A DNA stretch of 64,000 bases. Source: Marivita sp. Lineage in GTDB: Bacteria; Pseudomonadota; Alphaproteobacteria; Rhodobacterales; Rhodobacteraceae. Below, piece after piece: positions 1 to 64,000 of this stretch. A program made the position numbers and the translations under genes. Location of the stretch: positions 20,544 through 84,543 of the forward strand of contig NZ_JAIPUT010000007.1 of assembly GCF_020055635.1 (NCBI RefSeq), in the 5' to 3' direction. How positions within the stretch are numbered: the first letter of the stretch is position 1; each line of letters opens with the position of its first letter. The notes beneath the pieces were generated by a model. That model was not told the origin of the DNA, did no database searches, and saw nothing but the letters and a program-made list of their open reading frames with translations.

Positions 1-241
1 GGCGGAAACGATCTGGGTGATCCTGATCGCCGCCGGACCCGCGCTGACCGTGGCAATGGCGGTGGGCCTGGGGATCGCCCTCCTGCAGGCTCTGACCTCG
101 GTGCAGGAAATGACCCTGACCTTTGTTCCCAAGCTCGCGGCAATCTTCGTGTGTGTCGCGCTGACCCTGCCGCTGATCTACGCGACACTCTTCGGCCTCA
201 GCGAACGGGTCTTCGACCTGATCCAGTCAGGCGCGATCTGA
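1..241 (+). CDS. fliQ: Flagellar export-gate protein FliQ, 5'-truncated at window edge
   Basis: Frame 2 is open from base 2. AETIWVILIAAGPALTVAMAVGLGIALLQALTSVQEMTLTFVPKLAAIF... fits the two-TM FliQ pattern (QA.T..QE.TL.FVPK). Stop TGA at 239-241. Sits with flhA/fliR/flhB. Confidence 0.85.
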   Translation, partial: AETIWVILIAAGPALTVAMAVGLGIALLQALTSVQEMTLTFVPKLAAIFVCVALTLPLIYATLFGLSERVFDLIQSGAI

Positions 242-1209
242 TGCGGCGCCTGTGTCTCGCCGTGACGCTGAGCTCTTTGCTGCCAGCGGCATCGGATGCC
301 GGCATCTTCGACGGCCTTTTCTTTTTTCCCCCCGCGTCGGCTGTGGACGTTGCGGTTGGACCCGATCAGAGCCAGACGTCAGCGGCAGCCGGGCTTGACC
401 AGGCGGTGTGCATCCGGGCGATCCGCCAGGCTGAGCGGGCCAATGGCATCCCGCACAACCTGCTGATGGCGCTTGGTTTGCAGGAAGCGGGAATGACCTT
501 CCAGGGGGCGCGGACGATCTGGCCCTGGTCGGTGAACGTGGAGGGGCGGGGACACCGCTTCGACACCCGTCTTGAGGCCGAAGCTTTCGTGCAGGGGCAA
601 CTGGAGCGGGGCATCCGCTCCATCGACGTCGGTTGCCTGCAGATCAACCTGCGCTGGCATCCCGACGCCTTCCCGACGCCGCGTGACGGGTTCGACCCGG
701 CCCTGAATGCCGATTACGCCGCGCGTTTCCTGCGCGACCTTCGCGCCCAGACTGGAGACTGGCGGCAAGCGGCGGGGCGCTATCATTCCGCCACGCCGGA
801 ACACAAGGCGCTGTATCTCAAGGGCGTCGACCGACAGCTCGCCACGCTCGAGTCTGGCGCGGTTGCGATCGATGCGCTGGCCGAGAAAGTTCCTCCCGCC
901 CAGGCGGACGTGGTCGCCCCGATGCCCGTCACCCGAGCACCCGGCATTCGCGTGGCTGCGGCCGTGCCGCAGCGGATGAGGCCCTTGAAGACGTCCATCC
1001 GGCGAATTCCGCCGAGGGGTTCCACTTTCCTGCGCGTGCTGGAGCCGTTGCCCGCCTCGGTCACGAACCAGCACGCATCGCCCTCGCCTGTGGTCGAGCA
1101 GACAGGTGCCGGATGGTCCGCGGCCCTGTCGGACGCCGACGAAGGCGCCGCGTCCCTTTACGGCGGCGCCGCGCAGCCCCTTTTCTTACCCTCCCCACCG
1201 GCGCACTGA
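241..1209 (+). CDS. Flagellar-cluster lytic transglycosylase (SLT domain, SltF/FlgJ-like role)
   Basis: ATG 241 overlaps the fliQ stop (TGATG). Signal-like N-terminus MRRLCLAVTLSSLLPAASDAG. SLT-type core LLMALGLQEAGM...WPWSVNVEG...IDVGCLQINLRWH. Pro/Ala-rich C-terminal third. The track start at 151 would overlap fliQ and is not used. Confidence 0.7.
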   Translation: MRRLCLAVTLSSLLPAASDAGIFDGLFFFPPASAVDVAVGPDQSQTSAAAGLDQAVCIRAIRQAERANGIPHNLLMALGLQEAGMTFQGARTIWPWSVNVEGRGHRFDTRLEAEAFVQGQLERGIRSIDVGCLQINLRWHPDAFPTPRDGFDPALNADYAARFLRDLRAQTGDWRQAAGRYHSATPEHKALYLKGVDRQLATLESGAVAIDALAEKVPPAQADVVAPMPVTRAPGIRVAAAVPQRMRPLKTSIRRIPPRGSTFLRVLEPLPASVTNQHASPSPVVEQTGAGWSAALSDADEGAASLYGGAAQPLFLPSPPAH

Positions 1210-1212
1210 TCC

Positions 1213-3315
1213 ATGTCCCGCACAGTCCGACAGAAGTCGTCCACGCCTCTCGACACGGTCCTCGACCTTGTCGCTCCGCTTTTGCGCAACCGCGACGTCT
1301 CCTTTGCGGTCGGCATCGCGGTCATCCTCGCGGTGCTCTTCGTACCGTTGCCGTCGGTCCTGCTCGACCTCGGGCTCGCATTGTCCATCGCGCTGTCGAT
1401 CCTGGTGCTGATGGTCGCACTCTGGGTCAACAAGCCGCTCGAGTTCAGCAGCTTTCCGACGCTTCTTCTCGTCGTCACCATGCTTCGGCTTGCGCTCAAT
1501 GTCGCCTCGTCCCGGTTGATCCTGTCCGAGGGTCAGACCGGCACCGACGCGGCAGGCCATGTCATCGAGGGTATCGCAAGCTTTGTCGTGGGCGGCGACT
1601 TCGTGATCGGCGCGGTGGTGTTCTGTATCCTGATCGTCATCAACTTCATGGTGATCACGAAAGGCTCCAGCCGGATCGCCGAGGTCTCCGCACGGTTCTC
1701 GCTCGATGCGATGCCGGGCAAGCAGATGGCGATCGATGCGGATCTCGGCGCGGGCGTCATCGACGAGGAAGAAGCGCGCCGACGGCGCAAGGAAGTCGAG
1801 GGCGAGAGCAACTTTTTCGGCGCCATGGACGGCGCGGCAAAGTTCGTGCGCGGCGATGCCGTCGCCGGCATCATCATCACGCTGATCAACATACTTGGCG
1901 GGGTGCTGATCGGCATCCTGCGTCACGGCATGCCGGTCGGCGAAGCGATGCACAACTTCACCGTTCTTACCATAGGCGACGGGCTGGTCACGCAGATCCC
2001 GGCGCTCATTGTCTCGATCGCCGCAGGTATGATCGTCACGAAGGGCTCCAACGAAGGAATGGCAAGCGAGGCGGTGACTGCGCAGCTGGGCGCGAGTCCC
2101 AAGGCGTTGCACCTCGCTGCGGCGTTGGTCGGGGGGCTCGGGCTGCTTCCGGGCTTCCCGCACATGATGTTCCTCGCGCTGGCGGGTGGCCTGGCGCTGA
2201 TCGGATTTTCAGTCCAGCGCGGCCTCGACCGGCAACGCGCCGAAGAGGAGGAGCAGGCGCGCCGGCCGCAGGCCGAAAACGCCGAAGATCAGACAGACCC
2301 GCTCAGGATCGACGCCATCTGCCTTGACCTCGGAACAGCGCTCATGGTGCTCGTCAACGATCTCGAAGCCTCGCTTCCGGGCAAGGTCCGAAGCCTGCGC
2401 AACCTCTTCATGGCCGAGTACGGTTTCATCCTGCCACCGGTACGGATCAAGGACGACGCGCATCTCAAGCCGCATGACTACCGTATCAGCATACAGGGTC
2501 TTGACGTCGCCACGGGCGAACTGCGCCCGGGCGGCCGTCTGCTGATCGACCCCGGAGACGAGGCCACAGCCATTCCGGGCGAACAGGTCCGAGAGCCGAC
2601 CTTCGGCCTGAACGCGCGCTGGATCGACACATCGAGCGCGCCCGAGGCTGAGGCGGCAGGATTCACCGTGGTCGATCCCGAAAGCGTGGCGATCACCCAC
2701 ATGACCGAGGTCATCAAGGAACATCTGTCCGATCTTCTGACATTCGGGGCCACGCAGGATCTCATCAAGCGGCTCGACCGTGACTACCAGAAGCTCGTCA
2801 GCGACATACCGAACCCCGCGCCGGTGATCCTTCTTCAGCACGTCCTTCAGAACCTCCTGACCGAGCGCCTGTCGATCCGGAACTTGCCGATGATCGTGGA
2901 AGCGGTGGTCGAGGTCGCAGCGGTCACGAAGAACGTCACCCTCATCGGCGAACATGTCCGCCGGCGTCTGGCCGTGCAGATCTGCCATGGCCTCGAGGAC
3001 GCAGAAGGCTTCGTGCCGGTGATCGTTCTGGGTCCCAAGTGGGATGCGGAGTTCGCAGCCAATATCCGGACCCAGGGCGACGAGACGATCTGCACGATGT
3101 CGCCTGCCAAGGTACAGGACTTCATCCTTGCGGCACGCGTTGAAATTCAGAAATTCGCAGCGCGTGACGAATGGCCCGGACTTCTCGTCAATGCCGATAT
3201 CCGGCCCATCGTGCGCTCCATGCTGGAAAGGGTGAGCGGGCAGACGCAGGTCCTCTCGCATTCAGAAGTGCATCGAAAGGCCCGTCTGAAAACCGTCGCA
3301 ACGATCGGAACGTGA
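1213..3315 (+). CDS. flhA: Flagellar type III export protein FlhA
   Basis: 700 aa. N-terminal polytopic TM region (FAVGIAVILAVLFVPLP..., FVVGGDFVIGAVVF), FHIPEP-like segment RIAEVSARFSLDAMPGKQMAIDADL, large cytoplasmic C-domain. Confidence 0.95.
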   Translation: MSRTVRQKSSTPLDTVLDLVAPLLRNRDVSFAVGIAVILAVLFVPLPSVLLDLGLALSIALSILVLMVALWVNKPLEFSSFPTLLLVVTMLRLALNVASSRLILSEGQTGTDAAGHVIEGIASFVVGGDFVIGAVVFCILIVINFMVITKGSSRIAEVSARFSLDAMPGKQMAIDADLGAGVIDEEEARRRRKEVEGESNFFGAMDGAAKFVRGDAVAGIIITLINILGGVLIGILRHGMPVGEAMHNFTVLTIGDGLVTQIPALIVSIAAGMIVTKGSNEGMASEAVTAQLGASPKALHLAAALVGGLGLLPGFPHMMFLALAGGLALIGFSVQRGLDRQRAEEEEQARRPQAENAEDQTDPLRIDAICLDLGTALMVLVNDLEASLPGKVRSLRNLFMAEYGFILPPVRIKDDAHLKPHDYRISIQGLDVATGELRPGGRLLIDPGDEATAIPGEQVREPTFGLNARWIDTSSAPEAEAAGFTVVDPESVAITHMTEVIKEHLSDLLTFGATQDLIKRLDRDYQKLVSDIPNPAPVILLQHVLQNLLTERLSIRNLPMIVEAVVEVAAVTKNVTLIGEHVRRRLAVQICHGLEDAEGFVPVIVLGPKWDAEFAANIRTQGDETICTMSPAKVQDFILAARVEIQKFAARDEWPGLLVNADIRPIVRSMLERVSGQTQVLSHSEVHRKARLKTVATIGT

Positions 3316-3318
3316 CAG

Positions 3319-4080
3319 GTGGATCCGACCCTCGCCCCCGACATCGTGAGCGGCTGGATTCACCTGGCCGCTCTTGCCTTCGCGCGGGTCGGAACCGCCG
3401 TCCTTCTTCTTCCCGGCTTTGGCGAAACGCAAATCCCGCCACGGATCCGCATCGCGCTCGGCCTTGTGCTGACGCTCTCGCTTCTGCCGATCCTGCCGCT
3501 CCCGGCGCCGCCGACGCAGGTCACCGCACTTGCGCTGCTGCTCGGCGCCGAGGCGGCGATCGGCATCTTCATCGGAACCGGCGCGCGCATTCTGGTTGCC
3601 TCGCTGCACCTGCTCGGCGCGCTCGTGGGCATGGTCTCGGGCCTCAGCAATGCCTTTGCCCCAAGCCAGGCCAATACCGAAGGCGCCACCGCGCTTGCCG
3701 CGCTCCTGACCGTGGCAGCGATTGCGCTCATCTTCGCGACCGACCTGCATCACATGATGATCTCCGCGATCCTGAACTCGTACATGATCCTGCCGCCCGG
3801 GCGGCTGCCGGTGGGCGACATGACCGACCAGATCGCCCGGCTCGGGGCCGGGGCGTTCCAGATTGCGACCAGCATGGCGACGCCCTTCCTGGTCATCGCC
3901 GTACTTCTCAACCTCGCACTTGGCCTCGCGAACCGCATCATGCCGACCATGCAGGTTTTCTTCGTGGCCGCGCCTGGCCTCATTCTCGCCGGGCTTACCG
4001 TCTTCGTCATCACGCTGCCCGCTGTTCTGGATCACATGATGATGGTGCTGTCCGACTGGCTCCTCGGACTGTCCCGGTAA
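3319..4080 (+). CDS. fliR: Flagellar export-gate protein FliR
   Basis: GTG start 4 nt after the flhA stop. 253 aa polytopic membrane protein (LAALAFARVGTAVLLLPGFGE...). Lies between flhA and flhB. Confidence 0.9.
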   Translation: MDPTLAPDIVSGWIHLAALAFARVGTAVLLLPGFGETQIPPRIRIALGLVLTLSLLPILPLPAPPTQVTALALLLGAEAAIGIFIGTGARILVASLHLLGALVGMVSGLSNAFAPSQANTEGATALAALLTVAAIALIFATDLHHMMISAILNSYMILPPGRLPVGDMTDQIARLGAGAFQIATSMATPFLVIAVLLNLALGLANRIMPTMQVFFVAAPGLILAGLTVFVITLPAVLDHMMMVLSDWLLGLSR

Positions 4081-4083
4081 GCC

Positions 4084-5250
4084 ATGTCCGAGAATGAAGA
4101 CGACAGCTCGAAGACCGAAGAGCCCTCCGAGCGAAAGCTCCGCAAAGCGCGCGACAAGGGCGATGTGCCGATCAGCCGTGATGTCGGGCACCTCCTGGGT
4201 TTCGGGGGGCTTCTGGGCATCGTTGTCCTGATGGCCACGGGCCCCGGTCTCGAGGCGACGCATTCGCTGGCACAACTCATGACACAGGCAACCGCGGCCG
4301 AGATCAGCGTCGGTGAGGCCGGCATCGGCGATTTGGGCGACCTCATCTTCGGCCCCTTGCGGCCGGCCGCCCTGATGACAGCCGGAGCGCTGAGCCTGCT
4401 GGGCGCAGGTGGGCTTCTGACGGGCCTTCTTCAGGGACCGTTTGCCGCCTCGGCCGAACGGATCCGGCCGAAGCCCGACAAGATTTCACCGATGAAGGGA
4501 TTGAAGAAACTCACCTCGGCCGAGCATCTTGTCGACTTTCTGAAGAGCCTTCTCAAGCTGATGATGATCGGGGCCGTGGGGTTTTACGTCGTCTGGTCGG
4601 TGATGCGGGCGCTTCTGCCCGGCACCGTCGCGGGACCGGAATGGATTCCGGGCATGTTGGCGTCCGGCACCCTGAAGATGCTCGGACTCATCTGCGCATT
4701 CATGATGCCGATCGTGATCTTCGACCTTTTGTGGAAGCGATACAGCCACAACAAGAAGCAGCGCATGACCATCAAGGAGGTGCGCGACGAGCACAAGGAG
4801 ACCGAAGGGGACCCGCACATCGCGGCCCGGCGCATGCAGATCCGCCGCGAGCGTGTTCGCCAGCGGATCTCTCAGTCGGTTCCCGCGGCGACGCTCGTTG
4901 TCACCAATCCGACACACTATGCCGTCGCGTTGCGATATGTACGAGGCGTTGATGTTGCACCGGTTTGCGTTGCGAAGGGAACGGATCTGGTGGCGGCGCG
5001 GATTCGTCGGATTGCGTATGACAGTGATGTCCCGGTGATCGAAAGTGCTGCGCTGGCGCGCGCGCTGCACGCGACGACGGAAATTGATCAGGTCATACCC
5101 GAGGCGCATTGGCAGGCGGTTGCCGGTCTGGTGAGTTTTGTATTGGATTTGCGAGGTCGGGTTCGTCGCGAGCTTCCGTTTGGGTCGCGGTTGCGGGGTC
5201 CTGGGGATGAGGATGCTGGGGTCTTCGGTGTCAGTCGAGGCGGACGATGA
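4084..5250 (+). CDS. flhB: Flagellar export switch protein FlhB
   Basis: N-terminus MSENEDDSSKTEEPSERKLRKARDKGDVPISRDV is classic FlhB. NPTH autocleavage motif present (VVTNPTHYAVAL). About 35-aa C-terminal extension. The 3' end overlaps the convergent gene by 20 bp. Confidence 0.95.
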   Translation: MSENEDDSSKTEEPSERKLRKARDKGDVPISRDVGHLLGFGGLLGIVVLMATGPGLEATHSLAQLMTQATAAEISVGEAGIGDLGDLIFGPLRPAALMTAGALSLLGAGGLLTGLLQGPFAASAERIRPKPDKISPMKGLKKLTSAEHLVDFLKSLLKLMMIGAVGFYVVWSVMRALLPGTVAGPEWIPGMLASGTLKMLGLICAFMMPIVIFDLLWKRYSHNKKQRMTIKEVRDEHKETEGDPHIAARRMQIRRERVRQRISQSVPAATLVVTNPTHYAVALRYVRGVDVAPVCVAKGTDLVAARIRRIAYDSDVPVIESAALARALHATTEIDQVIPEAHWQAVAGLVSFVLDLRGRVRRELPFGSRLRGPGDEDAGVFGVSRGGR

Positions 5251-5935
5251 CGGGGGCGCGGTCTCCTGGCAGGCGGGAGCGTTCGAGGATCACGCGGGAG
5301 ATGGCGTTGGCGCGCATCGGGTCCATGGTTGCCATGATCGGGCCGGAGCTGCGTTCGGGCATCGCGGAGATGACGAGGACGGCCAGTTCGAGATCGGCTT
5401 CCTGCATGATGGCGGCGGCTTCTGCGGGTTTCATGGCCTCGTAGATTTTGACGAGCCGGGTGATGTCGGCGTTGTGGTCGCCCCGGGCCTGCTCGAGAAG
5501 GCGGCTGAGCTCGTCGCGCAGGGCGGCGAGCTGCTGGTTCTGCGACATCACGGCGGCGCGGGCCAGGTCGATCTCGGCGGCGCGCAGGTCGAGTTCGGCG
5601 GCGCGGGCGGCGAGCGCGTCATGTTCGGCCGCGATGGCGGCAAGCAGCTCCGGCAGCGCGTCTGCGGGCCCGGTTTGTGATCCGGCCTGCGATCTGGCCT
5701 GGGATGTGGCCTGGGATGTGGCCGGCGCATCGGGCAGCGTCCGGCGCGGCGTTCCGGTCCCGTCCCAGGCGGCGTCCGAGCCAGGGGGCAGGGTCGGCTC
5801 CGCGACGGCGGCGCCGGCGGGCCTTGCCAGGGCCAGGGCCGCATCGAGCCCCTCGGCGCCGGACAGCAGGGAGACCGCCTTGGCCCCGGCGAGCCCTGCG
5901 AAGGCGACGGCGCCGATCTTGACCAGCTTCAGCAT
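5231..5935 (-). CDS. MotE/FlbB-like flagellar protein (MgtE_N-like C-domain)
   Basis: Start taken at MLKLVKIGAVAFAG (CAT at 5933-5935). The Arg-rich 143-codon extension in the track is rejected. The C-terminal ITRLVKIYEAMKPAEAAAIMQEADLELAVLVISAMPERSSGPIMATMDP matches the MotE-type motif. Confidence 0.65.
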   Translation of the reverse strand: MLKLVKIGAVAFAGLAGAKAVSLLSGAEGLDAALALARPAGAAVAEPTLPPGSDAAWDGTGTPRRTLPDAPATSQATSQARSQAGSQTGPADALPELLAAIAAEHDALAARAAELDLRAAEIDLARAAVMSQNQQLAALRDELSRLLEQARGDHNADITRLVKIYEAMKPAEAAAIMQEADLELAVLVISAMPERSSGPIMATMDPMRANAISRVILERSRLPGDRAPVIVRLD

Positions 5936-6264
5936 CCGCGCCGCCTTCCGCGGACGATTTCCATCAGGGAGTTGATGAGGATTTCGCGGTCGTCTGCCGG
6001 CGCCGGGCGGGCCGGGCTGTCGGTCGCGTCGACGGACCGGTTGGCGTTGGCCGCGACCGTCTCGATGCGGGCGCTTTGTGCGCGCAGGTCGTGCACGGAC
6101 TGCTCCGACCGGTCGACGGCGGCCGAGAAGGCGGCAAGGGCCGGTCCGAACTCGACAAGCGCGCGGCTCAGCCTGTCGAGCCGCCGCGACAGGACGACGC
6201 CATAGCCGATCCCGCCGAGCAGGAGCACCAGGATGGCGCCCTCGATGAGGTCCATATCGGCCAT
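5929..6264 (-). CDS. Small membrane-anchored coiled-coil protein of the flagellar cluster (function unknown)
   Basis: ATG at 6264 overlaps the fliM stop by 1 nt (TGATG). One N-terminal TM segment (LIEGAILVLLLGGIGYGVVL). Its 3' end overlaps the next gene start by 7 bp, so it is embedded in an operon. Confidence 0.5.
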   Translation of the reverse strand: MADMDLIEGAILVLLLGGIGYGVVLSRRLDRLSRALVEFGPALAAFSAAVDRSEQSVHDLRAQSARIETVAANANRSVDATDSPARPAPADDREILINSLMEIVRGRRRGC

Positions 6265-7232
6265 CACAGCGCCTCCAGCTCTTCAGGATCGGTGGGTTCG
6301 GCCGGTTCGCCCGCCTCCCGCTCGACCCGCAGCGCGATGTTGCCGCTCTTGAGACGGCCGGCATGTCCGAAGAGGATCGGGATGCCCGAGCACATCACCG
6401 TCACCTCCTGGTCGGGCAGGATGCCGAAGTCGATCTGCGTGCCCCGCTTCCAGCCGAGGATCTGGGCGAGCGGGATCCGCTTTTCGTGGATCCGGGCCGT
6501 GACGACGACGCTCGAGCCGGTGATGCGGCCCGCGATGTGGTCGCGCCAGGAGGTGTCGCCCCCCAGCTTGTCGCCGAGAAACATCGTCGATAGCCGCTCC
6601 TGCACCGGATCGAGCGTGCGCAACGGGATGATGATGCTGAAGCTGCCCTCGCAATCGTCGAGCCGGACCTCCATCCGGGCGATGGCGCAGGGCGTGTTGA
6701 CGCCGTGGATCGCGCCGATCTCCTTGGGGGATTCGACCGCCTCGAGGCTGAACCGGGCCTCGGCGATCCGCGACATGTTGGTGGCGAGATCCTCGAGGAT
6801 CAGGCGGAAGAGATGGCGCATGGTCTCGCGCTCGATCCCGGTCGGCGCCCGGGCGGGCGCGGCCCCGGGAACCGGTATGCCGCCGGTCAGCTTTTCCATC
6901 GCGGCGAAGACGAACTCGCTGTCCATCGACAGCGCGATCGCGCCGTTCCATTCCGGCGCCTGGGCCGTGGCGCAGATCGCATGCGGGTCCATCCCCGTGA
7001 CCACCTCCCCCCAGCAGGCATAGGTCGTGCGGTCGAACCGGATATCGGTGAGCAGGCTCGCCCGGGCGCGGAACGAGGCTGCGGTCGCGGGCGCCATGCG
7101 CGAGAAGATGACGTCCAGCATCGGCAGCGGCTGGAAGCCGGCCGAGGCCTTGGCGATGATCTCTTCCTCGACGAGCCGGGTCTGGGGCGCGGTCAGCCCG
7201 GGTGCGGGCGCGTGCGGGTCGGTGTCTTCCAT
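6264..7232 (-). CDS. fliM: Flagellar motor switch protein FliM
   Basis: 322 aa. Downstream of fliL on the same strand. C-terminal SpoA-like segment (...RIPLAQILGWKRGTQIDFGILPDQEVTVMCSGIPILFGHAG). Confidence 0.85.
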   Translation of the reverse strand: MEDTDPHAPAPGLTAPQTRLVEEEIIAKASAGFQPLPMLDVIFSRMAPATAASFRARASLLTDIRFDRTTYACWGEVVTGMDPHAICATAQAPEWNGAIALSMDSEFVFAAMEKLTGGIPVPGAAPARAPTGIERETMRHLFRLILEDLATNMSRIAEARFSLEAVESPKEIGAIHGVNTPCAIARMEVRLDDCEGSFSIIIPLRTLDPVQERLSTMFLGDKLGGDTSWRDHIAGRITGSSVVVTARIHEKRIPLAQILGWKRGTQIDFGILPDQEVTVMCSGIPILFGHAGRLKSGNIALRVEREAGEPAEPTDPEELEAL

Positions 7233-7245
7233 ACGGGGTTCTCCC

Positions 7246-7764
7246 TCATTGGATAACGAGGTCCTGGATCAGGACCGCTTTCGCGTTCAGTTCGGGCGCC
7301 ACGGCGCGGGCGCGGCGCAACAGCTCCTCGCGCAGCAGGGCAAAGCCGGCGCTGCCGCGCACGTCGCTTTCCCTGAGTTGCGACAGGTACTCGATGAACG
7401 CATCCCTCAGCTCGGCGGTGGGCGCCGGGGTGGTTTCGCCCGTGTCGTGGTCGTCGGCCACGGCGTCGGGATAGGCGACCACGAGAGGTGCGATGAGCAG
7501 ATGGAGCCTTCCGCCGCCGGCCCGATCGGCGGGGATGACGACGGTGATCCGGCCGACCTCGACCTCCTGGCGGTCGCGCGCGGGCGCGTCCCTCTCTTCG
7601 GTGGCGGCGTGCGGCGGGTCTTCGGAGGCGGTGTCGTCGCCGAACACCATCCCGAAGGAGATGCCGGCGCCGACGCCGACCAGGAAGACGAGGGCAACCC
7701 CAAGGATCAGGACGATCCTGCCCCGCGAGGCGGGAGCTTCGGGAAGCGCCGTGACGCTGGACAT
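7246..7764 (-). CDS. fliL: Flagellar basal-body-associated protein FliL
   Basis: 172 aa. Single TM (RIVLILGVALVFLVGVGAGISFGMVF). C-terminal ...AVLIQDLVIQ is typical of FliL. Directly upstream of fliM. Confidence 0.8.
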   Translation of the reverse strand: MSSVTALPEAPASRGRIVLILGVALVFLVGVGAGISFGMVFGDDTASEDPPHAATEERDAPARDRQEVEVGRITVVIPADRAGGGRLHLLIAPLVVAYPDAVADDHDTGETTPAPTAELRDAFIEYLSQLRESDVRGSAGFALLREELLRRARAVAPELNAKAVLIQDLVIQ

Positions 7765-7796
7765 GATGCGCGAACTCCGGGATCAGAAAGCTTTTC

Positions 7797-7810
7797 GCAA
7801 ACCGTTACCC
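7797..7810 (-). promoter_or_regulatory. Candidate sigma-54-type -24/-12 element upstream of fliL
   Basis: The minus strand reads GGGTAACGGTTTGC (GG-N10-GC spacing, TTGC at -12). The -12 GC lies about 33 nt from the fliL ATG. The -24 half is weak. Confidence 0.25.
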
Positions 7811-7922
7811 TGTCGGCGCCCGCTTGGGAAGCCCCGCGATCCGAATTTCCCGGGCCGCCCGGGGCAAAGCCCGCAGATCCGGGCCAACAGGCACAGGGCG
7901 TTGCAGGAAGGCTTCAACTTCC

Positions 7923-7936
7923 GGCACGGTCTTCGC
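7923..7936 (+). promoter_or_regulatory. Candidate sigma-54-type -24/-12 element upstream of fliF
   Basis: GGCACGGTCTTCGC against consensus TGGCACG-N4-TTGC. GGCACG is exact and the GG-N10-GC spacing is correct. About 105 nt upstream of the fliF GTG. Confidence 0.3.
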
Positions 7937-8041
7937 CGGTCTTGAGATTGTTCAAAACTCGGTATATCCCGTTTTTCGCAAGCCACTTCCAGGGAATCCG
8001 CGGGGAGTCCACGGGCGGGCAGGTCAGGCGCCGGGGGGCCC

Positions 8042-9682
8042 GTGAACAACGTCATCGACAATCTGGCAGCACTCGGTCGCCGCCGTCTCGTCCTGCTGGG
8101 ACTGACCGGGCTCGGCGTGCTTCTTGCCGTCGGCCTGGGGCTCGGCGTGGCGATGGCGCCGACCTACCGCCCGCTGGTGACGGATGCAACCGCAGCGGCG
8201 GGCGCGCAGATCTCCTCCGAACTCGAACGCGCAGGGCTGCGGCCCCGGGTTTCGCCCGACGGCACGATGATCAGCGTCCCCGAGGCCGACATCGCGCAGG
8301 CCCGCATGGCGCTGGCCGAGGCCGGCCTGCCGCCGGCCGACACGGCGGGATGGGCGCTTTTCGACAATGTCTCGGCCATCGGGATGAACAGCTTCCTGCA
8401 GAGGATCAACCGGCTGCGCGCGCTCGAGGGCGAACTCACCCGCTCGATCAAGAGCATGGACGTGGTGGAGGACGCCCGCGTCCACCTCGTCCTGCCCGAG
8501 CGCGAGACCTTCTCGCAGGAGCGGCCGGAGGCTTCGGCGTCGGTCATCGTCCGCACCCGCCGCGGGCAGGTGATGGAGCGCCGCCAGGCGCTCGCGATCC
8601 GGAGCCTCGTCGCGGCTGCGGTGCCCGATCTCGCGCCGGGGCGGGTGACGGTGCTTTCGGCCACCGGCCAGACGATCCTGGCCGAGGACGGCACCGAGAC
8701 CGGGATCGGCGATGCGCAGCTTCAGATCGAGGAGCGCCTGCGGCGCAACATCGAGAGCATCCTCGGCGCCCATGTGGGGCCCGAGAACGTCCGCGTCCGC
8801 GTCACCGCCGAGCTTGACTCGACGCGCCGGGTCGTGGTGCAGGAGAGCTTCGATCCCGAGCAGGCGGTGCCGCGCACGATCACCTCGTCAAGCGAGGAGT
8901 CGCAATCCAGGGATGCCGATCCCGGCGCGGTCGACGTGGCCAACAACCTCGTCGCCGTCGAGCCGGCGGGCGGCGGGGGCAGCAGCTCGGAGAGCCGCTC
9001 CCGGCAATCCGAGGAACGGCAGTTCTCGATCGGCTCGGTCCGCTCCGAGCAGGTCACCGAGGCCGGCGGCATCAAGCGGCTGACCGTTGCGGCGGTGGTC
9101 AACGGCAGCTGGGACGGAGAGACCTATACCGAGCGGAGCCCGCAGGAGCTCGAGCGGCTGGCCTCCCTCGTGCGGACCGCGGCCGGCATCGACCAGGCCC
9201 GCGGTGACCTCGTCACGGTCGAAAGCTTCCGTTTCGCCGGGGACATGGCGCTTCTCGACAACGAGACCGGCGGCCTGTCGGAGCTCCTCGCGCTGCATCT
9301 GGGAACCGTCCTGCGCGCGCTCATCGGCCTGGCCGCGGTGGCGCTGGTTCTCCTGCTTGCGGTCCGCCCCGCCCTCCGGCATCTCGCCGGCCCGCGCGAG
9401 GCGGAGGTCGGCGGCGGGCTGCCGGCGCTCGGCGCCCCCGGGGAGGCCCCGATGGCCATGGCGCTTGCGGGACCGATGGCGATGGGCAGCGCCTTTGCGG
9501 ACAGCCCGGGGCTTTCCGACGGGGCGCCGGGTGAAGGAGAGGCCGAGGGCGACTTCGTCTCCTTCTCGTCCTTCTCGGGCAACGTCATGCGGCAGTATGT
9601 CGACGACTTCAGCCGCCTTGTGGAAACCGAACCCGAAGCTTCCATGCGCACGATCCGCGCCTGGATCAACCAGAAGGGCTGA
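8042..9682 (+). CDS. fliF: Flagellar MS-ring protein FliF
   Basis: GTG start, 546 aa. N-terminal TM, then ...SSELERAGLRPRVSPDGTMISVPEADIAQARMALAEAGLP (typical FliF). Second TM near the C-terminus. Confidence 0.95.
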   Translation: MNNVIDNLAALGRRRLVLLGLTGLGVLLAVGLGLGVAMAPTYRPLVTDATAAAGAQISSELERAGLRPRVSPDGTMISVPEADIAQARMALAEAGLPPADTAGWALFDNVSAIGMNSFLQRINRLRALEGELTRSIKSMDVVEDARVHLVLPERETFSQERPEASASVIVRTRRGQVMERRQALAIRSLVAAAVPDLAPGRVTVLSATGQTILAEDGTETGIGDAQLQIEERLRRNIESILGAHVGPENVRVRVTAELDSTRRVVVQESFDPEQAVPRTITSSSEESQSRDADPGAVDVANNLVAVEPAGGGGSSSESRSRQSEERQFSIGSVRSEQVTEAGGIKRLTVAAVVNGSWDGETYTERSPQELERLASLVRTAAGIDQARGDLVTVESFRFAGDMALLDNETGGLSELLALHLGTVLRALIGLAAVALVLLLAVRPALRHLAGPREAEVGGGLPALGAPGEAPMAMALAGPMAMGSAFADSPGLSDGAPGEGEAEGDFVSFSSFSGNVMRQYVDDFSRLVETEPEASMRTIRAWINQKG

Positions 9683-9687
9683 CGGAA

Positions 9688-10368
9688 ATGACGATGGCGC
9701 ATCTGCTGTTCGCGCGCGACTTCGACGCGGAGATCGACGAGGAACGGCGTCTCGCCGCCTGCGTTGCGCCGGTCCATGGCCCGGACGAACTTGCCGCGGC
9801 GGTCGAAGCGGCCCGGCAGGAAGGCCTTGCGCAAGGCCGCGCCCAGGGCCTCGAGGAGGGCCGCGCGGAGATGCGCGCGGCGCTCGAGGCGCGGCGCGCA
9901 GACGCGCTCGAACAGCTCCTCCCCGAGATCGCCGCGCTGGTTGCAGATCGGGCGGCGTACCGGCAAGGCCTCGAGGCCGAGATGGTGGCCTATGTGCGGG
10001 ACGTCTCCGAGCGGGTCCTGCCGGAGATCGTCCACGCCCTCGGGCGCCGGCGGCTCGATGCGGAAATCGCCCGCATCGTCAGGCGCGCCGTCGGCAGCCC
10101 GACGCTGGAGATACACCTGTCCCCCCTCGTGGCGGACACGTTCCCGGACACGTTTGCAGACATTCTTGCGGCCGGCGGCGACCACCAGGGCCCCGCCATC
10201 CGCGTGGTCCCCGATGCCGCGCTCGAGCCGTCCGAGGTCCGGGCGAGCTGGTGCAACGGCCGCTCGCGCCATTCCTTCCCGGCGCTCTGCCGGTCCATCC
10301 TCGCGCTCGTCGCCGACGCGGCGTCCGCCCCCCCTCCCGAAGCAGGAACAGGTCCAGAAGATGCTTAA
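9688..10368 (+). CDS. FliH/FlbE-like flagellar assembly protein
   Basis: 226 aa between fliF and fliN. Charged Ala/Glu/Arg-rich coiled region (AAVEAARQEGLAQGRAQGLEEGRAEMRAALEARRADALEQ). Overlaps the fliN start by 8 bp. Confidence 0.55.
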   Translation: MTMAHLLFARDFDAEIDEERRLAACVAPVHGPDELAAAVEAARQEGLAQGRAQGLEEGRAEMRAALEARRADALEQLLPEIAALVADRAAYRQGLEAEMVAYVRDVSERVLPEIVHALGRRRLDAEIARIVRRAVGSPTLEIHLSPLVADTFPDTFADILAAGGDHQGPAIRVVPDAALEPSEVRASWCNGRSRHSFPALCRSILALVADAASAPPPEAGTGPEDA

Positions 10369-10690
10369 CCCGCCACAGCCCAACCTCCTTGACGACATGG
10401 CCAAGGACAGCCCCGCGCAGGAGGAGATCGACGGCCACAACATCAATTCGATGCTCAACGTGTCGCTGAACGTCCAGGTGGTGCTCGGCCAGGCGCGCAT
10501 GTCGATCTCGCAGCTCCTCTCGCTGGCCCGCGGCTCGGTCATCGAGATCGACCGCAAGATCGGAGAACCGCTCGACGTGATGATCAATGACCGGCTCGTG
10601 GCCCGCGGCGACCTCGTCAAGGTGGGCGAGGACGGGATCGGCATCACGCTCACCGAGATCGTCAAGGACTACGTCTCGGTGATTGGCTGA
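10361..10690 (+). CDS. fliN: Flagellar motor switch protein FliN
   Basis: ATG at 10361, 109 aa. SpoA domain: VSLNVQVVLGQARMSISQLLSLARGSVIEIDRKIGEPLDVMINDRLVARGDLVKVGEDGIGITLTEIV. Confidence 0.9.
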   Translation: MLNPPQPNLLDDMAKDSPAQEEIDGHNINSMLNVSLNVQVVLGQARMSISQLLSLARGSVIEIDRKIGEPLDVMINDRLVARGDLVKVGEDGIGITLTEIVKDYVSVIG

Positions 10691-10693
10691 CAG

Positions 10694-11524
10694 ATGCGCG
10701 GGGCCCTTCCCCTGGCCTGTCTCGTCGGTCTCTGCGCAGGGCCTGCCCTGGCGCAGGCCACGCCGATGGAGTCGCTTGGCCCGCTGCTCCGGGACCTGTC
10801 CGAGAGCCTTGGCGACGACGGCGGCGAGGCGTTGTCGGGACGGCTTGTCCAGCTCATCGGCCTGCTGACGGTCCTGTCGATCGCGCCGGGGCTGATGATC
10901 GTCATGACGTGCTTCACGCGCTTCGTGATCGTGTTGTCGATGCTCCGCATGGCGCTCGGGCTCAACCAGTCGCCGCCGAACCTCGTCATCACCTCGCTGG
11001 CGCTGTTCCTGACCTTCTTCGTGATGCAGCCGGTCTTCCAGGCCAGCTGGGACGAGGGCCTCGCGCCATTGCTCGAGGGCGCGATCACGGAGGAGCAGGC
11101 GGTGCCGCGGATCGCCATGCCGTTCCACCGCTTCATGGCGGCCAACACCCGCGAGATCGACATCGCGCTCTTCGAACGCTACGCCGCCGGGGGCGCCGGC
11201 AGCCAGGAGGCCCTGGCGCCTCCGGGCGCGGCCATGGCGGCCGAGCCACCGGACGGACCGGACGACCGCGCCGGGGTCTCGTGGTCGGTCCTCGTGCCCG
11301 CCTTCATGATCTCCGAACTGCGGCGGGCCTTCACCATCGGCTTCCTGATCTACCTGCCTTTCGTCGCGATCGACCTCATCGTGGCGTCGATCCTCATGGG
11401 CGCCGGCATGATGATGCTGTCGCCGGTGATGATCTCGTTGCCCTTCAAGGTCATCTTCTTCGTGCTCATCGACGGCTGGTACATGCTGGCCGGTTCGCTC
11501 ATCCAGTCCTACGCGGCATACTAA
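10694..11524 (+). CDS. fliP: Flagellar export-gate protein FliP
   Basis: Signal peptide, then LLTVLSIAPGLMIVMTCFTRFVIVLSMLRMALGLNQSPPN (FliP signature). Contains an unusual roughly 40-aa Ala/Gly/Pro-rich insertion. Confidence 0.95.
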   Translation: MRGALPLACLVGLCAGPALAQATPMESLGPLLRDLSESLGDDGGEALSGRLVQLIGLLTVLSIAPGLMIVMTCFTRFVIVLSMLRMALGLNQSPPNLVITSLALFLTFFVMQPVFQASWDEGLAPLLEGAITEEQAVPRIAMPFHRFMAANTREIDIALFERYAAGGAGSQEALAPPGAAMAAEPPDGPDDRAGVSWSVLVPAFMISELRRAFTIGFLIYLPFVAIDLIVASILMGAGMMMLSPVMISLPFKVIFFVLIDGWYMLAGSLIQSYAAY

Positions 11525-11546
11525 GCCCGAACACGCAGGCCCTCCC

Positions 11547-12560
11547 ATGAAAATCCCCCCCGACGACATTCGCCTGCGCGGCATCGAGAAGGCCGCGATC
11601 CTGTTCATCTGCCTGGGCGAGTCGCGCGGCTCCGAACTGATGCGCCAGCTGTCGACCCCCGAGATCCAGGCCCTCGTATCGGCGATGTCGACGCTCGGCA
11701 CGATCCCCGCCGCAACGGTCGAGACCGTGCTCAAGGAGTTCTCCGAGAACGTCTCGGGCTCCGCCGGCGTCCAGGGCTCGATCGAGATGGCCGAGCGGCT
11801 TCTGCTGAACTTCATGAACGAGGACCAGGTGGCCGAGATCATGGGCGAGCTGAAGGGCCCGGCAAGCGGCCGCAACGTCTGGGAGGCCCTCTCCACCCTC
11901 AACGAGCAGACCATCGCGAGCTGGCTCAAGGGCGAGCACGACCAGACCATCGCCGCGATCATGACGAAGGTCAAACCCGACGTCGCCGCGCGCGTCGTGC
12001 CGCTCTTCGGACCCGAGCGGATGGCCGACATCACGACCCGGATGATCCGCATCGACATGCTGCCCCGCCACGTGACCGAAACCCTCGAGAACGTCGTCCG
12101 CAACGAACTCCTCACCGCCGCCTCGCGCAAGACAAGCCACGATTCAAAGCAACGCATGGCAGACATGTTCAACAAGATGGACGGCGCCGTCTTCGACCGG
12201 CTGTCCGAGGCCCTCGAACAGCGCGCGCCCACCGACTTCATCGCGATCAAGCAGAAGATGTTCACCTTCGACGATCTCATCCGCCTCGACGCAAACGCGC
12301 TTCAGCGCATCATCCGCATGGCCGACGGAAAACTCCTCGCGCTCGCGCTGCGCGGCGCAAAAAAACCCATCCGCGACGGCATCATGGAAACCCTCACCCT
12401 GCGGATGCAGGACATGCTGCGCGCCGAAATGCAGGACATGGGTCCCGTCCGAGCCCGCGACACTCGCGAAGCACAATCCGCCCTCATCGACATCGCAAAC
12501 GACCTCGCAAGACAGGAAATCATCCGCCTCCCAACCCAGGAAGACGAACTCCTCGAATGA
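11547..12560 (+). CDS. fliG: Flagellar motor switch protein FliG
   Basis: 337 aa. GIEKAAILFICLGESRGSELMRQLSTPEIQALVSAM..., and C-terminal torque-helix region ...RDTREAQSALIDIANDLARQEII. Confidence 0.9.
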   Translation: MKIPPDDIRLRGIEKAAILFICLGESRGSELMRQLSTPEIQALVSAMSTLGTIPAATVETVLKEFSENVSGSAGVQGSIEMAERLLLNFMNEDQVAEIMGELKGPASGRNVWEALSTLNEQTIASWLKGEHDQTIAAIMTKVKPDVAARVVPLFGPERMADITTRMIRIDMLPRHVTETLENVVRNELLTAASRKTSHDSKQRMADMFNKMDGAVFDRLSEALEQRAPTDFIAIKQKMFTFDDLIRLDANALQRIIRMADGKLLALALRGAKKPIRDGIMETLTLRMQDMLRAEMQDMGPVRARDTREAQSALIDIANDLARQEIIRLPTQEDELLE

Positions 12561-13136
12561 CAAACACCCTCATCTCTATACTCAAAATCAACGGCGATAC
12601 GCCGACAAAGAAAAACGGCTGACACCGCGGCCCGGGCGGGCCCGTCATGAGCAGGGGCTGCGAAGCATCAAATCGTTCAGCAAGCTCGAAGGCCAATTGT
12701 CGAAATCGACAATCCACCTATCAAAGCAATTTCGTGTCCAAAGTGGAAACTCGCCATCTGCGCAACACAACTTAAGAGGATATCGATATCCAAAGAAAAC
12801 TTCCGTAAATTGCATTAAAGCAGGAAAAGGCAGAAATTGGGCAAAATTGGGCAAAAGCTGTGGAATTTTGTAGCAAACTCTGAAAAGTTAACATTCAGGT
12901 TGTGAGCAAGGGGAGGAAGAACACCGTAGCTTGACCGATTTTTGCGCCGATCAATGGCATCTTGATACAGCACTGGTCACCTAGGATTGCCTAGAACCAA
13001 TTCATTTTAAATCCCGTTGTACCAACTCGGTAATGGAGCCCTTTCGGCAACCAAATGGAGACGTGCGGAAAAAATGTCCGTGAAAATGCCAAAGCAAGAC
13101 ATTTAAGAAAACAGCCCAATTTTAGAGACCTGATTA
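12561..13136. promoter_or_regulatory. 576-bp AT-rich non-coding leader upstream of the curlin-repeat genes
   Basis: Two 60-nt lines counted by hand (12781-12840 and 12841-12900) are 35% and 38% GC, against 63% for a backbone line (8041-8100). No credible ORF. Contains short direct and inverted repeats. Confidence 0.5.
12834..12856 (+). repeat. Tandem 10-bp direct repeat AAATTGGGCA x2 (+AAA)
   Basis: Read directly: AAATTGGGCA AAATTGGGCA AAA. The period is one helical turn. Located about 280 bp upstream of the first curlin-like gene. Confidence 0.6.
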
Positions 13137-13499
13137 ATGAAATTCCCAAAGCTTCTCTTCACGACAGCCCTCAGCCTTTTGATGAGCGCCGGTCTTGCCG
13201 ATGACGAGCTTCTTGATCGTAACGGCTCCGGCACCTCAGTGCTGGTCGGTAAGTCTGGTGGCACAGGCATCATCGCGGGCCGTGACGTTGCCGACTTGGC
13301 GACGAATACAGAGCATCATCGCTCGTCAACGGAAATTGAAACACGTTCACCACCTTGCTGGATGACTCCGGCAACAAGCTTACAGGCCGGCGACTGGAAG
13401 CAAGTCGTCGTTGTGTCGGTCGGAACTGGCAACTTTTCCAGCACGACGCACCGCGCCTCCTCAAACTTGTCGGGGATCTCGCAAGAACCGCATGTTTAA
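13137..13499 (+). CDS. Short secreted protein with degenerate curlin-type repeats (possible CsgB-like nucleator or decaying paralog)
   Basis: The signal peptide MKFPKLLFTTALSLLMSAGLADD is homologous to those of the two following genes. The C-terminal LQAGDWKQVVVVSVGTGNFSSTTH fits Q-x-G-x-x-N-x-A-x-V-x-Q-x-G-x-G-N-x-A-x-x-x-Q at most fixed positions. Weak RBS. Confidence 0.45.
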   Translation: MKFPKLLFTTALSLLMSAGLADDELLDRNGSGTSVLVGKSGGTGIIAGRDVADLATNTEHHRSSTEIETRSPPCWMTPATSLQAGDWKQVVVVSVGTGNFSSTTHRASSNLSGISQEPHV

Positions 13500-13504
13500 C
13501 GTCC

Positions 13505-13527
13505 CCGGGAGCGGCCCACGCTCCCGG
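13505..13527 (+). terminator. GC-rich hairpin (9-bp stem, 5-nt loop) between curlin-like gene 1 and gene 2
   Basis: CCGGGAGCG-gccca-CGCTCCCGG, a perfect stem starting 6 nt after the TAA of gene 1. No U-tract follows, so it may be an attenuator or processing site rather than a classic terminator. Confidence 0.45.
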
Positions 13528-13563
13528 CATCTACCAACCTGAATTCTACAAGGGAGAATTACC

Positions 13564-15078
13564 ATGAAACTGTCCAGGCTTATCTTCACCACATCCACTG
13601 CGCTTGGCCTATCGATGACTGCGGTACTTGCAGATGGCAATGAAACCGAATTGGCACAATCCGGAAATGACAACTCGACGCTGATCGATCAGTCCCTTGC
13701 GACCAATTCCGACGTGGGTGTGCTGGGGTCCATTCCCGCGGCAACACAGAACGGCGATGACAACGTTCTCGTCATCAGCCAAGCCGGTGATGCCAACAGG
13801 ATTGCAAGTAACGCGGCGGCGGCAATTCTCCTTCAGGATGGCACTGAAAACAATGGCAGCATCGAGCAAAGCCGCACGATCCCGCCGACATCACCCTCCA
13901 CAAGCACGGGCAACGTGGTGACCGTGATGCGCCAAGAGGGTGCTGGCAATGATGTGACGATTTCGCAAACGAGCGACCAGAATCGCAACTATGCAAACGT
14001 TCGGCAGAACAATGCCGGCAATAGTGCAGATGGCAATACGGCCAGTGTGACTCAGGTCAACACCGCTCCGGACAACCAGAATGCCAACCGCAACGAAGTG
14101 TCCTCTGGCCCAGGTCACGTTGGCGGGGTTGTCCAGAACGGCAAGCGCAACACGGCGGCGGTTGAGCAGCAGGGTCAGGGCCTCCGCCTGAGACTGTTGG
14201 AGCAAGTTGGTGATGATAACGATGCGAATGTTGTTCTCACCGGCGTTGACAATGGACAGCCGGATTTGACTGTCGGTGGGCCGTCGGGCTCTGTCGGTGC
14301 GTTTAGCCGCGAGGTCTTGCAACTTGGCGATCTGAACCAGACCGACGTGAACATTTCAGGGATGGCCAATGCCTACGGCGTGAAGCAGCAGGGCAACGAA
14401 AACGATGCATTGGGCATCATGGTGACGGGGAACAACAACTCTGTCGGAGTAGGTCAATTCGGAGACCTCAACGAGATCTCTCTTGCGACCGTGGCCGGCG
14501 ACCTGAACAGCATTGGGTTCGAACAGGTCGGAAATGAGAATTTCGCTTTGGCCACAGTGAACGGAAACCAGAACGAGGCACTTGTCAGCCAGGTTGGTGA
14601 CCGCAATGAAACGCGCCTCGACGTCGACGGCAATTTCAACGAGGCCGAACTGAAAGTCACCGGAGACGACAACTATCTCAACGGATTTCAGAAACAGCGC
14701 CGCAACGACATGTTCGTGACCCTCGACGGGAGCGGCAACAACAATCTGCTTGCCTCTGACCCCTTCAACGGATCGGCGTTGATTGCACGTGATTTCGTGC
14801 GCGCCAGCGGCGGATTGAAAAGCGCGGATTTCCGGCGTGGCGACCTGATCCAGATCGGATATGGAGGATCGGGCAATTCGAGAAACAGCGTGTTCATCAC
14901 CGGCACGAATGCCGACAACAACAGCTTCGCCACCTACCAGAACGGCAATCGCAACGCGACTGTCGGGTCGATCACGGATGGAACCATGAACCAGGCCGTC
15001 GTTGCCCAGATCGGCGATGACAACAGTGCCACCTTCAGCCAGGTCGGCAATGGCAACAACGCCGGGATCATCCAATAG
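13564..15078 (+). CDS. Secreted curlin-repeat protein (CsgA-like functional-amyloid subunit), 504 aa
   Basis: RBS GGGAGA. Signal peptide MKLSRLIFTTSTALGLSMTAVLA. Repeats throughout of the type NxAxxxQxGxxNxA (e.g. VGQFGDLNEISLATVAGDLNSIGFEQVGNENFALATVNGNQNEALVSQVGDRNE). Ends ...AVVAQIGDDNSATFSQVGNGNNAGIIQ. Confidence 0.85.
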   Translation: MKLSRLIFTTSTALGLSMTAVLADGNETELAQSGNDNSTLIDQSLATNSDVGVLGSIPAATQNGDDNVLVISQAGDANRIASNAAAAILLQDGTENNGSIEQSRTIPPTSPSTSTGNVVTVMRQEGAGNDVTISQTSDQNRNYANVRQNNAGNSADGNTASVTQVNTAPDNQNANRNEVSSGPGHVGGVVQNGKRNTAAVEQQGQGLRLRLLEQVGDDNDANVVLTGVDNGQPDLTVGGPSGSVGAFSREVLQLGDLNQTDVNISGMANAYGVKQQGNENDALGIMVTGNNNSVGVGQFGDLNEISLATVAGDLNSIGFEQVGNENFALATVNGNQNEALVSQVGDRNETRLDVDGNFNEAELKVTGDDNYLNGFQKQRRNDMFVTLDGSGNNNLLASDPFNGSALIARDFVRASGGLKSADFRRGDLIQIGYGGSGNSRNSVFITGTNADNNSFATYQNGNRNATVGSITDGTMNQAVVAQIGDDNSATFSQVGNGNNAGIIQ

Positions 15079-15167
15079 GCCGTAGAACCATCCGCGCGAA
15101 ATGCGCCTATCGACGAAAGTGTCCGGTCTCGCATCGGGCGCTTCAACAAAATTGACCTCAAAAGGAT

Positions 15168-17246
15168 TTGAAAATGACCATAACCAGACTTCTTCTTACA
15201 TCGAGCAGCGCCCTTGTCCTGTCGCTGTCTGCAGCGCTTGCCGATGATAATTTCGTCCTTCTGGAACAGGAAGGCGAATCCAACTCGGCTCTGATCGACC
15301 AGACCGGCGCAGACAATTCAAGCGTGGGGCATGTCAAGCCGACACCGTCCGGCCCGGGCGGGATTGTGGATGGCATCGCAAAGCAGGTGGGTGATGACAA
15401 CGTCATGAACATCACGCAAATCGGCAGTGCCAACAGGGTTGCACCCGGTCCCTTCAACGATGGTCGTGCCGATCAGCTGGGCGATGGCAATACTCTTTCG
15501 ATCGTGCAGGCCCGCGATCCAGCCGCGACCGGCTCTTCCGGAAACCGTGTCGGAACGACCATTCAGGTCGGTGACAATCACGAGGCTAACATCACCCAGA
15601 CAACATCGGATCGCCCCAACAATGCCAACCTGCGCCAAAGCAACGGCGGCAGCGGCGAAGACGGGAACACCGCGTCCATCGTCCAGAATAACACCGGGAG
15701 CGGGCAGAACAACATCCTGACCTCGACCACCGATGGCGGCGTGGCCCAGAATGGCCAGCGCAACATCGCCTCGGTCGAACAGGACGGCACCCGGCTGCGC
15801 CTGCGCCGCCTGAGACAGATCGGCGATGACAACAGCGCGAATGTTCTGATGACCGGCGAAAGCAACGGCGTGGCACCCTACGAACTGACCGATGGCTTCT
15901 CGGGGGCCAGCAATGCCAGCGCTTCGGAAGTGAACCAGACCGGCGACCTCAACGTGACGGCGCTCTCGATTGGGGGAACGGGCAATTCCTATGGCGTGGA
16001 GCAGGCAGGGAACGAGAACCTTGCCCTTGGCATCGTCGTGACAGGCAATGATAATTCGGTCGGTGTTGGCCAGTTCGGCGACCGGAACGAAATCGACCTT
16101 GCCACCGTGGCCGGGACTCGCAACAGCACCGGGATCAACCAGACAGGCGATGACAACTTCGCCTCGACCGATGTGTCCGGAGACGACAACGATACGCTGT
16201 CGCGGCAAACGGGTGACTTCAACACGGCCACGGCGACAATTGGCGGCGGTGGAGACAACACCACCTTGATCGACCAGACCGGCAATCTGAACATCGGCAC
16301 GGCAACCGTCATCAGTGGGGGTGGCAACACCACCAATGTCCTTCAGGATGGCACCGCGAACATCGGCACCGCAGATATTTCCGGCGGCGGCGTCAACACC
16401 ACCAATGTCGATCAGACCGGTAATGCGAATATCGGTACGGCAGGGGTTGGGGGTGGCGGAAACAACACCACGGACGTCCTGCAGAATGGCAACGCGAACA
16501 TCGGCACGGCGGATATTTCCGGCGGTGGAGACAACACCACCACGGTCGATCAGATGGGCAATCTTAATATCGGTACGGCACTTGTCGGCGGCGGTGGCGA
16601 CAACGTCACCGACGTCCTGCAGGACGGCTTCGGAAACTTCGGTCTGGCCGATATCGGCAGCGCCGGCGGGAACACCACCCTGCTCGATCAGCTTGGCGAG
16701 GCCAATGACGGCAGGATCACCATCAGTGGCGGCGGCGACAACGATACGACGCTGTTGCAGGATGGTTTCCGAAACGTTGCAACTGCCGACGTCGGTGGTG
16801 CTGGGAACAACGTCCTGATGGCGTCGATGACCGGCAACTTGAACCGCCTGCAATTGGAGCAGGGCGGTGCTGGCAACAACAACATGGACGTGTCGGTGAC
16901 GGGGGACCGGAACAACTACACCTCGCCAACGCTCACCTTGCCGTTCGTCGGGACCGTCCCGATCAACCCGCCGTCGTCACCAACATTCTCGGGTGCCGCG
17001 CTGACCGCCAACGGCACCGGTCTTGGCAAAGGCGACCTGTTCCAGAACGGCGATGGCAACTCTCTGTTGCTTGCGGTTGCAGGGGACCTGAACAGCTTTG
17101 CCACGCTGCAAGACGGTAACGGCAACAGCATCGACGGTTCGGTCTCGGGCAACATGCACCAGGCCGTCGTGACGCAGGTCGGCATGAGCAATGTCGCCAA
17201 CTTTACCCAGAGCGGCATCGGCAACAATGCTGGCATTTCCCAGTAA
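15168..17246 (+). CDS. Secreted curlin-repeat protein (CsgA-like), 692 aa, with a Gly-rich 23-aa tandem array
   Basis: RBS AAGGA. Signal peptide MKMTITRLLLTSSSALVLSLSAALA. Same architecture as the previous gene plus 10 extra repeats. Ends ...AVVTQVGMSNVANFTQSGIGNNAGISQ. Confidence 0.85.
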   Translation: MKMTITRLLLTSSSALVLSLSAALADDNFVLLEQEGESNSALIDQTGADNSSVGHVKPTPSGPGGIVDGIAKQVGDDNVMNITQIGSANRVAPGPFNDGRADQLGDGNTLSIVQARDPAATGSSGNRVGTTIQVGDNHEANITQTTSDRPNNANLRQSNGGSGEDGNTASIVQNNTGSGQNNILTSTTDGGVAQNGQRNIASVEQDGTRLRLRRLRQIGDDNSANVLMTGESNGVAPYELTDGFSGASNASASEVNQTGDLNVTALSIGGTGNSYGVEQAGNENLALGIVVTGNDNSVGVGQFGDRNEIDLATVAGTRNSTGINQTGDDNFASTDVSGDDNDTLSRQTGDFNTATATIGGGGDNTTLIDQTGNLNIGTATVISGGGNTTNVLQDGTANIGTADISGGGVNTTNVDQTGNANIGTAGVGGGGNNTTDVLQNGNANIGTADISGGGDNTTTVDQMGNLNIGTALVGGGGDNVTDVLQDGFGNFGLADIGSAGGNTTLLDQLGEANDGRITISGGGDNDTTLLQDGFRNVATADVGGAGNNVLMASMTGNLNRLQLEQGGAGNNNMDVSVTGDRNNYTSPTLTLPFVGTVPINPPSSPTFSGAALTANGTGLGKGDLFQNGDGNSLLLAVAGDLNSFATLQDGNGNSIDGSVSGNMHQAVVTQVGMSNVANFTQSGIGNNAGISQ
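16242..16915 (+). repeat. In-frame tandem repeat, about 69-bp (22-25 aa) period, roughly 10 copies, inside the 692-aa curlin-like gene
   Basis: Units such as GGGDNTTLIDQTGNLNIGTATVIS / GGGNTTNVLQDGTANIGTADIS / GGGNNTTDVLQNGNANIGTADIS. GGCGGTGGAG recurs at 16245 and 16521, which is 276 bp or 4 units. Confidence 0.85.
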
Positions 17247-17286
17247 ACTCTGAGTGTGCCGCGAACGTCACGCGTATCCATGGAGG

Positions 17287-17305
17287 GCCCGGCATCGAGC
17301 CGGGC
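17287..17305. terminator. Hairpin between the convergent curlin gene 3 and hemN
   Basis: GCCCGGC-atcga-GCCGGGC (7-bp stem), 41 nt after the curlin gene stop. Weak T-tract (tcttcc). Confidence 0.35.
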
Positions 17306-17459
17306 TCTTCCAACATTTTCAGGGCGAATTTCAAGTCAACCCAATGAGGCATTTCCGATGACCTGCTGAGCACGTCCGGAAGGGGCGAACCTGCCATTGT
17401 TCATCGTTGCGCCCATCAAGGAAGAAGCGGTCCCCGCATCTGTGTCTATTCGCGACAGT

Positions 17460-18815
17460 TCAAGACGCGCGCGAATACCGTACGCCTTCGGGCACGTGTT
17501 GATCCAGGACAGACGCGATGATGCGGGTCAGCGGGCGACCCTCCGGCGCGATGTGCAGGCGCGTGCCGTCCAGCGTGACGTAAGGCGCAAAGCGCGCCGC
17601 CATGGTGCCCAGTGACGGGGCAAGACCATAGGCGACCGGGCCGAACTCTGATCCCAGGTCATCCAGATCAAGCGTGAATGCACACATCAACCGTTCGATC
17701 GCCCGCGCGCGCAACTGGTCTTCGGCCGTCATGTGATAGCCGCGGGCGCCGGGAAACGCGCCGGTGTTGATCCGCTGGATGTAGGCGGCGGTCGCAGGAG
17801 CGTTCTGCACGTAGCCGTCCGGGAAGCGCGAAATCGAGGAGGCCCCGAGACCGATCAGGGTCTGGCATGTGTCGGCGGTGTAGCCCTGGAAATTCCGGCG
17901 CAGATGTCCGGTGGTCAGGGCCTGCGCGAGGTCATCCTCGGGGCGGGCGAAATGGTCGATGCCGATGGCGGTCAGGCCGGCCTCGACAAACCGCTCGGCC
18001 GCGCGGGTGGCAAGGGCATAGCGCGCCAGATCATCCGGCAGGGCGGCCTCGTCGATCAGCTTCTGCCGCTTCGACACCCAGGGAACATGCGCATAGCCGA
18101 AAAGCGCCACGCGGTCAGGCGCGAAGGTCAGGACCTTGTCGATGGTGTCTTCGATACGCGCGAGGCTCTGGTGTGGCAGACCGTAGACCAGGTCGGTGTT
18201 GAGCGACGTGACACCCGCCGCGCGCAGATCGTCGACACATGTCCGTGTCACGTCAAAGGGCTGCTCTCTCCCGATGGCCTGCTGCACTTCGGGGTCGAAA
18301 TCCTGGATCCCGATGGAGGCGCGCGTCAGACCTTCGGTGGCAAGTGCTTCAATCTTGGACCGGTCGACCATGATGGGATCGATCTCGACTGAGAACTCGA
18401 ACTCTTCGGCGGGGGGAAACACGGCCCTGATCGCCTTGGCGAGGCGGTGGATGAGCGGCGGCGGAAGGATCGTCGGTGTCCCGCCTCCCCAATGCAGCCG
18501 GCCCATGCGCAGGCCGCCCGGAATGGTTTGCCGCAGCAGCTCGAGTTCCGCCTCCAGCGTCCCGATATAGCTTTCCACCGGGCCAAGCGTCCGCGTGCCC
18601 TGGGTGTGGCAGGCGCAGAACCAGCACAAGCGTTCACAAAACGGAATGTGGATGTAGACCGAGACCGGGTCCGCCGGATCGAGCCCTTCCAGAGCGGCTT
18701 TTTGAAACGCGCCCCCGGTCTGGGGCGAGAAGACAGCCGCGGTCGGATAGGACGTGTAGCGCGGCACGCGCGCATCGAAAAGGCCAAGCGCCTTGAGTGT
18801 GTCTATGTGTTCCAT
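17460..18815 (-). CDS. hemN: Oxygen-independent coproporphyrinogen III oxidase (radical SAM) HemN
   Basis: Start taken at MEHIDTLKALGLFDARVPRYTSYPTA (CAT at 18813-18815). Radical-SAM motif IHIPFCERLCWFCAC. 451 aa. Confidence 0.9.
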   Translation of the reverse strand: MEHIDTLKALGLFDARVPRYTSYPTAAVFSPQTGGAFQKAALEGLDPADPVSVYIHIPFCERLCWFCACHTQGTRTLGPVESYIGTLEAELELLRQTIPGGLRMGRLHWGGGTPTILPPPLIHRLAKAIRAVFPPAEEFEFSVEIDPIMVDRSKIEALATEGLTRASIGIQDFDPEVQQAIGREQPFDVTRTCVDDLRAAGVTSLNTDLVYGLPHQSLARIEDTIDKVLTFAPDRVALFGYAHVPWVSKRQKLIDEAALPDDLARYALATRAAERFVEAGLTAIGIDHFARPEDDLAQALTTGHLRRNFQGYTADTCQTLIGLGASSISRFPDGYVQNAPATAAYIQRINTGAFPGARGYHMTAEDQLRARAIERLMCAFTLDLDDLGSEFGPVAYGLAPSLGTMAARFAPYVTLDGTRLHIAPEGRPLTRIIASVLDQHVPEGVRYSRAS

Positions 18816-18849
18816 GCGCTCTGTGTAAACGGGTACGAAACCCTCATCT

Positions 18850-18863
18850 TTGCACCAGATCAA
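18850..18863. promoter_or_regulatory. FNR/FnrL-type box upstream of hemN
   Basis: TTGCA-CCAG-ATCAA against consensus TTGAT-N4-ATCAA (9/10). Centred about 41 nt upstream of the hemN ATG. Confidence 0.4.
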
Positions 18864-19160
18864 ATTGCGCGATGAAAATACGCGGCCCGTCGAAGCCGTC
18901 ATCTGCCCTTGTGTCAGCCAGTGTGAGCCTGATCCGGGTCGATCTGTTGATCATGCGCGACAATATTCGCGCGATTTCGGCCATCTTGCCGGACGGCATT
19001 CGGGCCCGTTTCAATGGCGACGATCCAAAGCCCAGGCCCTATGCCGGGTCCGAAGGCACGCTGGCCTATTTTACCGGGCTTGAGTTGAGCCTTGTACATC
19101 TGCCGGGCAAAAAGGTCACTGGCATCTGCCATTTTTCCGGACTTCCCCGCGGGGGGGCCT

Positions 19161-20048
19161 CTATACGGAGCGCACGGTATTGCTGAGCGTCCCGATCCCT
19201 TCAATTTCGCAAACCACTGTGTCGCCATCCTTGAGGAATTGCGGTGGATCCATCGCGTAACCGACACCCGACGGCGTGCCCGTGGCGATCAGATCGCCGG
19301 GTTCCAGCGTCAGACCCTCGGACAGCGACGCGATCAGCGTAGGAATGTCGAAGATCATGTCTTTCGTGTTGCCGTCCTGGCGCTGGTCGCCATTGACCTT
19401 GAGGCCGATGGAAAGCGCCTGGGGATCGCTGATTTCATCGGCGGTCACGATGGCCGGGCCGATGGGACAGGATCCATCGAGACCCTTGCCCTTGAAATAC
19501 TGTCCGCCGTGGCGGCGTTGGACGTCGCGTGCGGTGACGTCGTTCAGGATCGTGTAGCCGAAGACATGGTCCATCGCGTCGGCCTTTGCGATGTTGCGCC
19601 CGGCCTTGCCGATCACCACTGCCAACTCCACCTCGTAGTCGATCGATGTCGAAACGTCCGGGAAAATCAGGACATCTCCATCCGGAGGCACGACGGACGT
19701 TGGTGGCTTGGTAAAGAAGACCGGATGTTCCGTCGCGCCGACCTTCTGGTTCTGCGCGCGGTCTCCCTCGGCAATATGCTCGGCGTAATTGCGGCCGACG
19801 CAGAAAACGTTTTTCAGCGGTTTCGGGATCGGCGCCAGAAGCGTGACAGCGTTGCGGATCGTCTTGTCTGCATGCTGGCCGTCTTCGGCCTCTGCCCACA
19901 GTTTGCGGACCGCGTCGAGCGCCGGTGTCCCGCCCTCGATCAGGGATTGCATCGTCCCCGCGGCTTGAGAGATGTCCAACATGCTGCCGTCAGACAGGTA
20001 TGCAACACAGATTGCATTGCCGCCCACGGATATCGTAGCCAATCGCAC
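19161..20048 (-). CDS. Fumarylacetoacetate hydrolase (FAH) family protein
   Basis: GTG start at 20048, preceded by GGGAGGA 7-8 nt upstream. Motifs NVFCVGRNYAEH, DYEVELAVVIGK and GDLIATGTPSGVG are typical of FAH / 2-keto-4-pentenoate hydratase-like enzymes. Confidence 0.85.
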   Translation of the reverse strand: MRLATISVGGNAICVAYLSDGSMLDISQAAGTMQSLIEGGTPALDAVRKLWAEAEDGQHADKTIRNAVTLLAPIPKPLKNVFCVGRNYAEHIAEGDRAQNQKVGATEHPVFFTKPPTSVVPPDGDVLIFPDVSTSIDYEVELAVVIGKAGRNIAKADAMDHVFGYTILNDVTARDVQRRHGGQYFKGKGLDGSCPIGPAIVTADEISDPQALSIGLKVNGDQRQDGNTKDMIFDIPTLIASLSEGLTLEPGDLIATGTPSGVGYAMDPPQFLKDGDTVVCEIEGIGTLSNTVRSV

Positions 20049-20189
20049 TCGGCGATCCTCCCTCGTTCTTGTGTCGCGCGCGTCCGGCAAGGCCTTGCCT
20101 TGCGATTCGCGGACACTCTTCTCTTCCCAGGCATGTTTCGTAGTCTCAAGGTTTCGATCAATCAACCAATCACCGGATTGGGCGGCGGC

Positions 20190-20582
20190 ATGTCCTCAAC
20201 AACCGACCTTGCGCAACGGCTGCGCGACCAGATCGACACCGCTGGATCTCGCCACAATGACTGCGTTTCGCCAGAGCGCGAACTTTGCAAGGCACTGGGC
20301 ACGACGCGCATCGAGGTCCGCAAGGCTTTGGCCGAACTCGAAGCACAGGGGTGCATCTGGCGGCATGTCGGCAGGGACACATTTGTCGGGTCACGTCCCG
20401 GTCCGAACCTTCAGGACGTCACCTATCCGGGCGACCAGATCAATCCCGCGCAGGTGGGACAATCTCGTTATCTTGACGCCCGGTTGCCAAAATTCGGACA
20501 AGTTCATGCCTCAGCTTTGGTCGACTGCTTTGACATGACCGACTCGTCCGCGAGTCCTGCCGTCGCGTGGCGGTTCGGATGA
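20190..20582 (+). CDS. GntR-family winged-helix protein lacking a recognisable effector domain (truncated)
   Basis: ATG at 20190, 130 aa. HTH ERELCKALGTTRIEVRKALAELEAQGCIWRHVGRDTFV. Only about 60 aa follow, where an FCD/UTRA domain of roughly 150 aa is expected. Confidence 0.5.
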   Translation: MSSTTDLAQRLRDQIDTAGSRHNDCVSPERELCKALGTTRIEVRKALAELEAQGCIWRHVGRDTFVGSRPGPNLQDVTYPGDQINPAQVGQSRYLDARLPKFGQVHASALVDCFDMTDSSASPAVAWRFG

Positions 20583-20607
20583 AGACGCATACTCTTGAAG
20601 GGGCATC

Positions 20608-21753
20608 ATGAAAATCCTCGCTGTCGATGACGACTTCACTGCTCTCGAAATCCTGGAACTGGCCCTGAGCGCCGCAGGCTACGATAACTTTGATCTGGCG
20701 CAGTCTCCTGGCGAAGCTCTGGCGTTTATCGCAGAGGCTGAAACCCCTTACGATTGCCTGCTGCTCGATATCGTCATGCCGGAAATGGACGGCGTCGCCC
20801 TGTGCCGCCATGTGCGCCAGATGCCGCTCTATGCACATGTTCCGATCATCATGATCACTGCGGTGCAGCACAAGGACACCCTGACAAGTGCCATCGCGTC
20901 TGGTGCGACGGATTACGTGAGCAAGCCTTTCGACGGGCTGGAACTGGTCACACGGTTGCGTGCAGCGGAATCGCTCATGAACGCAACCAAGGCGGCACAC
21001 CGGCATGCGCGCCCCAACCCGGTCAAAGCTCGGGCAGAGCGCGCATCGGCCCTGCAACTGCCGGACGCTTTCAGCCTTGAATCGAAACCGGGGCTTGTGA
21101 GCCAGGCAGATCTCGTGTGCGAATTCATGGAGACAGATCAACTCCGCCGGTCCATGCACATGTTTTCGGTCGCCGTCTCGGACGTCGAACGTCTCTGGGA
21201 CGCGTTAACAGCCACCGAGTTCCGGGCCTTCGTGAACGAACTGGCCAATTCGATTTACCATGTCACGGCGGCGTGGAATCCACGGATCAGCTATACCGGC
21301 CACGGCGTCTTCTTGGTCGCGCTCTTCGATGTCGGGTTCATATCCGCCAAGGGCATCCATAGCGTATTCAAGGCCAGCCTGGCGACAACGGCATTCCAAA
21401 CCGTCGCCGCCTGTCGCGCCGAGATAGCGCTTTGTGTCGAACATGTCCGTCTTTCGGACCCGGATGACCACCTGCGCATCAATGCCCTCTTCCAGGCCGG
21501 GACCATCGCGAGGGGCAATGCCGCCCATCGAACCACGGCCGAATGCGAGACGGACATGCGCCATCAGATCCTTGGACGAGACCAGCAATGCGTCGTCACC
21601 TCCTACGAGATTGCGTTGATGAAGGCCGCCCCGCAAAAGATCATTCCGCGGCGCATCTCCCGTGGCCAGCAGCGTGCCTCTCAGGTATCGGAAGCCTCCG
21701 CCGACAAGCGGGACGCGGCAGTCGGAAAACAGCCCTTTCTATTCGAGAGGTAA
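20608..21753 (+). CDS. Response regulator: REC domain plus a roughly 250-aa uncharacterised (degenerate GGDEF-like?) output domain
   Basis: REC: MKILAVDDDFTALEI...DCLLLDIVMPEMDGVAL...VPIIMITA...DYVSKPF. C-terminal region ...FRAFVNELANSIYHVTAAWNPRISYTGHGVFLVALFD. Confidence 0.8.
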   Translation: MKILAVDDDFTALEILELALSAAGYDNFDLAQSPGEALAFIAEAETPYDCLLLDIVMPEMDGVALCRHVRQMPLYAHVPIIMITAVQHKDTLTSAIASGATDYVSKPFDGLELVTRLRAAESLMNATKAAHRHARPNPVKARAERASALQLPDAFSLESKPGLVSQADLVCEFMETDQLRRSMHMFSVAVSDVERLWDALTATEFRAFVNELANSIYHVTAAWNPRISYTGHGVFLVALFDVGFISAKGIHSVFKASLATTAFQTVAACRAEIALCVEHVRLSDPDDHLRINALFQAGTIARGNAAHRTTAECETDMRHQILGRDQQCVVTSYEIALMKAAPQKIIPRRISRGQQRASQVSEASADKRDAAVGKQPFLFER

Positions 21754-21827
21754 TCCGGCCCGGACAGTGTCACCACCGCGAATGACGGCGCGAGTGAAGA
21801 CGCTGTCGCGCGGGCGCTCGATGCGCT

Positions 21828-22499
21828 TCAACCGGCGAGGGTGTAGCGTTGGATCAACTCGAAACGCCCATCCTCCCGCTCGCCCACCAGCGCAACCTCG
21901 TCCATCACGAAAGGCGCGGGCAGGGGGGGCAGATATGCGCTAGCGGTGTCGATCCAGTGGTCGATCTCAGTGATCGGAAGACGGCCCGTCAGGGTCAGGT
22001 GAAAGCGAAACTGCTCCATGACGTAGGGATAGCCCCACCGTTGCAGCAACGCCTCCTGGCGCTCTGACAGCCGCGCCTTGCGCCGACGCTCAAGCTCGGC
22101 CGGTGACGGCGGAGCGCGGAAGGCATCCAGCACCTCGACACAGGTCGCGGCCACGCGGGCAATCCCCGAGGTATCGCCAGACGGAGTCAACGCGAGGAAC
22201 CGACCCAGACTGGTCAGGGCCAAACCGTCGCTTTGCGCCGGACCGCAAGCCTGCGTCATCCGAGTCATCGCCACGCACAAACCCTCGAGATCCGTGCCCT
22301 CGGCCAGCCGGAACGGCGGCTTCAGCGTGCCGTGAAACCCGTATTTGCGTGGTGTCATTGTCACATCATCAAGTCCGGGCACGTCGGGCTGAACCAAGTC
22401 GCGCCCCGCGACGCAATCCCAACCCAGCCAGGCCGCCCCGAAATCGGCCAAACTGCCCTCCGGCGGCAGATAATAGATCGCAAAACGCGTATATGACAT
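21828..22499 (-). CDS. DUF1045 / 2H-phosphoesterase-like protein (phosphonate-metabolism-associated family)
   Basis: Start at MSYTRFAIYYLPPEGSLADFGAAWLGWD (CAT at 22497-22499, RBS AGGAAAGG). Two H-x-T-like motifs: FHGTLKPPF and FHLTLTG. Confidence 0.75.
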   Translation of the reverse strand: MSYTRFAIYYLPPEGSLADFGAAWLGWDCVAGRDLVQPDVPGLDDVTMTPRKYGFHGTLKPPFRLAEGTDLEGLCVAMTRMTQACGPAQSDGLALTSLGRFLALTPSGDTSGIARVAATCVEVLDAFRAPPSPAELERRRKARLSERQEALLQRWGYPYVMEQFRFHLTLTGRLPITEIDHWIDTASAYLPPLPAPFVMDEVALVGEREDGRFELIQRYTLAG

Positions 22500-22723
22500 G
22501 AACTCACCTTTCCTTTCGACCCATTTGGCAGAGGCCGATGACGGTTCCATGTCAGAGGTGCTGCATCTTGCCAATGCCCGCCTCGTTCTGCCGGATCGTG
22601 TCGTGACCAGAACCGGCGAAAGGCGTCACAGAAAGAGACGGGTCAAGATCGCCGGTTCCGCCCGGATCGCGACACACCAGACCAACATCTTCAGCTTTGC
22701 CGACCATGCCTTAAAGAAATCGC

Positions 22724-23206
22724 TCAGAGTAAGTACGCAAGTCCCGCGACGGCAAAGGGGACCGGCAGGCTGACAAGAATGCGCACCAGCGTTGCCTGGC
22801 GGCCCATGAAGGACAATTCATACGCGAAAATCTTCGTCGTCGAAAAAAGCGACCAGGACGTGACATAGGCAATCGCGGCGACCGGGGCTGCGCCTGCCTT
22901 GAGCGCCGCTGCACCGATGGCAAAACTCACAAACGCCCCACCCGGCGTCAGCGGCCCCAACGCGATCGCAAGGAACACCGCGGTGATTCCCGCTTCGGCT
23001 CCCAGAAGGCGACGCACCTGATCCTCGGGCAACAACTCGGCAAAGAACCCTGCGCCGAGCAACGCAACGAGGACACGCGGCGCGGTGAACAGGAAGGTAT
23101 CGAGCGAGGCCCGATAAGACGCGTGCCGCCATTGCGAATTGGGCAGGTAAGACCACAGCCAAAGGGCCGCTGCCCCGATCAGGACCGTTCCGATCAGGAT
23201 GTTCAT
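22724..23206 (-). CDS. Predicted permease, C-terminal half of a split pair
   Basis: Start MNILIGTVLIGAAALW. 160 aa, 4-5 TM segments. Its ATG overlaps the upstream gene stop (ATGA at 23203-23206). Confidence 0.7.
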   Translation of the reverse strand: MNILIGTVLIGAAALWLWSYLPNSQWRHASYRASLDTFLFTAPRVLVALLGAGFFAELLPEDQVRRLLGAEAGITAVFLAIALGPLTPGGAFVSFAIGAAALKAGAAPVAAIAYVTSWSLFSTTKIFAYELSFMGRQATLVRILVSLPVPFAVAGLAYLL

Positions 23207-23766
23207 GCCACGCGCCTTTGCATCACGGCGCGCGCGGCCAATCCCAGCAGAACCGGCGCAGGAAGGCTGAGCAGATAACGTGTCCAGACAAGATCCGAGG
23301 GCAGGAAAGAGAACTCCCAGATCAGGGTCCGGTTCAGCCCCAAAAGGCTCCAGCCCGAAATGAACGCGATCATCGCCCCGAGATCCGCCCCGGCGAGCGT
23401 CAATCCCGCCGCCAGGGGAAAGGTCATCATCGGCCCGCCGGGCAAGGCCGCGCCGCACGCGGCGGCCACAACAAGACCTCGCAGTCCACTTTCGCGCCCG
23501 ATCAAGCGTCCCACCCGGTCGCGGGGAAGAAGCATCGGCAGTGTCGCGGCGATGAATATCCCCGCCGCGATCTTCGGCGTCAGCAGTGCGATGAAGCGAA
23601 AGGTTTCGGCCACGATCTCGATCGTGCGGTCAAGCCCCGACGTCCAAAGGACGGCCAATCCACCGGCAAGGGTGAAGCCCAGCAGAACCAGAAGACTGCC
23701 ATCCACCACCTTGCGAGGCTTGCGCAGGGGTGGTGGATCAGCCTCGGTATTTTTCAATGAAAGCAT
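23203..23766 (-). CDS. Predicted permease, N-terminal half of a split pair
   Basis: Start MLSLKNTEADPPPLRK. 187 aa, polytopic. Shares motifs with the partner (LLP.D.V.RL.G, LPGGP / LTPGGA, W(S/E).SF). Confidence 0.7.
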   Translation of the reverse strand: MLSLKNTEADPPPLRKPRKVVDGSLLVLLGFTLAGGLAVLWTSGLDRTIEIVAETFRFIALLTPKIAAGIFIAATLPMLLPRDRVGRLIGRESGLRGLVVAAACGAALPGGPMMTFPLAAGLTLAGADLGAMIAFISGWSLLGLNRTLIWEFSFLPSDLVWTRYLLSLPAPVLLGLAARAVMQRRVA

Positions 23767-24093
23767 CGATGTCGAGTCTCCGAATGTCCGGCAGTTCACG
23801 CTCGTACGTATCGCGGGACCCGTCCCACAACGCAATCTCCCTCAGGGCTTCGGCCTGTCATTCTGAAAAGCGGCGTTTGCGCGCCGGGACGCCCCCGACA
23901 ACTGTCCAAGGTGCGACGTGCTTGGTCACAACCGCGCCAGCACCTTTACGGCGTCCGTCTCACGGCCGATCAGATTGGAATGTGCCCGCGTACACCTTTT
24001 GAATCGTGTAATTATGTTTATGTAATATACGCATTTCGGAGCCACACGCGTGGACGACTTTTTCCCCGAGCTGCGGGAGGAACCGCGTGGTTT

Positions 24094-25014
24094 CTAGGCT
24101 CGAACGGACATACCGGCTTCGGAGCCATCGTCGGGCTGGAGCCCGATGGCGGCGGCGTGTTCGATCAAAGCGTCGCGCAGGCCAACCAGAACAGTCGATC
24201 GCGACGACACCTGGCGTTGCACGAGACCGACACGGCGAAAGATTGCGCCTTCGCAGAAGGGTCTGGTGTGGAGCCTGTCGGTCCGCATGTCGAGAGTGAC
24301 GATCTTTGGCACAATGGCCACGCCAAGCCCGGCCTCGACCATGCCGACGACCGATGGCATGGTGTTTGTCACGACGATTTGCCGTGGGGTGATGCTCAGA
24401 CGCGAAAGCTCCGTTTCGATCTGGCGGGCCAACGGCACATCGGTTGCATAGCGGATGAAAGGCAGGTCGCGTAAAAGCGACAGATCGCTGCGCGACCGCT
24501 CTGTTGACGGTGCCAGAAGGACAAGCGGCTCTGTCAGAACCGTGCTCCAGGTGAGTCCGGCCGGGACGCCGACATGTTCCGCCACCATCGCAGCATCAAG
24601 ACGTCCTGCGGCGACATCCGACATCAGGGCCTGCGACATCCCGACGGTGAGTTCGAAGGCCAGATCAGGGAACTGCGGTCGCATTTTCGCGAAAGCCTGC
24701 GGTACAAGCTGCATGGAAACTGTGCGAATTGCACCGAATTTGAGCACGCCGGCAGTTTTTCTGCCCGAAACCACCATCTGGACCTCGGCCATCGTCTGCA
24801 CCACGTCCCGCGCGGCCCGCACCAGTTCCTGGCCCCGTGCATTGAGCTGCCGGGGGCGTTTCTTGCGGTCGATGAGCTCGACTCCGATATGGGTCTCAAG
24901 CGCCTGAATTTGCTGGCTTACAGCGGACGGCGTGAGATTCACGATGGCCGCTGCCCCGGCAAGACTTCCTGCGTCGGCCACGGCCACGATCGTTTGGAGT
25001 TGGCGCATATCCAT
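24094..25014 (-). CDS. LysR-family transcriptional regulator
   Basis: Start MDMRQLQTIVAVADAGSLAGAAAIVNLTPSAVSQQIQALE (LysR HTH). Divergent from the tctCBA-ggt operon. Confidence 0.9.
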   Translation of the reverse strand: MDMRQLQTIVAVADAGSLAGAAAIVNLTPSAVSQQIQALETHIGVELIDRKKRPRQLNARGQELVRAARDVVQTMAEVQMVVSGRKTAGVLKFGAIRTVSMQLVPQAFAKMRPQFPDLAFELTVGMSQALMSDVAAGRLDAAMVAEHVGVPAGLTWSTVLTEPLVLLAPSTERSRSDLSLLRDLPFIRYATDVPLARQIETELSRLSITPRQIVVTNTMPSVVGMVEAGLGVAIVPKIVTLDMRTDRLHTRPFCEGAIFRRVGLVQRQVSSRSTVLVGLRDALIEHAAAIGLQPDDGSEAGMSVRA

Positions 25015-25058
25015 GCATCTTTCTTTAAGCATCCTTTCATCAAAAGACAAAGAATATT

Positions 25059-25072
25059 CGCTTTCGAAAGCG
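25059..25072. promoter_or_regulatory. Perfect 14-bp palindrome in the lysR / tctC intergenic region (candidate LysR operator)
   Basis: CGCTTTCGAAAGCG read directly. 45 bp from the lysR start and 63 bp from the tctC ATG. Confidence 0.35.
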
Positions 25073-25134
25073 TTTGTCCCGTTCTAACCAGTTGAAGGCC
25101 CTGATGCGTGGGCACCTACAGAAAGGAATTCTTC

Positions 25135-26085
25135 ATGACCTTATTCTTGCGGACCCTCGCCGGCATTGGCCTGGCAGTTGTCGCCCTGATCCAGCCAGCC
25201 ACTGCTCAGGACTATCCCAGCAAACCCGTTGAATTCATCGTGCCGTGGGGGCCGGGCGGTGGCAGTGACACGCTGATGCGCATCGTCGCCAACAACGTCA
25301 CGCCGTTTCTCGGAGCGGAAATGCCCGTGATCAACATTCCCGGTGTCGGTGGTACCGTCGGCTTGACCGAAGCATCGCGCCGAGCGGCGGACGGATATAC
25401 GATCAGCCAGGTTCACGAAGGGCTGCTTGCGGCCACGGCCACCGGCCTGACCGAGCTGTCCTGGAGCGATTTCGACCCGATCGCACTCTTGACCGCCTCT
25501 CCGCAATATCTCGTGGCTGCGGGCGATCAGCCTTTTGACACGATGGAGGGGCTTGTAGACTATGCACAGGCAAATCCGGGCGAATTGACCATCGGCGTGA
25601 CGCTTGGCGGCGTTCCGCATCTGCACGCCGCGATGATCGCCGAGGCTTTTGAGCTTGATTGGCGCTATGTCGGCTACGAAGGCACGGGCGAGCGTGTGCG
25701 TGCGCTGGTCGGTGGCAATCTCGACCTCGCCATCGGCGATATTTCGTCGTCCTTGCAATTTGTCGAGAACGGCGATCTGGTCTTCCTGGCCACGGGATCG
25801 ACAGAGCGGCTGGAACAGACACCGGATGTTCCCACCTTCATGGAGCTTGGCGCCGATCTGGACCTGTCGATCACGCGCGGGATCGTGATGCCCAAGGGCG
25901 CGCCCGAAGACGCACAGGCCACGCTCGAGGCGGCCCTGTCCGAGCTTTCCGAGGATGGCGCCTTCATCGAACAGATCAACAATGCCGGCGCCGATGTCGC
26001 GTTCCGTGGGCGCGAGGCTTACACGGCTTACCTGTCGAACCTCGCCGGAACGGTCGAGCGTCTGGCAGCGGTCATCGCGCCTTGA
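25135..26085 (+). CDS. tctC: Tripartite tricarboxylate transporter substrate-binding protein (TctC/Bug family)
   Basis: Signal peptide MTLFLRTLAGIGLAVVALIQPATAQ, then DYPSKPVEFIVPWGPGGGSDTLMR (Bug-family signature). Confidence 0.85.
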   Translation: MTLFLRTLAGIGLAVVALIQPATAQDYPSKPVEFIVPWGPGGGSDTLMRIVANNVTPFLGAEMPVINIPGVGGTVGLTEASRRAADGYTISQVHEGLLAATATGLTELSWSDFDPIALLTASPQYLVAAGDQPFDTMEGLVDYAQANPGELTIGVTLGGVPHLHAAMIAEAFELDWRYVGYEGTGERVRALVGGNLDLAIGDISSSLQFVENGDLVFLATGSTERLEQTPDVPTFMELGADLDLSITRGIVMPKGAPEDAQATLEAALSELSEDGAFIEQINNAGADVAFRGREAYTAYLSNLAGTVERLAAVIAP

Positions 26086-26591
26086 GCACGACAGACGAAC
26101 AGATCGGGACCGGAGGGTCGGGCGACATCGCCCGGCTCTTGTCCTATGTCGCACTGCTTGCGGCATCGGCTGGTCTTTTCCTCGAGGCCAGCACCATGCC
26201 GACATCGCGGTTCGAAGTTCTGGGTGCAGGGGCGTTTCCCATGCTGGTGCATGGCGCGCTGATCCTGTTGCTGACCGGATCCATCATCGGGTCGCTGCGC
26301 AAGATTCCGGCGGATGCCTACGGGCGCTTTGCCGCTGACGTGGTCGCGTGGGGCAAGGCAAAACGCCTTGTCTTCGTGGTCTTCGCCGGGCTTGGCCTTT
26401 ACGTGGCGGTCATGCCTGTGATCGGCTACACGTCTTCGACGTTTCTGTTCCTCATCACCTTGCTGGTCACCCTGGCGCCCAAGACCCGCACGGCCCTTGT
26501 CGTCGCTCTGGTTCTGGCGCTGGTCTTCTCGTTCGGCCTGAACTGGCTCTTTGCCGAAGTCTTCAACGTCTTCCTGCCAAGGGGAAACTAG
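26082..26591 (+). CDS. tctB: TTT small membrane subunit (TctB family); start uncertain
   Basis: In-frame TTG at 26082 overlaps the tctC stop. 4 TM segments (LLSYVALLAASAGLF..., FPMLVHGALILLL..., LVFVVFAGLGLYVAVMPVIGY..., LVVALVLALVFSFGLNWLF). Confidence 0.65.
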   Translation: MSTTDEQIGTGGSGDIARLLSYVALLAASAGLFLEASTMPTSRFEVLGAGAFPMLVHGALILLLTGSIIGSLRKIPADAYGRFAADVVAWGKAKRLVFVVFAGLGLYVAVMPVIGYTSSTFLFLITLLVTLAPKTRTALVVALVLALVFSFGLNWLFAEVFNVFLPRGN

Positions 26592-26595
26592 GCTC

Positions 26596-28107
26596 ATGGA
26601 CGCCTTTCTGCTCGGGGCTTCTCAGGTTCTGTCGCTGTCGACGCTGGCGATGATGCTGCTCGGTGCGATTGCCGGGATCATCGCGGCAGCCATACCCGGC
26701 TTCACGGTGACCATGGCGATCGTTCTGACGCTGCCGCTGACCTTTACAATGGACCCGCTTCAGGGGATCGCCGTGATGCTCTCGGTCTATGTCGGCGGCT
26801 ACACCGGCGGCCTGATCTCGGCGGCCTTGCTGGGTATTCCCGGAACGCCCTCTTCCGTAGCCACCACCTTCGACGCCTTCCCCATGTCGCGCAACGGCGA
26901 GCCGGGCCGCGCCCTGTCGCTCGGGGTCTGGGCCTCTTTCTTCGGCACGATCATCTCGACCGCCGTTCTCATCGTCGCGGCCCCACCCTTGGCGATCTTT
27001 GCCGTCAGACTGGGGCCTTGGGAGTATTTCTCGCTGATCGTCTTCGCGTTGACCATCGTGGCCAGCCTCGTCGGACATTCGCTTCAGCGCGGGCTGATCG
27101 CCGCGCTCATCGGGTTGGTCATCGCGACGATCGGAACCGACCCGATGATGGGTCGCCCGCGTTTCGACATGGGGTTCGAATTGCTGGCGGCGGGTCTGCC
27201 CTTCCTCGTTGTCCTGATCGGCATCTTCGCGATCTCACAACTTGCCTCGGAGGTCGAGGACGTCAACGCCATCAAGACCGGAGAGCGGTTGGTCACCAGC
27301 GATATCGAGTTTCGGACCTGGAGCGTGATGCGTGAAGTGCTGATGCGCCCGGTCAATCTGATCCGGTCGTCCCTGATCGGGGTCGGCATTGGCGCCCTGC
27401 CCGGAGCGGGTGGGTCCATCGCCAATCTTGTTGCCTACGACCAGGCGCGACGCAGTTCCAAGACGCCCGAGAAATTCGGAACCGGAACCCCGGACGGCGT
27501 TGTCGCTTCCGAAGCCGGCAACTCGGCTACCGCCGGCGGCGGCCTTATCCCGCTGATTGCGCTTGGCATTCCGGGATCCGCCGTCGACGCGATCCTGATG
27601 GCGTCGCTGATGGTGCATGGCATCTCGGTGGGCCCGCGCCTGATCCTCGACAATGCGGATCTCGTCTACGGGATGTTCCTTGCCATGGCGGTCTCGAGCC
27701 TGATGATGCTCGCGGTCTGCCTTGTGTCGATGCGACTGTTCCTGCGTGTCGCGGAAGTGCCGAAATGGGCCGTCGTGCCGATTGTCCTCGTGTGCTGCGT
27801 GGTCGGATCATTCGCGCTCAACAACCGGGTGACGGATCTCTACCTGCTGGCCGCTGTTGGCCTGCTGGGCTACGCGCTCAAGGCGCTAGATTACCCGCTT
27901 GCCCCGCTCGTACTGGGGGTGATCCTCGGACCCATCGCCGAAACCAATCTGCGCCGCGCGCTGATGACGGACAATGACTGGACGCTGTTCCTGACGCGCC
28001 CCATCAGCCTCCTGCTGCTTGTCGCTGCGGTGCTGTCAGTGGGCTGGGCGATTTGGACCGTCCTCAAATCCAGAAAACACGCTACCAAACTCAAGGACTC
28101 TTCCTGA
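26596..28107 (+). CDS. tctA: TTT large membrane subunit (TctA family)
   Basis: Start MDAFLLGASQVLSL. About 503 aa, polytopic. Motifs GAIAGIIAAAIPGFT and GALPGAGGSIANLVAY. Confidence 0.9.
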   Translation: MDAFLLGASQVLSLSTLAMMLLGAIAGIIAAAIPGFTVTMAIVLTLPLTFTMDPLQGIAVMLSVYVGGYTGGLISAALLGIPGTPSSVATTFDAFPMSRNGEPGRALSLGVWASFFGTIISTAVLIVAAPPLAIFAVRLGPWEYFSLIVFALTIVASLVGHSLQRGLIAALIGLVIATIGTDPMMGRPRFDMGFELLAAGLPFLVVLIGIFAISQLASEVEDVNAIKTGERLVTSDIEFRTWSVMREVLMRPVNLIRSSLIGVGIGALPGAGGSIANLVAYDQARRSSKTPEKFGTGTPDGVVASEAGNSATAGGGLIPLIALGIPGSAVDAILMASLMVHGISVGPRLILDNADLVYGMFLAMAVSSLMMLAVCLVSMRLFLRVAEVPKWAVVPIVLVCCVVGSFALNNRVTDLYLLAAVGLLGYALKALDYPLAPLVLGVILGPIAETNLRRALMTDNDWTLFLTRPISLLLLVAAVLSVGWAIWTVLKSRKHATKLKDSS

Positions 28108-29702
28108 TGCCATTCCGCCACGATGCACCCTATGCTTCCCGCCGCTCACCGGTTCTGGCGGAAAACGTGGTCTCCACGTCCCATCCGCTTGCCGCGCAGG
28201 CGGGGCTTTCCATGCTGGCCAAAGGCGGCAATGCCGTAGACGCGGCAATTGCAGCCGCCGCGACCCTCACGGTGGTCGAACCCACGGGCAATGGTCTGGG
28301 CTCGGACGCGTTCTGCATCCTGTGGGACGGGTCCGAACTGCACGGGCTGAATGCCTCGGGCGGGGCGCCGCAAGGCTGGACGCCGGAGCGGTTCAGCGGC
28401 CAGGATGCGATGCCCTTCAGAGGTTGGGAGAGCGTCACAATCCCCGGCGCCATCGGTGCATGGTCCGCCCTGGCAAAGCGGTTCGGGACATTGGACCTGC
28501 CCACGCTCCTGGCCCCGGCAATCGGCTATGCAGAAACCGGCTTCACCGTCACACCCGTGATCGGTGAATTGTGGCAGCGCGGGGCAGACACGCTGTCGGA
28601 TCAGCCGGGCTTTGCCCAGGCCTTCATGCCGGGCGGGCACTCCCCGAAAGCCGGTGAGCGTTTCCGCAACCCTGACCAGGCCCATAGCCTTCAGCTCATT
28701 GCGGAAACCGACGGCCGCGCCTTTTACGAAGGCGACCTGGCAGCGCGGATCGCATCGTTTGCACGCGAGCATGGCGCCGCGTTGACCGAGGCGGATCTGG
28801 CGGCGTTCGAACCGGAATGGTGTGGCACCCTCTCAACGGCGTATGGCAAGAACGAACTGCACGAGATCCCTCCCAACGGCCAAGGGATCGCGGCACTGAT
28901 GGCGCTTGGCATGCTCGAGCATCTCGGCCTTGGGGAATTCGATGCCGATGATCCACTTGCCCTGCATTTGCAGATCGAGGCAATCAAGCTGGCCTTTGCC
29001 GACCTTCACGCCTTTGTCGCCGATCGCCGTTTCATGACAGATGTCACGCCCGAACACCTGATCGACCCGGGCTACCTCGCGACCCGGGCGCGGCTGGTGT
29101 CGCGGGATCGCGCGCAGAACCATGGCCCCGGCGCACCCCGAAACGGGGGGACGGTCTACCTGACCGCCGCCGATGCATCGGGCATGATGGTCTCGTTCAT
29201 CCAGTCCAACTATGCGGGATTTGGCTCGGGCGTTGTGGTGCCGGGCACAGGCATCAGCCTTCAGAATCGCGGCGCGGGCTTCACGCTCGAGCCGGGACAT
29301 CCCAACGAGGTGGGACCGGGCAAACGGCCCTTCCACACCATCATCCCCGGCTTCCTGATGCAGAACGGCGCGCCGAAAATGAGTTTTGGAGTCATGGGCG
29401 GACCGATGCAGGCACAGGGCCATGTCCAGATGGTTCTGCGCACGCAGCTTTGGGGACAGGATGTCCAGACCGCGGTGGATGCGCCGCGCTGGCGTTTCGT
29501 TTCGGGCAGCACCGTCGCCTGCGAGACAGCCCTGCCCGAAAAGACCCGCGCGCGGTTGACGGATCTGGGGCATGACATTTCCGTGGAGTCGCCGGACAGC
29601 GCCTTTGGCTTCGGCGGCGCGCAACTGATCGAGCGTCTTGCAACCGGCGGATATGCCGCCGGGTCAGACCCCCGCAAGGACGGGCAAGCTGTGGGCTTCT
29701 GA
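28107..29702 (+). CDS. ggt: Gamma-glutamyltransferase-family Ntn hydrolase, no signal peptide
   Basis: ATG overlaps the tctA stop (TGATG). VVSTSHPLAAQAGLSMLAKGGNAVDAAIAAAATLTVVEPTGNGLGSD. Putative autoprocessing Thr in NGGTVYLTAADASGMMVSFIQSNY. Confidence 0.85.
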   Translation: MPFRHDAPYASRRSPVLAENVVSTSHPLAAQAGLSMLAKGGNAVDAAIAAAATLTVVEPTGNGLGSDAFCILWDGSELHGLNASGGAPQGWTPERFSGQDAMPFRGWESVTIPGAIGAWSALAKRFGTLDLPTLLAPAIGYAETGFTVTPVIGELWQRGADTLSDQPGFAQAFMPGGHSPKAGERFRNPDQAHSLQLIAETDGRAFYEGDLAARIASFAREHGAALTEADLAAFEPEWCGTLSTAYGKNELHEIPPNGQGIAALMALGMLEHLGLGEFDADDPLALHLQIEAIKLAFADLHAFVADRRFMTDVTPEHLIDPGYLATRARLVSRDRAQNHGPGAPRNGGTVYLTAADASGMMVSFIQSNYAGFGSGVVVPGTGISLQNRGAGFTLEPGHPNEVGPGKRPFHTIIPGFLMQNGAPKMSFGVMGGPMQAQGHVQMVLRTQLWGQDVQTAVDAPRWRFVSGSTVACETALPEKTRARLTDLGHDISVESPDSAFGFGGAQLIERLATGGYAAGSDPRKDGQAVGF

Positions 29703-29756
29703 GCGCATGGCTTGTCGCAGGCTTTTGGGCCGGGACGACAGGAAGGTTTCGCGCGA

Positions 29757-30011
29757 CTACAGCTTGCTGTGCGCACCATCGCAGAGCGGCTGATTGCTGC
29801 TGTGCTTGCAGCCGCAAAAGAAGACACGCTTGCTGGCATCTGGGGTGTATTTGACCGGCGTGATGCCGGTGTCCTTGTGACTGCCGTCGCAAAAGGGCTG
29901 CTTGGTGCTTTTGCCGCAGGCGCACCAGAAATAGGTCTTGCCGTCTTGAACCTCGACCGGAAACGGCGACTTCTGCGTGATGATCGGTGCTGTCACTGGA
30001 TACTCCATCAT
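29757..30011 (-). CDS. CDGSH-type iron-sulfur domain protein (two CDGSH motifs)
   Basis: CACGKSTKQPFCDGSH and CGCKHSSNQPLCDGAH read directly. 84 aa. Confidence 0.85.
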   Translation of the reverse strand: MMEYPVTAPIITQKSPFPVEVQDGKTYFWCACGKSTKQPFCDGSHKDTGITPVKYTPDASKRVFFCGCKHSSNQPLCDGAHSKL

Positions 30012-30163
30012 TGTCTGTCACGGAAAGTAGCGCCAGATCGGGCAAATGGTAGGCGGGCTGAGCCCAGCGATGAAGAAGCAGGTTCGGCTCGGGCACTGGC
30101 CCTGATTTGCATCAAATACCCGGTTGTCCAAGCCGGGTAGAGTGCCGTCAGCCAGGCTGACCC

Positions 30164-32875
30164 ATGATCGACCAGAGTCCAAGAGGCGCCATGCACGACA
30201 AGACACCCGAAAGCGCGCTTGCATCGCTTGGCACGACGACAGCCGGTTTGAGCGCTGACGAGGCCGCGCGCCGGCGCACGAAGCACGGCCCAAATCGCCT
30301 GCCCGACCCGCCGGGGCGCAACCCGGTTCTGCGGTTCCTTGCGCAGTTCCACAACGTCCTGATCTACGTTCTGATCGGCGCGGCAATCGTCACCGCCGCC
30401 CTGGAGCATTGGGTCGATACGGGCGTCATTCTTGCGGTGGTGGTGGTCAATGCAATCATCGGCTTCGTGCAGGAGGGCCGCGCAGAAAAGGCGATGGCAG
30501 CCCTGCGCGAGATGCTTGCGCCGCGGTCTGCCGTGCTGCGTGGCGGGAGCCGTGTCAACGTCGATGCCGCCGATCTTGTACCCGGTGACATCGTCATTCT
30601 CGAGGCAGGCGACCGTGTGCCAGCCGATCTGCGGGTGATCCTCGCGCATGGGCTGACCGCCGAGGAAGCGATCCTCACCGGAGAGTCGATGCCCGTGGAG
30701 AAGGCCACGGCACCGGTGCACCGTGATGCTGCGCTCGGGGACCAGGCATCGATGCTGTTTTCCGGAACGCTGGTCGCCTCGGGCACAGGACGCGGCGTGG
30801 TCGCGGCCACGGGCGCCGAGACGCAAATCGGCCAGATCAGCGGCATGCTGAGCCGGGTCGAGGTGCTGACCACGCCGCTTGTGGCACAGATGGACCGTTT
30901 CGCACGGTGGCTGACCGTGTTCATCGTCATCCTTGCGGGCGGCTTGCTGAGCTATGGCTATTTTGTCCGGCACATGGGCTTTTCAGACCTGTTCATGGCA
31001 GTGGTCGGCCTGTCGGTCGCGGCCATTCCCGAAGGCCTGCCCGCCGTGCTTACCATCACCTTGGCGGTGGGTGTCCAGGCGATGGCCCGGCGCAACGCCA
31101 TCGTGCGCCGCCTGCCTGCAATCGAGACGCTGGGGTCTGTCTCGGTCATCTGCACGGACAAGACCGGAACGCTTACTCGCAACGAGATGATGGCGGCATC
31201 GCTGGCCACCGCCGGTCATATCCACGAGGTGACCGGCGATGGCTACGCGCCCGAAGGCGAGCTTAGCGCGCCCGGTGCAGGTGACGGCGAGGCGGCAACC
31301 CTGCAGGAGATCGCGCGCGTGGCCGCGCTGTGCAACGATGCAGTACTGCGCGGGCCCGAGAACGGCTGGCGCGTGGAAGGCGACCCGATGGAAGGCGCGC
31401 TTCTGGCGCTTTCAGGCAAGATCACCGGTGACGGGGCAACGCCATTCGCCGGTTGGACCAGGCGGGATGCGATCCCCTTTGACGCCGCGCACCGCTACAT
31501 GGCGACGCTTGACTGCGACGGTTCAGGACGCGCCTGCATCCACGTCAAGGGCGCACCAGAGGCGGTGCTTTCGCTATGCGGCAACGCGCGTTCGGAGGAC
31601 GGCGGAACGGTACCGCTTGACGCAGATCACTGGCTTGGCGCAGTCGAGACCCTTGCGGCCGGAGGCCAGCGCGTGATCGCGGTGGCCACGCTCGAGCGGA
31701 ACCCCGAGTGCAAAAGTCTCGCCCCTGGCGAACTTGCCGGAAAGCTGACTTTTGTGGGGCTGATCGGCCTCATCGACCCGCCCCGCCCCGAAGCGATAAC
31801 GGCGGTGGCCGAGTGTCATGCGGCCGGTATCCACGTGAAGATGATCACCGGTGATCACGCCGCAACGGCGCGCGCCATCGCAAGGCAGATCGGATTGAAA
31901 ATCCAGGACCGCGTTCTGACCGGTGCAGAGCTCGAGGCGATGGGAGATGCCGCCCTTGCCGACGCCGCTGCTCAGACCGACATCTTTGCCCGAACCTCTC
32001 CGGCCGACAAGCTGCGGCTGGTCACGGCGCTGCAGTCGCGCGGGCTCACCGTGGCCATGACCGGTGACGGGGTCAACGACGCCCCTGCCCTCAAGCGCGC
32101 GGATGCCGGCATCGCGATGGGTCTCAAGGGCAGCGCGGCGGCGAAGGAGGCGGCGGAACTGGTGCTCGCCGACGACAATTTCGCATCGATCGTCGCAGCG
32201 GTGCGCGAGGGACGTACCGTCTATGACAACATCAAGAAGGTCATAAGCTGGACGCTGCCCACCAGCGCCGGCGAAGCGATGACCATCGTTGTCGCGCTGT
32301 TCGCCGGCATGTCCTTGCCGATCACCGCCCTGCAAATCCTGTGGATCAATCTGATCACCGCCGTAACGCTGGGCCTTGCGTTGGCGTTCGAACCGCCAGA
32401 GCCGGGCACCATGCGCCGCCCTCCCCGCCCGCGGGGCGAGCCGCTGCTGACCCGCAGACTTGTCTGGCAGATCGTCTTCGTCTCGATGCTGTTTCTTGCC
32501 GCCGTTTTCGGAGTCTACGCCCATGCGATTGACGCCGGACATGCTTTGCCATTGGCGCAGACACTGGCGATGAACATGCTGGTGGTGCTGGAAATCATGT
32601 ACCTCTTCTATATCCGGAACCTGCACGGACCGTCCCTGACCTGGGCAGCCGCCAAGGGCACAAAGGTCGTCTGGGCCTGCGTGATCTTCGTTACGGCTGC
32701 GCAGGGCGCGATCACCTATCTGCCGCCGCTGCAAAGGATTTTCGGAACCGCGGCGGTGCCCTTCGGCGAAGGCATCCTGCTTGTCGGGATCGGGATCGCC
32801 TTCCTGGCCCTGATAGAGACAGAAAAACAGATACGCCTTTCGCTCCTGCCTGGCAGCAGACGTGACCAAACCTGA
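30164..32875 (+). CDS. Cation-transporting P-type ATPase (type II-like); alternative start at 30191
   Basis: Motifs TGES (ILTGESMPVEK), phosphorylation site ICTDKTGTLT, hinge MTGDGVNDAPALKRADAGIAMG. 10-TM topology. Confidence 0.9.
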   Translation: MIDQSPRGAMHDKTPESALASLGTTTAGLSADEAARRRTKHGPNRLPDPPGRNPVLRFLAQFHNVLIYVLIGAAIVTAALEHWVDTGVILAVVVVNAIIGFVQEGRAEKAMAALREMLAPRSAVLRGGSRVNVDAADLVPGDIVILEAGDRVPADLRVILAHGLTAEEAILTGESMPVEKATAPVHRDAALGDQASMLFSGTLVASGTGRGVVAATGAETQIGQISGMLSRVEVLTTPLVAQMDRFARWLTVFIVILAGGLLSYGYFVRHMGFSDLFMAVVGLSVAAIPEGLPAVLTITLAVGVQAMARRNAIVRRLPAIETLGSVSVICTDKTGTLTRNEMMAASLATAGHIHEVTGDGYAPEGELSAPGAGDGEAATLQEIARVAALCNDAVLRGPENGWRVEGDPMEGALLALSGKITGDGATPFAGWTRRDAIPFDAAHRYMATLDCDGSGRACIHVKGAPEAVLSLCGNARSEDGGTVPLDADHWLGAVETLAAGGQRVIAVATLERNPECKSLAPGELAGKLTFVGLIGLIDPPRPEAITAVAECHAAGIHVKMITGDHAATARAIARQIGLKIQDRVLTGAELEAMGDAALADAAAQTDIFARTSPADKLRLVTALQSRGLTVAMTGDGVNDAPALKRADAGIAMGLKGSAAAKEAAELVLADDNFASIVAAVREGRTVYDNIKKVISWTLPTSAGEAMTIVVALFAGMSLPITALQILWINLITAVTLGLALAFEPPEPGTMRRPPRPRGEPLLTRRLVWQIVFVSMLFLAAVFGVYAHAIDAGHALPLAQTLAMNMLVVLEIMYLFYIRNLHGPSLTWAAAKGTKVVWACVIFVTAAQGAITYLPPLQRIFGTAAVPFGEGILLVGIGIAFLALIETEKQIRLSLLPGSRRDQT

Positions 32876-32885
32876 TCCTGGCGCT

Positions 32886-32914
32886 GCCCGGAGGGGTTCA
32901 ATGGGGCTCCGGGC
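32886..32914. terminator. Hairpin between the convergent P-type ATPase and MscS genes
   Basis: GCCCGGAG-(13 nt)-CTCCGGGC, 8-bp stem. Its right end abuts the stop of the minus-strand gene. Confidence 0.3.
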
Positions 32915-35346
32915 TATGTCGGGTCGGGTGTCTGCTTGTTCAGCGCCGACCCTTCGGGTGGATATTCCAGGCTTCCGCTCAGCTTCGCCTTCAGCGTCCA
33001 GTCGAAATCGGGAAACGGCAGGTTTTCCGATTGACGCCACGCTTCGACAGCGGCTTCTGCCCGATTGACACGCTCGGTGTCGGGGCCTTCGTCGGGGGCG
33101 GCGTAATGCGTCACGGACGGGAAGGCGAATTGCGCACCGGCCTCTTCCACCACGGCCATCATGCGCAGCAGGACATCCTCGCGGACAGCCGCGAAGGTGT
33201 CGATGTCCGAGGCCTGGATGTAAGAAAAGATCTCGATATCGAGCGAATGCGCGCCAAACGCCATGAAGCGCACCCTGAGCGGATCCGACAGCACCGCAGG
33301 ATGGCCGATGAGCAGCTTGCGCAGCGCCACCAGAACATAGCGCAGCTGGTCGGGGCGCGTTTCGTAGCGCAGTTGCAGGACCGTGGTGAAGAGGAAGCGA
33401 TCCCGACGCGAGAAATTCTCGAGTTCCATGTCGAGGAACTGCGAGTTCGGCACGCTGATGACCGTGCGGTCGAGGGTGCGCAGCCGGGTCGACCGCAGCC
33501 CGATATGTTCCACCGTGCCCGACTTGTCGCCGAAGCGGCAGAAATCGCCGACGGAAATCGGGCGGTCGGCGAAGATCGTGAAGCCCGAAAGCAGGTTCTG
33601 CAACGTCGGCTGAACGGCAAGAGCGAAGGCGATGCCGCCGATCCCGAAGCCGGCCAGAACACTGGTAAGCGGCAGCGACAGCATATGCGCGATGGCAAGA
33701 ACCGCAGCAAGCAGCAGACCGCCCCGCAGGACCCCGGAGACCAGCGACAGAAGGATGAGGTTGTGCCCGATGACCCGTTCAGCATTGCGATACCTGTCTG
33801 CCATGGCGCCAACTGCCTGCCATCCCAACAGGAACAGGCCGAAAACGATCAGGATGACGGCGACGGCGGCCAGAACTCCGGTGAACCGTTCCGGAAGACC
33901 CAGAACAAGGTCCGCGCCCAGAAAGACAATCCCGACGGCCAATCCGCACAGCGCCCAACTGGCAAGCTCGTTGCTGATCGGATGCTCTTCGGCTGCCGAC
34001 GCGTTTTCCGTCGTGAAAAGACTGCGCAGGATACGCAGCGCAAGAAATGCAGCACCCCATGCCAGGATCAGCGTCACGAACAGGGCCCACCACTGCCATA
34101 TTTCGAGCGGTCCCAGGGGCGTGAGCGTCGAGGGCAGGACACCGCGAAGCGCGCTGCGGATGATGAAGTGAATGTCGCGATCCTGAACCTCGGTCAATCC
34201 GGGAGCCAGCGGCATGTCCTCCATCGACGTGTAGACGGCCCGGATGGTCCGCAGGGTCTCGGGGGTGAATTGCCAGATGACACCTTCTTCGGTTTCGACA
34301 GGAGCGATGACGACGCTGCCTTCTGAGTGCCGAAAATGCACATAGGGAATATCGCCGTTCGGGGCGTCGGGAATCTCCTGCCAGATGACGTAGCCGGCCC
34401 GGTCGATCACCCGCTTGAGATATCCCGCCAGCACCTGGCCGTCGTGAATGCGGGTGACTTCCGGTCGTCCCCGCAGATCCAGCGCAGCAAGCGCAGCCGG
34501 TGCAGATCCGTCGGGGTTGAAGCGAAAGCTCAACAGGAACGCGCGCATCGCGTCGCGCGGGTCTCTCGGACCAAGGCCCGCCTGATGCTCTTCCGTTGCG
34601 GTTCCGGACGCAGTGCGAAGCCTGTCGCGCAAAGTGGCAAGCTCATCGATCGAGCGCGGCGCGAGATACCACTGGCCCTCATGCAGCTGAAACTCGATCC
34701 CGACTTTCAGCCCTGTGCCCGCCTGTTCCAGATCGACCGTGACCGCGTTGCCATCCACCTGCTGAGGCAGGTCCCACAGGCGAAAGGTCGTTTGGTTGAT
34801 CACCGCATGGAGCGCTCGGGCATAGTCGAACCTGTCCGCATCACCTTCCGTGCCATCCTGCGGGCGGACAAGTGCCGCGGCCATGCCCAGGGCTTCGAGA
34901 TCGCCGTCGACAGCCTCGTTGGCCGCCGTCAGAAAATCGCGCATCGTGTTCATCGGGCTGGACTGGTTCACGATCGCGACACGCGGGCCTTCCGTCGCGG
35001 CCCGAGCACCTGTCCACCATTCACCGGATCCGAAGCGACCGGTGAAGGATAGCCCGTCGCGCGACTGGACAAAGACAAAAGCACCAGAGCGGTCCTCTTC
35101 GATCCAGCGACCGCGCAATTCGCGCCCCACCGCAACGGCCTCGACCCGGCCTTCATAAAGCGGATAGGTGCCGGTAATCAGGGCTCCGGATTGGTCAAGG
35201 TTCAGCCTCGCCCCGCCGTCGCGCCACAGCGTATCCCATGTGCCCCCCCATTGCGCGGGCGGCGCGTCCTGCGCCTTGGCCGGCGTCGAGAGGACGAGGC
35301 CAAGCAGCAGGGCGAAAAGTGAAAATACCCTAAGCAGGCTGGCCAT
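32914..35346 (-). CDS. Large mechanosensitive channel, MscS family, with a roughly 450-aa periplasmic N-domain
   Basis: Start MASLLRVFSLFALLLGLVLSTPAKAQ (signal peptide). MscS core LSGFTIFADRPISVGDFCRFGDKSGTVEHIGLRSTRLRTLDRTVISVPNSQF. Confidence 0.85.
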   Translation of the reverse strand: MASLLRVFSLFALLLGLVLSTPAKAQDAPPAQWGGTWDTLWRDGGARLNLDQSGALITGTYPLYEGRVEAVAVGRELRGRWIEEDRSGAFVFVQSRDGLSFTGRFGSGEWWTGARAATEGPRVAIVNQSSPMNTMRDFLTAANEAVDGDLEALGMAAALVRPQDGTEGDADRFDYARALHAVINQTTFRLWDLPQQVDGNAVTVDLEQAGTGLKVGIEFQLHEGQWYLAPRSIDELATLRDRLRTASGTATEEHQAGLGPRDPRDAMRAFLLSFRFNPDGSAPAALAALDLRGRPEVTRIHDGQVLAGYLKRVIDRAGYVIWQEIPDAPNGDIPYVHFRHSEGSVVIAPVETEEGVIWQFTPETLRTIRAVYTSMEDMPLAPGLTEVQDRDIHFIIRSALRGVLPSTLTPLGPLEIWQWWALFVTLILAWGAAFLALRILRSLFTTENASAAEEHPISNELASWALCGLAVGIVFLGADLVLGLPERFTGVLAAVAVILIVFGLFLLGWQAVGAMADRYRNAERVIGHNLILLSLVSGVLRGGLLLAAVLAIAHMLSLPLTSVLAGFGIGGIAFALAVQPTLQNLLSGFTIFADRPISVGDFCRFGDKSGTVEHIGLRSTRLRTLDRTVISVPNSQFLDMELENFSRRDRFLFTTVLQLRYETRPDQLRYVLVALRKLLIGHPAVLSDPLRVRFMAFGAHSLDIEIFSYIQASDIDTFAAVREDVLLRMMAVVEEAGAQFAFPSVTHYAAPDEGPDTERVNRAEAAVEAWRQSENLPFPDFDWTLKAKLSGSLEYPPEGSALNKQTPDPT

Positions 35347-35383
35347 GATGTGTCCGTGTCCTTGCAGAGTGAAACATCTGCGG

Positions 35384-36817
35384 TCAGCGCAGATAAACGG
35401 CGGAAAGTTCGGCGAGGATGCCGCCCTCCGCATCTTGAAGCTCGAGCGATTGCCCTTGAAGACGGAAGCTGCGGGTCGCAGCCAGCATGTCGAGCAGCGC
35501 CTGTTCAATCGTATCGAGCGGCGGCGGGCAGGCCATTCGCGTGCTCGCCCCCACGGCTAAAGTCAGGGTCTCTCCGTCTTGATCATGCCGGCCGAGGATC
35601 CGATTGCACCCGACGGTCGCCCGGAAGCGCCGTTCGGGATCGCTGTAGAGGACGATATGCGGCTCACGCCGGTTCTGCATCGCCCTGACCTCTTGGCCCA
35701 TCAACCTGTCAAAGCGCCAATAGGTATCGGTGAGCGATGCCTGCGGTTCGGCCTTGGCGCAGGTATCCCCGGGCCTTGTGGCAATGAACCGATCGACGAT
35801 CAGGCTGGTTCGGGGCGCGCCCTCTGGTGTCGGACGCGGGGCAAGACCGCCTTCCACATGCACGACGACCGGCGCGCCGGATGTAGGTGCCGCCTCGAGA
35901 TATGCGCGTTCAAGCGCGTCGTAGTCACCGCCCTGCGCGATGGGATAGCGGACGCCCGAAAAACATTCCTCGAAACGTGCGGCATCGTCCCTTTGGGTCA
36001 TCCGACCCAGCAGGAAGAACCCGGCAAGCTCGGCAGGATCCAACGTACCGTCGCTGATCAGCGCATAGTCGAGTTCGGATGTGATCGGATTGCCCGCCAT
36101 GTCCATCTGGCGGAGGCGATCCGGAGCCTCGACCTGCCAGAAAAGTGGCATTTCTGACGCGCCATGCAAGACGATTGCGCCGCGCACAGGGTCGGCGTAC
36201 CAGCGCCCGATCTCGTCGCGACGTGTTGTTTCATCTGCTTTGAGCCATTCGCGGCGCATATGGTAATATTGTCCCGGCCACAGGTCGAGATGATGGCGGA
36301 TGCCCTCGCAATCGGCGCAGGGCAGCGTGCCGCGGAACGTGGCCGGCAGGCGCAGGCCATGCGCACCGATCTTGGGCGCCGCAGCACCGGACCTGTCCCC
36401 CTGAACCCGCTTCATCACCACCTCTACTGTCTGCGCCTCGCCGTCCTGCAGAACCGGAGTCGCCGTATCCGTGGTGAACAGAAGCTGCCCGTCATGCCTG
36501 AGTGTCGCCCGCAGGGCATAGACCGCCCGCGGGTCGAGATCCGCCGGGTCATAGTCGATGGCGAAGGCGATCGGCGATTGTCCGGCCCCGTCGATGACAA
36601 TGCGCGCAAGTGGCCGCGCGGGCGCATCGGCCCGCGAGGAATCCTCGATCACGGCCTCGAAAACCGCGTCGGGTGGAAGCGCGATCCGTTCCCGGATGAC
36701 GGCGGTGCCGGTCAGCGTGTCGGCCATTGCAGTGCCGATCCCTGCCACGGCTGCCAGCAGAACCGGCGCACATGACAAGACATGCCGCCTGCGCAAGGTC
36801 ATCAAGGAAAAGAGCAT
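35384..36817 (-). CDS. Fusion protein: YbaY-like lipoprotein domain + NlpE N-terminal-like (CxxC) domain + META/HslJ domain
   Basis: Start MLFSLMTLRRRHVLSCAPVLLAAVAG (CAT at 36815-36817). TGTAVIRERIALPPDAVFEAVIED... (YbaY-like). FRGTLPCADCEGIRHHLDLWP (NlpE_N-like). C-terminal TYWRFDRLMGQEV...TVGCNRILG...STRMACPPP (META). Confidence 0.7.
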   Translation of the reverse strand: MLFSLMTLRRRHVLSCAPVLLAAVAGIGTAMADTLTGTAVIRERIALPPDAVFEAVIEDSSRADAPARPLARIVIDGAGQSPIAFAIDYDPADLDPRAVYALRATLRHDGQLLFTTDTATPVLQDGEAQTVEVVMKRVQGDRSGAAAPKIGAHGLRLPATFRGTLPCADCEGIRHHLDLWPGQYYHMRREWLKADETTRRDEIGRWYADPVRGAIVLHGASEMPLFWQVEAPDRLRQMDMAGNPITSELDYALISDGTLDPAELAGFFLLGRMTQRDDAARFEECFSGVRYPIAQGGDYDALERAYLEAAPTSGAPVVVHVEGGLAPRPTPEGAPRTSLIVDRFIATRPGDTCAKAEPQASLTDTYWRFDRLMGQEVRAMQNRREPHIVLYSDPERRFRATVGCNRILGRHDQDGETLTLAVGASTRMACPPPLDTIEQALLDMLAATRSFRLQGQSLELQDAEGGILAELSAVYLR

Positions 36818-37073
36818 GTCCTGTCGCCTTTTTTGTGCCGATGGGCCCTCGGGATCGTCTTCAAGACGGGTCCGCGCCGGTATCGTCGCTTCGAAAGGTG
36901 TGATTCGTCTTATATATACTTGATGTCCCCACGTAGCGGGTCTGTGGCGGGCCCGGTGGAGCGCAGTGACCCGTTTCGGGTCATCCTCGGCGCCTGGATC
37001 AAGAGAATCGCCATACTCATGGGCAAGCGAACAAGTCTTGGGGACGCCTGCGGGCGTCCGGCTCGGAGGGACC

Positions 37074-37433
37074 ATGTCTGGCAGAACACGTATACTTGCC
37101 GCGGTTTCAGCACTTCTGCTGGCGGGCTGCTTGGAAAGCGAAGGGTTCGGCGGCAGCGGCGGATCGAGCGGCGGCGGTGGCTTTGGCGGAACCGGTGGCT
37201 CGGGTGGCTTTGGCGGGAGCAACCAGGCGGGGCTGTCCCTTGCCCGCGACGTCTGCTTCAACGACATCGAATCCCGAGGAGCGCGGATCGTTCGGGTGGA
37301 ATCCGAGCGCGAACTCCTGAATCGGGCCGAAATCGTGGTGCTCACCCGCCGCAGCGCGGTGTCTCTCAACACCGAACGCCGTCTGTGCACCTTCTATTAC
37401 AACACCGGGCTTCACGACACCCGACGGATTTGA
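37074..37433 (+). CDS. Lipoprotein with a Gly-rich linker, function unknown
   Basis: RBS GGAGGGA. Lipobox LLLAGC. Linker GFGGSGGSSGGGGFGGTGGSGGFGGS, then a 70-aa domain with 2 Cys. Confidence 0.6.
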   Translation: MSGRTRILAAVSALLLAGCLESEGFGGSGGSSGGGGFGGTGGSGGFGGSNQAGLSLARDVCFNDIESRGARIVRVESERELLNRAEIVVLTRRSAVSLNTERRLCTFYYNTGLHDTRRI

Positions 37434-37465
37434 TGTGCCTTCATCCCCAGACCAAGGAGGTCGGA

Positions 37466-37765
37466 ATGAAACGACTGACGAGCCTGTTCTTCGTTGCAAC
37501 CTTGTGCGCGGCAACGCTTGCGCCGGTGCCCGCCAAAGCGCTGACCGACGCCGAGAAAACGGCGCTTGCCGCGCTGTTGCTTCTCGGAGCAAGCGTGGCG
37601 GCGGCAAAGCACGGCAAGCACAACAACAGCACCTCCAATTGGGACGAGGATCGCCACGGGGAGCCGTTTTCACCAAGCCCTGGCATCGTGTGCCTGCCTC
37701 GGCCAAAGCAATGTTACCAGAACGGTGCAATCTCGTGGCGCTGGACACAGCGTATGTTCGGCTGA
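37466..37765 (+). CDS. Small secreted protein, function unknown
   Basis: RBS AAGGAGG. Signal peptide MKRLTSLFFVATLCAATLAPVPAKA. C-terminal CLPRPKQCYQNGAISWRWTQRMFG. Confidence 0.5.
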   Translation: MKRLTSLFFVATLCAATLAPVPAKALTDAEKTALAALLLLGASVAAAKHGKHNNSTSNWDEDRHGEPFSPSPGIVCLPRPKQCYQNGAISWRWTQRMFG

Positions 37766-37812
37766 TGCCGCGAATCTGACACTGGCCCCTTTTTTCAGAC
37801 GGAGATGACCCA

Positions 37813-38322
37813 ATGACCGCCTTGAAATCGCTGATATGCGCCCTTTGCCTCTTCCCGCTGGCCCAGGTCGCCGCCGCTCAGTCCGGTGACCAGGTTGACC
37901 GTGCCGACCTTGCCGCCCTTGACCGGATGGGCATGGAGGTGGGCACCTATGCCGCCGAATACCTTGGCGGCTATGGTGATCTTTTCGAACCGCAGATGCT
38001 CGTCAAGCTGGGTGTCATTGCCAAACAAAGAGCCATTGCGCATACCTGCGACGGCTTCGAGGTGGACATGGAGCGGTACAATACGGCCATGGACGGGTTG
38101 TTGCGACCGATCATCGACATGATCAAGCCTCCCGAGGATGGCGGAGCGGCGATCAATCTGCCTTTCACTATCGCGATGTCGGCCTATTCCATGTTGCTTG
38201 GTGGCAACATCGCCTCCGGCGCTGCGGCTCCCGACGAAATGTGCGCTCTTGGGTCCGATCTGCGCGACGCGCTTGCCGGTGGAGATGACGAGGCGCTTCT
38301 GATCTGGACGACAGCGGACTGA
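37813..38322 (+). CDS. Secreted protein, function unknown
   Basis: Signal peptide MTALKSLICALCLFPLAQVAAAQ. 169 aa. No family recognised. Confidence 0.55.
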   Translation: MTALKSLICALCLFPLAQVAAAQSGDQVDRADLAALDRMGMEVGTYAAEYLGGYGDLFEPQMLVKLGVIAKQRAIAHTCDGFEVDMERYNTAMDGLLRPIIDMIKPPEDGGAAINLPFTIAMSAYSMLLGGNIASGAAAPDEMCALGSDLRDALAGGDDEALLIWTTAD

Positions 38323-38391
38323 GTGCTGTCCCGCTCGGCGCCGCTGGTTTCTTCCCTCGTGTTTTTTTACCAGTTTCGGCGGCGACGGCTT

Positions 38392-38422
38392 GCGAGCCGG
38401 GACATCTTGGATCCCGGCTCGC
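38392..38422. other. Perfect 11-bp-stem inverted repeat (9-nt loop) in an intergenic region
   Basis: GCGAGCCGGGA-catcttgga-TCCCGGCTCGC read directly. 70 nt after the preceding gene stop. No U-tract. Confidence 0.4.
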
Positions 38423-38579
38423 GGGTCGCATGGTCAGCACCGCTCGCGTGGCGGCGGACCCAAATGCCCCTTGCGTAACGCAGGCCAAGGTCACAAGCTG
38501 ACCACACAGGGCCGGACGAACCCTTTTTGATGCTGCAAGGGGTGGCAGATCGACGTTCGGGCCGGAAAATCGCGCCGTT

Positions 38580-39116
38580 TTGACCATGGGCGAAGGAGAA
38601 CGCGGCGTGTCAGAACCGCAAGAGAGTTCGAGACTGCGGCTGGAACTCGATGCGCCGGGCTTCCTCAAGGTGGAAAGACTGGTTGCCTACGAGATGGGCA
38701 ATCTGCTCCTGATGCTGAACCTGCAACTGCAACAGCGCTTCGGTTTGCGTGCAGAAGAGTACCAGGTCTATCTCCTGATCGTGCTGGCGACGGTGCAGCG
38801 TTTCGCGAATATCAGCGATGTAAACACCGAGAACCTGAGCCGTGCCCCCCTGCCCCCCGACCTCGCCGGATCGATTTCACGCCGCCGGATCGCGGATGTT
38901 CTGGGCATCCCCTTCGAAACGGTTCGCCGCACCGTTGCCAGCCTGCTCGACCGTGGCCTGATCGAAGAACGCAGCCGCGGTTGCCTCTCGACCCGCGGGG
39001 GCACGCTGCAATATCTTGGCGAAGACGCGACCCCCGAAAAACTTGCGCGCCGCTTCATCTCCAGCATCAACACGATGATCCGCATCGGAGCCATTAAACC
39101 GCCCGACAAGCTGTAG
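38580..39116 (+). CDS. Putative winged-helix transcriptional regulator (start uncertain)
   Basis: HTH-like segment ISRRRIADVLGIPFETVRRTVASLLDRGLIEERSRG. 178 aa. Adjacent to the heme receptor gene. Confidence 0.5.
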   Translation: MTMGEGERGVSEPQESSRLRLELDAPGFLKVERLVAYEMGNLLLMLNLQLQQRFGLRAEEYQVYLLIVLATVQRFANISDVNTENLSRAPLPPDLAGSISRRRIADVLGIPFETVRRTVASLLDRGLIEERSRGCLSTRGGTLQYLGEDATPEKLARRFISSINTMIRIGAIKPPDKL

Positions 39117-39165
39117 CCCGTAACCCGGCGCCAGCGACCGGCACACGAGGCCCCGGCCGCTTTGT

Positions 39166-41217
39166 TCAGAAGGATTTCGTCAACGACAGCTTGAAGGTCC
39201 GGCCCGGCGCCTTGCGGCTGGGCGAGGACAGGTGCCCGACGTAGTCGGCATCAAGGACGTTCTCGACACCAATGCGGACCTCGGTCTGATCCAGCCAGCC
39301 GCGACCCTGCGGACTCCATGTGGCGCGGAGATTGTGCACCGTGCTGTCGGACAAATCGGCACCCAGCGCATCGCGGCGGTCGGTGGCATGAACGACTTCC
39401 CAGCTCAGGTCCAGGTTTTCGTCCCATGTCCGGCCCAGGGTCAGCTGCGCCCGGTCCGCCGGGCTGTTGCGCCAGGTGGCTTCGGTGTCATCGGGATTGA
39501 CTTCGGTGCCTTCGCCAAGATGGCCCGCGAAATCGACATAGACCCCGTTCGCCAGCCCGTAGGACGCTTCGAGCTCAAACCCCCGAGACTCGACCCGGTC
39601 AAGCTCGGTCGCCATTGATCCGGCCACCGTGTAGCTGGTGATGTCCCACAGGTCGGTCTGGTAGAAATTGCCGCGCAGGGTGACAATGTCTCCGGCGGCA
39701 ACGACGTCCGTGCCGCTGTATTCGGCCCCCAGTTCGAACGTGTGCGATTTCTCGGACAGGCCGATGCGCCGCTGTGCCGAAGCGCTGGTTCCCAGATCGT
39801 CGATGATCGGCAGACCCTCGGTATAGGCGGCGCTGCCAAAGGCCGACAGGCCATTGCCGAAATCATAGGCCAGCGCCAGGCCACCCATCAGCGCATCCTT
39901 CTCATAGGTGTCGGGCACACCGGCAAGGTCGTCTTCACTTTTGATCGTTGACCGTTCGTAGCGCAAAGCGGGGGTGGCAGTGAATTGCCCGATTGTCATT
40001 TCATCAACGACGAACACCGCGAAACGGTTGTTCGTCCCACCCGGAGCGCCCGCATCGGTATTGTCCGCGCGGATGCGCCGTTGCGCCTCGATGCCCGCAA
40101 GCATGTCGTGGGACACCGCGCCCGTGTCGAACAGCGCGCGGTTGGACACGGTCAGCTTGGTTGTCTCATAGCGTTGATCGGCATTCACCGTGCCAACGAG
40201 AAACGGAAAGCTGGGCGTGCCTTCAAGCGGCGACGAGCCGGGAATGTACTCATATTCGATGCTCTGGTCGGCGTAGGACAGGTTGGCACGCAGGTCGATC
40301 AGGTCGTTGGCCGGGTTGTAGCGATATGCCAACACCGTCTGCGCGGTGTCCGTCAACCGGTCGACATTGCCGAAACTGCCGCCATCCGTTTCGAACTGGT
40401 CATAGGGCACGTCCTTGTCATCGGCCACGGTGCGCGAATGGCTGAAGGTCAGGGACTGCGCGTCATCCTGCCCGAACGTGAACGTGCCCTTCGCAAGGTA
40501 GGACGGCGTCCGGAAGGCCGAATTGCCAATCGTCGTGCCGTCCCCGGCATCGAGATCATCCTGATCGCGCCATGTGTAGTTGAGCAGGAACTCGGCCCGC
40601 TCGGTCGGCATCCAGGCAAGGTTCGTCGAACTCACCTTGCCGTTGCCGTTCGAGCTGAATTCGAAACTCTGCGACCCGCCAAAGCCGGGGACGCCACCGG
40701 TAAAGTCCGACGCATCCTTGGTTTCCAGCTTGACCACACCGCCGACGATCCCCGATCCGTAGGCGAAACTGCCGATGGTGCCGCGCAGGACCTCGACCTC
40801 GCGGTAAAGCAGCGGGTCGGTGAAAAGCTGCGTGCCGATGCGGTACAGCTCTTCCGAACCCACAGAGGCCCCGTCGATCTGAACGGCGATCTTCTGATCC
40901 GATCCGAAGGTCGTGTTTGCACCGAAACCGCGAATGTTGATGCCGGACCCTTGCGGCGTCGTTCCATTGACCAGCGTGACGCCGGGCACCGAGTCGATCA
41001 GCTGCGCGACGGTGCTGGCCTGACGGTCCCGGATCTCGGCCTCGCCGACAACCGTGCGCGACAAAGCGGTGCCAAAGCTGAGGTCGCGTTTGCCACCAGT
41101 GAGAATCAGAGTGCCCAGAAAGCCGGGATCACTGTCCTGCGCCGCGGCTGGCACGGCCAGCGACAGACAGACAAGCGCGGTCGTGCCGCGCAGCAGGGGG
41201 GTAAGCATATGCGCCAT
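39166..41217 (-). CDS. TonB-dependent outer-membrane receptor, heme/hemoglobin type
   Basis: Signal peptide. Plug region DSVPGVTLVNGTTPQGSGINIRGFG. FRAP-like FRTP, a His (FSHSR) and NPNL-like NPAN in the expected order. Terminal ...LSLTKSF. Divergent from hmuSTUV. Confidence 0.85.
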   Translation of the reverse strand: MAHMLTPLLRGTTALVCLSLAVPAAAQDSDPGFLGTLILTGGKRDLSFGTALSRTVVGEAEIRDRQASTVAQLIDSVPGVTLVNGTTPQGSGINIRGFGANTTFGSDQKIAVQIDGASVGSEELYRIGTQLFTDPLLYREVEVLRGTIGSFAYGSGIVGGVVKLETKDASDFTGGVPGFGGSQSFEFSSNGNGKVSSTNLAWMPTERAEFLLNYTWRDQDDLDAGDGTTIGNSAFRTPSYLAKGTFTFGQDDAQSLTFSHSRTVADDKDVPYDQFETDGGSFGNVDRLTDTAQTVLAYRYNPANDLIDLRANLSYADQSIEYEYIPGSSPLEGTPSFPFLVGTVNADQRYETTKLTVSNRALFDTGAVSHDMLAGIEAQRRIRADNTDAGAPGGTNNRFAVFVVDEMTIGQFTATPALRYERSTIKSEDDLAGVPDTYEKDALMGGLALAYDFGNGLSAFGSAAYTEGLPIIDDLGTSASAQRRIGLSEKSHTFELGAEYSGTDVVAAGDIVTLRGNFYQTDLWDITSYTVAGSMATELDRVESRGFELEASYGLANGVYVDFAGHLGEGTEVNPDDTEATWRNSPADRAQLTLGRTWDENLDLSWEVVHATDRRDALGADLSDSTVHNLRATWSPQGRGWLDQTEVRIGVENVLDADYVGHLSSPSRKAPGRTFKLSLTKSF

Positions 41218-41313
41218 CCTTCATGTGGTTTTTGCCGTAGCTTGCGAAGGCTGGCGCGGCTGTTTTTGATGAATATGCGATGAACCTTATCGCAATGGGT
41301 TGCACCGTTACCT

Positions 41314-41338
41314 TTATCGCACTAAAACAGTCAAGTAA
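41314..41338 (-). promoter_or_regulatory. IscR type-1 / Iron-Rhodo-box-like operator in the receptor / hmuS divergent region
   Basis: The minus strand reads TTACTTGACTGTTTTAGTGCGATAA. It matches 20/25 positions of ATASYYGACTRWWWYAGTCRRSTAT (consensus recalled from memory). Confidence 0.4.
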
Positions 41339-41403
41339 TTTGAGACAGCCACGCACCGCTTCCCTCCGGGCGCAGCCATCGGACCACCTGACAACCTCCG
41401 AGG

Positions 41404-42462
41404 ATGCCCATGATGCAGCGACCCGCTGTCACCCCCTCCGATATCCGTGCATATCTGACGGAAAATCCGAAACTGCGTGCCCGCGATGCGGCCGACGCCC
41501 TTGGTATCTCCGAGGCACAGTTGGTCGCCGCCCAGGTGGGCCATGGCATCACCCGAATAGCCGCGCATCCCGACAGGATCATTCCCGCCGCCGAGAGGCT
41601 GGGACAGGTGATGGCCCTGACCCGCGTCAACGCCTGCGTGCATGAAAAGATCGGAGAGTACGGCAATTACCACCCCGGCGACCACGCCGCGATGACCCTG
41701 ACCGAGAATATCGACCTGCGTATCTTTCCTTCGCATTGGGTGCATGCCTTCGCGGTCGAAACGGCCTCCGAGCAGGGCGCGCGTCGCTCGTTGCAGATTT
41801 TCGATGCGGCGGGCGACGCGGTGCACAAGATCCACCTTCGGGAGGGATCGAACCATGATGCATGGGCCGATATCGTTGCGGATCTTGCGGTAGCCGATCA
41901 GTCCGATGTGCAGCAGGTGGAAGACCGCAAACCGGTCGAGGGTCCGAAATCACGCGCCGACAAGGTGGATGTCCTGCGCACGGAATGGGCAAAGCTGACC
42001 GACACCCACCAGTTCCTGCGCCTGTGTTCCAGGCTCAAGATGAACCGGCTTGGGGCCTATCGGATCGCCGGGGCGCCCTGGGTGCGCCGTCTTGATCCGG
42101 ATGCCGCCGATGTCATGTTGCAGACCGTTCAGGAGGCCGGGATCGAGGTCATGATCTTTGTCGGCAACCGGGGCTGCATCCAGATTCACACAGGACCGAT
42201 CCACGACCTGCGCCCAATGGGCCCGTGGCAGAACGTCATGGACCCCGGCTTCAACCTTCATCTGCGGCGCGACAAGGTGGCTGAGATCTGGGCGGTGGAA
42301 AAGCCCACGCAACGTGGACCGGCGGTGTCGGTCGAGGCATTCGATGCGGAAGGCGGGTTGATCTTTCAGGTCTTCGGCGTCGGCAAGGAGGGGCGGGACT
42401 CGCGCCACGACTGGGGTCGGATCGTCGACGGTCTGCCGTCGTTGCAAGAGGTGCCGGCATGA
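41404..42462 (+). CDS. hmuS: Hemin-degrading/transport protein HmuS (ChuS/HemS family)
   Basis: 352 aa. ...IRAYLTENPKLRARDAADALGISEAQLVAA... and duplicated-domain architecture. First gene of hmuSTUV. Confidence 0.85.
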   Translation: MPMMQRPAVTPSDIRAYLTENPKLRARDAADALGISEAQLVAAQVGHGITRIAAHPDRIIPAAERLGQVMALTRVNACVHEKIGEYGNYHPGDHAAMTLTENIDLRIFPSHWVHAFAVETASEQGARRSLQIFDAAGDAVHKIHLREGSNHDAWADIVADLAVADQSDVQQVEDRKPVEGPKSRADKVDVLRTEWAKLTDTHQFLRLCSRLKMNRLGAYRIAGAPWVRRLDPDAADVMLQTVQEAGIEVMIFVGNRGCIQIHTGPIHDLRPMGPWQNVMDPGFNLHLRRDKVAEIWAVEKPTQRGPAVSVEAFDAEGGLIFQVFGVGKEGRDSRHDWGRIVDGLPSLQEVPA

Positions 42463-43355
42463 GGACCAAGCATGACGGATTTGCCGCCTTCCTTGTGATC
42501 TGGACGATCATGTTCGGCACTTTCGCGGCCCTGACGGTCAGTGCTCAGCAGGCCACGGACACCCAGACGCCCTCGGCCGATGTCCTGTCGATCGGCGGTT
42601 CGGTGACCGAGATCGTCGCGGCGCTGGGTCAACAGCACCGGCTGAAGGCGCGGGACACGACGTCGAGCTATCCGCCGGATGTCACCAATCTGCCTGATGT
42701 GGGCTACATGCGATCCCTGTCGCCCGAAGGCGTGCTGTCGGTCGCCCCGTCGCTGATCCTGTCCGAAGAAGGCGCTGGCCCGCCCGAGGCGCTCGACGTG
42801 ATCCGTGCGGCTGATGTGGACTTCGTCGAGGTGCCGGATGCCCTGACCGCGGACGGCATCCTGCGCAAGATCGAGATCATCGGCGCGGCCCTTGACGTCC
42901 CCGACCGCGCAACGGCTCTGGCTGCCGAGGTCGAAACCGCGCTGTCGGCGGCCTTGGCAGATGCAGAACGCCCGGAGACAGACAGGAAGCGCGTGCTGTT
43001 CGTGCTCTCGACGCAGGGCGGCAAGATCAACGCCTCCGGCACCGGCACTGCGGCAGACGCGCTGATCCGGATGGCGGGTGGGGTGAACGCGGTCAGCGAT
43101 TACGAGGGATACAAGCAGATCACCGACGAAGCCGTGGGTCTGGCCGCACCGGACGTGATCCTGATGATGGACCGGGGCGGCGATCACGGGGTGGCGGATG
43201 ACGAACTGTTCGACATGCCCGCGGTCAGGCTGACACCGGCTGCGCAGACGCGCTCCGTCCTGCGCATGGACGGGTTGCTGATGCTGGGCTTCGGGCCGCG
43301 CACGGCGCACGCCATCCGCATGTTGAACGATGCGCTTTACGGACAGGGAGCCTGA
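42459..43355 (+). CDS. hmuT: Hemin ABC transporter substrate-binding protein
   Basis: 4-bp overlap with hmuS. Signal peptide. VLSIGGSVTEIVAALG (cluster A-II binding protein). Confidence 0.85.
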   Translation: MRTKHDGFAAFLVIWTIMFGTFAALTVSAQQATDTQTPSADVLSIGGSVTEIVAALGQQHRLKARDTTSSYPPDVTNLPDVGYMRSLSPEGVLSVAPSLILSEEGAGPPEALDVIRAADVDFVEVPDALTADGILRKIEIIGAALDVPDRATALAAEVETALSAALADAERPETDRKRVLFVLSTQGGKINASGTGTAADALIRMAGGVNAVSDYEGYKQITDEAVGLAAPDVILMMDRGGDHGVADDELFDMPAVRLTPAAQTRSVLRMDGLLMLGFGPRTAHAIRMLNDALYGQGA

Positions 43356-43358
43356 CCC

Positions 43359-44429
43359 TTGGCAGCCCTGACCGAGATCGAAGCCGCCGCCCCGCGCGAC
43401 CGGTTGACCCGCGCCCGTGTCCTGCATTGTGGCCTGGCAGGCGGGCTGGTCTTGGCCTGTATCGCCAGCCTTCAGGTCGGGGCCACCGATGTGACGCTGT
43501 CCACGATGCTGGCCAAGCTGGTGCAGGGCGAGGCCCTCAGCCAGATCGAGCGCGTGGTACTGTTCGACATCCGCCTGCCCCGGCTCGCCATGGGACTGCT
43601 GGTCGGCGCCGCGCTGGCGGTTTCCGGCGCGGCGATGCAGGGGCTTTTCCGCAACCCGCTGGCCGATCCGGGGATCGTCGGAGTGGGGGCCGGGGCTGGG
43701 CTCGGCGCGATCCTCGCCATCGTTCTTGGCCCGCTGCTGCCGGTGTGGGTGATTGACGGGGTGGGTAACCAGCTCACCCCCTTTGCCGCCTTCCTTGGTG
43801 GTTGGGGATCGACGATCCTGCTCTACAAGGTCTCAACCCGCCATGGACGGACGTCCGTCGCCACCATGCTGCTTGCGGGAATTGCCCTCGGAGCGCTGGC
43901 CGGGGCCTTGTCGGGCATCCTTGTCTATATCGCGGATGATCGACAGTTGCGCGATCTGACGTTCTGGGGGCTGGGTTCGCTGGCCGGGGCAAGCTGGGCC
44001 AAGGTGCTGTCGGCGGGTCCGCTGATCGTGCTGTCCATCGGAGCCGCGCTGATGCTGGGCCGGGGCCTGAACGGGCTGGCCCTCGGTGAGGCAACAGCCG
44101 CCCATATCGGCATCGACGTGCAGCGCATGAAATCCATCGCGATCCTCGCAGTCGCCGGAGCAACCGGCGCGGCAGTCGCCGTTTCGGGCGGCATCGGGTT
44201 TATCGGTATCGTCGTGCCACATCTCTTGCGATTGGCGTCAGGGCCGGACCACCGGACGCTCCTGCTCAATTCCGCGCTTCTGGGCGCTATCCTTTTGATC
44301 CTCGCCGATGTGATCGCACGCGTGGTCATTGCTCCGGCGGAATTGCCGATCGGCATCGTCACGGCGGTTCTGGGGGCACCGGTTTTCCTGTGGATTCTGC
44401 TCAAACGCCGCGGATTGGTCGACCTATGA
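43359..44429 (+). CDS. hmuU: Hemin ABC transporter permease (FecCD family)
   Basis: TTG start. RLPRLAMGLLVGAALAVSGAAMQGLFRNPLADPGIVGV is the FecCD signature. Confidence 0.9.
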   Translation: MAALTEIEAAAPRDRLTRARVLHCGLAGGLVLACIASLQVGATDVTLSTMLAKLVQGEALSQIERVVLFDIRLPRLAMGLLVGAALAVSGAAMQGLFRNPLADPGIVGVGAGAGLGAILAIVLGPLLPVWVIDGVGNQLTPFAAFLGGWGSTILLYKVSTRHGRTSVATMLLAGIALGALAGALSGILVYIADDRQLRDLTFWGLGSLAGASWAKVLSAGPLIVLSIGAALMLGRGLNGLALGEATAAHIGIDVQRMKSIAILAVAGATGAAVAVSGGIGFIGIVVPHLLRLASGPDHRTLLLNSALLGAILLILADVIARVVIAPAELPIGIVTAVLGAPVFLWILLKRRGLVDL

Positions 44430-45208
44430 GTTTGATTGCCGAAGACATCCGCGTGACCTATGGCAAGCGCGAAGCGCTGCGCGGCATCGACCTGACTGCC
44501 CTGCCCGGCGACGTCACCGCCATCGTCGGCCCCAACGGGTCGGGCAAGTCCACGTTGCTGAGTGCCATCACCGCCTCCCTGCCCTTTCAGGGGCGCGTTG
44601 GCTTGAACGGGCGGGACATCGGTGCGCTTAAGTCATGGGAACTGGCCGCGCAACGCGCCGTGCTGCCCCAGGCGTCGCGGCTGGCCTTTCCCTTTACCGC
44701 ACTGGAAGTCGTTCGACTGGGGCTGCAATCGGGCACCGCAGGAGACAAGCCAGAAGTGCCGATGCAGGCCTTGGCCCGGGTGGGGTTGGCCCATTACGCC
44801 AACCGCACCTTTCAGGAGCTGTCGGGCGGCGAGGCGCAGCGCGTCATGCTGGCGAGGGTGCTGGCCCAGGTCTGGGCTCCGGTCGAAGGCGGACAACCAC
44901 GGTGGCTTCTGCTGGACGAACCTGTCTCAAGCCTTGATATCGCGCATCAGTTGCAGGTGATGGAGATCGCCCGCGACTTCGCGCGCGCCGGAGGCGGCGT
45001 CATCGCCGTGATGCACGATCTCAACCTGACGGCGCTTTATGCCGACCGCGTCGCGATCCTGGCCGAAGGAAAGCGCCTTGCCTTCGGATCACCCACCGAG
45101 GTGCTGACCGATGACATCCTGTCGCGCGCCTATGGCTGCGCCTTGCGTGTTTCGGCCCCGCCGCCGCAAGGTGTACCTTATGTCCTGCCGCATGCAGCAG
45201 CCGTCTGA
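44426..45208 (+). CDS. hmuV: Hemin ABC transporter ATPase
   Basis: ATGA overlap with hmuU. Walker A GPNGSGKST, signature LSGGEAQRV, Walker B LLLDEP. Confidence 0.9.
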   Translation: MSLIAEDIRVTYGKREALRGIDLTALPGDVTAIVGPNGSGKSTLLSAITASLPFQGRVGLNGRDIGALKSWELAAQRAVLPQASRLAFPFTALEVVRLGLQSGTAGDKPEVPMQALARVGLAHYANRTFQELSGGEAQRVMLARVLAQVWAPVEGGQPRWLLLDEPVSSLDIAHQLQVMEIARDFARAGGGVIAVMHDLNLTALYADRVAILAEGKRLAFGSPTEVLTDDILSRAYGCALRVSAPPPQGVPYVLPHAAAV

Positions 45209-45322
45209 AAGGTGCGTCCATGTAACCGGGCTGCTGTGATATCAGGGGCAAACCTGTCGCCACACCCATGTTTTCCGCTCGGGCGGGGGGCATACACATG
45301 ATACCGAACCGAGGAACCGCTT

Positions 45323-45649
45323 ATGTATCTGGCCATGAACCGCTTTACCGTCACGCTCGAGAATGCCGCCGAATTCGAGGAGCTGTGGCTCAATCGCGAA
45401 AGCCACCTGCAGGACATGGACGGCTTCGTGTCGTTCCATATGCTCAAGGGCCCCGAGGAAGACGGCCACATCCTTTATGCCTCTCACACCGTGTGGCAGA
45501 GCGAGTCGCATTTCCGCGCCTGGACCACGAGCGAGGCGTTCCGCGCTTCGCATGCCCGCGCCGGCCAGACCCGCAAGCTGCACGAGGGTGCACCGCGTTT
45601 CGAAGGCTTCCAGTCGATCCAGAGCATTGACGCCCTGCAACCGGCATGA
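45323..45649 (+). CDS. ABM-fold monooxygenase, IsdG-like (candidate heme-degrading enzyme)
   Basis: 108 aa. MYLAMNRFTV (Asn6), ...HTVWQSESHFRAW...FRASH give N/W/H residues at IsdG-like positions. Directly downstream of hmuV. Confidence 0.7.
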   Translation: MYLAMNRFTVTLENAAEFEELWLNRESHLQDMDGFVSFHMLKGPEEDGHILYASHTVWQSESHFRAWTTSEAFRASHARAGQTRKLHEGAPRFEGFQSIQSIDALQPA

Positions 45650-46014
45650 GTCCGGGCGTCATACGCGCCGCGCCTGTTTTCCGAAGCTTTGACGAGGCAA
45701 GGGCCCGCAGCTTCTATGTCGGCTGGCTGGGTTTCACTTGGGAGGGCGAGCACCGGCTTCACCCCGGGGCACCGCTCTATGCCTTTTTGCGACTGGGCGA
45801 TTTCCATCTGCATCTGACCGAACACCATGGCGATGCCACGCCGGGATCGACTGCCTTGGTCTATGTGACCGGTCTGCGCGATTGGCAGACGTCCCTGCCC
45901 CCTTATCCGAACATGCGGCCCGGATTGGAGGCACAGCCCTGGGGCCTTGAAATGATGGTCTGGGATCCTTTCGGAAATCGCCTGCGGTTTCTGGATCAGG
46001 CCGAGGACGCCTGA
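45646..46014 (+). CDS. Glyoxalase/bleomycin-resistance (VOC) family protein
   Basis: 4-bp overlap with the ABM gene. 122 aa. FYVGWLGFTWEGEHR...FHLHLTEHHGD...DPFGNRLRF. Confidence 0.7.
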   Translation: MSPGVIRAAPVFRSFDEARARSFYVGWLGFTWEGEHRLHPGAPLYAFLRLGDFHLHLTEHHGDATPGSTALVYVTGLRDWQTSLPPYPNMRPGLEAQPWGLEMMVWDPFGNRLRFLDQAEDA

Positions 46015-46101
46015 CAAGGGTGGATGACACTCTTTGTCCTCCGTGAAAGGGCCAACTTCATTTCTTGACTGAAACTATCGGAATAATATATCGATAAGGA
46101 A

Positions 46102-46126
46102 ATACCCGACTCGATTAGTCGGACTT
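46102..46126 (+). promoter_or_regulatory. IscR type-1 / Iron-Rhodo-box-like operator upstream of the sORF-hemP operon
   Basis: ATACCCGACTCGATTAGTCGGACTT matches 20/25 positions of ATASYYGACTRWWWYAGTCRRSTAT. Perfect core palindrome CCGACT-N5-AGTCGG. Lies in an AT-rich gap about 75 nt before the ATG at 46202. Confidence 0.45.
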
Positions 46127-46201
46127 TATCAGCGCGTCAGTTCGATGCCCGTCCCAGCCACCACCACAGGCAGCCCGGATGTCAATGGAAAGGAGCAATT
46201 C

Positions 46202-46372
46202 ATGACGACACCCGAGCAAAAGACCCCTTCAAAGGCCCCCACCCTGAACGGCACCACGTGGCGCGACATCGTGCAATCCGGTGCGGACACCCTTCAGATC
46301 GAAGGCTTTGCCCTCGAGCATCTGATCGACATGCAGCGTGATCGCACCCGCCAGTTCGGAGAGGGTCGATGA
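46202..46372 (+). CDS. Small ORF (56 aa), function unknown, translationally coupled to hemP
   Basis: RBS AAGGAG 6 nt upstream. MTTPEQKTPSKAPTLNGTTWRDIVQSGADTLQIEGFALEHLIDMQRDRTRQFGEGR. Its stop overlaps the hemP ATG (ATGA). Confidence 0.4.
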   Translation: MTTPEQKTPSKAPTLNGTTWRDIVQSGADTLQIEGFALEHLIDMQRDRTRQFGEGR

Positions 46373-46542
46373 GCCTGATGCAGAACCTGCCGGACCCCCG
46401 CTCCATGGACCACAGCAATGAGACCGCCACCTATGACGCGCGCGACTTGATCCTGAACGGCACAAAGGCGGAAATCGTGCTGGACGGCCAGACCTACACG
46501 TTGCGCATCACCCGCGCCGGCAAGTTGATCCTGACCAAATGA
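46369..46542 (+). CDS. hemP: Hemin uptake protein HemP (57 aa); below the size cutoff of the ORF track
   Basis: Translated by hand: MSLMQNLPDPRSMDHSNETATYDARDLILNGTKAEIVLDGQTYTLRITRAGKLILTK. The Y.LR.T..GKLILTK C-terminus is the HemP signature. Confidence 0.75.
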   Translation: MSLMQNLPDPRSMDHSNETATYDARDLILNGTKAEIVLDGQTYTLRITRAGKLILTK

Positions 46543-47021
46543 AGGACATTGAGCATACTCCCGGTGCAAGCGTTGTCGGCCGACTGACCGATATCGCGCC
46601 GTGGGAAGCAGAGTTGATCCTGTCGATCCGGCTCTGGATGGACAGCCCCGAAGGCCAGGCCAAGATCTGGAATGGCTTTGCAAGATGTTTCGGGGCCTCC
46701 GACGGACGCCTTGAATTGCGGCGGTTCGAAACCCTGCTGACCAGCATTTGCAGCACGGCGCGGCGGCCGCTGATCCGACATGGGCTTGGCTGCGATTGCA
46801 TCGGATCGGATGAAGCAATCCTTTGGACCCTTGTGCGCGAAGCGACCCGGGGCGATTTGCTCGAGGCCACCATGATCGCGAGCCTGCTGGTGCCTGCCCG
46901 TCACGCCGAACCGATCGCCCTGATGGCGGCAAAAGTGGGTCAGGCGATGCAACGCCTGGCACGTGACGCGCCCGCATCGGCCTCGACCCAGAGCCAGACA
47001 GAGCACCGCATCCTGCATTGA
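46539..47021 (+). CDS. Uncharacterised 160-aa protein (paralog A), coupled to hemP
   Basis: ATGA overlap with the hemP stop. No family recognised. Shares ...RRP....G......S.DE..L..L.R........AT......VP... with the 47399-47821 product. Confidence 0.6.
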   Translation: MKDIEHTPGASVVGRLTDIAPWEAELILSIRLWMDSPEGQAKIWNGFARCFGASDGRLELRRFETLLTSICSTARRPLIRHGLGCDCIGSDEAILWTLVREATRGDLLEATMIASLLVPARHAEPIALMAAKVGQAMQRLARDAPASASTQSQTEHRILH

Positions 47022-47073
47022 CCGATCATCCCAAGCCAGACCGGACAACAGGTCCAAATCCAGCGAGGACACC

Positions 47074-47334
47074 ATGTCGAAAGTTCCCAGCCCCTGCATC
47101 AGCGTCTGCAAGTTCAAACGTGAAGGTCATTGCATCGGGTGTTCCATGACCAAGGCGCAGAAATCCGCCTTCAAGAAACTGAAGAAAAACGCGCATCGCG
47201 AAGCCTTTGTCGAACTGGTGGTCGCGCAACAGGCTGTCATGGGCCGCTACAAGCACTGGGAGCAGGCCTACGAGAAACGGTGCCGCAAGAAAAAGGTCAG
47301 CCTGACGGTTCTTGACGGGCACAAGGCGGCGTGA
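47074..47334 (+). CDS. DUF1289-family Cys-rich small protein
   Basis: MSKVPSPCISVCKFKREGHCIGCSMTKAQKSAFK... fits the SPC..iC.......C.GC.Rt pattern. 86 aa. Confidence 0.7.
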   Translation: MSKVPSPCISVCKFKREGHCIGCSMTKAQKSAFKKLKKNAHREAFVELVVAQQAVMGRYKHWEQAYEKRCRKKKVSLTVLDGHKAA

Positions 47335-47398
47335 CCACGACACGTGTCAAAGCTGCCCTCGACAACAGACATCCCCGAAAACGAAGGACAATGGAAAG

Positions 47399-47821
47399 AT
47401 GACCGCAGCCCTGCGTCAGGTTTCAGACAGACAAGATTTCAGCCCCGAAGAAGATGCCAGCGCCCAGCCCCTGCTCGAACATTTGCGCCGCATTGCCCGG
47501 ACCAGCCGGTGCAAGAGCTATGTCGATCTTTTCGGGGCTTGTGCCGCGCTCTCGGGCAACCGTCACGTCGCCTCGCAAGCGGCGGCCGAGGTGCTGATGC
47601 GATGTCTGGCCCAGGCCCTGGGACGCCGGCCCGTGCTTTACCGCGAGGGCGAAAGCGAAACGTCGTTCGACGAGAACTGGCTTCTTGCCCTGGGGCGCAG
47701 CCTCAAGGATGAAGACACCACGAGCGCGACGTTTCTCCTGCATTCGCGGGTGCCAAAGCAGTTTCGTCGCAATCTCGTCTTCCTGCTTCGGAATGTGGTC
47801 GACAATTTTCCTCAGACTTAG
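47399..47821 (+). CDS. Uncharacterised 140-aa protein (paralog B)
   Basis: AAGGA 10 nt upstream of ATG 47399. MTAALRQVSDRQDF...GRRPVLYREGESETSFDENWLLALGRSLKDEDTTSATFLLHSRVPKQF... Its stop lies inside the ICE palindrome. Confidence 0.55.
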   Translation: MTAALRQVSDRQDFSPEEDASAQPLLEHLRRIARTSRCKSYVDLFGACAALSGNRHVASQAAAEVLMRCLAQALGRRPVLYREGESETSFDENWLLALGRSLKDEDTTSATFLLHSRVPKQFRRNLVFLLRNVVDNFPQT

Positions 47822-47833
47822 AATTATTCTAAA
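47817..47833. promoter_or_regulatory. Irr-type iron control element (ICE) upstream of dps
   Basis: CTTAGAA-TTA-TTCTAAA against consensus TTTAGAA-N3-TTCTAAA (13/14). Arms TTAGAA/TTCTAA are a perfect inverted repeat. About 95 nt before the dps ATG. Confidence 0.55.
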
Positions 47834-47924
47834 CTGTCTTGCCGATGTCCGGTCTTGAGACTATCTTTTATTCGCAAGCCAGCCAGACGCCAGCCAGCTC
47901 CCCTTTTTGATGCAGGAGGCACCC

Positions 47925-48395
47925 ATGACCCAAACCGCCCAGACCCTTTCCACCGATGCAACCGCGCAAATCGCAAGTGCGCTCAACCAATGCGTCGCCG
48001 AAACCGCCGTGACCACGATGTTGGCGCAGAATTTTCATTGGAACGTGACCGGCATGGCCTTTGGCCCGCTGCATGACCTCTTTCAGAAGATCTACGAAGA
48101 CCACTTTGTCGCGCAAGATGATCTGGCCGAGCGGATCAAGGCGTTGGATGCCCATGCCGAAGGCACGCTTGGCGGAATGCTGAAGCGGTCGAAAGTGTCC
48201 GAAGTCGACGGCGTACCGGCCGCCGAAGAGATGATCCGCGTCATGAAAGAGGCGCAGGAAACCTTGGCCGAAACCATCGCAGGCGCAGGGGAACTGGCCG
48301 CCCAGCACGGGGACACGCTCACCGAAGACCTGTGCATCGCACGCGGTCAGACGCACGAGAAATTCGCCTGGATGCTGCGCGCGCACCTTGCCTGA
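47925..48395 (+). CDS. dps: Dps-family DNA-protection / mini-ferritin protein
   Basis: RBS GGAGG. ...LAQNFHWNVTGMAFGPLHDLFQKIYEDHFVAQDDLAERI... (ferroxidase-site H...H/D...E pattern of Dps). Confidence 0.85.
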   Translation: MTQTAQTLSTDATAQIASALNQCVAETAVTTMLAQNFHWNVTGMAFGPLHDLFQKIYEDHFVAQDDLAERIKALDAHAEGTLGGMLKRSKVSEVDGVPAAEEMIRVMKEAQETLAETIAGAGELAAQHGDTLTEDLCIARGQTHEKFAWMLRAHLA

Positions 48396-48438
48396 AACGG
48401 GATACGGGCGCGTTGCCCGATGATCCACGCAAAAAGAC

Positions 48439-48458
48439 ATACTGATTTTATCAGGTAT
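48439..48458. promoter_or_regulatory. Near-perfect palindrome upstream of the exbB operon
   Basis: ATACTGAT-TTT-ATCAGGTAT read directly. About 93 nt before the GTG at 48551. Its outer ATAC...GTAT resembles the flanks of the IscR-type motif, but the core and spacing differ. Confidence 0.3.
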
Positions 48459-48550
48459 TGAATTCCCTCTTGCCGGATGGTAGCAAAATCCCATCCAGCA
48501 AGGGGACATACCCAGCCAGATGACCATTCGGGAAATCGGAGGCTGGGCAC

Positions 48551-48985
48551 GTGCACCTATTCCAAGGAAAAGTCGTAGTCGCCCTTTTGGCGGCATCCAT
48601 GATTTCTGGCTCAGTGCATGCGCAGGACGTTCAGGGCACTCATGTGTCCATTGAACTCAACGCGCTTGAACCGGTCGACGATGCCTGCCGGATCAGTTTC
48701 CTGATCCAGAACGGGCATGACATCGATATCGAGCAGGCCGTTTACGAGGCCGTGCTGTTCGACAAGCAAGGACGTGTAGAGCGTCTTACCCTCTTCGACT
48801 TCGGCGCCCTGCCCTCTGCCCGCCCCCGAGTGCGGCAATTCTTGGTCCCGGGCCTTGCCTGTGCCTCGCTTGGTCGCCTTCTCATCAACGGGGTCGAGAC
48901 CTGCTCGGGTGTCGATGTCCCGGACGGTGCCTGTTCCGACAATCTCGACATGCGCAGCCGCACGGATGTCGAGGTGCTGGGATGA
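48551..48985 (+). CDS. Secreted protein of unknown function, first gene of the exbB-exbD-exbD-tonB operon
   Basis: GTG start. Signal peptide VVVALLAASMISGSVHAQ. 144 aa with 4 Cys. 4-bp overlap with exbB. Confidence 0.55.
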   Translation: MHLFQGKVVVALLAASMISGSVHAQDVQGTHVSIELNALEPVDDACRISFLIQNGHDIDIEQAVYEAVLFDKQGRVERLTLFDFGALPSARPRVRQFLVPGLACASLGRLLINGVETCSGVDVPDGACSDNLDMRSRTDVEVLG

Positions 48986-49632
48986 TCGCGACGCTTCAAG
49001 CCGCAATCCTGCGCATCGCCGAACTTGGCGGGCCGGTTGTCCTGCTGCTGGGCGCGCTTTCAGTCCTTGTTCTGGCTGTCGTGCTGTACAAGCTTTGGCA
49101 ATATGCCGCCTCGGGTGTCGGTCGCCACACCGCCTTGCAAGAGGCCATCGCAGCCTGGGATGCCGGAGATCGTGCCGCAGCACGGAACTGCCTGGGCCGG
49201 TCGCGCAGCTATCTTGTTCCTGTCGTCGCCATGGCGCTTGATGGCCAGAACGATGCTGCCCGCCTCGAAGCCGAGGCCGAAGCGCGGTTTGCCCGGCTGG
49301 AAAGCGGCTTTCGATTTCTGGAGTCGGTGGCCCAACTTGCCCCTCTTCTGGGTTTGTTCGGCACGGTGCTGGGCATGATCTCGGCGTTTCAGGCTTTGCA
49401 GGAGGCCGGCGCACAGGTCGATCCGTCGATCCTTGCGGGCGGGATCTGGGTCGCGCTTCTGACAACGGCGGTCGGGTTGGCGGTTGCCATGCCGACATCG
49501 GTGGTTCTGAGCTGGTTCGAGGCGCGCATGGATGCCGATCGCGTGCTGGCGCAAAAGGCGATCCGCACGATCCTGTCGCCCGAGGGCCGCCGCCCCGCAA
49601 CGGATGCCCGCGCGACACCGGTCCATGCGTAG
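48982..49632 (+). CDS. exbB: ExbB/TolQ/MotA-family proton channel
   Basis: 3 TM segments. Signature LAPLLGLFGTVLGMISAF. Confidence 0.85.
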   Translation: MIATLQAAILRIAELGGPVVLLLGALSVLVLAVVLYKLWQYAASGVGRHTALQEAIAAWDAGDRAAARNCLGRSRSYLVPVVAMALDGQNDAARLEAEAEARFARLESGFRFLESVAQLAPLLGLFGTVLGMISAFQALQEAGAQVDPSILAGGIWVALLTTAVGLAVAMPTSVVLSWFEARMDADRVLAQKAIRTILSPEGRRPATDARATPVHA

Positions 49633-50005
49633 GCACCAAAAGCGGCGCAGGATGTCGATGACGTCCCTGATCGACGTCATCTTCCTGTTGCTGCTGTTCT
49701 TCATGCTGTCCTCGACCTTCACCCGCTTTGCTGAAGTCGAGCTTTCGGCCGCAGGGTCCGCGTCAGGGGCGTCTCCGGACCGGCCCGTCTTCCTGTCGCT
49801 TGGCGCCGATAGCTTGCGGTTGAACGCAACGGACGCCTCGCTGAAAGACCTGTCAGACGCTCTGGCCCGGCACCGATCCGGTGAGGCTCCGCTGGCGATC
49901 CTCGTATCCCTGCAAGGCAACGTGACTGCACAGAGACTGACCGATCTTCTGGCAGCGCTGCGCAGCCTGCCGAACCTGAACGTGACAGTTCTGGAAACGA
50001 CATGA
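49625..50005 (+). CDS. exbD: ExbD/TolR-family protein (copy 1)
   Basis: MRRHQKRRRMSMTSLIDVIFLLLLFFMLSSTF. Overlaps the exbB end by 8 bp. Confidence 0.8.
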   Translation: MRRHQKRRRMSMTSLIDVIFLLLLFFMLSSTFTRFAEVELSAAGSASGASPDRPVFLSLGADSLRLNATDASLKDLSDALARHRSGEAPLAILVSLQGNVTAQRLTDLLAALRSLPNLNVTVLETT

Positions 50006-50388
50006 GACGCAAAGCCGCAAAATCGAACCGTGAACCGACCATCGCGCTGATCAACATCGTGTTCCTGATGCTGATCTTCTTCCTCGTCGCCGGGACGATC
50101 GCCCCTCCGCTGGACAGGGACTTGTCTCTGGTGAACACCGCCAAGGTCGAAGGCACACCACCGGCGGATGCCCTGGTGGTCCATCGGGACGGTCGCATGA
50201 GCCACCAAGGTCGCGACATCGGATCGGCCGCAGCGTTCCTTTCCCGCTTGCCGGAGGAAGCGCGCGGCCGGGTAAGGATCGTTCCGGATCGGGACCTTCC
50301 CGCGCACATTCTGGTCGCCATCGGTCGCGAATTACGCCGATCCGGGGCTGAAAGCGTCTTCATCGTGACCGAAAGAGGGATGCAATGA
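50002..50388 (+). CDS. exbD: ExbD/TolR-family protein (copy 2)
   Basis: MRRKAAKSNREPTIALINIVFLMLIFFLVAG. ATGA overlap with copy 1. Confidence 0.8.
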   Translation: MRRKAAKSNREPTIALINIVFLMLIFFLVAGTIAPPLDRDLSLVNTAKVEGTPPADALVVHRDGRMSHQGRDIGSAAAFLSRLPEEARGRVRIVPDRDLPAHILVAIGRELRRSGAESVFIVTERGMQ

Positions 50389-51410
50389 CCGGCTCGTCGT
50401 CCATTGCGAAGTCGGTCGCCCTTTCGCTGGCTGTCATTGTGCATGCGGGGCTTGTCGCGGCTTTGGTGGCCCGTGACACACCGATGATTAACGGCTCTGC
50501 CGGCGCCTCGGAGGTGCGTCTCGGAAATGCCTTTGCGGACATGGCCGCCGGGACGTTGACCGCCGAGCAAGCGCACACGACCGCCGCGGAAACCGCGACA
50601 GAGGCGACGCCGCAGGAGCAGCCTGACAGGATCGTGGCCGACGGTTCCAAGGCAGTCGAGCCCGCTGCGCCGGACCGTCCGGTCCAAAGCGCGCCCCTCC
50701 CCCCTCGGGAAGAGCTGGCAGCCCTGCGTCCGAAGGTTGCGGCCCCGCTGCAAAGGCCGGAGCTGACCGCTGACATCACCGCTGACGAGGTTTTGTTGTC
50801 TACACCCGTCGCATCATTGCGGGCCGCAAAGGCCGTCCCCCTCCGGCCAACCGTGCCGAAGCCACACCGGCCCGACCCCGCTTCAGAGCGCCTCGACGCT
50901 TCCGAACCCCAAAGCGCGGCCGTGTCACGCTCTGCCCGGCCGAAACCCCGCAGCGCGGAATTTGTCGAGACCCGCAAACCCCGACCTGTGGAGAAATCCG
51001 CCCCGAAACCCGCCGCTGAACAGCCGCAGCGCACCAGGCAGCAGGCCCAAGGCAACGCGGCGCAGAATGCCCGGGCGGGCGAGGCCTCGGGCACCCTGGC
51101 GGCCGTGGCGCGGCAAGAAGGCACAGGGGGCCAAGAGGCAGCAGGGAACGCGGCGGCCAGCAATTATCCCGGTCTGGTCATGCGCACACTGTCGCGTGCC
51201 GGCAAGCCTCGTGTGACGGCACGCGGGGCTGCGGTGGTCGCCTTCACAATCAGCGAAAATGGCGGGATCGCCGCCGTGTCTCTGGCGCGCAGTTCGGGAT
51301 CCTCCGCGCTCGATCAGGCGGCGGTGCGACTGGTCAGGGGCGCTGGCCCCTTTCCCAAGCCGCCACACGGCGCGCGGCGCAGCTTCTCGATCCGGATCGA
51401 GGGCCGCTGA
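50385..51410 (+). CDS. tonB: TonB-family energy transducer
   Basis: N-terminal TM (VALSLAVIVHAGLVAALV). Long Pro/Ala/Glu-rich spacer. C-terminal TonB domain NYPGLVMRTL...AVVAFTISENGGIAAVSLARSSGSSALDQAAVRLVRGAGPFPKPP. Confidence 0.8.
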   Translation: MTGSSSIAKSVALSLAVIVHAGLVAALVARDTPMINGSAGASEVRLGNAFADMAAGTLTAEQAHTTAAETATEATPQEQPDRIVADGSKAVEPAAPDRPVQSAPLPPREELAALRPKVAAPLQRPELTADITADEVLLSTPVASLRAAKAVPLRPTVPKPHRPDPASERLDASEPQSAAVSRSARPKPRSAEFVETRKPRPVEKSAPKPAAEQPQRTRQQAQGNAAQNARAGEASGTLAAVARQEGTGGQEAAGNAAASNYPGLVMRTLSRAGKPRVTARGAAVVAFTISENGGIAAVSLARSSGSSALDQAAVRLVRGAGPFPKPPHGARRSFSIRIEGR

Positions 51411-51431
51411 ACCGCCACGGGCCGCGGTTCA
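51408..51431. terminator. Hairpin spanning both stop codons of the convergent tonB and acyl-CoA ligase genes
   Basis: TGAACCGC-(8 nt)-GCGGTTCA, 8-bp stem read directly. Confidence 0.35.
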
Positions 51432-53072
51432 ATCGACAAATCCAGAGGCGCGCTCGCGCAGGACGAATTTCTGGATCTTGCCGGTCGAGGTCCTGGGAAT
51501 CGCATCGAAGACGATCCGGCCCGGCACCTTGTAAGGGGCAAGGTGGTCGCGGCACCAACCGCGCAGGGTCGCGTCGTCCACCTCGTGCCCTGCGGTCAGC
51601 TCGATGAAGGCGCAGGGTGTCTCGCCCCATTTTTCGTGCGGCATGGCAACCACGGCGGCGACCGCGACCGCCGGGTGACGGTAAAGAGCCTCTTCAACCT
51701 CGATCGACGAGATGTTTTCGCCACCCGAAATGATGATGTCCTTGGATCGGTCCTTGAGCTGGATATAGCCATCGGGATGCACGACCCCAAGATCGCCGGA
51801 ATGGAACCAGCCCCCGGCCAGCGCCTTTTGCGTCGACTCCGGGTTGCGGAAATAGCCTTTCATCACAACATTGCCGCGGAACATCACCTCGCCCATCGTC
51901 TTGCCATCATGCGGGACAGGCTGCATCGATTCGGGGTCCCGGACCTCGAGTTGCTCGAGCGGCAGATACCGCACGCCTTGTCGGGCCTTCAGTCGGGCCT
52001 GCTCGGCGGCGGGAAGGTCGGACCAGTCTGCGTGCCATTCATTGACGACCGCGGGACCGTAGGTCTCGGTCAGGCCGTAAAGATGCGTCACGTCGAACCC
52101 GGCAGCATCCATGCTGGCCAGGAGGCTTTCGGGCGGCGGGGCGGCGGCGGTGAAGAACTGCACCCGCCTATCCAGGGCGCGCTTTTCCTCCTCGGGTGCG
52201 CTTTGGATCAGCGACATGACGATGGGTGCGCCGCAGAGATGCGTCACGCCTTCCTCGGCCAGGGCCTTCCAGATCGGAGCAGAGCGCACCTGCCGCAGGC
52301 AAACATGGGTGCCGATGATGGCGGACAGGGTCCATGGGAAACACCAGCCATTGCAGTGGAACATCGGCAGCGTCCACAGGTAGACGCTATGCTTGGCCAT
52401 CGAGGTGGTCAGCGCATTGCCCTGGGCCAGAAGATAGGCCCCCCGATGGTGCGAAACGACGCCCTTTGGGTCCCCGGTTGTGCCTGAAGTATAATTGATC
52501 GAGATCGCGTCCCATTCGTCTTCGGGTATGACCCAGTCGAATTCCGGATTTCCCGTGGCCAGAACGGTCTCGTAATCCTTGGCCCCTTCCATGTCGCCGG
52601 GGCCGGCATATTCCGGATCGTCGTATTGGATCACCTCCGGTGTCACCTTGGCCAGCGACAGGGCCTCGGCCATCAACGGAGCGAATTCGCGGTCCACGAT
52701 GACCAGTTTCGCCATCGCGTGATCCAGCTGAAACGCGATGATCGCGGCATCCAGCCTGGTGTTGATCGAATGCAGGACCGCCCCGCACATCGGCACGCCG
52801 TAATGGCATTCCAGCATGGCAGGCGTATTGGCAAGCATCGCCGACACCGTGTCTCCGCGCGCCAGACCGCGCGCCGCGAGAACCGAGGCCAATTGCCGTG
52901 ACCGGGCATAGAACGCGGCATAGCTGCGCCGCAAGGTCCCATGCACGATGGCGGTGTGGTCGGGAAAGACACTGGCCGCGCGTTCCAGGAAATTCAGCGG
53001 CGTCAGGGGCTGGTAATTTGCCGGGGTCCGGTCAAGTCCGGTGTTGTATGGATTGTCGGACATGTCTGTCAT
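51429..53072 (-). CDS. AMP-dependent acyl-CoA synthetase (short/medium-chain type; candidate MMPA-CoA ligase role)
   Basis: Start chosen at the ATG whose ATGA overlaps the upstream crotonase stop (53069-53072). Motifs YTSGTTGDPKGV, GYFRNPE, SGDLGVVHPDGYIQLKDRSKDIIISGGENIS. Confidence 0.85.
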   Translation of the reverse strand: MTDMSDNPYNTGLDRTPANYQPLTPLNFLERAASVFPDHTAIVHGTLRRSYAAFYARSRQLASVLAARGLARGDTVSAMLANTPAMLECHYGVPMCGAVLHSINTRLDAAIIAFQLDHAMAKLVIVDREFAPLMAEALSLAKVTPEVIQYDDPEYAGPGDMEGAKDYETVLATGNPEFDWVIPEDEWDAISINYTSGTTGDPKGVVSHHRGAYLLAQGNALTTSMAKHSVYLWTLPMFHCNGWCFPWTLSAIIGTHVCLRQVRSAPIWKALAEEGVTHLCGAPIVMSLIQSAPEEEKRALDRRVQFFTAAAPPPESLLASMDAAGFDVTHLYGLTETYGPAVVNEWHADWSDLPAAEQARLKARQGVRYLPLEQLEVRDPESMQPVPHDGKTMGEVMFRGNVVMKGYFRNPESTQKALAGGWFHSGDLGVVHPDGYIQLKDRSKDIIISGGENISSIEVEEALYRHPAVAVAAVVAMPHEKWGETPCAFIELTAGHEVDDATLRGWCRDHLAPYKVPGRIVFDAIPRTSTGKIQKFVLRERASGFVD

Positions 53073-53872
53073 CGGTCCTGCCATTGGGGCGCGCGTTTCT
53101 CGATAAAGGCGCCGATACCTTCCTCGGCGTCATGCGCGAGCATGTTGTCGACCATCACCCGGCTGGCGTGGTCATAGGCGTCTGCCAGCGGCATTTCGCG
53201 TTGAGCATAGTAGGCGCGTTTGCCCGTGGCCAGCGTCATGCTGGATTTCGAGGCGATCTTGCGGGCCATCTCAAGGACCGCGTCCTGTAATGCGTCATTC
53301 GGGACGGCGTAATTGACCAGTCCAATTTCGGCGGCGCGGGACGCTGGGGTCATGTCACCGGTCAAGAGCATCTCCATGGCGTGCTTGTTCGAAGTGTTGC
53401 GAGACAGTGCCACCATTGGCGTAGAGCAGAACAGACCGATATGCACGCCCGGCGTGCTGAACCGGGCACTTTGCGCCGCGATCGCCAGATCGCAGCTTGC
53501 GACCAGCTGGCATCCGGCGGCGGTTGCGATGCCGGTCACCTCGGCGATCACCGGCTTGGGGCAATTCACGATCCCCTGCATGACACCGGAACACTGCGCC
53601 ATGACTTTCGTGAAATAGGCACGTCCCCGGTCCGGCGCGTCCCGCCCGGCGGTCATTTCCTTGAGATCATGGCCCGCGCAAAAGGCCGGGCCATTGGCCG
53701 CGAGGACGATCACGCGCACGTCCCTGTCATCCCCCGCCTCGGCAAAGGCCGCGCCCAGTTCCGACATCATCGCCTCGGACAAAGCATTGCGCCGCCTCGC
53801 ATCGTTCAAGGTAAGCCGCAAGATGCCGTCAGCCGACAGATCGCGCAGCAGGATTCGGGTCTCGTGTGTCAT
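53069..53872 (-). CDS. Enoyl-CoA hydratase/isomerase (crotonase) family protein
   Basis: MTHETRILLRDLSADGILRLTLNDARRRNALS...VIVLAANGPAFCAGHDLKEM. 267 aa. Confidence 0.85.
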   Translation of the reverse strand: MTHETRILLRDLSADGILRLTLNDARRRNALSEAMMSELGAAFAEAGDDRDVRVIVLAANGPAFCAGHDLKEMTAGRDAPDRGRAYFTKVMAQCSGVMQGIVNCPKPVIAEVTGIATAAGCQLVASCDLAIAAQSARFSTPGVHIGLFCSTPMVALSRNTSNKHAMEMLLTGDMTPASRAAEIGLVNYAVPNDALQDAVLEMARKIASKSSMTLATGKRAYYAQREMPLADAYDHASRVMVDNMLAHDAEEGIGAFIEKRAPQWQDR

Positions 53873-53932
53873 GTCAAAAGGTCCGGTTGAGGGCTTGGGG
53901 AGGTTCTGTGGTGAAAGGATCGCCGGAGCGCG

Positions 53933-54382
53933 TCAGTTCACCCTGATCTCCACGCTGTCGGCCAGCGTATTGGCGACAAAGCAATAGCGGTGTGCGCGAT
54001 GCTGCATCTCGTTCAGCTTGTCCGGTTCGACGGAAAAGCCGCTATCAAAGCGCACCACCGGGTTCAGGTCGATCCGGGTGACCGACATCTGCCCTCTGGC
54101 GTTCTTGCCCAGATGTGCTTCGGCGTAGTCTTGATAGCTGGCCACTGGCCAGCCCGCCTTGGCGCAAAGCGCAAGAAACGTCATCATGTGGCAACTGGAC
54201 AGGGCGGCGGCCAGAGCCTGTTCGGGGTTGGTATGATCCGGATGGCCGCCCCAATCGGGGGCGGCGTCCACTTCGAGTTCGTTTGACGCGTTGTACTGGA
54301 CTTTATGCGCGTTCGAATACTTTCCGGTCTGCAAGGCAACTTCAGCGCGCTGCCAATGCAGTTCGATGGCCAACTCAGACAT
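53933..54382 (-). CDS. OsmC/Ohr-family protein
   Basis: 149 aa. ...NPEQALAAALSSCHMMTFLALCAKAG...HRYCFVANTL, with the two conserved Cys positions of OsmC. Confidence 0.8.
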   Translation of the reverse strand: MSELAIELHWQRAEVALQTGKYSNAHKVQYNASNELEVDAAPDWGGHPDHTNPEQALAAALSSCHMMTFLALCAKAGWPVASYQDYAEAHLGKNARGQMSVTRIDLNPVVRFDSGFSVEPDKLNEMQHRAHRYCFVANTLADSVEIRVN

Positions 54383-54393
54383 ACTCAGGTGCC

Positions 54394-55566
54394 TTATCCG
54401 TTGACCTGAAGCGGCACGGCCGCGGACGAAGCTGCCAGTTGCTTGCGCGGATCGAAGAACGGCCGTTCGACGACCGTCGCCGTGGTCTCACCCGAATGGG
54501 TCACGACGATCAGGTCCGTGCCAAGCTCGGCGGCTTCGACTGCCACCATTGCAAGGGCAATATTCTTCCTGAGGCGCGGCGAATAGACGGCTGACGTCAC
54601 CTTGCCAACGGCTTCGCCCTCGTGATTGACGGTCCAGAAGGCAGTGTTCGGCCCGGTCATCGGATCACCGTCGATGATCAGGCCCACCTGCTTGCGCGCG
54701 ACGCCGTTGTCGCGGATGCGTTGCAGCGCGAACTTGCCGATGAACTCGGCCTCCATGTCAAGATTGACGAGGCGGTCAAGGCCCAACTCGAACGGGTTGG
54801 TGTGGATATCGGCATCTGCATGATACGACAGCATCCCGCCTTCGATCCGGCGAATGCTTGATGTGTGGCCCGGCTTGAGACCCATCGGCATGCCGACGGC
54901 CATGATCCGCTCCCACAGGGAATCGCCAAAGCTCGAATCGCGCAGGTAGATCTCGTAGCCCAGTTCGCTGGACCAACCGGTGCGGGACACGATCAAGGGG
55001 ATGCCGTCAAGTTCGGTTTCGATGAACCAGTAATAGCGCAGATCCATGATCTCGTCGCCGAACAGCGCCTGCATGATGTCGCCCGATTTGGGGCCTTGCA
55101 GTTGCAGCGGCGAGACATCCGGTTCGCGGATCGACACATCAAGCCCCGAATGAACCGCCACACCCTGCGCCCAGAGCAGGATGTCGCTATCGGCCAGCGA
55201 CAGCCAGAAGTGGTTTTGCCCAAGCTTGAGCAGGATCGGATCGTTCAGGATGCCACCCTCGGCATTGGTGATCAGAACGTATTTGCACTGGCCCACGGCC
55301 ATGGTCGAAAGGTCGCGGCAGGTCAGCATCTGGGTGAAGATGGCCGCATCCGGGCCGGTGATCTCGACCTGGCGTTCCACCGCCACGTCGCACAGGATCG
55401 CATCGGTGACCAGGTTCCAGAAATTCTGTTCCGGATCACCGAAATCGCGCGGGATATACATGTGGTTGTAAACCGAAAATCCCTGGGCTCCCCAACGCAC
55501 CGTGGCATCGAAAAAAGGCGATTTGCGGATTTGCGTCCCAAAGCCAAAGTCATGTGATTGCATCAT
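54394..55566 (-). CDS. dmdA: GcvT-family aminomethyltransferase, DmdA-like (DMSP demethylase family)
   Basis: Start MMQSHDFG, with RBS GGGAGGA. FSVYNHMYIPRDF...CDVAVERQVEITGPDAA...MLTCRDLS...GILNDPILLKL...SLADSDILLWAQG...VSIREPDVSPLQLQGPKS parallels the DmdA sequences of Pelagibacter and Ruegeria as I recall them. Confidence 0.65.
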   Translation of the reverse strand: MMQSHDFGFGTQIRKSPFFDATVRWGAQGFSVYNHMYIPRDFGDPEQNFWNLVTDAILCDVAVERQVEITGPDAAIFTQMLTCRDLSTMAVGQCKYVLITNAEGGILNDPILLKLGQNHFWLSLADSDILLWAQGVAVHSGLDVSIREPDVSPLQLQGPKSGDIMQALFGDEIMDLRYYWFIETELDGIPLIVSRTGWSSELGYEIYLRDSSFGDSLWERIMAVGMPMGLKPGHTSSIRRIEGGMLSYHADADIHTNPFELGLDRLVNLDMEAEFIGKFALQRIRDNGVARKQVGLIIDGDPMTGPNTAFWTVNHEGEAVGKVTSAVYSPRLRKNIALAMVAVEAAELGTDLIVVTHSGETTATVVERPFFDPRKQLAASSAAVPLQVNG

Positions 55567-55730
55567 GTCGTCGTCCTCCCTCAACCGGGCCTCGGGCGTA
55601 GCCTTCGGCACCATTAACTCCTGAGCCGGAGATAACGCATCCGGATCACGCGTCCGGCCTAAAGATCGGCCGTTTCGCAGACTGGTTGGACTTGGATCGG
55701 GCGTGTCTCGGACCGTTTGGACCTGTGTGC

Positions 55731-56225
55731 CTATCGGCGGCTTTGCGAGACCAGTTTTGCAAGATTCGGCTGTTCGGCCTTGATCAATCGCGTGGCAAAA
55801 TAGGTCATGTACCGGTCAACCGCCAGATCCGCCGCCAACAGATCCTCCATCACGTCCTGAAAGGACGAAAGGCTGGGTGTCACCACCGTCATCACGTAAT
55901 CGATCCCGCCGCCCGTCGCGACGCAGTTGATGATCTCGTCCACCGATTTGATATAAGTCTCGAACCGGTCGAAATCCGTTTTGCGGTGATGGGTCAACGA
56001 CACGGTCACAACCACACGCGTCGCGTCGATCACGCGCTCGAGGACGATATCGGCATGGTATCCGCGAATATATCCCGCCGCACGCAACCGGGTCAGACGG
56101 GCCCAGCAGGGCGTGGCCGACAGATTCACGATTTCGGCAAGCTTTGTCTTGCTCAGCTGGCCATGTCTTTGCACGGCACTGAGAATGCGAATATCCGTCG
56201 GATCGAGCCCTTGTCGTTCTCGCAT
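55731..56225 (-). CDS. Lrp/AsnC-family transcriptional regulator
   Basis: LDPTDIRILSAVQRHGQLSKTKLAEIVNLSATPCWARLTRLRAAGYIRGYHA plus a C-terminal RAM domain. Confidence 0.9.
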   Translation of the reverse strand: MRERQGLDPTDIRILSAVQRHGQLSKTKLAEIVNLSATPCWARLTRLRAAGYIRGYHADIVLERVIDATRVVVTVSLTHHRKTDFDRFETYIKSVDEIINCVATGGGIDYVMTVVTPSLSSFQDVMEDLLAADLAVDRYMTYFATRLIKAEQPNLAKLVSQSRR

Positions 56226-56434
56226 AGCCTACCGCCCTGTCGACTGACCAGAACGCGGGTGGCACGAAAAAGTTGCAACCTGCGTCAAGCAAATCTCTTA
56301 TGCCGTCAAGCTGTCCAACCGATTGGCGGGTTTGCGACACATCGCGCCTTGGCAGCGTCAATCTGAAAGCCGCAGGGAGCAGACCCGCCAGACCCTACCA
56401 GCCCCTGTACCACCCGGCGAACAGCATCGGTCCG

Positions 56435-56776
56435 ATGTCCAGCGTTTCGTCGACCGAAACCGTGCCGAAAGCCACGCTGCGCAATGTCTACCATGATTTC
56501 CTGACCGAGATGGACCGCTTCAGCGAAACCATGGCCGACCTTTTGGATGGCGCTGACCGCGATGCGCTTGCGCATGAGGCGCATCGCATGGCTGGATCGG
56601 CAGCCGTGTTTGGCGCCCGCGCCCTCAACATAAAGCTTCGCCACCTGCAAGAAGCTGCCGCCAACGCGTCCGAGGCAACCCTGACGAACCTGGGACAAGA
56701 CCTGCGCACATGCTGGCACATTACCAAGGCAGCCCTTCACGAGAGCGAGGCAGCCGTCCTGCAAAGTCCAGCCTGA
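56435..56776 (+). CDS. Stand-alone Hpt (histidine phosphotransfer) domain protein
   Basis: 113 aa. AHEAHRMAGSAAVFGARAL fits the Hpt H-x-x-K/R-G-S-A motif. Confidence 0.6.
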   Translation: MSSVSSTETVPKATLRNVYHDFLTEMDRFSETMADLLDGADRDALAHEAHRMAGSAAVFGARALNIKLRHLQEAAANASEATLTNLGQDLRTCWHITKAALHESEAAVLQSPA

Positions 56777-56843
56777 CAAGAGATGTCCACGCGTTGACCT
56801 GGCGTGATGATCGTTGGCCTGTGAGAGGTGACGGCCCGGCCTG

Positions 56844-57611
56844 TTACGGCAGGACGTCAAAGCCCTGACGCTCGAACGCCTCCTGCGCCTCAGGGCCGCG
56901 GAGATAGTCGAGGAAGGCGGCTTCGGCCTCGGTATCGCGGTTCGCCAGATCGGCAGCGGGATAGACGATGGGCGGGTGCGCGTCGTGCGGAAAGGCTCCA
57001 ACGACCGTCACGCCGTCCTCGGCCACAGCATCTGTCGCGTACACGATACCGTAAGGTGCCTCACCCGTCGCCACGAAGGCCAGCGCAGACCGTACATTGT
57101 CGGCTTGCGCAACATGCGGCGCCACGTCGTTCCAGATCCCGAGGCTTTCCAGCGCCGCCTTGCCATAGATGCCGGCAGGAACCGCATCGACCAGCGCCAT
57201 GGCCAGCTTGCCATCGCCCAGCAGACCGGCAAGGTCCGTCCCACGCGTCAACGCGACCGGCGCTGCGTCCACATCCGCTGCAATCAAGACGATGGAATTG
57301 CTCAGAAGGTCAAACCGCGTGCCCGCTTCGACAAGGCCGTCAGCCTCGAGCACATCCATCCAGTCCGGGTTTGCAGAAATGAAGATATCGGCTGGTGCGC
57401 CCTGCTGTATTTGTCGGGCAAGCGCCGACGACCCCGCAAGCGAGACGACAAGGTCATGACCTGTCGCGGTCTCGAACCTGTCTTCGATCTCGGCCATGGC
57501 ATTTGCCATGCTGGCCGCGGCAAAGACGGTGACCTGATCCGCCTGCGCGAACGCAGGCACGGCGCCAGAAAGCATTGCCGCGGCAGCACGGATCGACAGG
57601 TGCTTGAACAT
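56844..57611 (-). CDS. modA: Molybdate ABC transporter substrate-binding protein ModA
   Basis: Start MFKHLSIRAAAAMLSGAVPAFA (signal peptide). VTVFAAASMANAMAEIEDRFE...LVVSLAGSSALARQIQQGAPADIFISAN. Confidence 0.85.
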   Translation of the reverse strand: MFKHLSIRAAAAMLSGAVPAFAQADQVTVFAAASMANAMAEIEDRFETATGHDLVVSLAGSSALARQIQQGAPADIFISANPDWMDVLEADGLVEAGTRFDLLSNSIVLIAADVDAAPVALTRGTDLAGLLGDGKLAMALVDAVPAGIYGKAALESLGIWNDVAPHVAQADNVRSALAFVATGEAPYGIVYATDAVAEDGVTVVGAFPHDAHPPIVYPAADLANRDTEAEAAFLDYLRGPEAQEAFERQGFDVLP

Positions 57612-57630
57612 GGCGGGCCCTTCCGACTTT

Positions 57631-57652
57631 GATATGTTCCGCAGAACATATC
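57631..57652. promoter_or_regulatory. Perfect 9-bp-arm palindrome between modE and modA (candidate Mo-box / ModE operator)
   Basis: GATATGTTC-cgca-GAACATATC read directly. 20-41 nt upstream of the modA ATG. Confidence 0.45.
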
Positions 57653-57679
57653 GCAATGCCGGCCAAAGCCTGTCAAGCG

Positions 57680-58060
57680 TTATTCCCGGTCGGAAATATC
57701 CCTCAGCAACCCGCGCAACGCCTCAAGACGTGACCCACCGCCTTGCGTGGCTTCGGTTTCGAAGGCGCGGTACTGTGCCAGCACTTCGCGACCAAGCTTG
57801 GTCAGGACAGCCCCGCCGCCGCCCGGACCGCCGCGCGTACTGTCCACGAGCGGCGCCTGGAACATGGCATTGAGCGCGCCGATCAGTTCCCATGCGCGCT
57901 TGTAGCTCATACCCATCTCGCGGCCTGCAGCAGCGATCGACCCGCAACGATCGACATGCTCCAGCAGTTCTGCCTTTCCCGGCCCCAGCATTTCATCCTC
58001 GCCAAAGACGATCCGGATGCGCAAGCGCGGCTCTGAGTGGCGTTCTGTCTCTGACGGCAT
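57680..58060 (-). CDS. modE: ModE-like regulator, N-terminal HTH domain only (no Mop domains)
   Basis: Start MPSETERH (CAT at 58058-58060). LGPGKAELLEHVDRCGSIAAAGREMGMSYKRAWELIGALN matches the ModE N-domain. 126 aa, against the roughly 260-aa full-length proteins as I recall them. Confidence 0.7.
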   Translation of the reverse strand: MPSETERHSEPRLRIRIVFGEDEMLGPGKAELLEHVDRCGSIAAAGREMGMSYKRAWELIGALNAMFQAPLVDSTRGGPGGGGAVLTKLGREVLAQYRAFETEATQGGGSRLEALRGLLRDISDRE

Positions 58061-58398
58061 GGCGCAGTTTATGCCGCGTTTGAATGGCTGCGGCAAGCGC
58101 GGCATCAAGACGTGCGCGCCCGGCTCCGAATCCAGGCCTTCGGCACCCCGGCCATCGCAAAACCGCCATATGGTCGCCGCAGTCGCATAGAAATCTGGCC
58201 CCAATTCGCAGCTAAACCCGCGCTTGGGGGTGTCTGTCCTGTGCTGTCCTGCCCATGCACCAAGGATATCGCCGCAGGATTGTAAGGTAATTCCAGAGTG
58301 TGTGTTTTGACGGCTGCCACATTGTTTTCGGACAGATTGAAGTCCGCGCGCGCTCCACTCCCAGGTTTCACTGGCAGCCCGGTTGAGGAAGCGTAACG

Positions 58399-61300
58399 AT
58401 GGCCACATACACAGTCACCACGTCGAACTGGAATTCGACGGCATTCTGGAGCGGGATCTTCGAGTCCGCGTCAGGGCATACGCTCGATTTTTCGGGTCTC
58501 GGCGCTGGCTTCACCCTCGACAGCAACGCGTTCACCGGGATCATCACGATGTCGGACGGCGCGACCACCTTTACCGTGGGCGAGGCCGGTGTCACCGGCA
58601 CCGACGCCAATTTCGGCGGCACAACGCAACTGGACTATTTCACCACCATTTCTGGAACGCAGGGCGATGATACCGCCGACGGCACATCGGCCGACGACGT
58701 GCTGGACGGCAATGCCGGAGATGACCTTTTCTGGGGCGGTGATGGCGCCGACACGTTTTACGGCAATAGCGGCGAGGACTGGCTGATCGGTCAGGCGGGT
58801 GACGACCTGGCCTATGGCGGCGCGGACAATGACAACCTCCATGGCGATGATGGCGACGACCGGTTGTACGGCGAAACCGGCGACGACACTCTCGATGGCG
58901 GGGCTGGCGCGGATTCCCTCTATGGCGGCGCCGGGGCTGACCTGATCTATGGCGGCGACGGCGATGACAATCTGGAAGGCGGCTGGGAAGACGCCGCTGC
59001 CGACACGATCGAGGGACATGCGGGCAATGACCTGATCTTCGGCTACGGCGGCGGCGACTCGCTATTGGGCGGTACCGGCGACGACTGGATCGATGGCGGC
59101 AACGGTGGCGACGACCTGCAGGGCGGCGCGGATCAGGATCGTATTGTAGGCGACCTCGGCAGCGACACGATCACGGGCAACACCGGCTATGACATCCTGA
59201 CCGGTGGCGAAGGCGCCGACAGCATCGACGGCGGCAACGATGCCGACCAGATCTGGGGCAATGCCGGAGACACGATCGTCGGCGGCGAAGGCGGGGACGA
59301 CAACGATACGCTCTATGTTTCCAATGTCGATTTCATCACCTACACGACCGCCGAAAGCGGGACGGTCACGTTCAACTCGGGCGACACGCTATCCTTTACC
59401 GAGATCGAGCAGGTCGTCGAGTTGACTCCGGATGGCGTGGTGGACGGGACTGCGAGTGCCGACGAGATCGGCCAGTTCTATGTCGATGCCGATGGCGAAT
59501 GGATCGACAATGGCGATGCCATCGGCGAAAGCGACGCCGACAGCGTGCGCGCCGGCGATGGCAACGATGCGATCTGGTCCGGCGACGGTGACGACACCGT
59601 CCATGGCGAGGGTGGCGACGACGAAATCTATCTTGGCACCGGCAACAACGTCGGCTTCGGCGGCGCGGGCGCCGACACCATCGATGGCAATTGGCAGAAC
59701 GACACCATCTCGGGGGATGATTTCGTCGCCACAGGGCCGAATCTGATCGTCAACGGATCCTTCGAGGATACGACGGGCATGTCCTCGGTCAGCTACGGCT
59801 ATGCCGATTGGGACGGCAACACGCCAAGCTGGACGGACCAGAACGGCACTCGCATCGACTACCACGATGACGGGCGCGGCGGTCTGAACGCCACAGATGG
59901 CGCGAACTGGATGGACATGGAAGCGTCCACCGGTCAGCACAACGTCATCAGTCAGACCGTCGCCGGGGTCAGCGACGGGCAGGTCTACGTCCTGACCTTC
60001 GACGCCGCCGACAGCGCGAATGGCAGCGATGGCACCACTGCCGATGCGCAACTCCAGGTGATCTGGAACGGCGATGCCGTGGGCACGATTGACGCCAGCG
60101 ACGGCAGCTGGACCAGCTACGAATTTCACCTGATAGGTGGGTCTGGCGACGGGTCGAACACGCTGAGCTTTGCCGGGCTCGGAGGAAATGATGCGATCGG
60201 CGTCGCGCTCGACAACGTGCAGATGTACGAGGCGGCAGAGGCGGCGGGCGGTGACGCCGACCTGATCCTCGGCTTTGATGGCGCCGACGACCTGATGGGC
60301 GGCGCGGGCAACGACACGATCATCGCGGGCACCGGCAATGACGAGGTCGTGGCAGGCTCCGGCGATGACAGCGTCGCCGGTGATAGCGGCGCCGACACGA
60401 TCTATGGCGGCACGGGCGACGACACGATCGACGCCGGGGCCGATGACGACATCGTCTGGAGCGGCGAGGGCGCGGACAGCATCCTTGGCGGCCAAGGAAA
60501 TGACACCCTCGACGGCGGTGCGGGCGACGACACCATCGACGGCGGTGACAACGTCGACCAGATTTTCGGTGGCCAGGGCGGCGACAGCATCTCGGGTGGC
60601 GCGAACAATGACTTCATCCTTGGCGATGGTCAGGTCTACACGATAGGCGACCATGCCTCGGGCGGCGGCACGGCGACGACCCTGACGGTCACCAACAGCG
60701 CCGACGGCCCGATCGAGCTGTGGTGGATCAATGGCGCAGGTGGCTTGCAGTTCTATCGCACGATCCAGCCCGGCGAAACCTATTCCCAAGCCACGTTCGA
60801 AGACCATAACTGGGTCCTGCGGGACGAGAACGGCTTTGACCTCGAACTGATCGAGGGTGCGCCGAACCAGACGGTCAACTACGGCGCCGAAGGGCTGAAT
60901 GACAGCATCGACGGCGGCGACGCCAACGACATTATCTATGGCCAGTTCGGCGACGACACCATCGACGGCGGGAACGGCGCCGACCTGATCTATGGTGGGG
61001 CCGGCAATGACAGCATCCTCACCGGCAATGCCAGTGACACGATCTATGGAGGCACGGGCAACGACACCATCGACGTCGGCCTCGGGCTGGACCTGGCCTA
61101 TGGCGAGGAAGGCGACGACCTTCTGATCGACGGCACGGGCGGGCCCGAAGCCGCCACGCTCTACGGCGGTGACGGTAATGATACGATCCAGTCCGGGACC
61201 GGTGGCGCGACCGCCTCTGCCGAGTATTACGGCGACGCGGGCGACGACCGTTTCGAGGATCGCGGCGGCACCAACCAGACGTTCACGGGTGGCACCGGCA

Positions 61301-64000
61301 GCGACACCTATGTCGTGCTGAACGGTATCGGCAACGACACCGTCACCGGTGGCGAGGATGTGGGCGGTACCGATACCGACGTGATCGACCTGTCCGCAAT
61401 GGGCGAAGGCGTCACCGTCACCTATACCGGCGACGAGGCCGGGACGATCACCGACGGCACCAGCACGCTCACCTTCTCGGAGATCGAGCAGATCATCCTG
61501 ACCGACGAGGCCGACGTCGTGGATGCGACGGCCGATCCCAACGGCGTCACCTTCGACGCGGCGGGCGGCAATGACAGCGTCATCGGCAGTGCCGGCAATG
61601 ACAGCATCGACGGCGGCGCGGGCGATGACACCCTGCGCGGTGGCGACGGTAACGACACGCTGACCGGCGGCGACGGAACGAACGACCTGCACGGCGATGC
61701 GGGCAATGACAGCCTCGTCGGCAACAGCAGCGACGGCTTCACCAACATGGAAGGCGGTTCGGGCGCCGATACTCTCGATGGCAGCGCGGGCACGTGGGAT
61801 ATCGCGAGCTACTACACCTCCTCTACCGGGGTCACCGTCGATCTGACCGACGGGCTGGCCGAATTGGGCGGCGACGCGCAGGGCGACGTGCTGATCGGGA
61901 TCGAGCAGATCGACGGATCGAACCTGTTTGACGATGTCCTGATCGGTGATGCAGGCGTGACCGAACTCAAGGGTTTCGGCGGCGACGATACGCTGGTCTT
62001 GAATACTGCGGGCTCGGGCCTTGCTCTTGGCGGCGACGGGGCTGACACGGTCTTCGGCGGCCACGGCGACGATACCCTTTTTGGTGGCGATGGGAATGAC
62101 AGCCTGTTTGCTCGCGATGGGAACGACAGCCTTTATGGCGAAGCCGGCAACGACCGGTTGGAAGCGGGCGGCGGGACCAATCAGCTTGTCGATGGCGGTG
62201 AAGGCGATGACAGCCTGTTCAACGGAGGCGGTGACGGAACCGCAATCGGTGGCGACGGCGACGACTACATCTATGCCGACTCAGGCAATGACCAGCTGTT
62301 CGGCGACAGCGGCGACGATACGTTCGATCTGGACGACACCTGGGGCAGCTTCGGAAATGACACGATCATCGGTGGTGAAACCGGTGAGACGACCGGCGAT
62401 ACGCTGGATCTGAGTGGTGTCTCGCTCGGCACCACCCTCGACCTGACATATGCCGACCCCGAGGCCGGCACGGTCAGCGACGGCATCTCCACAGCGACCT
62501 TCTCGGAGATCGAGACGATCATCCTGAGCGGCGGCCGCGATACGATCTTGCTGGCGGATGGCTCCGGCAGCGATACGGTCAGCGGCTTCAACATGACCGA
62601 CAGCGGCGATGGGACGACGACCGACCAGCTTGACGTGACCAGCGTGACGGATGCCGGCGGCGCAATCGTCAACACCGGCGATGTTGTCGTGACCGACACC
62701 AATGGCGACGGCAGCGGCGATGCGATCCTGACCTTTCCGGGCGGCGAAAGCCTCACTCTGCTCGGTGTCTCTCCAGCCCAGCTGTCCACTCCTGCCCAGC
62801 TTGCCGCCATCGGGATTCCGGAACCCGATTTCATCGTCGAAGGCACCGCGGGCGCAGACCTGATCAACACGGGCTATACCGATGACCCCGAAGGCGACAT
62901 CGTTGACGGTGGGGATGCGGCGGATGGGTCGGACGACGATGTCATCGAGGCGGGCGACGGAAACGACACCGTCTTCGCCGGTCTGGGCGACGACTCGGTC
63001 CTGGGTGGAGAGGGCGATGACAGCCTCTCGGGTCAGGAAGGCAACGACACGATCTTCGGGGGCGGCGGAAACGACTCGATCCGGGGCAATGTCGGCGACG
63101 ACTTCCTTGATGGCGGCGACGGCAACGACACGATTGCCGGAGGCAGCGATGCGGACACGATCGTCGGTGGTCTTGGTGATGACTACCTCATTGGCGGCAT
63201 CGACATTTCGGGGGGCGACGGCAACGACACGATCGATGTCTTCGGCTCGAATGCCGTGGTTACCGGTGACGCTGGCGATGATCTGATCAGGCTGCTCAAC
63301 AACCCCGGGACCACCACCGTGACCGGTGGCGAAGCAGCGGAAGTGAACGGCGATACGCTCGACATGAGCGCCGCAACCAACAGCCTGATCGTCGATCTGA
63401 GCAATCCGGACCCCGAGAGCGGGACCGTGACGGACGGTTCCGACGTTCTGACCTTCTCTGAGATCGAGAACCTGATCCTTGGCGGCGGAGCCGATACCAT
63501 CGTGCTCGCCGACGGCGCTGGAAGCAATACGGTGTCGGGTTTCAACATGACCGACAGCGGCGATGGCACGACCATCGACCAGCTTGACGTGTCGGGCGTG
63601 ACGGATGCGGGCGGTGCCATTGTCAACACCGGCGATGTTGTCGTGACCGACACCAATGGCGACGGCAGCGGCGATGCGATCCTGACCTTTCCGGGCGGTG
63701 AAAGCCTCACTCTGCTCGGCGTCTCTCCAGCCCAGCTGTCCACCCCTGCCCAGCTTGCCGCCATCGGGATTCCGGAACCCGATTTCATCGTCGAGGGCAC
63801 GGCCAGTGCGGACCTGATCGACACCGGTTACACCGGCGATCCAGAAGGCGACCGGGTCGATGCTCTGGACAGTGCTTCGGGCACCAATGATGACATCATA
63901 GATGCCGGGGCGGGCAATGACACGGTTGTCGCGGGTCTGGGGGACGATCTGGTCTATGGCTCGACCGGCAATGACAGCCTGCTTGGCGGCGACGGCAATG
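58399..64000 (+). CDS. Giant secreted RTX-repeat (hemolysin-type Ca-binding) protein, 3'-truncated by the window end (at least 1867 codons)
   Basis: RBS GAGGAA, then ATG at 58399. Frame +1 was read codon by codon to 63999 with no stop. Dozens of GGxGxDxUx nonapeptides (e.g. GGAGNDTIIAGTGNDEVVAGSGDDSV). Not in the ORF track because it has no stop in the window. Confidence 0.85.
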   Translation, partial: MATYTVTTSNWNSTAFWSGIFESASGHTLDFSGLGAGFTLDSNAFTGIITMSDGATTFTVGEAGVTGTDANFGGTTQLDYFTTISGTQGDDTADGTSADDVLDGNAGDDLFWGGDGADTFYGNSGEDWLIGQAGDDLAYGGADNDNLHGDDGDDRLYGETGDDTLDGGAGADSLYGGAGADLIYGGDGDDNLEGGWEDAAADTIEGHAGNDLIFGYGGGDSLLGGTGDDWIDGGNGGDDLQGGADQDRIVGDLGSDTITGNTGYDILTGGEGADSIDGGNDADQIWGNAGDTIVGGEGGDDNDTLYVSNVDFITYTTAESGTVTFNSGDTLSFTEIEQVVELTPDGVVDGTASADEIGQFYVDADGEWIDNGDAIGESDADSVRAGDGNDAIWSGDGDDTVHGEGGDDEIYLGTGNNVGFGGAGADTIDGNWQNDTISGDDFVATGPNLIVNGSFEDTTGMSSVSYGYADWDGNTPSWTDQNGTRIDYHDDGRGGLNATDGANWMDMEASTGQHNVISQTVAGVSDGQVYVLTFDAADSANGSDGTTADAQLQVIWNGDAVGTIDASDGSWTSYEFHLIGGSGDGSNTLSFAGLGGNDAIGVALDNVQMYEAAEAAGGDADLILGFDGADDLMGGAGNDTIIAGTGNDEVVAGSGDDSVAGDSGADTIYGGTGDDTIDAGADDDIVWSGEGADSILGGQGNDTLDGGAGDDTIDGGDNVDQIFGGQGGDSISGGANNDFILGDGQVYTIGDHASGGGTATTLTVTNSADGPIELWWINGAGGLQFYRTIQPGETYSQATFEDHNWVLRDENGFDLELIEGAPNQTVNYGAEGLNDSIDGGDANDIIYGQFGDDTIDGGNGADLIYGGAGNDSILTGNASDTIYGGTGNDTIDVGLGLDLAYGEEGDDLLIDGTGGPEAATLYGGDGNDTIQSGTGGATASAEYYGDAGDDRFEDRGGTNQTFTGGTGSDTYVVLNGIGNDTVTGGEDVGGTDTDVIDLSAMGEGVTVTYTGDEAGTITDGTSTLTFSEIEQIILTDEADVVDATADPNGVTFDAAGGNDSVIGSAGNDSIDGGAGDDTLRGGDGNDTLTGGDGTNDLHGDAGNDSLVGNSSDGFTNMEGGSGADTLDGSAGTWDIASYYTSSTGVTVDLTDGLAELGGDAQGDVLIGIEQIDGSNLFDDVLIGDAGVTELKGFGGDDTLVLNTAGSGLALGGDGADTVFGGHGDDTLFGGDGNDSLFARDGNDSLYGEAGNDRLEAGGGTNQLVDGGEGDDSLFNGGGDGTAIGGDGDDYIYADSGNDQLFGDSGDDTFDLDDTWGSFGNDTIIGGETGETTGDTLDLSGVSLGTTLDLTYADPEAGTVSDGISTATFSEIETIILSGGRDTILLADGSGSDTVSGFNMTDSGDGTTTDQLDVTSVTDAGGAIVNTGDVVVTDTNGDGSGDAILTFPGGESLTLLGVSPAQLSTPAQLAAIGIPEPDFIVEGTAGADLINTGYTDDPEGDIVDGGDAADGSDDDVIEAGDGNDTVFAGLGDDSVLGGEGDDSLSGQEGNDTIFGGGGNDSIRGNVGDDFLDGGDGNDTIAGGSDADTIVGGLGDDYLIGGIDISGGDGNDTIDVFGSNAVVTGDAGDDLIRLLNNPGTTTVTGGEAAEVNGDTLDMSAATNSLIVDLSNPDPESGTVTDGSDVLTFSEIENLILGGGADTIVLADGAGSNTVSGFNMTDSGDGTTIDQLDVSGVTDAGGAIVNTGDVVVTDTNGDGSGDAILTFPGGESLTLLGVSPAQLSTPAQLAAIGIPEPDFIVEGTASADLIDTGYTGDPEGDRVDALDSASGTNDDIIDAGAGNDTVVAGLGDDLVYGSTGNDSLLGGDGN
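62377..64000 (+). repeat. 954-bp (318-aa) in-frame tandem module inside the RTX gene, at least 1.7 copies in the window
   Basis: GGTGAA... at 62374/62377 recurs at 63328/63331, and GGxTTCAACATGACCGACAGCGGCGATGG at 62584 recurs at 63538 (offset 954). About 300 bp (62575-62880 vs 63529-63834) is nearly identical. Confidence 0.85.

Follow-up and report, generated by a model that had tools for sequence, protein, structure and literature searches.

Two large curlin genes on the + strand of the window (the whole 64-kb stretch of DNA analyzed here) probably constitute the large-curlin operon of a CsgG/CsgF curli system of alphaproteobacterial (Rhodobacterales) type, physically separated from the operon that encodes secretion and nucleation. 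Since the same genes sit by standard curli secretion genes in every relative examined, the locus is best read as an ordinary curli component displaced from its partners.

The locus comprises three open reading frames on the + strand, p120 (120 aa, 13137..13499), large curlin 1 (p504, 504 aa, 13564..15078) and large curlin 2 (p692, 690 aa, 15174..17246), which are present where a first-pass annotation of this DNA had placed them. Its description of the locus as lying between fliG and a convergent hemN is likewise borne out by Pfam. The upstream neighbor, fliG (11547..12560, + strand; FliG_N/M/C), closes a GC-rich flagellar cluster (window 1-12560) that has flhA, fliR, flhB, fliM, fliL, fliF, and fliP upstream of fliG, and the downstream neighbor (17460..18902, - strand) is a HemN-type radical SAM gene (Radical_SAM, with a weak HemN_C match); neither belongs to the curlin system. 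The same arrangement with the HemN-type gene is found on contig L001. An AT-rich spacer of 576 bp (12561..13136, 45.7% GC by composition) presumably serves the curlin operon as promoter and regulatory region. A tandem-repeat search found in it a 10-nt direct repeat, GGCAAAATTG, in 2.7 copies (12829-12856), while a scan of the spacer for promoter and terminator consensus sequences gave no significant match, and it shows no nucleotide similarity to the csgF-curlin intergenic regions of relatives. The locus had also been described as 50% GC and compositionally distinct. Its GC content is indeed lower, but the difference was overstated, as the two curlin genes have 56.6 and 60.5% GC compared to ~62-64% in the window outside the flagellar genes. 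At third codon positions they come close to what is usual locally (GC3 0.69-0.75 vs. ~0.70-0.78), which suggests that the lower GC reflects an N/D/T/S/G-rich composition; a foreign origin is not evident.

According to a Pfam profile search, both large curlins belong to the Curlin_rpt family (PF07012; gathering score 20.7): p504 scores 66.9 bits (E=1.5e-18, 5 stretches) and p692 scores 92.4 bits (E=1.6e-26, 11 stretches), in agreement with the initial view that these two products consist almost wholly of curlin repeats. The 120-aa product (13137-13499), for which the same check had been proposed, has no Curlin_rpt match in this search. The motif layout places ~30 "Q-x-G-x-x-N-x-A" strands in p504 and ~45 in p692, with ~20 curlin rungs (strand-turn-strand) in large curlin 1 and at least 22 in large curlin 2, and the C-termini read, as reported, QVGNGNNAGIIQ and QSGIGNNAGISQ. 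No Pfam family besides Curlin_rpt is above its gathering score in either protein, and the ends are curlin repeat; an RTX/T1SS or autotransporter beta-helix adhesin was ruled out on these grounds. Taken on sequence, the assignment to a curlin-repeat, functional-amyloid-type subunit family appears correct.

The predicted signal peptides have a basic n-region, a hydrophobic core, and a V-L-A or A-L-A site before an aspartate. In p504, the Sec signal would cover approximately residues 1-23 (cleavage between VLA and DG), where the AF2 pLDDT is below 50, and the gene is preceded by the ribosome-binding site GGGAGA. Large curlin 2 could start at ATG 15174 (690 aa) or at TTG 15168 (692 aa); the ATG is the likely start, with AGGA 7 nt upstream and the same call on contigs L001 and L002. 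Within this gene, Tandem Repeats Finder detects a tandem DNA repeat (16244..16628, + strand; residues 358-553 in the protein layout) with a period of 69/138 nt, or 23/46 aa, in 2.8-4.9 copies (scores 247 and 448), which has the appearance of a recent expansion of GGGxNTTxVxQxGNxNIGTAxV curlin units. The AF2 model of p504 (pLDDT 77, pTM 0.75) is all-beta and periodic, with 39 regularly spaced beta-strands and with non-repeat inserts of low model confidence (e.g., residues 100-118 and 389-458). The only PDB sequence match of p504 is the curlin-repeat protein 8C50 (E=3.5e-5); this curli subunit also ranks first in a Foldseek search with the model, at a level that is not significant (E=0.097, TM 0.28-0.33). 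Across 23 homologues, A23, N26, Q32, and G34 are nearly invariant and N37 and Q43 invariant at the N-terminus, and Q493, G495, N498, and Q504 are invariant at the C-terminal end. Both genes are intact, and in comparison with near-identical metagenome contigs they show 6 synonymous and 2 non-synonymous differences, a small sample that suggests purifying selection.

The three genes had been said to share a homologous Sec signal peptide. The homology holds, as p120 and p504 are 40% identical over residues 1-52 (E=7e-5), but p120 is not a third curlin. Its residues 1-120 align with residues 1-120 of a large curlin from a relative (L004_big599, E=5e-8); within the p120 region, frame-1 nt 241-288 correspond to residues 548-563 of L004_big599, and frame 2 continues with its adjoining residues 564-599 at nt 278-385. 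GC hardly differs between codon positions (0.55/0.52/0.61), the ribosome-binding site is weak, and the product contains Cys, Trp, and His. p120 is probably an internally deleted, frameshifted remnant of a third large curlin paralogue, in which the signal peptide and first repeat would have been kept and a frameshift would precede the C-terminal repeat. This relic is a sign of some decay or rearrangement in the locus.

The observation that no csg partner lies in view proved accurate for the entire 64 kb, across which CsgG, CsgF, CsgE, CsgC, CsgD, and CsgH-like proteins are all unmatched. A tblastn search of the window with the CsgF, CsgG, short-curlin, CsgH-like, and SH3 proteins of four relatives gave no match, nor did E. 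coli CsgG/F/E/D/C queries, and Pfam scans of ~45 window ORFs found no csg partner family; as a positive control, the E. coli CsgG and CsgF queries match all 6 relatives. The CsgH-like proteins of relatives (x121-x132) have no significant match in the window either; the 127-aa protein of L007 has CsgH (2N59) as its top PDB match, at E=0.13. The CsgG matches that were traced to a sample all belong to other samples, none to ERZ27257105 or 3300009061, the two that carry the curlin of the same organism, and this is a weak negative because the tracing was pattern-limited and sampled few candidates.

The context of the orthologues argues against the proposal of an orphan system with a new export route. 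An operon of csgF-csgG-cur157-cur246-x130-SH3 type adjoins them in 6/6 relatives whose large-curlin context was readable (L003, L004, L005, L006, L007, and L010), the closest relative (57% identity) among them, and a csgF-csgG-short-curlin-CsgH-like-SH3 arrangement is seen again in L116-L119. A survey anchored on CsgG covered 44 alphaproteobacterial csgFG loci in species-representative genomes; 41 of them have 1-6 large curlins (340-990 aa) within 10 kb, and the remaining 3 are cut by contig ends. A csg operon beside orthologues elsewhere, which the first-pass annotation had said beforehand would make the system ordinary, is thus found from both directions. p504 is 57% identical to P0002, 48% to P0004, and 45% to L004_big535, and is the orthologue of the first gene in the large-curlin array of relatives. 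L004_big623, the second gene of the Roseovarius array, scores 343 bits against large curlin 2 and 176 bits against large curlin 1, which marks p692 as its orthologue; gene order in the array is conserved, with p504 matching the first Roseovarius gene and p692 the second. Relatives always have both kinds: short curlins of 157-249 aa within the csgFG operon, and 1-6 large paralogues that form an operon of their own. The two kinds are related, as the short curlin L005_cur171 matches p504 residues 359-504 (E=7e-10) and L003_cur157 matches the p692 C-terminus (E=4.5e-7). The orientation of the large-curlin block relative to csgFG differs by genus, being divergent, convergent (L015/L016), or co-directional (Mesorhizobium), and this variable position among genera suggests that the block is an autonomous, movable unit. 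Mobile elements occur at such junctions in relatives: L011/L012 have an IS5-like transposase upstream of csgF, and L116/L117 have an rve integrase.

The only unusual feature is that the large-curlin operon is separated from csgFG and next to a flagellar cluster, an adjacency shown by none of 117 related loci. The motility/attachment switch that had been suggested from this placement is not supported by conservation, as no homologues of the window fliG, fliP, fliF, or flhA were found in the related loci searched. We infer that the flagellar-side position is a lineage-specific rearrangement and not a conserved functional coupling.

In the proposed mechanism, the large curlins would be exported by Sec, held unfolded in the periplasm, and passed through a CsgG channel capped by CsgF, both encoded elsewhere in the genome. 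Once outside, the proteins would take on the form of long beta-solenoids, and end-to-end stacking of these would give curli-type fibers, probably nucleated by the short CsgB-like curlins encoded with csgFG. The short curlins have a repeat core homologous to the last 70-145 residues of the large ones, whose first N-terminal and last C-terminal repeats are conserved in orthologues linked to csgF-csgG in other genera. Among CsgA-containing genomes, which hold up to 30 CsgA-like copies each, 98% encode CsgG (PMC10192328); because of this base rate and the purifying selection on both genes, csgFG is likely to be elsewhere in this genome. Of the three possibilities raised at first, export genes elsewhere in the genome are by far the best supported, there is no positive evidence for another outer-membrane route, and a reading as beta-solenoid surface proteins is compatible with their being curli subunits.

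A rather improbable alternative is that this lineage has lost its csgFG module by deletion and that the two large curlins are non-functional or decaying leftovers. The lack of csgFG within 64 kb, the decayed relic directly upstream, the failure to recover a matching CsgG contig from samples carrying the organism (few candidates sampled, pattern-limited), and the ~2% of CsgA-containing genomes without CsgG (PMC10192328) are all consistent with such a loss. However, relaxed selection would soon bring frameshifts, whereas these two long, repeat-rich ORFs are fully intact, their polymorphisms are mostly synonymous (6 to 2), GC3 and ribosome-binding sites look normal, the p692 expansion leaves the curlin motif in register, and the base rate strongly favors the presence of CsgG. 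About equally improbable is that the large curlins depend on CsgG and are not fiber subunits, but monomeric or fiber-decorating beta-solenoids (caps, adhesins, or spacers) that dock on fibers of short CsgA/B-like curlins. The constant separation of short and large curlins into different operons in relatives suggests a division of labor, and strong conservation is confined to the terminal repeats, with low-confidence inserts between repeats; on the other hand, open-ended curlin solenoids without capping domains polymerize by beta-sheet augmentation (PMC10192328), the 15-repeat CsgA homologue 8C50, to which p504 is matched, forms fibers, and the Pfam search found no adhesin or enzyme domain. Export of functional giant curlins by a non-CsgG route (e.g., a lipoprotein channel or a different secretin) in a bacterium whose genome lacks csgFG is highly improbable: csgFG is absent in view, and alternative biogenesis pathways have been suggested for the many Alphaproteobacteria in which only curlin subunits (plus csgH) are detectable (Dueholm et al., 2012; PMC3521004), but no candidate exporter adjoins (the neighbors being fliG, hemN, an FAA hydrolase, and a response regulator), conservation of the N-terminal segment extends to orthologues linked to csgFG, the genes are paired with csgFG in every informative relative, and C-terminal T1SS, autotransporter, or T9SS-type domains are lacking, Curlin_rpt being the sole family above gathering score.

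Mainly, the locus shows that a lack of partner genes in view is weak evidence for an orphan system. In Rhodobacterales, Rhizobiales, and Devosia, arrays of several very long curlin paralogues normally lie beside csgFG, and the window holds a relocated one. Its modest value is in documenting the large-curlin operon as an autonomous, movable transcription unit and in drawing attention to a split of curlins into short (CsgA/B-like) and large forms that is widespread in marine Alphaproteobacteria yet experimentally untouched. If the complete genome lacked CsgG, but not otherwise, the locus would inform the question of how amyloid subunits get across the outer membrane. That a genome without csgG and csgF has nevertheless kept two selected, intact giant curlins is very unlikely; if true, it would imply CsgG-independent outer-membrane export in a roseobacter-group bacterium or, alternatively, a non-canonical (e.g., periplasmic or vesicle-borne) role for curlin solenoids.

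The closest known system is alphaproteobacterial curli, with csgF-csgG, csgA/B homologues, and csgH (PMC3521004); large multi-repeat curlins and the absence of csgE/C/D from Alphaproteobacteria have been described since 2012. The window proteins share with it Sec signals, curlin-repeat subunits, the lack of csgC/D/E, and many more repeats than E. coli CsgA (up to 22 in its CsgA homologues), and orthologues in Roseovarius, Pseudoponticoccus, Hoeflea, and several metagenome-assembled relatives adjoin csgF-csgG, short curlins, and a CsgH-like gene; in the window, by contrast, the large-curlin operon stands alone, with csgF, csgG, short curlin, CsgH-like, and SH3 genes absent in 64 kb. With CsgA and CsgB of E. 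coli/Salmonella, the large curlins have in common the Q/N-x-G-x-x-N-x-A-x-x-x-Q repeat and a predicted strand-arc-strand stacking, and E. coli CsgA and CsgB reach their genes by tblastn at E ~3e-4. They score 46-79 bits against the CsgA/CsgB equivalogs NF007470 and NF007506 (cut-offs 160/165), far too low for strict CsgA/CsgB orthologues; they are members of the family only. Unlike the products of the E. coli csgBAC operon, they carry non-repeat inserts and are encoded in an array of several paralogues, and they are 3.3-4.6 times longer than E. coli CsgA/CsgB (3-5 times had been estimated for CsgA), with ~20 or more rungs vs. 5. A long multi-repeat curlin solenoid is also formed by the 15-repeat CsgA homologue of Pontibacter korlensis (8C50; Sleutel et al., 2023; PMC10192328), which is from Bacteroidota and has near-perfect repeats, whereas the window proteins have degenerate repeats and inserts and match it structurally at a non-significant level (TM ~0.3).

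Three open reading frames on the plus strand lie between fliG (11547-12560, Pfam) and a convergent HemN-type radical SAM gene (17460-18902, Pfam): a 120-aa ORF (13137-13499), and two large curlin genes encoding p504 (13564-15078; 504 aa) and p692 (15168-17246; 692 aa). The last of these most likely starts at ATG 15174, giving 690 aa; AGGA is found 7 nt upstream of this codon, and the same start is called on two near-identical metagenome contigs. The large products bear signal-peptide features and are established members of the curlin family, as the first-pass annotation had proposed: Pfam Curlin_rpt scores 66.9 bits (E=1.5e-18) with p504 and 92.4 bits (E=1.6e-26) with p692, against a gathering score of 20.7. 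Because the NCBIfam CsgA/CsgB equivalogs reach merely 46-79 bits, with cut-offs of 160-165, the two proteins are to be regarded as curlin-family members and not as strict CsgA/CsgB orthologues. Their motif layout comprises approximately 30 (p504) and 45 (p692) strands of the form "Q-x-G-x-x-N-x-A", with the C-terminal ends QVGNGNNAGIIQ and QSGIGNNAGISQ, respectively. Both lack Cys and Trp, and Asn and Gly make up 25-29% of their residues. In the p692 gene, 23-aa curlin units have recently expanded in register, giving a 69/138-nt tandem array (16244-16628). The locus was accurately described at first pass except in its GC content, which was given as 50% and measured at 56.6% and 60.5% for the two large genes. 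This lowered GC is due to amino-acid bias, and with GC3 (0.69-0.75) near the norm of the window, a foreign origin on the grounds of low GC was rejected.

The 120-aa ORF had been counted as the first of three curlin genes, a role for which a remnant is now the likelier reading. Its product has no Curlin_rpt match (Pfam) and contains Cys, Trp, and His; the ORF has a flat codon-position GC (0.55/0.52/0.61) and a weak ribosome-binding site. Residues 1-52 of the product correspond to the p504 signal peptide plus first repeat (40% identity, E=7e-5), and over its full length it can be aligned to residues 1-120 of a Roseovarius curlin paralogue of 599 aa (E about 2-5e-8). By blastx of the region, nt 241-288 in frame 1 match residues 548-563 of this paralogue and nt 278-385 in frame 2 match the adjoining residues 564-599; many other large curlins match this same place with their extreme C-terminal ends. 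Judged from these alignments, the ORF is probably what remains of a third large curlin after an internal deletion and a frameshift. In relatives, small curlin fragments likewise occur at the ends of large-curlin arrays.

Both large ORFs are intact. Between the curlin genes and their counterparts on the two metagenome contigs (99.7-99.9% identity), 6 differences are synonymous and 2 non-synonymous, a pattern resembling that of neighbouring housekeeping genes. Conservation of the ends is likewise established: across 23 homologues, the most conserved parts are the first repeat at the N-terminus and the last ones at the C-terminus, with an invariant C-terminal Gln. The repeat core of short curlins has its homologous counterpart in the C-terminal 70-145 residues of the large curlins (E=7e-10 and 4.5e-7). 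An AF2 model (23 sequences; pLDDT 77, pTM 0.75) predicts 39 regular beta-strands. The sole PDB sequence match is a curlin-repeat protein, 8C50 (E=3.5e-5), which also ranks first in Foldseek, not significantly (E=0.097, TM ~0.3).

The locus had been read as an orphan without csg partners. Searches by tblastn with the CsgF, CsgG, both short curlins, CsgH-like, and SH3 proteins of four relatives found nothing significant in the 64 kb, nor did E. coli CsgG, CsgF, CsgE, CsgD, or CsgC match within the window. As a positive control, the E. coli CsgG and CsgF queries match the loci of all six relatives (CsgG E=1e-43 to 1e-59). Pfam scans, which took in approximately 45 ORFs of the window, identified a flagellar cluster at 1-12.5 kb and a set of unrelated genes (FAA hydrolase, response regulator, DUF1045, LysR, TctCA, GGT, P-type ATPase, MscS, NlpE-like lipoprotein), together with heme uptake genes, ferritin, ExbB, and metabolic genes. 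No Rfam family reaches its gathering score anywhere in the window.

Homologues of p504 are present in the roseobacter group of the Rhodobacterales (Roseovarius, Pseudoponticoccus, Phaeobacter, Cognatishimia, Roseivivax, Profundibacterium) and in Hoeflea. In all six organisms with readable context, including the closest relative (L007; 57% identity), the large curlins are divergent to and adjoin a csgF-csgG operon, and where the array is readable they stand 2-4 in tandem. The first-pass annotation had named a csg operon kept beside orthologues as what would make the system ordinary, and this is the arrangement found in 6/6 relatives; the partners are indeed absent from the 64 kb, but the orphan status is only local. 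Taken as a whole, the original observation is confirmed and its interpretation holds in part, for the family call but not for the orphan status. The operon of the six relatives runs csgF, csgG, a short curlin (~160 aa), a second short curlin (~210-250 aa), a 108-132-aa protein, and a ~250-aa SH3_3/Inh-like protein, with the last two consistent in L003-L007, L010, and L116 (loci of relatives). The top PDB match of the 127-aa small protein of the closest relative is CsgH (2N59, E=0.13). The SH3-like protein of csgFG operons is kept from Rhodobacterales to Mesorhizobium and Devosia and, to our knowledge, lies outside the described curli gene set. A CsgG-anchored survey covered 44 loci of species-representative genomes, mainly Rhodobacterales, Mesorhizobium and other Rhizobiales, and Devosia; 41 have 1-6 curlin ORFs of 340-990 aa within 10 kb, and the remaining three are cut by contig ends. 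None of the 44 offers the complementary arrangement of csgFG without large curlins, the three curlin-less loci being contig-truncated. The large-curlin block is mostly divergent from csgFG, convergent in two loci (L015, L016), and co-directional in Mesorhizobium, and is thus an autonomous unit. Gene order within the array is kept, as p504 is the best match of Roseovarius array gene 1 and p692 of gene 2.

The csgFG genes of this organism most likely lie elsewhere in its genome, given the evidence of selection on both large genes and a published base rate in which CsgG is missing from only 1,033 of 43,279 CsgA-containing genomes (2%; PMC10192328). A protein search with CsgG of the closest relative returned 1504 matches, and the candidates looked up (P0156, P0058, P0160, P0042) come from other samples (Hot Lake, Tara, others) and not from the two that carry this organism's curlin. 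A scan of JGI metagenomes for CsgG gave no contig from one of those two, 3300009061. Among these candidates, a divergent curlin array lies upstream of csgF wherever the region is readable. A genome truly without CsgG, exporting its large curlins by another route, is highly improbable. With csgFG encoded elsewhere, the large curlins would be exported by Sec and would then pass through the CsgG-CsgF channel; outside the cell they could fold into solenoids ~10 nm long and polymerise end to end, templated by short CsgB-like curlins.

The flagellar cluster (window 1-12560: SLT, flhA, fliR, flhB, fliM, fliL, fliF, fliP, fliG) extends past the left end of the window. Its GC (0.64-0.72) and GC3 (0.73-0.93) compare with ~0.62 and ~0.70-0.78 in the rest of the window, and the cluster may be a separately acquired block. 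From this difference in GC, it is plausible that the block was inserted into the csgF-curlin intergenic region, parting the curlin operon from csgFG. No homologue of fliG, fliP, fliF, or flhA was found in the related loci searched; therefore the flagellar adjacency is lineage-specific. A hemN (50% identity) lies near the curli cluster in Roseovarius (L004) only, and no breakpoint could be reconstructed. For a relative from the Hot Lake consortium (L011 1-110, L012 1-70), contigs of several assemblies end ~500 bp upstream of csgF, within the N-terminal part of an IS5-like transposase (MSSWAPTKYKTTNWSAYNEALKRRGS, reverse strand), which places a mobile element between csgF and the curlins. In L116 and L117, the SH3 gene of the curli operon is followed by an rve integrase. 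Such mobile elements at the junctions offer a plausible route to the separation of curlins from csgFG, and the 120-aa relic is consistent with a rearrangement scar. A plasmid origin was rejected: the PLSDB matches of window 1-25000 (megablast) were confined to flagellar genes, flhA and fliP among them, at 71-79%.

Upstream of the curlin operon, an AT-rich spacer contains a 10-nt direct repeat (GGCAAAATTG, 2.7 copies, 12829-12856) and, on the minus strand, where no gene is evident, two terminator-like hairpins (12592-12604 and 12615-12628). These candidate elements may represent a regulator-binding site or small RNA; promoter and terminator scans gave counts not above those of shuffled sequence. 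A 381-aa response regulator (REC and an unassigned C-terminal region; 20608-21753, plus strand) is encoded 3.3 kb downstream of the curlins. In Pseudorhodobacter wandonensis, the curli operon is directly followed by a homologue whose similarity extends past REC (L022 14080-14796); with a homologue beside the curli operon in only 1 of 117 loci, a CsgD-like role was rejected.

Elsewhere in the window, a giant RTX-type ORF of more than 1860 aa (58399-64000, plus strand; GGxGxD calcium-binding nonapeptides) begins near 58399 and leaves the window at its right end. It is probably a T1SS-secreted adhesin, and the 891-aa ORF on the minus strand (59389-62064) is its antisense shadow. The curli clusters of L007 and L003 are also flanked by giant Calx-beta/HemolysinCabind or Big_13 proteins, with a T1SS in L003. 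A 668-aa lipoprotein-like fusion (35384-37390, minus strand) combines YscW, both NlpE domains (N- and C-terminal), and META; NlpE of E. coli senses surfaces and activates the Cpx envelope stress response.

Much of this has precedent. Alphaproteobacteria lack csgC, csgD, and csgE, often have csgH, and in some cases show only curlin subunits, and CsgA homologues with up to 22 repeats have been described (Dueholm et al., 2012; PMC3521004). Up to 30 CsgA-like copies per genome have been catalogued, solenoid length scales with repeat number, and a 15-repeat homologue has been solved (Sleutel et al., 2023; PMC10192328). Size, paralogue number, and the absence of csgE, csgC, and csgD are therefore already known, and the arrangement of the present locus is an unusual but minor one.

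Follow-up and report, generated by a model that had tools for sequence, protein, structure and literature searches.

The right-hand end of a 64,000-nucleotide stretch of Marivita sp. DNA (contig NZ_JAIPUT010000007.1; hereafter the window) cuts through a giant open reading frame encoding RTX repeats. What does this gene encode once it is completed, and how would its product be exported and matured? The initial annotation had proposed a very large Ca-dependent adhesin or S-layer-like protein, secreted through a C-terminal type I signal lying beyond the window.

Reading frame and complete product

Translation of 58399-63999 (plus strand, frame +1) yielded 1,867 sense codons and no stop up to the window edge, as had been read before. 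From the local base composition, the chance of such a run is about 6e-24, and the remaining five frames over the region contain 4 to 66 stops each. Since an in-frame TGA (58384-58386) lies directly 5' of ATG 58399, this ATG is the earliest possible start, and the ribosome-binding site previously assigned to it is indeed present. The frame is missing from the ORF list, an absence already pointed out, because it runs past the window end. The main features are as follows.

58385..58390, plus strand: Shine-Dalgarno-like GAGGAA, 8 nt before the start codon and overlapped by the in-frame TGA (direct sequence reading)
58399..64000, plus strand: RTX-Hint_2 gene, 5' 78% (codons 1-1867 of 2379), from the match to P0001; the window end cuts the gene
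59389..62064, minus strand: 891-aa antisense "shadow" ORF, not a gene (ORF list, codon-position GC, Pfam)

The complete product, P0001 (2,379 aa, 239 kDa), was recovered with 100% identity across 100% of the window part. Its gene has 512 further codons past the window, in line with the expected continuation, and for annotation purposes the truncation is an effect of the window and not biology. A misreading or sequencing error had been one worry of the initial annotation. Contigs from four other metagenome runs span the gene region, and those of run X1 cover 58000-62697 and 62811-64000, free of indels and with 0 to 3 substitutions in each piece. A search of a plasmid collection returned only weak matches to housekeeping genes, and thus no sign of a plasmid-borne locus. 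The gene was found in no RNA run in the search for RNA evidence.

The long minus-strand ORF is a codon-aligned antisense shadow of the RTX gene, as the initial annotation had held. Its GC content at codon positions 1, 2 and 3 (0.816/0.479/0.648) mirrors that of the plus frame (0.648/0.485/0.785), and a Pfam search with its 891 residues gave no match. Reference genes (five other window ORFs, four of them with Pfam matches) show GC3 of 0.71-0.78 and GC1 of 0.62-0.72. We rejected this ORF as a gene, and it should be discarded from the annotation.

RTX blocks, caps and a tandem cassette

The part of the gene inside the window is organized as follows (all on the plus strand).

58399..58707, plus: non-RTX N-terminal region (aa 1-103); MATYxVTxxNWNxxxFWSGI...GHTLDFS kept in orthologues; signal peptide absent
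58708..59229, plus: RTX block 1, 15 GxDxUx cores (Pfam and core count)
59389..59409, plus: cap motif LSFTEIE, copy 1 (aa 331-337; motif search, as for copies 2 to 4)
59551..59730, plus: RTX block 2, 5 cores (core count, as for blocks 3 to 8)
59743..60222, plus: DUF642-type insert (aa 449-608; PF04862, E 3.4e-7, 30.6 bits against a cut-off of 27)
60271..60594, plus: RTX block 3, 11 cores
60712..60834, plus: small non-RTX insert (aa 772-812; VHL-beta-like match, E 0.0046, below cut-off)
60940..61347, plus: RTX block 4, 9 cores
61468..61488, plus: cap motif LTFSEIE, copy 2 (aa 1024-1030)
61558..61779, plus: RTX block 5, 6 cores
61972..62370, plus: RTX block 6, 11 cores
62494..62514, plus: cap motif ATFSEIE, copy 3 (aa 1366-1372)
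62515..62829, plus: linker beta-module, copy 1 (about aa 1373-1477; AF2 pLDDT 92.7)
62950..63291, plus: RTX block 7, 10 cores
63448..63468, plus: cap motif LTFSEIE, copy 4 (aa 1684-1690)
63469..63783, plus: linker beta-module, copy 2 (repeat comparison with copy 1)
63904..64000, plus: start of RTX block 8 (whole block 22 cores, aa 1836-2067; the rest beyond the window)

The density of GGxGxDxUx nonapeptides reported earlier was borne out by the Pfam HemolysinCabind count then proposed as a check, with 24 stretches in the window part (E 6.8e-116; seven blocks, the eighth being cut by the window edge) and 34 in P0001 (E 6e-147). GxDxUx cores number 76 in the window part and 95, in 8 blocks, in the full protein. 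P0001 thus has the tandem calcium-binding nonapeptides of the RTX family, and also its acidic, Cys-poor composition (pI 4.05, 2 Cys) and lack of an N-terminal signal peptide. The first 120 residues contain no K or R and the maximum 19-residue Kyte-Doolittle mean across the protein is 1.02, so that neither a Sec signal, whose absence had been noted, nor a transmembrane segment is present.

Some sources call homologues "hemolysin", and P0001 obtains strong E-values with the NCBIfam models RTX_toxin and EhxA, as would a pore-forming RTX cytolysin of the HlyA/CyaA type. However, its scores of 365 and 212 bits fall far short of the respective cut-offs of 1000 and 2000, and the matches are limited to the repeat region. 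The low hydrophobicity maximum leaves no pore-forming segment, P0001 carries only 6 Lys, and neither an rtxC acyltransferase nor an rtxCABD-type operon was seen among the 20 window ORFs scanned, which lie on the upstream side. We therefore rejected this reading as barely credible, and the "hemolysin" labels on homologues are unsupported.

Motifs of the form [LA][TS]F[ST]EIE occur at aa 331, 1024, 1366 and 1684 (nt 59389, 61468, 62494 and 63448). The initial annotation had listed four such modules, at positions within 6-12 nt of these, and had taken them for modules interrupting the repeats. The four copies stand; their reading as independent non-RTX domains does not. Each of them caps an RTX block and is homologous to the junction preceding the Hint cysteine in relatives. 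Copies 3 and 4 are each followed by a linker beta-module of the pattern "...QLDVxxxTDAGG..V...DVxVTD...AILTFPGGESLTLLGV...AAIGIP", and the two linker copies mark a 954-nt (318-aa) tandem cassette duplication. Its cores (62496-62795 and 63450-63749) share 88% identity, and the duplication is recent. The cap-plus-linker cassette gave a confident AF2 fold (pLDDT 92.7), similar in structure to the beta-roll domains at the C-termini of serralysins, CyaA and T1SS lipases. The internal cap copies suggest a possible mode of growth and diversification for such giants, in which RTX cassettes bounded by caps are duplicated and recombine between paralogues.

DUF642 is a family of lectin-like or carbohydrate-binding-like beta-sandwiches. 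In homologues, the inserts are of PA14, CBM_4_9, LamG or cadherin type, and the VHL-beta-type family is precomputed for several of them. A putative adhesin or S-layer-like role is plausible from the lectin-like insert here and the binding-type inserts in relatives. P0001 shares its very large size, predicted Ca dependence, RTX repeats and lectin-like ligand-binding inserts with the giant T1SS adhesins LapA, MpIBP and SiiE. In contrast to these, it lacks an N-terminal retention module, a long Ig-like extender and adjacent T1SS or LapG/LapD genes, and most of its length, not just a short C-terminal stretch, consists of RTX blocks. In NCBIfam scans, both the window protein and P0001 gave only sub-threshold, RTX-driven matches and no retention module, and Pfam found no Big, cadherin or VCBS domain in P0001. 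Membership in the LapA/MpIBP type was rejected.

A C-terminal Hint domain and its tail

The gene does continue beyond the window as predicted, but it does not end in a plain T1SS tail. P0001 terminates with a Hint_2 domain (PF13403, aa 2153-2291, Pfam E 3.7e-42) and an 86-aa tail; the junction reads ...SSFTFENTGVV followed by C2154, one of only two cysteines among 2,379 residues. An autoprocessing domain at this place means that the expected maturation differs from that initially envisaged. None of the curated T1SS-target-domain models of NCBIfam matches the P0001 C-terminus; we know of no reliable sequence consensus for T1SS signals. Classical T1SS RTX exoproteins (serralysins, family I.3 lipases, CyaA, AlgE R-modules) resemble P0001 in their capped GGxGxDxUx beta-roll blocks, in being acidic and Cys-poor, in lacking a Sec signal and in the C-terminal domains matched by the cassette model. 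They carry an uncleaved signal right after the last RTX block, whereas in P0001 a 140-aa Hint domain stands between the last cap and the tail, and P0001 has no catalytic or pore-forming domain and no linked T1SS genes among the window ORFs scanned.

The AF2 model of the Hint domain has a pLDDT >90 across aa 2154-2293. With this model, Foldseek retrieved the BIL domains 6y75 and 2lwy as best matches, then inteins (probability 1.00, TM normalized to the target 0.59-0.65), and a PDB sequence search with the P0001 C-terminus gave only marginal intein and BIL matches (E 0.07-0.6). Across 42 homologues C2154, F2155, S2227, Q2229, H2230, H2269, H2275, E2286 and S2287 are invariant. The block A nucleophile pair C2154-F2155 is also invariant in the 24 aligned homologues; in block B (V2226-S2227-P-Q2229-H2230) V, S, Q and H are invariant and P2228 nearly so (at least 90%), and the domain end ...G2282-x-x-x-E2286-S2287-F-x-P-G2291 is found in all aligned homologues.

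The domain combines the Hint fold, an N-terminal Cys nucleophile and a block B (T/S)xxH histidine with the lack of a terminal His-Asn and of a +1 nucleophile, the four characters of B-type BIL domains. The last of these sets the B-type apart from inteins and A-type BIL domains (PMC7765530). BIL domains are described as cleaving rather than splicing, by an N-cleavage reaction resembling the one in inteins (PMC7765530, PMC7664689). Pfam Hint_2 would correspond to the "B-type BIL" of Amitai et al., an equation that we infer from motifs and not from a head-to-head comparison. The B-type domains (Amitai et al. 2003, Dassa et al. 2004, via PMC7765530 and PMC7664689) likewise sit in variable, non-conserved proteins of secreted type and are predicted to cleave, not to splice. 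The RTX-linked Hint differs in being always terminal, with only a conserved extension of about 50 aa behind it, and there is therefore no C-extein to ligate.

This helical extension after the Hint core is conserved family-wide (R2303, E2305, F2310, P2311, A2354), and the last ~45 aa of P0001 are non-conserved and modelled with low confidence. Cys1 is preceded by Val in P0001; in about 80% of members this place is taken by Ile or Pro. N-terminal cleavage in inteins is slowed or blocked when position -1 is beta-branched and above all when it is Pro, and the chemistry may therefore differ from canonical N-cleavage.

A family common in Rhodobacteraceae

P0001 belongs to a known RTX-Hint family that is very common in Rhodobacteraceae. 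Relatives with the RTX-cap-Hint-tail arrangement form 8,076 protein clusters at E<=1e-30 (to be read as at least 8,000), mostly from Rhodobacteraceae and annotated "Hint domain-containing protein". The unit is C-terminal in all of the 150 best matches. Among 235 members, RTX repeats lie upstream of the Hint domain in 232, the cap motif lies within 12 aa of Cys1 in 202 and the median distance from Cys1 to the end is 192 aa. The best orthologue, in a scan of one genome per species, is 81% identical and belongs to a Pelagibaca MAG; no synteny was detected between the window region upstream of the gene and six orthologue loci. Cultured bacteria with a homologue include Roseovarius mucosus DSM 17069 (P0093) and Roseovarius faecimaris (P0008). 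RTX-like proteins dominate several Roseobacter exoproteomes. In the literature, the combination was mentioned in passing in 2010 for nine predicted proteins (PMC3034196), and marine Rhodobacteraceae of the fast-responding kind are enriched in both RTX and Hint domains (PMC12487129). Our search of the literature returned no experimental study of secretion, cleavage or binding by RTX-Hint proteins.

These family data bear on a polymorphic toxin, in which the Hint domain would be a pre-toxin releasing peptidase followed by a small C-terminal toxin, with an immunity gene downstream. Hint commonly precedes the C-terminal toxin in bacterial polymorphic toxin systems (PMC3417536), and P0001, too, is a large, putatively secreted repeat protein with Hint close to its C-terminus. 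However, the stretch behind the Hint core is only 86 aa long, and some 50 of these residues are conserved family-wide rather than polymorphic; most members end directly there, and the genes downstream, which for P0001 lie beyond the window, vary among relatives. With a conserved tail instead of a variable toxin domain behind Hint, we rejected this explanation as highly improbable.

The proximity of cap and Cys1 raises another scheme, in which Hint would fold and cleave in the cytoplasm and expose the cap end as the true C-terminal type I signal (...F-x-E-I-E-N-I-I-COOH in most members, ...FTFENTGVV-COOH in P0001), autoprocessing gating export. In serralysin- and lipase-type substrates, the very C-terminus has to carry an acidic-plus-hydrophobic motif, and the cassette model resembles the C-terminal domains of these proteins. 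The pre-Hint region also aligns weakly with the end of the serralysin-type ZapA model (365-477 of 483, E 0.044). However, that match is non-significant and the likeness to the serralysin terminal motif is a putative one. Four copies of the cap motif moreover lie inside the protein, where none could act as a terminal signal, and the scheme leaves the conserved post-Hint tail without a role. We consider it quite improbable.

Proposed export and maturation

As the initial annotation had remarked, no T1SS genes lie upstream: HlyD, OEP and ABC_membrane were absent from the 20 ORFs scanned (the larger likely-coding ORFs of the window). No T1SS genes were found within 10 kb of the gene in relatives either, where a Pfam scan covered 90 neighbouring ORFs. 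In the Roseobacter group it is usual for RTX genes to lie apart from T1SS operons (PMC4511512). Our preferred reading, to which we give a probability of roughly 60%, is that P0001 leaves the cell through a T1SS, folds with Ca and is an extracellular, lectin-decorated protein from which the Hint domain severs the C-terminal unit; in this reading we infer the export, the cleavage and the adhesin role. The unfolded polypeptide would leave the cell C-terminus first through an unlinked type I secretion system, with the signal carried in the tail following the Hint domain. Extracellular Ca2+ would then fold the RTX blocks, starting at the caps. The Hint domain would make an N-to-S acyl shift at Val2153-Cys2154, and resolution of the thioester would release the 226-aa Hint-plus-signal unit from a passenger of roughly 2,150 aa. 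This passenger would bind ligands in a Ca-dependent, adhesin-like manner, outside the cell or on its surface.

Self-cutting after export, as predicted here, recalls the "clip-and-link" RTX proteins FrpC and ApxIVA, in which the cut can create a reactive C-terminus linking to other molecules (PMC3034196). Their chemistry is a Ca-dependent Asp-Pro cleavage with an anhydride intermediate, whereas that predicted for P0001 is a Cys thioester in the unrelated Hint fold; in FrpC the SPM is N-terminal to the RTX moiety, whereas Hint is at the end of P0001.

Another parallel is Hedgehog, where a C-terminal Hint domain releases an N-terminal secreted passenger by N-S acyl shift, as predicted for P0001, and where an additional region also lies behind the Hint core. 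By analogy, and in place of plain hydrolysis, a specific nucleophile could attack the Val2153-Cys2154 thioester. Examples would be a lipid, LPS or polysaccharide, an amine of peptidoglycan or a second protein, and the reaction would tie the C-terminus of the passenger covalently to the cell surface or matrix, as an anchor for an S-layer or adhesin. The catalytic set would be identical to that of simple cleavage, and Hedgehog itself needs only the N-S shift for cholesterol transfer (PMC7664689). The conserved helical extension could serve as an adduct-recognition region, and P0001 lacks the N-terminal retention module that anchors other T1SS adhesins. However, no nucleophile or partner gene is conserved beside the RTX-Hint gene, the searchable literature yielded no experimental bacterial precedent, and the extension could equally be a secretion signal. 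Hedgehog is moreover eukaryotic, with a sterol-recognition region and cholesterol as nucleophile, whereas an adduct in P0001 is hypothetical. We regard such a transfer as unlikely; if true, it would be a bacterial counterpart of Hedgehog lipidation.

More broadly, cap (FxEIE), Hint_2 and ~50-aa helical tail might together constitute a self-removing or self-transferring secretion device, working by signal excision after export or by passing the thioester to a surface nucleophile, on giants that may grow by cassette duplication and recombination. We put this forward tentatively, as a rather unlikely possibility. The RTX-Hint architecture has gone from nine predicted proteins in 2010 to thousands of clusters now. 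If the Hint domain truly processes its passenger, it would define how a major group of surface and extracellular proteins of marine bacteria matures, and could yield a Ca-tolerant self-cleaving secretion tag.

Open reading frame and antisense shadow

Translation of 58399–63999 (+) gave 1,867 sense codons and zero stops, in agreement with the open +1 frame of the initial annotation. An in-frame TGA at 58384–58386 rules out any earlier start than ATG 58399, which has GAGGAA (58385–58390) 8 nt 5′ of it. Given the base composition of the region, stops should recur about every 35 codons, and 1,867 codons would stay free of them with a probability of about 6e-24. Of the remaining five frames, four contain 46–66 stops, and the codon-aligned antisense frame contains 4. 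The mechanical ORF list omits the RTX frame, since it runs off the window end, and instead holds an 891-aa ORF at 59389–62064 (−), codon-aligned antisense to it. The GC1/2/3 values of this minus ORF (0.816/0.479/0.648) mirror those of the plus frame (0.648/0.485/0.785), while five other window ORFs used as references, four of which later matched Pfam families, have GC3 of 0.71–0.78 and GC1 of 0.62–0.72. No Pfam family matched its A/V/G/D/R-rich product. Mirrored composition and lack of a Pfam match thus identify it as a shadow, as originally proposed, and it was rejected as a gene.

Four independent metagenome runs yielded contigs over the region, so the open frame is not a peculiarity of one assembly. 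Those of run X1 span 58000–62697 and 62811–64000, free of indels and with 0–3 substitutions in each piece. In run X2, one contig is a base short at 63210 (depth 3.2 of 5.4) and carries 8 further differences; a related strain may be its source, with a frameshifted allele, a paralogue or a misassembly behind the missing base.

Immediately upstream, a listed 242-aa ORF (57680–58408, −) overlaps the RTX start codon and is over-extended, with a family match only in its last ~100 aa (57683–57985; HTH_1, E 6e-9). It is likely a short HTH-only, ModE-N-like regulator, adjoined by a ModA-like binding protein gene (56844–57656, SBP_bac_11). Shortening it to the HTH part leaves an intergenic region of ~410 nt 5′ of the RTX gene.

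Cassette architecture and terminal Hint domain

A search of a 5.8-billion-protein collection returned a 2,379-aa protein (P0001) that matches the whole query at 100% identity. It is encoded on a 126-kb contig and marked as the product of the window itself; 78% of the gene thus falls inside the window. P0001 has a mass of 238.7 kDa and a pI of 4.05, with 369 Asp, 6 Lys and 2 Cys, one of the latter being the Hint nucleophile C2154 (Cys1).

Features of the RTX-Hint protein (slash, position before Cys1)
aa 331, nt 59389 (+): cap [LA][TS]F[ST]EIE, copy 1, motif scan
aa 1024, nt 61468 (+): cap, copy 2, same scan
aa 1366, nt 62494 (+): cap, copy 3, same scan
aa 1684, nt 63448 (+): cap, copy 4, same scan
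aa 1836–2067: RTX block 8, large
among the 512 residues beyond the window: serralysin-like stretch DTF...DTISDF...DRIDL
before the Hint domain: junction ...SSFTFENTGVV/C2154FTAGT
aa 2153–2291: Hint_2 domain (PF13403), Pfam E 3.7e-42
C-terminal end: post-Hint tail, 86 aa

The dense calcium-binding nonapeptides noticed initially were recovered as 24 HemolysinCabind stretches in the window part (Pfam, E 6.8e-116) and, by motif scan, as 76 GxDxUx cores grouped in seven blocks, an eighth being cut by the window end. A DUF642 domain lies at aa 449–608 (Pfam, 30.6 bits; cut-off 27). The non-RTX insert at aa 772–812 (60712–60834, +) gave a sub-threshold VHL-beta-like match (Pfam, E 0.005); this family is also precomputed for homologues P0006, P0020, P0039, P0044 and P0064, so the insert may be a real recurrent small β-domain. 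There is no K/R in the first 120 residues and no hydrophobic segment anywhere in the protein: Sec signal, Tat signal and membrane anchor are all absent, which extends the earlier statement on the Sec signal.

The four (L/A)(T/S)F(S/T)EIE modules described between the RTX repeats are real, but they are RTX β-roll caps rather than separate modules. A motif (T/N)F(S/T/D)(E/N)IE(N)(I/V)(I) directly precedes Cys1 in ~40 homologues (e.g. ...TFSEIENII/CFTPGT), P0001 carrying the variant FTFENTGVV/C, and [FLIVMY]xx[IV]E occurs within 12 residues of Cys1 in 202 of 235 family members. Since the cap motif abuts Cys1 in most members, the pre-Hint junction and the internal modules are homologous. The predicted model of a cassette (aa 1308–1557, pLDDT 92.7) shows the cap motif as strands closing the RTX β-roll, followed by a β module of ~100 aa (QLDVS...TFPGGES...IGIP) and the next roll. 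Its nearest PDB matches, all with low global TM-scores, are C-terminal β-roll domains (T1SS lipases, CyaA RTX blocks, serralysins, AlgE R-modules).

Caps 3 and 4 belong to a tandem cassette duplication of 954 nt (318 aa), with 88% DNA identity between cores 62496–62795 and 63450–63749 and 72% protein identity over 250 aa. Short-read contigs of other metagenomes break at this duplication (62496–63749; gap of X1 at 62698–62810), and cassette copy number may be strain-variable or collapsed in assemblies. Homologues contain 0–8 internal caps, 0–5 linker modules and one Hint domain only; with such variable numbers, RTX-Hint proteins look like variable concatenations of cap-delimited cassettes. At least 5 RTX cores lie upstream of Hint in 232 of the 235 members, and Cys1 is 183–227 aa (median 192) from the protein end. 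In homologue P0030 (aa ~2118–2149) the Cys directly follows a TFPxGES...IGIP linker (...NSIGIP/CFTPGT) and not an FxEIE cap, so that Hint is joinable to either module boundary.

Across the aligned homologues (42 full-length, 24 C-terminal), Hint residues C2154, F2155, G2166, T2181, G2185, V2226, S2227, Q2229, H2230, E2240, Y2267, H2269, H2275, G2282, E2286, S2287 and G2291 are invariant. The intein block-A nucleophile and block-B (S)xxH are present; neither a terminal His-Asn nor a +1 nucleophile was found in these homologues. According to reviews, B-type bacterial intein-like (BIL) domains have such a signature, and their products are cleaved, not spliced (PMC7765530, PMC7664689). In an alignment-based AlphaFold model, pLDDT exceeds 90 across aa 2154–2293, and the top PDB matches are BIL domains 6y75 and 2lwy, then inteins (Foldseek probability 1.00). 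Three short helices follow the Hint core; the final ~45 residues are unconserved and modelled with low confidence. Every applicable sequence and structure test for an RTX protein and for a Hint_2/B-type BIL domain was positive, and membership of the RTX-Hint_2 family is virtually certain. Tests for a pore-forming RTX toxin, a LapA-type adhesin and a Hint-type polymorphic toxin were negative. The RTX-Hint_2 layout is shared by orthologues in MAGs of Pelagibaca, Marivita and Roseicyclus and in unclassified alphaproteobacteria, each a complete ORF (2,195–3,250 aa).

Family size and genomic context

A junction, Hint and tail profile run against 1.84 billion cluster representatives matched 26,381 proteins at E≤1e-3; tightening the threshold to E≤1e-10 left 19,872, and to E≤1e-30 left 8,076. 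The match ends at the protein C-terminus in 150 of the 150 best hits (258–4,079 aa). Source names include 'Hint domain-containing protein', 'Ca2+-binding RTX toxin-like protein' and 'hemolysin'. The last label is unsupported. For P0001, a pore-forming cytolysin is extremely improbable, given no hydrophobic domain and scores all far below family cut-offs. A polymorphic toxin is very improbable, since what follows Hint is a short, conserved tail.

A list by Linhartova et al. includes nine predicted RTX proteins whose homology to Hedgehog/intein domains was taken as 'suggesting autoprocessing' (PMC3034196), and a 2025 comparative study found bloom-forming Rhodobacteraceae enriched in Hint and RTX domains (PMC12487129). 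The architecture has thus been noticed before, and the unlisted giant gene is a correct call that adds a member to a known kind, populous and functionally uncharacterised; the literature searched held no experimental study of it.

The window encodes flagellar export and motor proteins, two curlin-repeat proteins, transporters, haem uptake, an acyl-CoA synthetase, the ModA-like binding protein and the short HTH protein. The absence of upstream type I secretion system (T1SS) genes was borne out: no HlyD, TolC-like or ABC_membrane protein was detected among the 20 larger likely-coding ORFs scanned.

Flagellar gene cluster, 1210–12557
1210–3312: FlhA
4081–5247: FlhB
6267–7268 (−): FliM/N-like
7946–9679: FliF
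11547–12557: FliG

Overlapping fliG is a 733-aa antisense ORF (10079–12280) without Pfam match, probably a further high-GC shadow. The adjacent curlin-repeat genes (13564–15075, +, 504 aa, Curlin_rpt E 1.5e-18; 15168–17243, +, 692 aa, E 1.8e-26) have the flagellar cluster on one side and a radical-SAM gene on the other. They occupy the lowest-GC, AT-skewed stretch (GC 0.55–0.58, 12–16 kb) and may form a functional-amyloid locus that this alphaproteobacterium acquired.

Flanks of six orthologue loci have nothing in common with the window, and the genes 3′ of RTX-Hint differ among relatives (flotillin, histidine kinase or NagA/SIS). No T1SS genes were found within 10 kb of the closest relatives' RTX-Hint genes. 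Among 90 neighbours of large RTX genes at ~30 Rhodobacterales loci, only 3 carry ABC_membrane, and neither an MFP nor an OMP family recurs. The published genome of Roseovarius mucosus gives the same picture, with >20 RTX genes dispersed away from a single complete T1SS locus (PMC4511512). One relative (locus L082) has tandem RTX-Hint_2 genes (5978–9712 and 10001–19207), the first with N-terminal Choice_anch_L and Big_9, an arrangement that suggests paralogues expanding locally and leaves room for cassettes to recombine. A 209-aa ORF without Pfam match lies ~1.1 kb 3′ of the gene of the closest relative, P0003, in two samples (L080, 18679–19308; L081, 8712–9341).

Proposed export and Hint cleavage

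Domain content, conservation of catalytic residues, folds and the strictly terminal Hint unit are what the analysis shows. We infer a composite pathway, with a probability of roughly 0.6, of export, Ca-dependent folding, Hint cleavage and a binding passenger. Export would use an unlinked T1SS, as RTX repeats are near-exclusively associated with T1SS (PMC3034196) and the protein has no other signal. As T1SS substrates carry their signal at the very C-terminal end, it is expected in the conserved tail behind Hint, and the Hint unit would leave the cell first. That cytoplasmic cleavage instead unmasks the cap as the true terminal secretion signal is quite improbable, its sole sequence hint being an insignificant match to the end of a serralysin model.

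After export, each RTX block would fold with Ca from its cap, by analogy with CyaA block V, in which RTX folding is Ca-driven from the cap. An N-S acyl shift at Val2153-Cys2154 and thioester resolution would then release the ~2,150-aa passenger, splitting off a 226-aa unit made up of Hint and signal. Residue −1 is Val in P0001 and Ile or Pro in ~80% of the 235 members; these residues are unfavourable to canonical intein N-cleavage, so the chemistry may be slow, under regulation or of an atypical kind. A Hedgehog-like reaction that hands the passenger to a surface nucleophile seems unlikely. For the released passenger, the DUF642 insert and the PA14, CBM_4_9, LamG, cadherin and 'choice-of-anchor L' inserts of homologues suggest a binding role. 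The window itself is ordinary; the issue lies at the level of the family, where the role of a terminal Hint domain on a T1SS substrate is testable.
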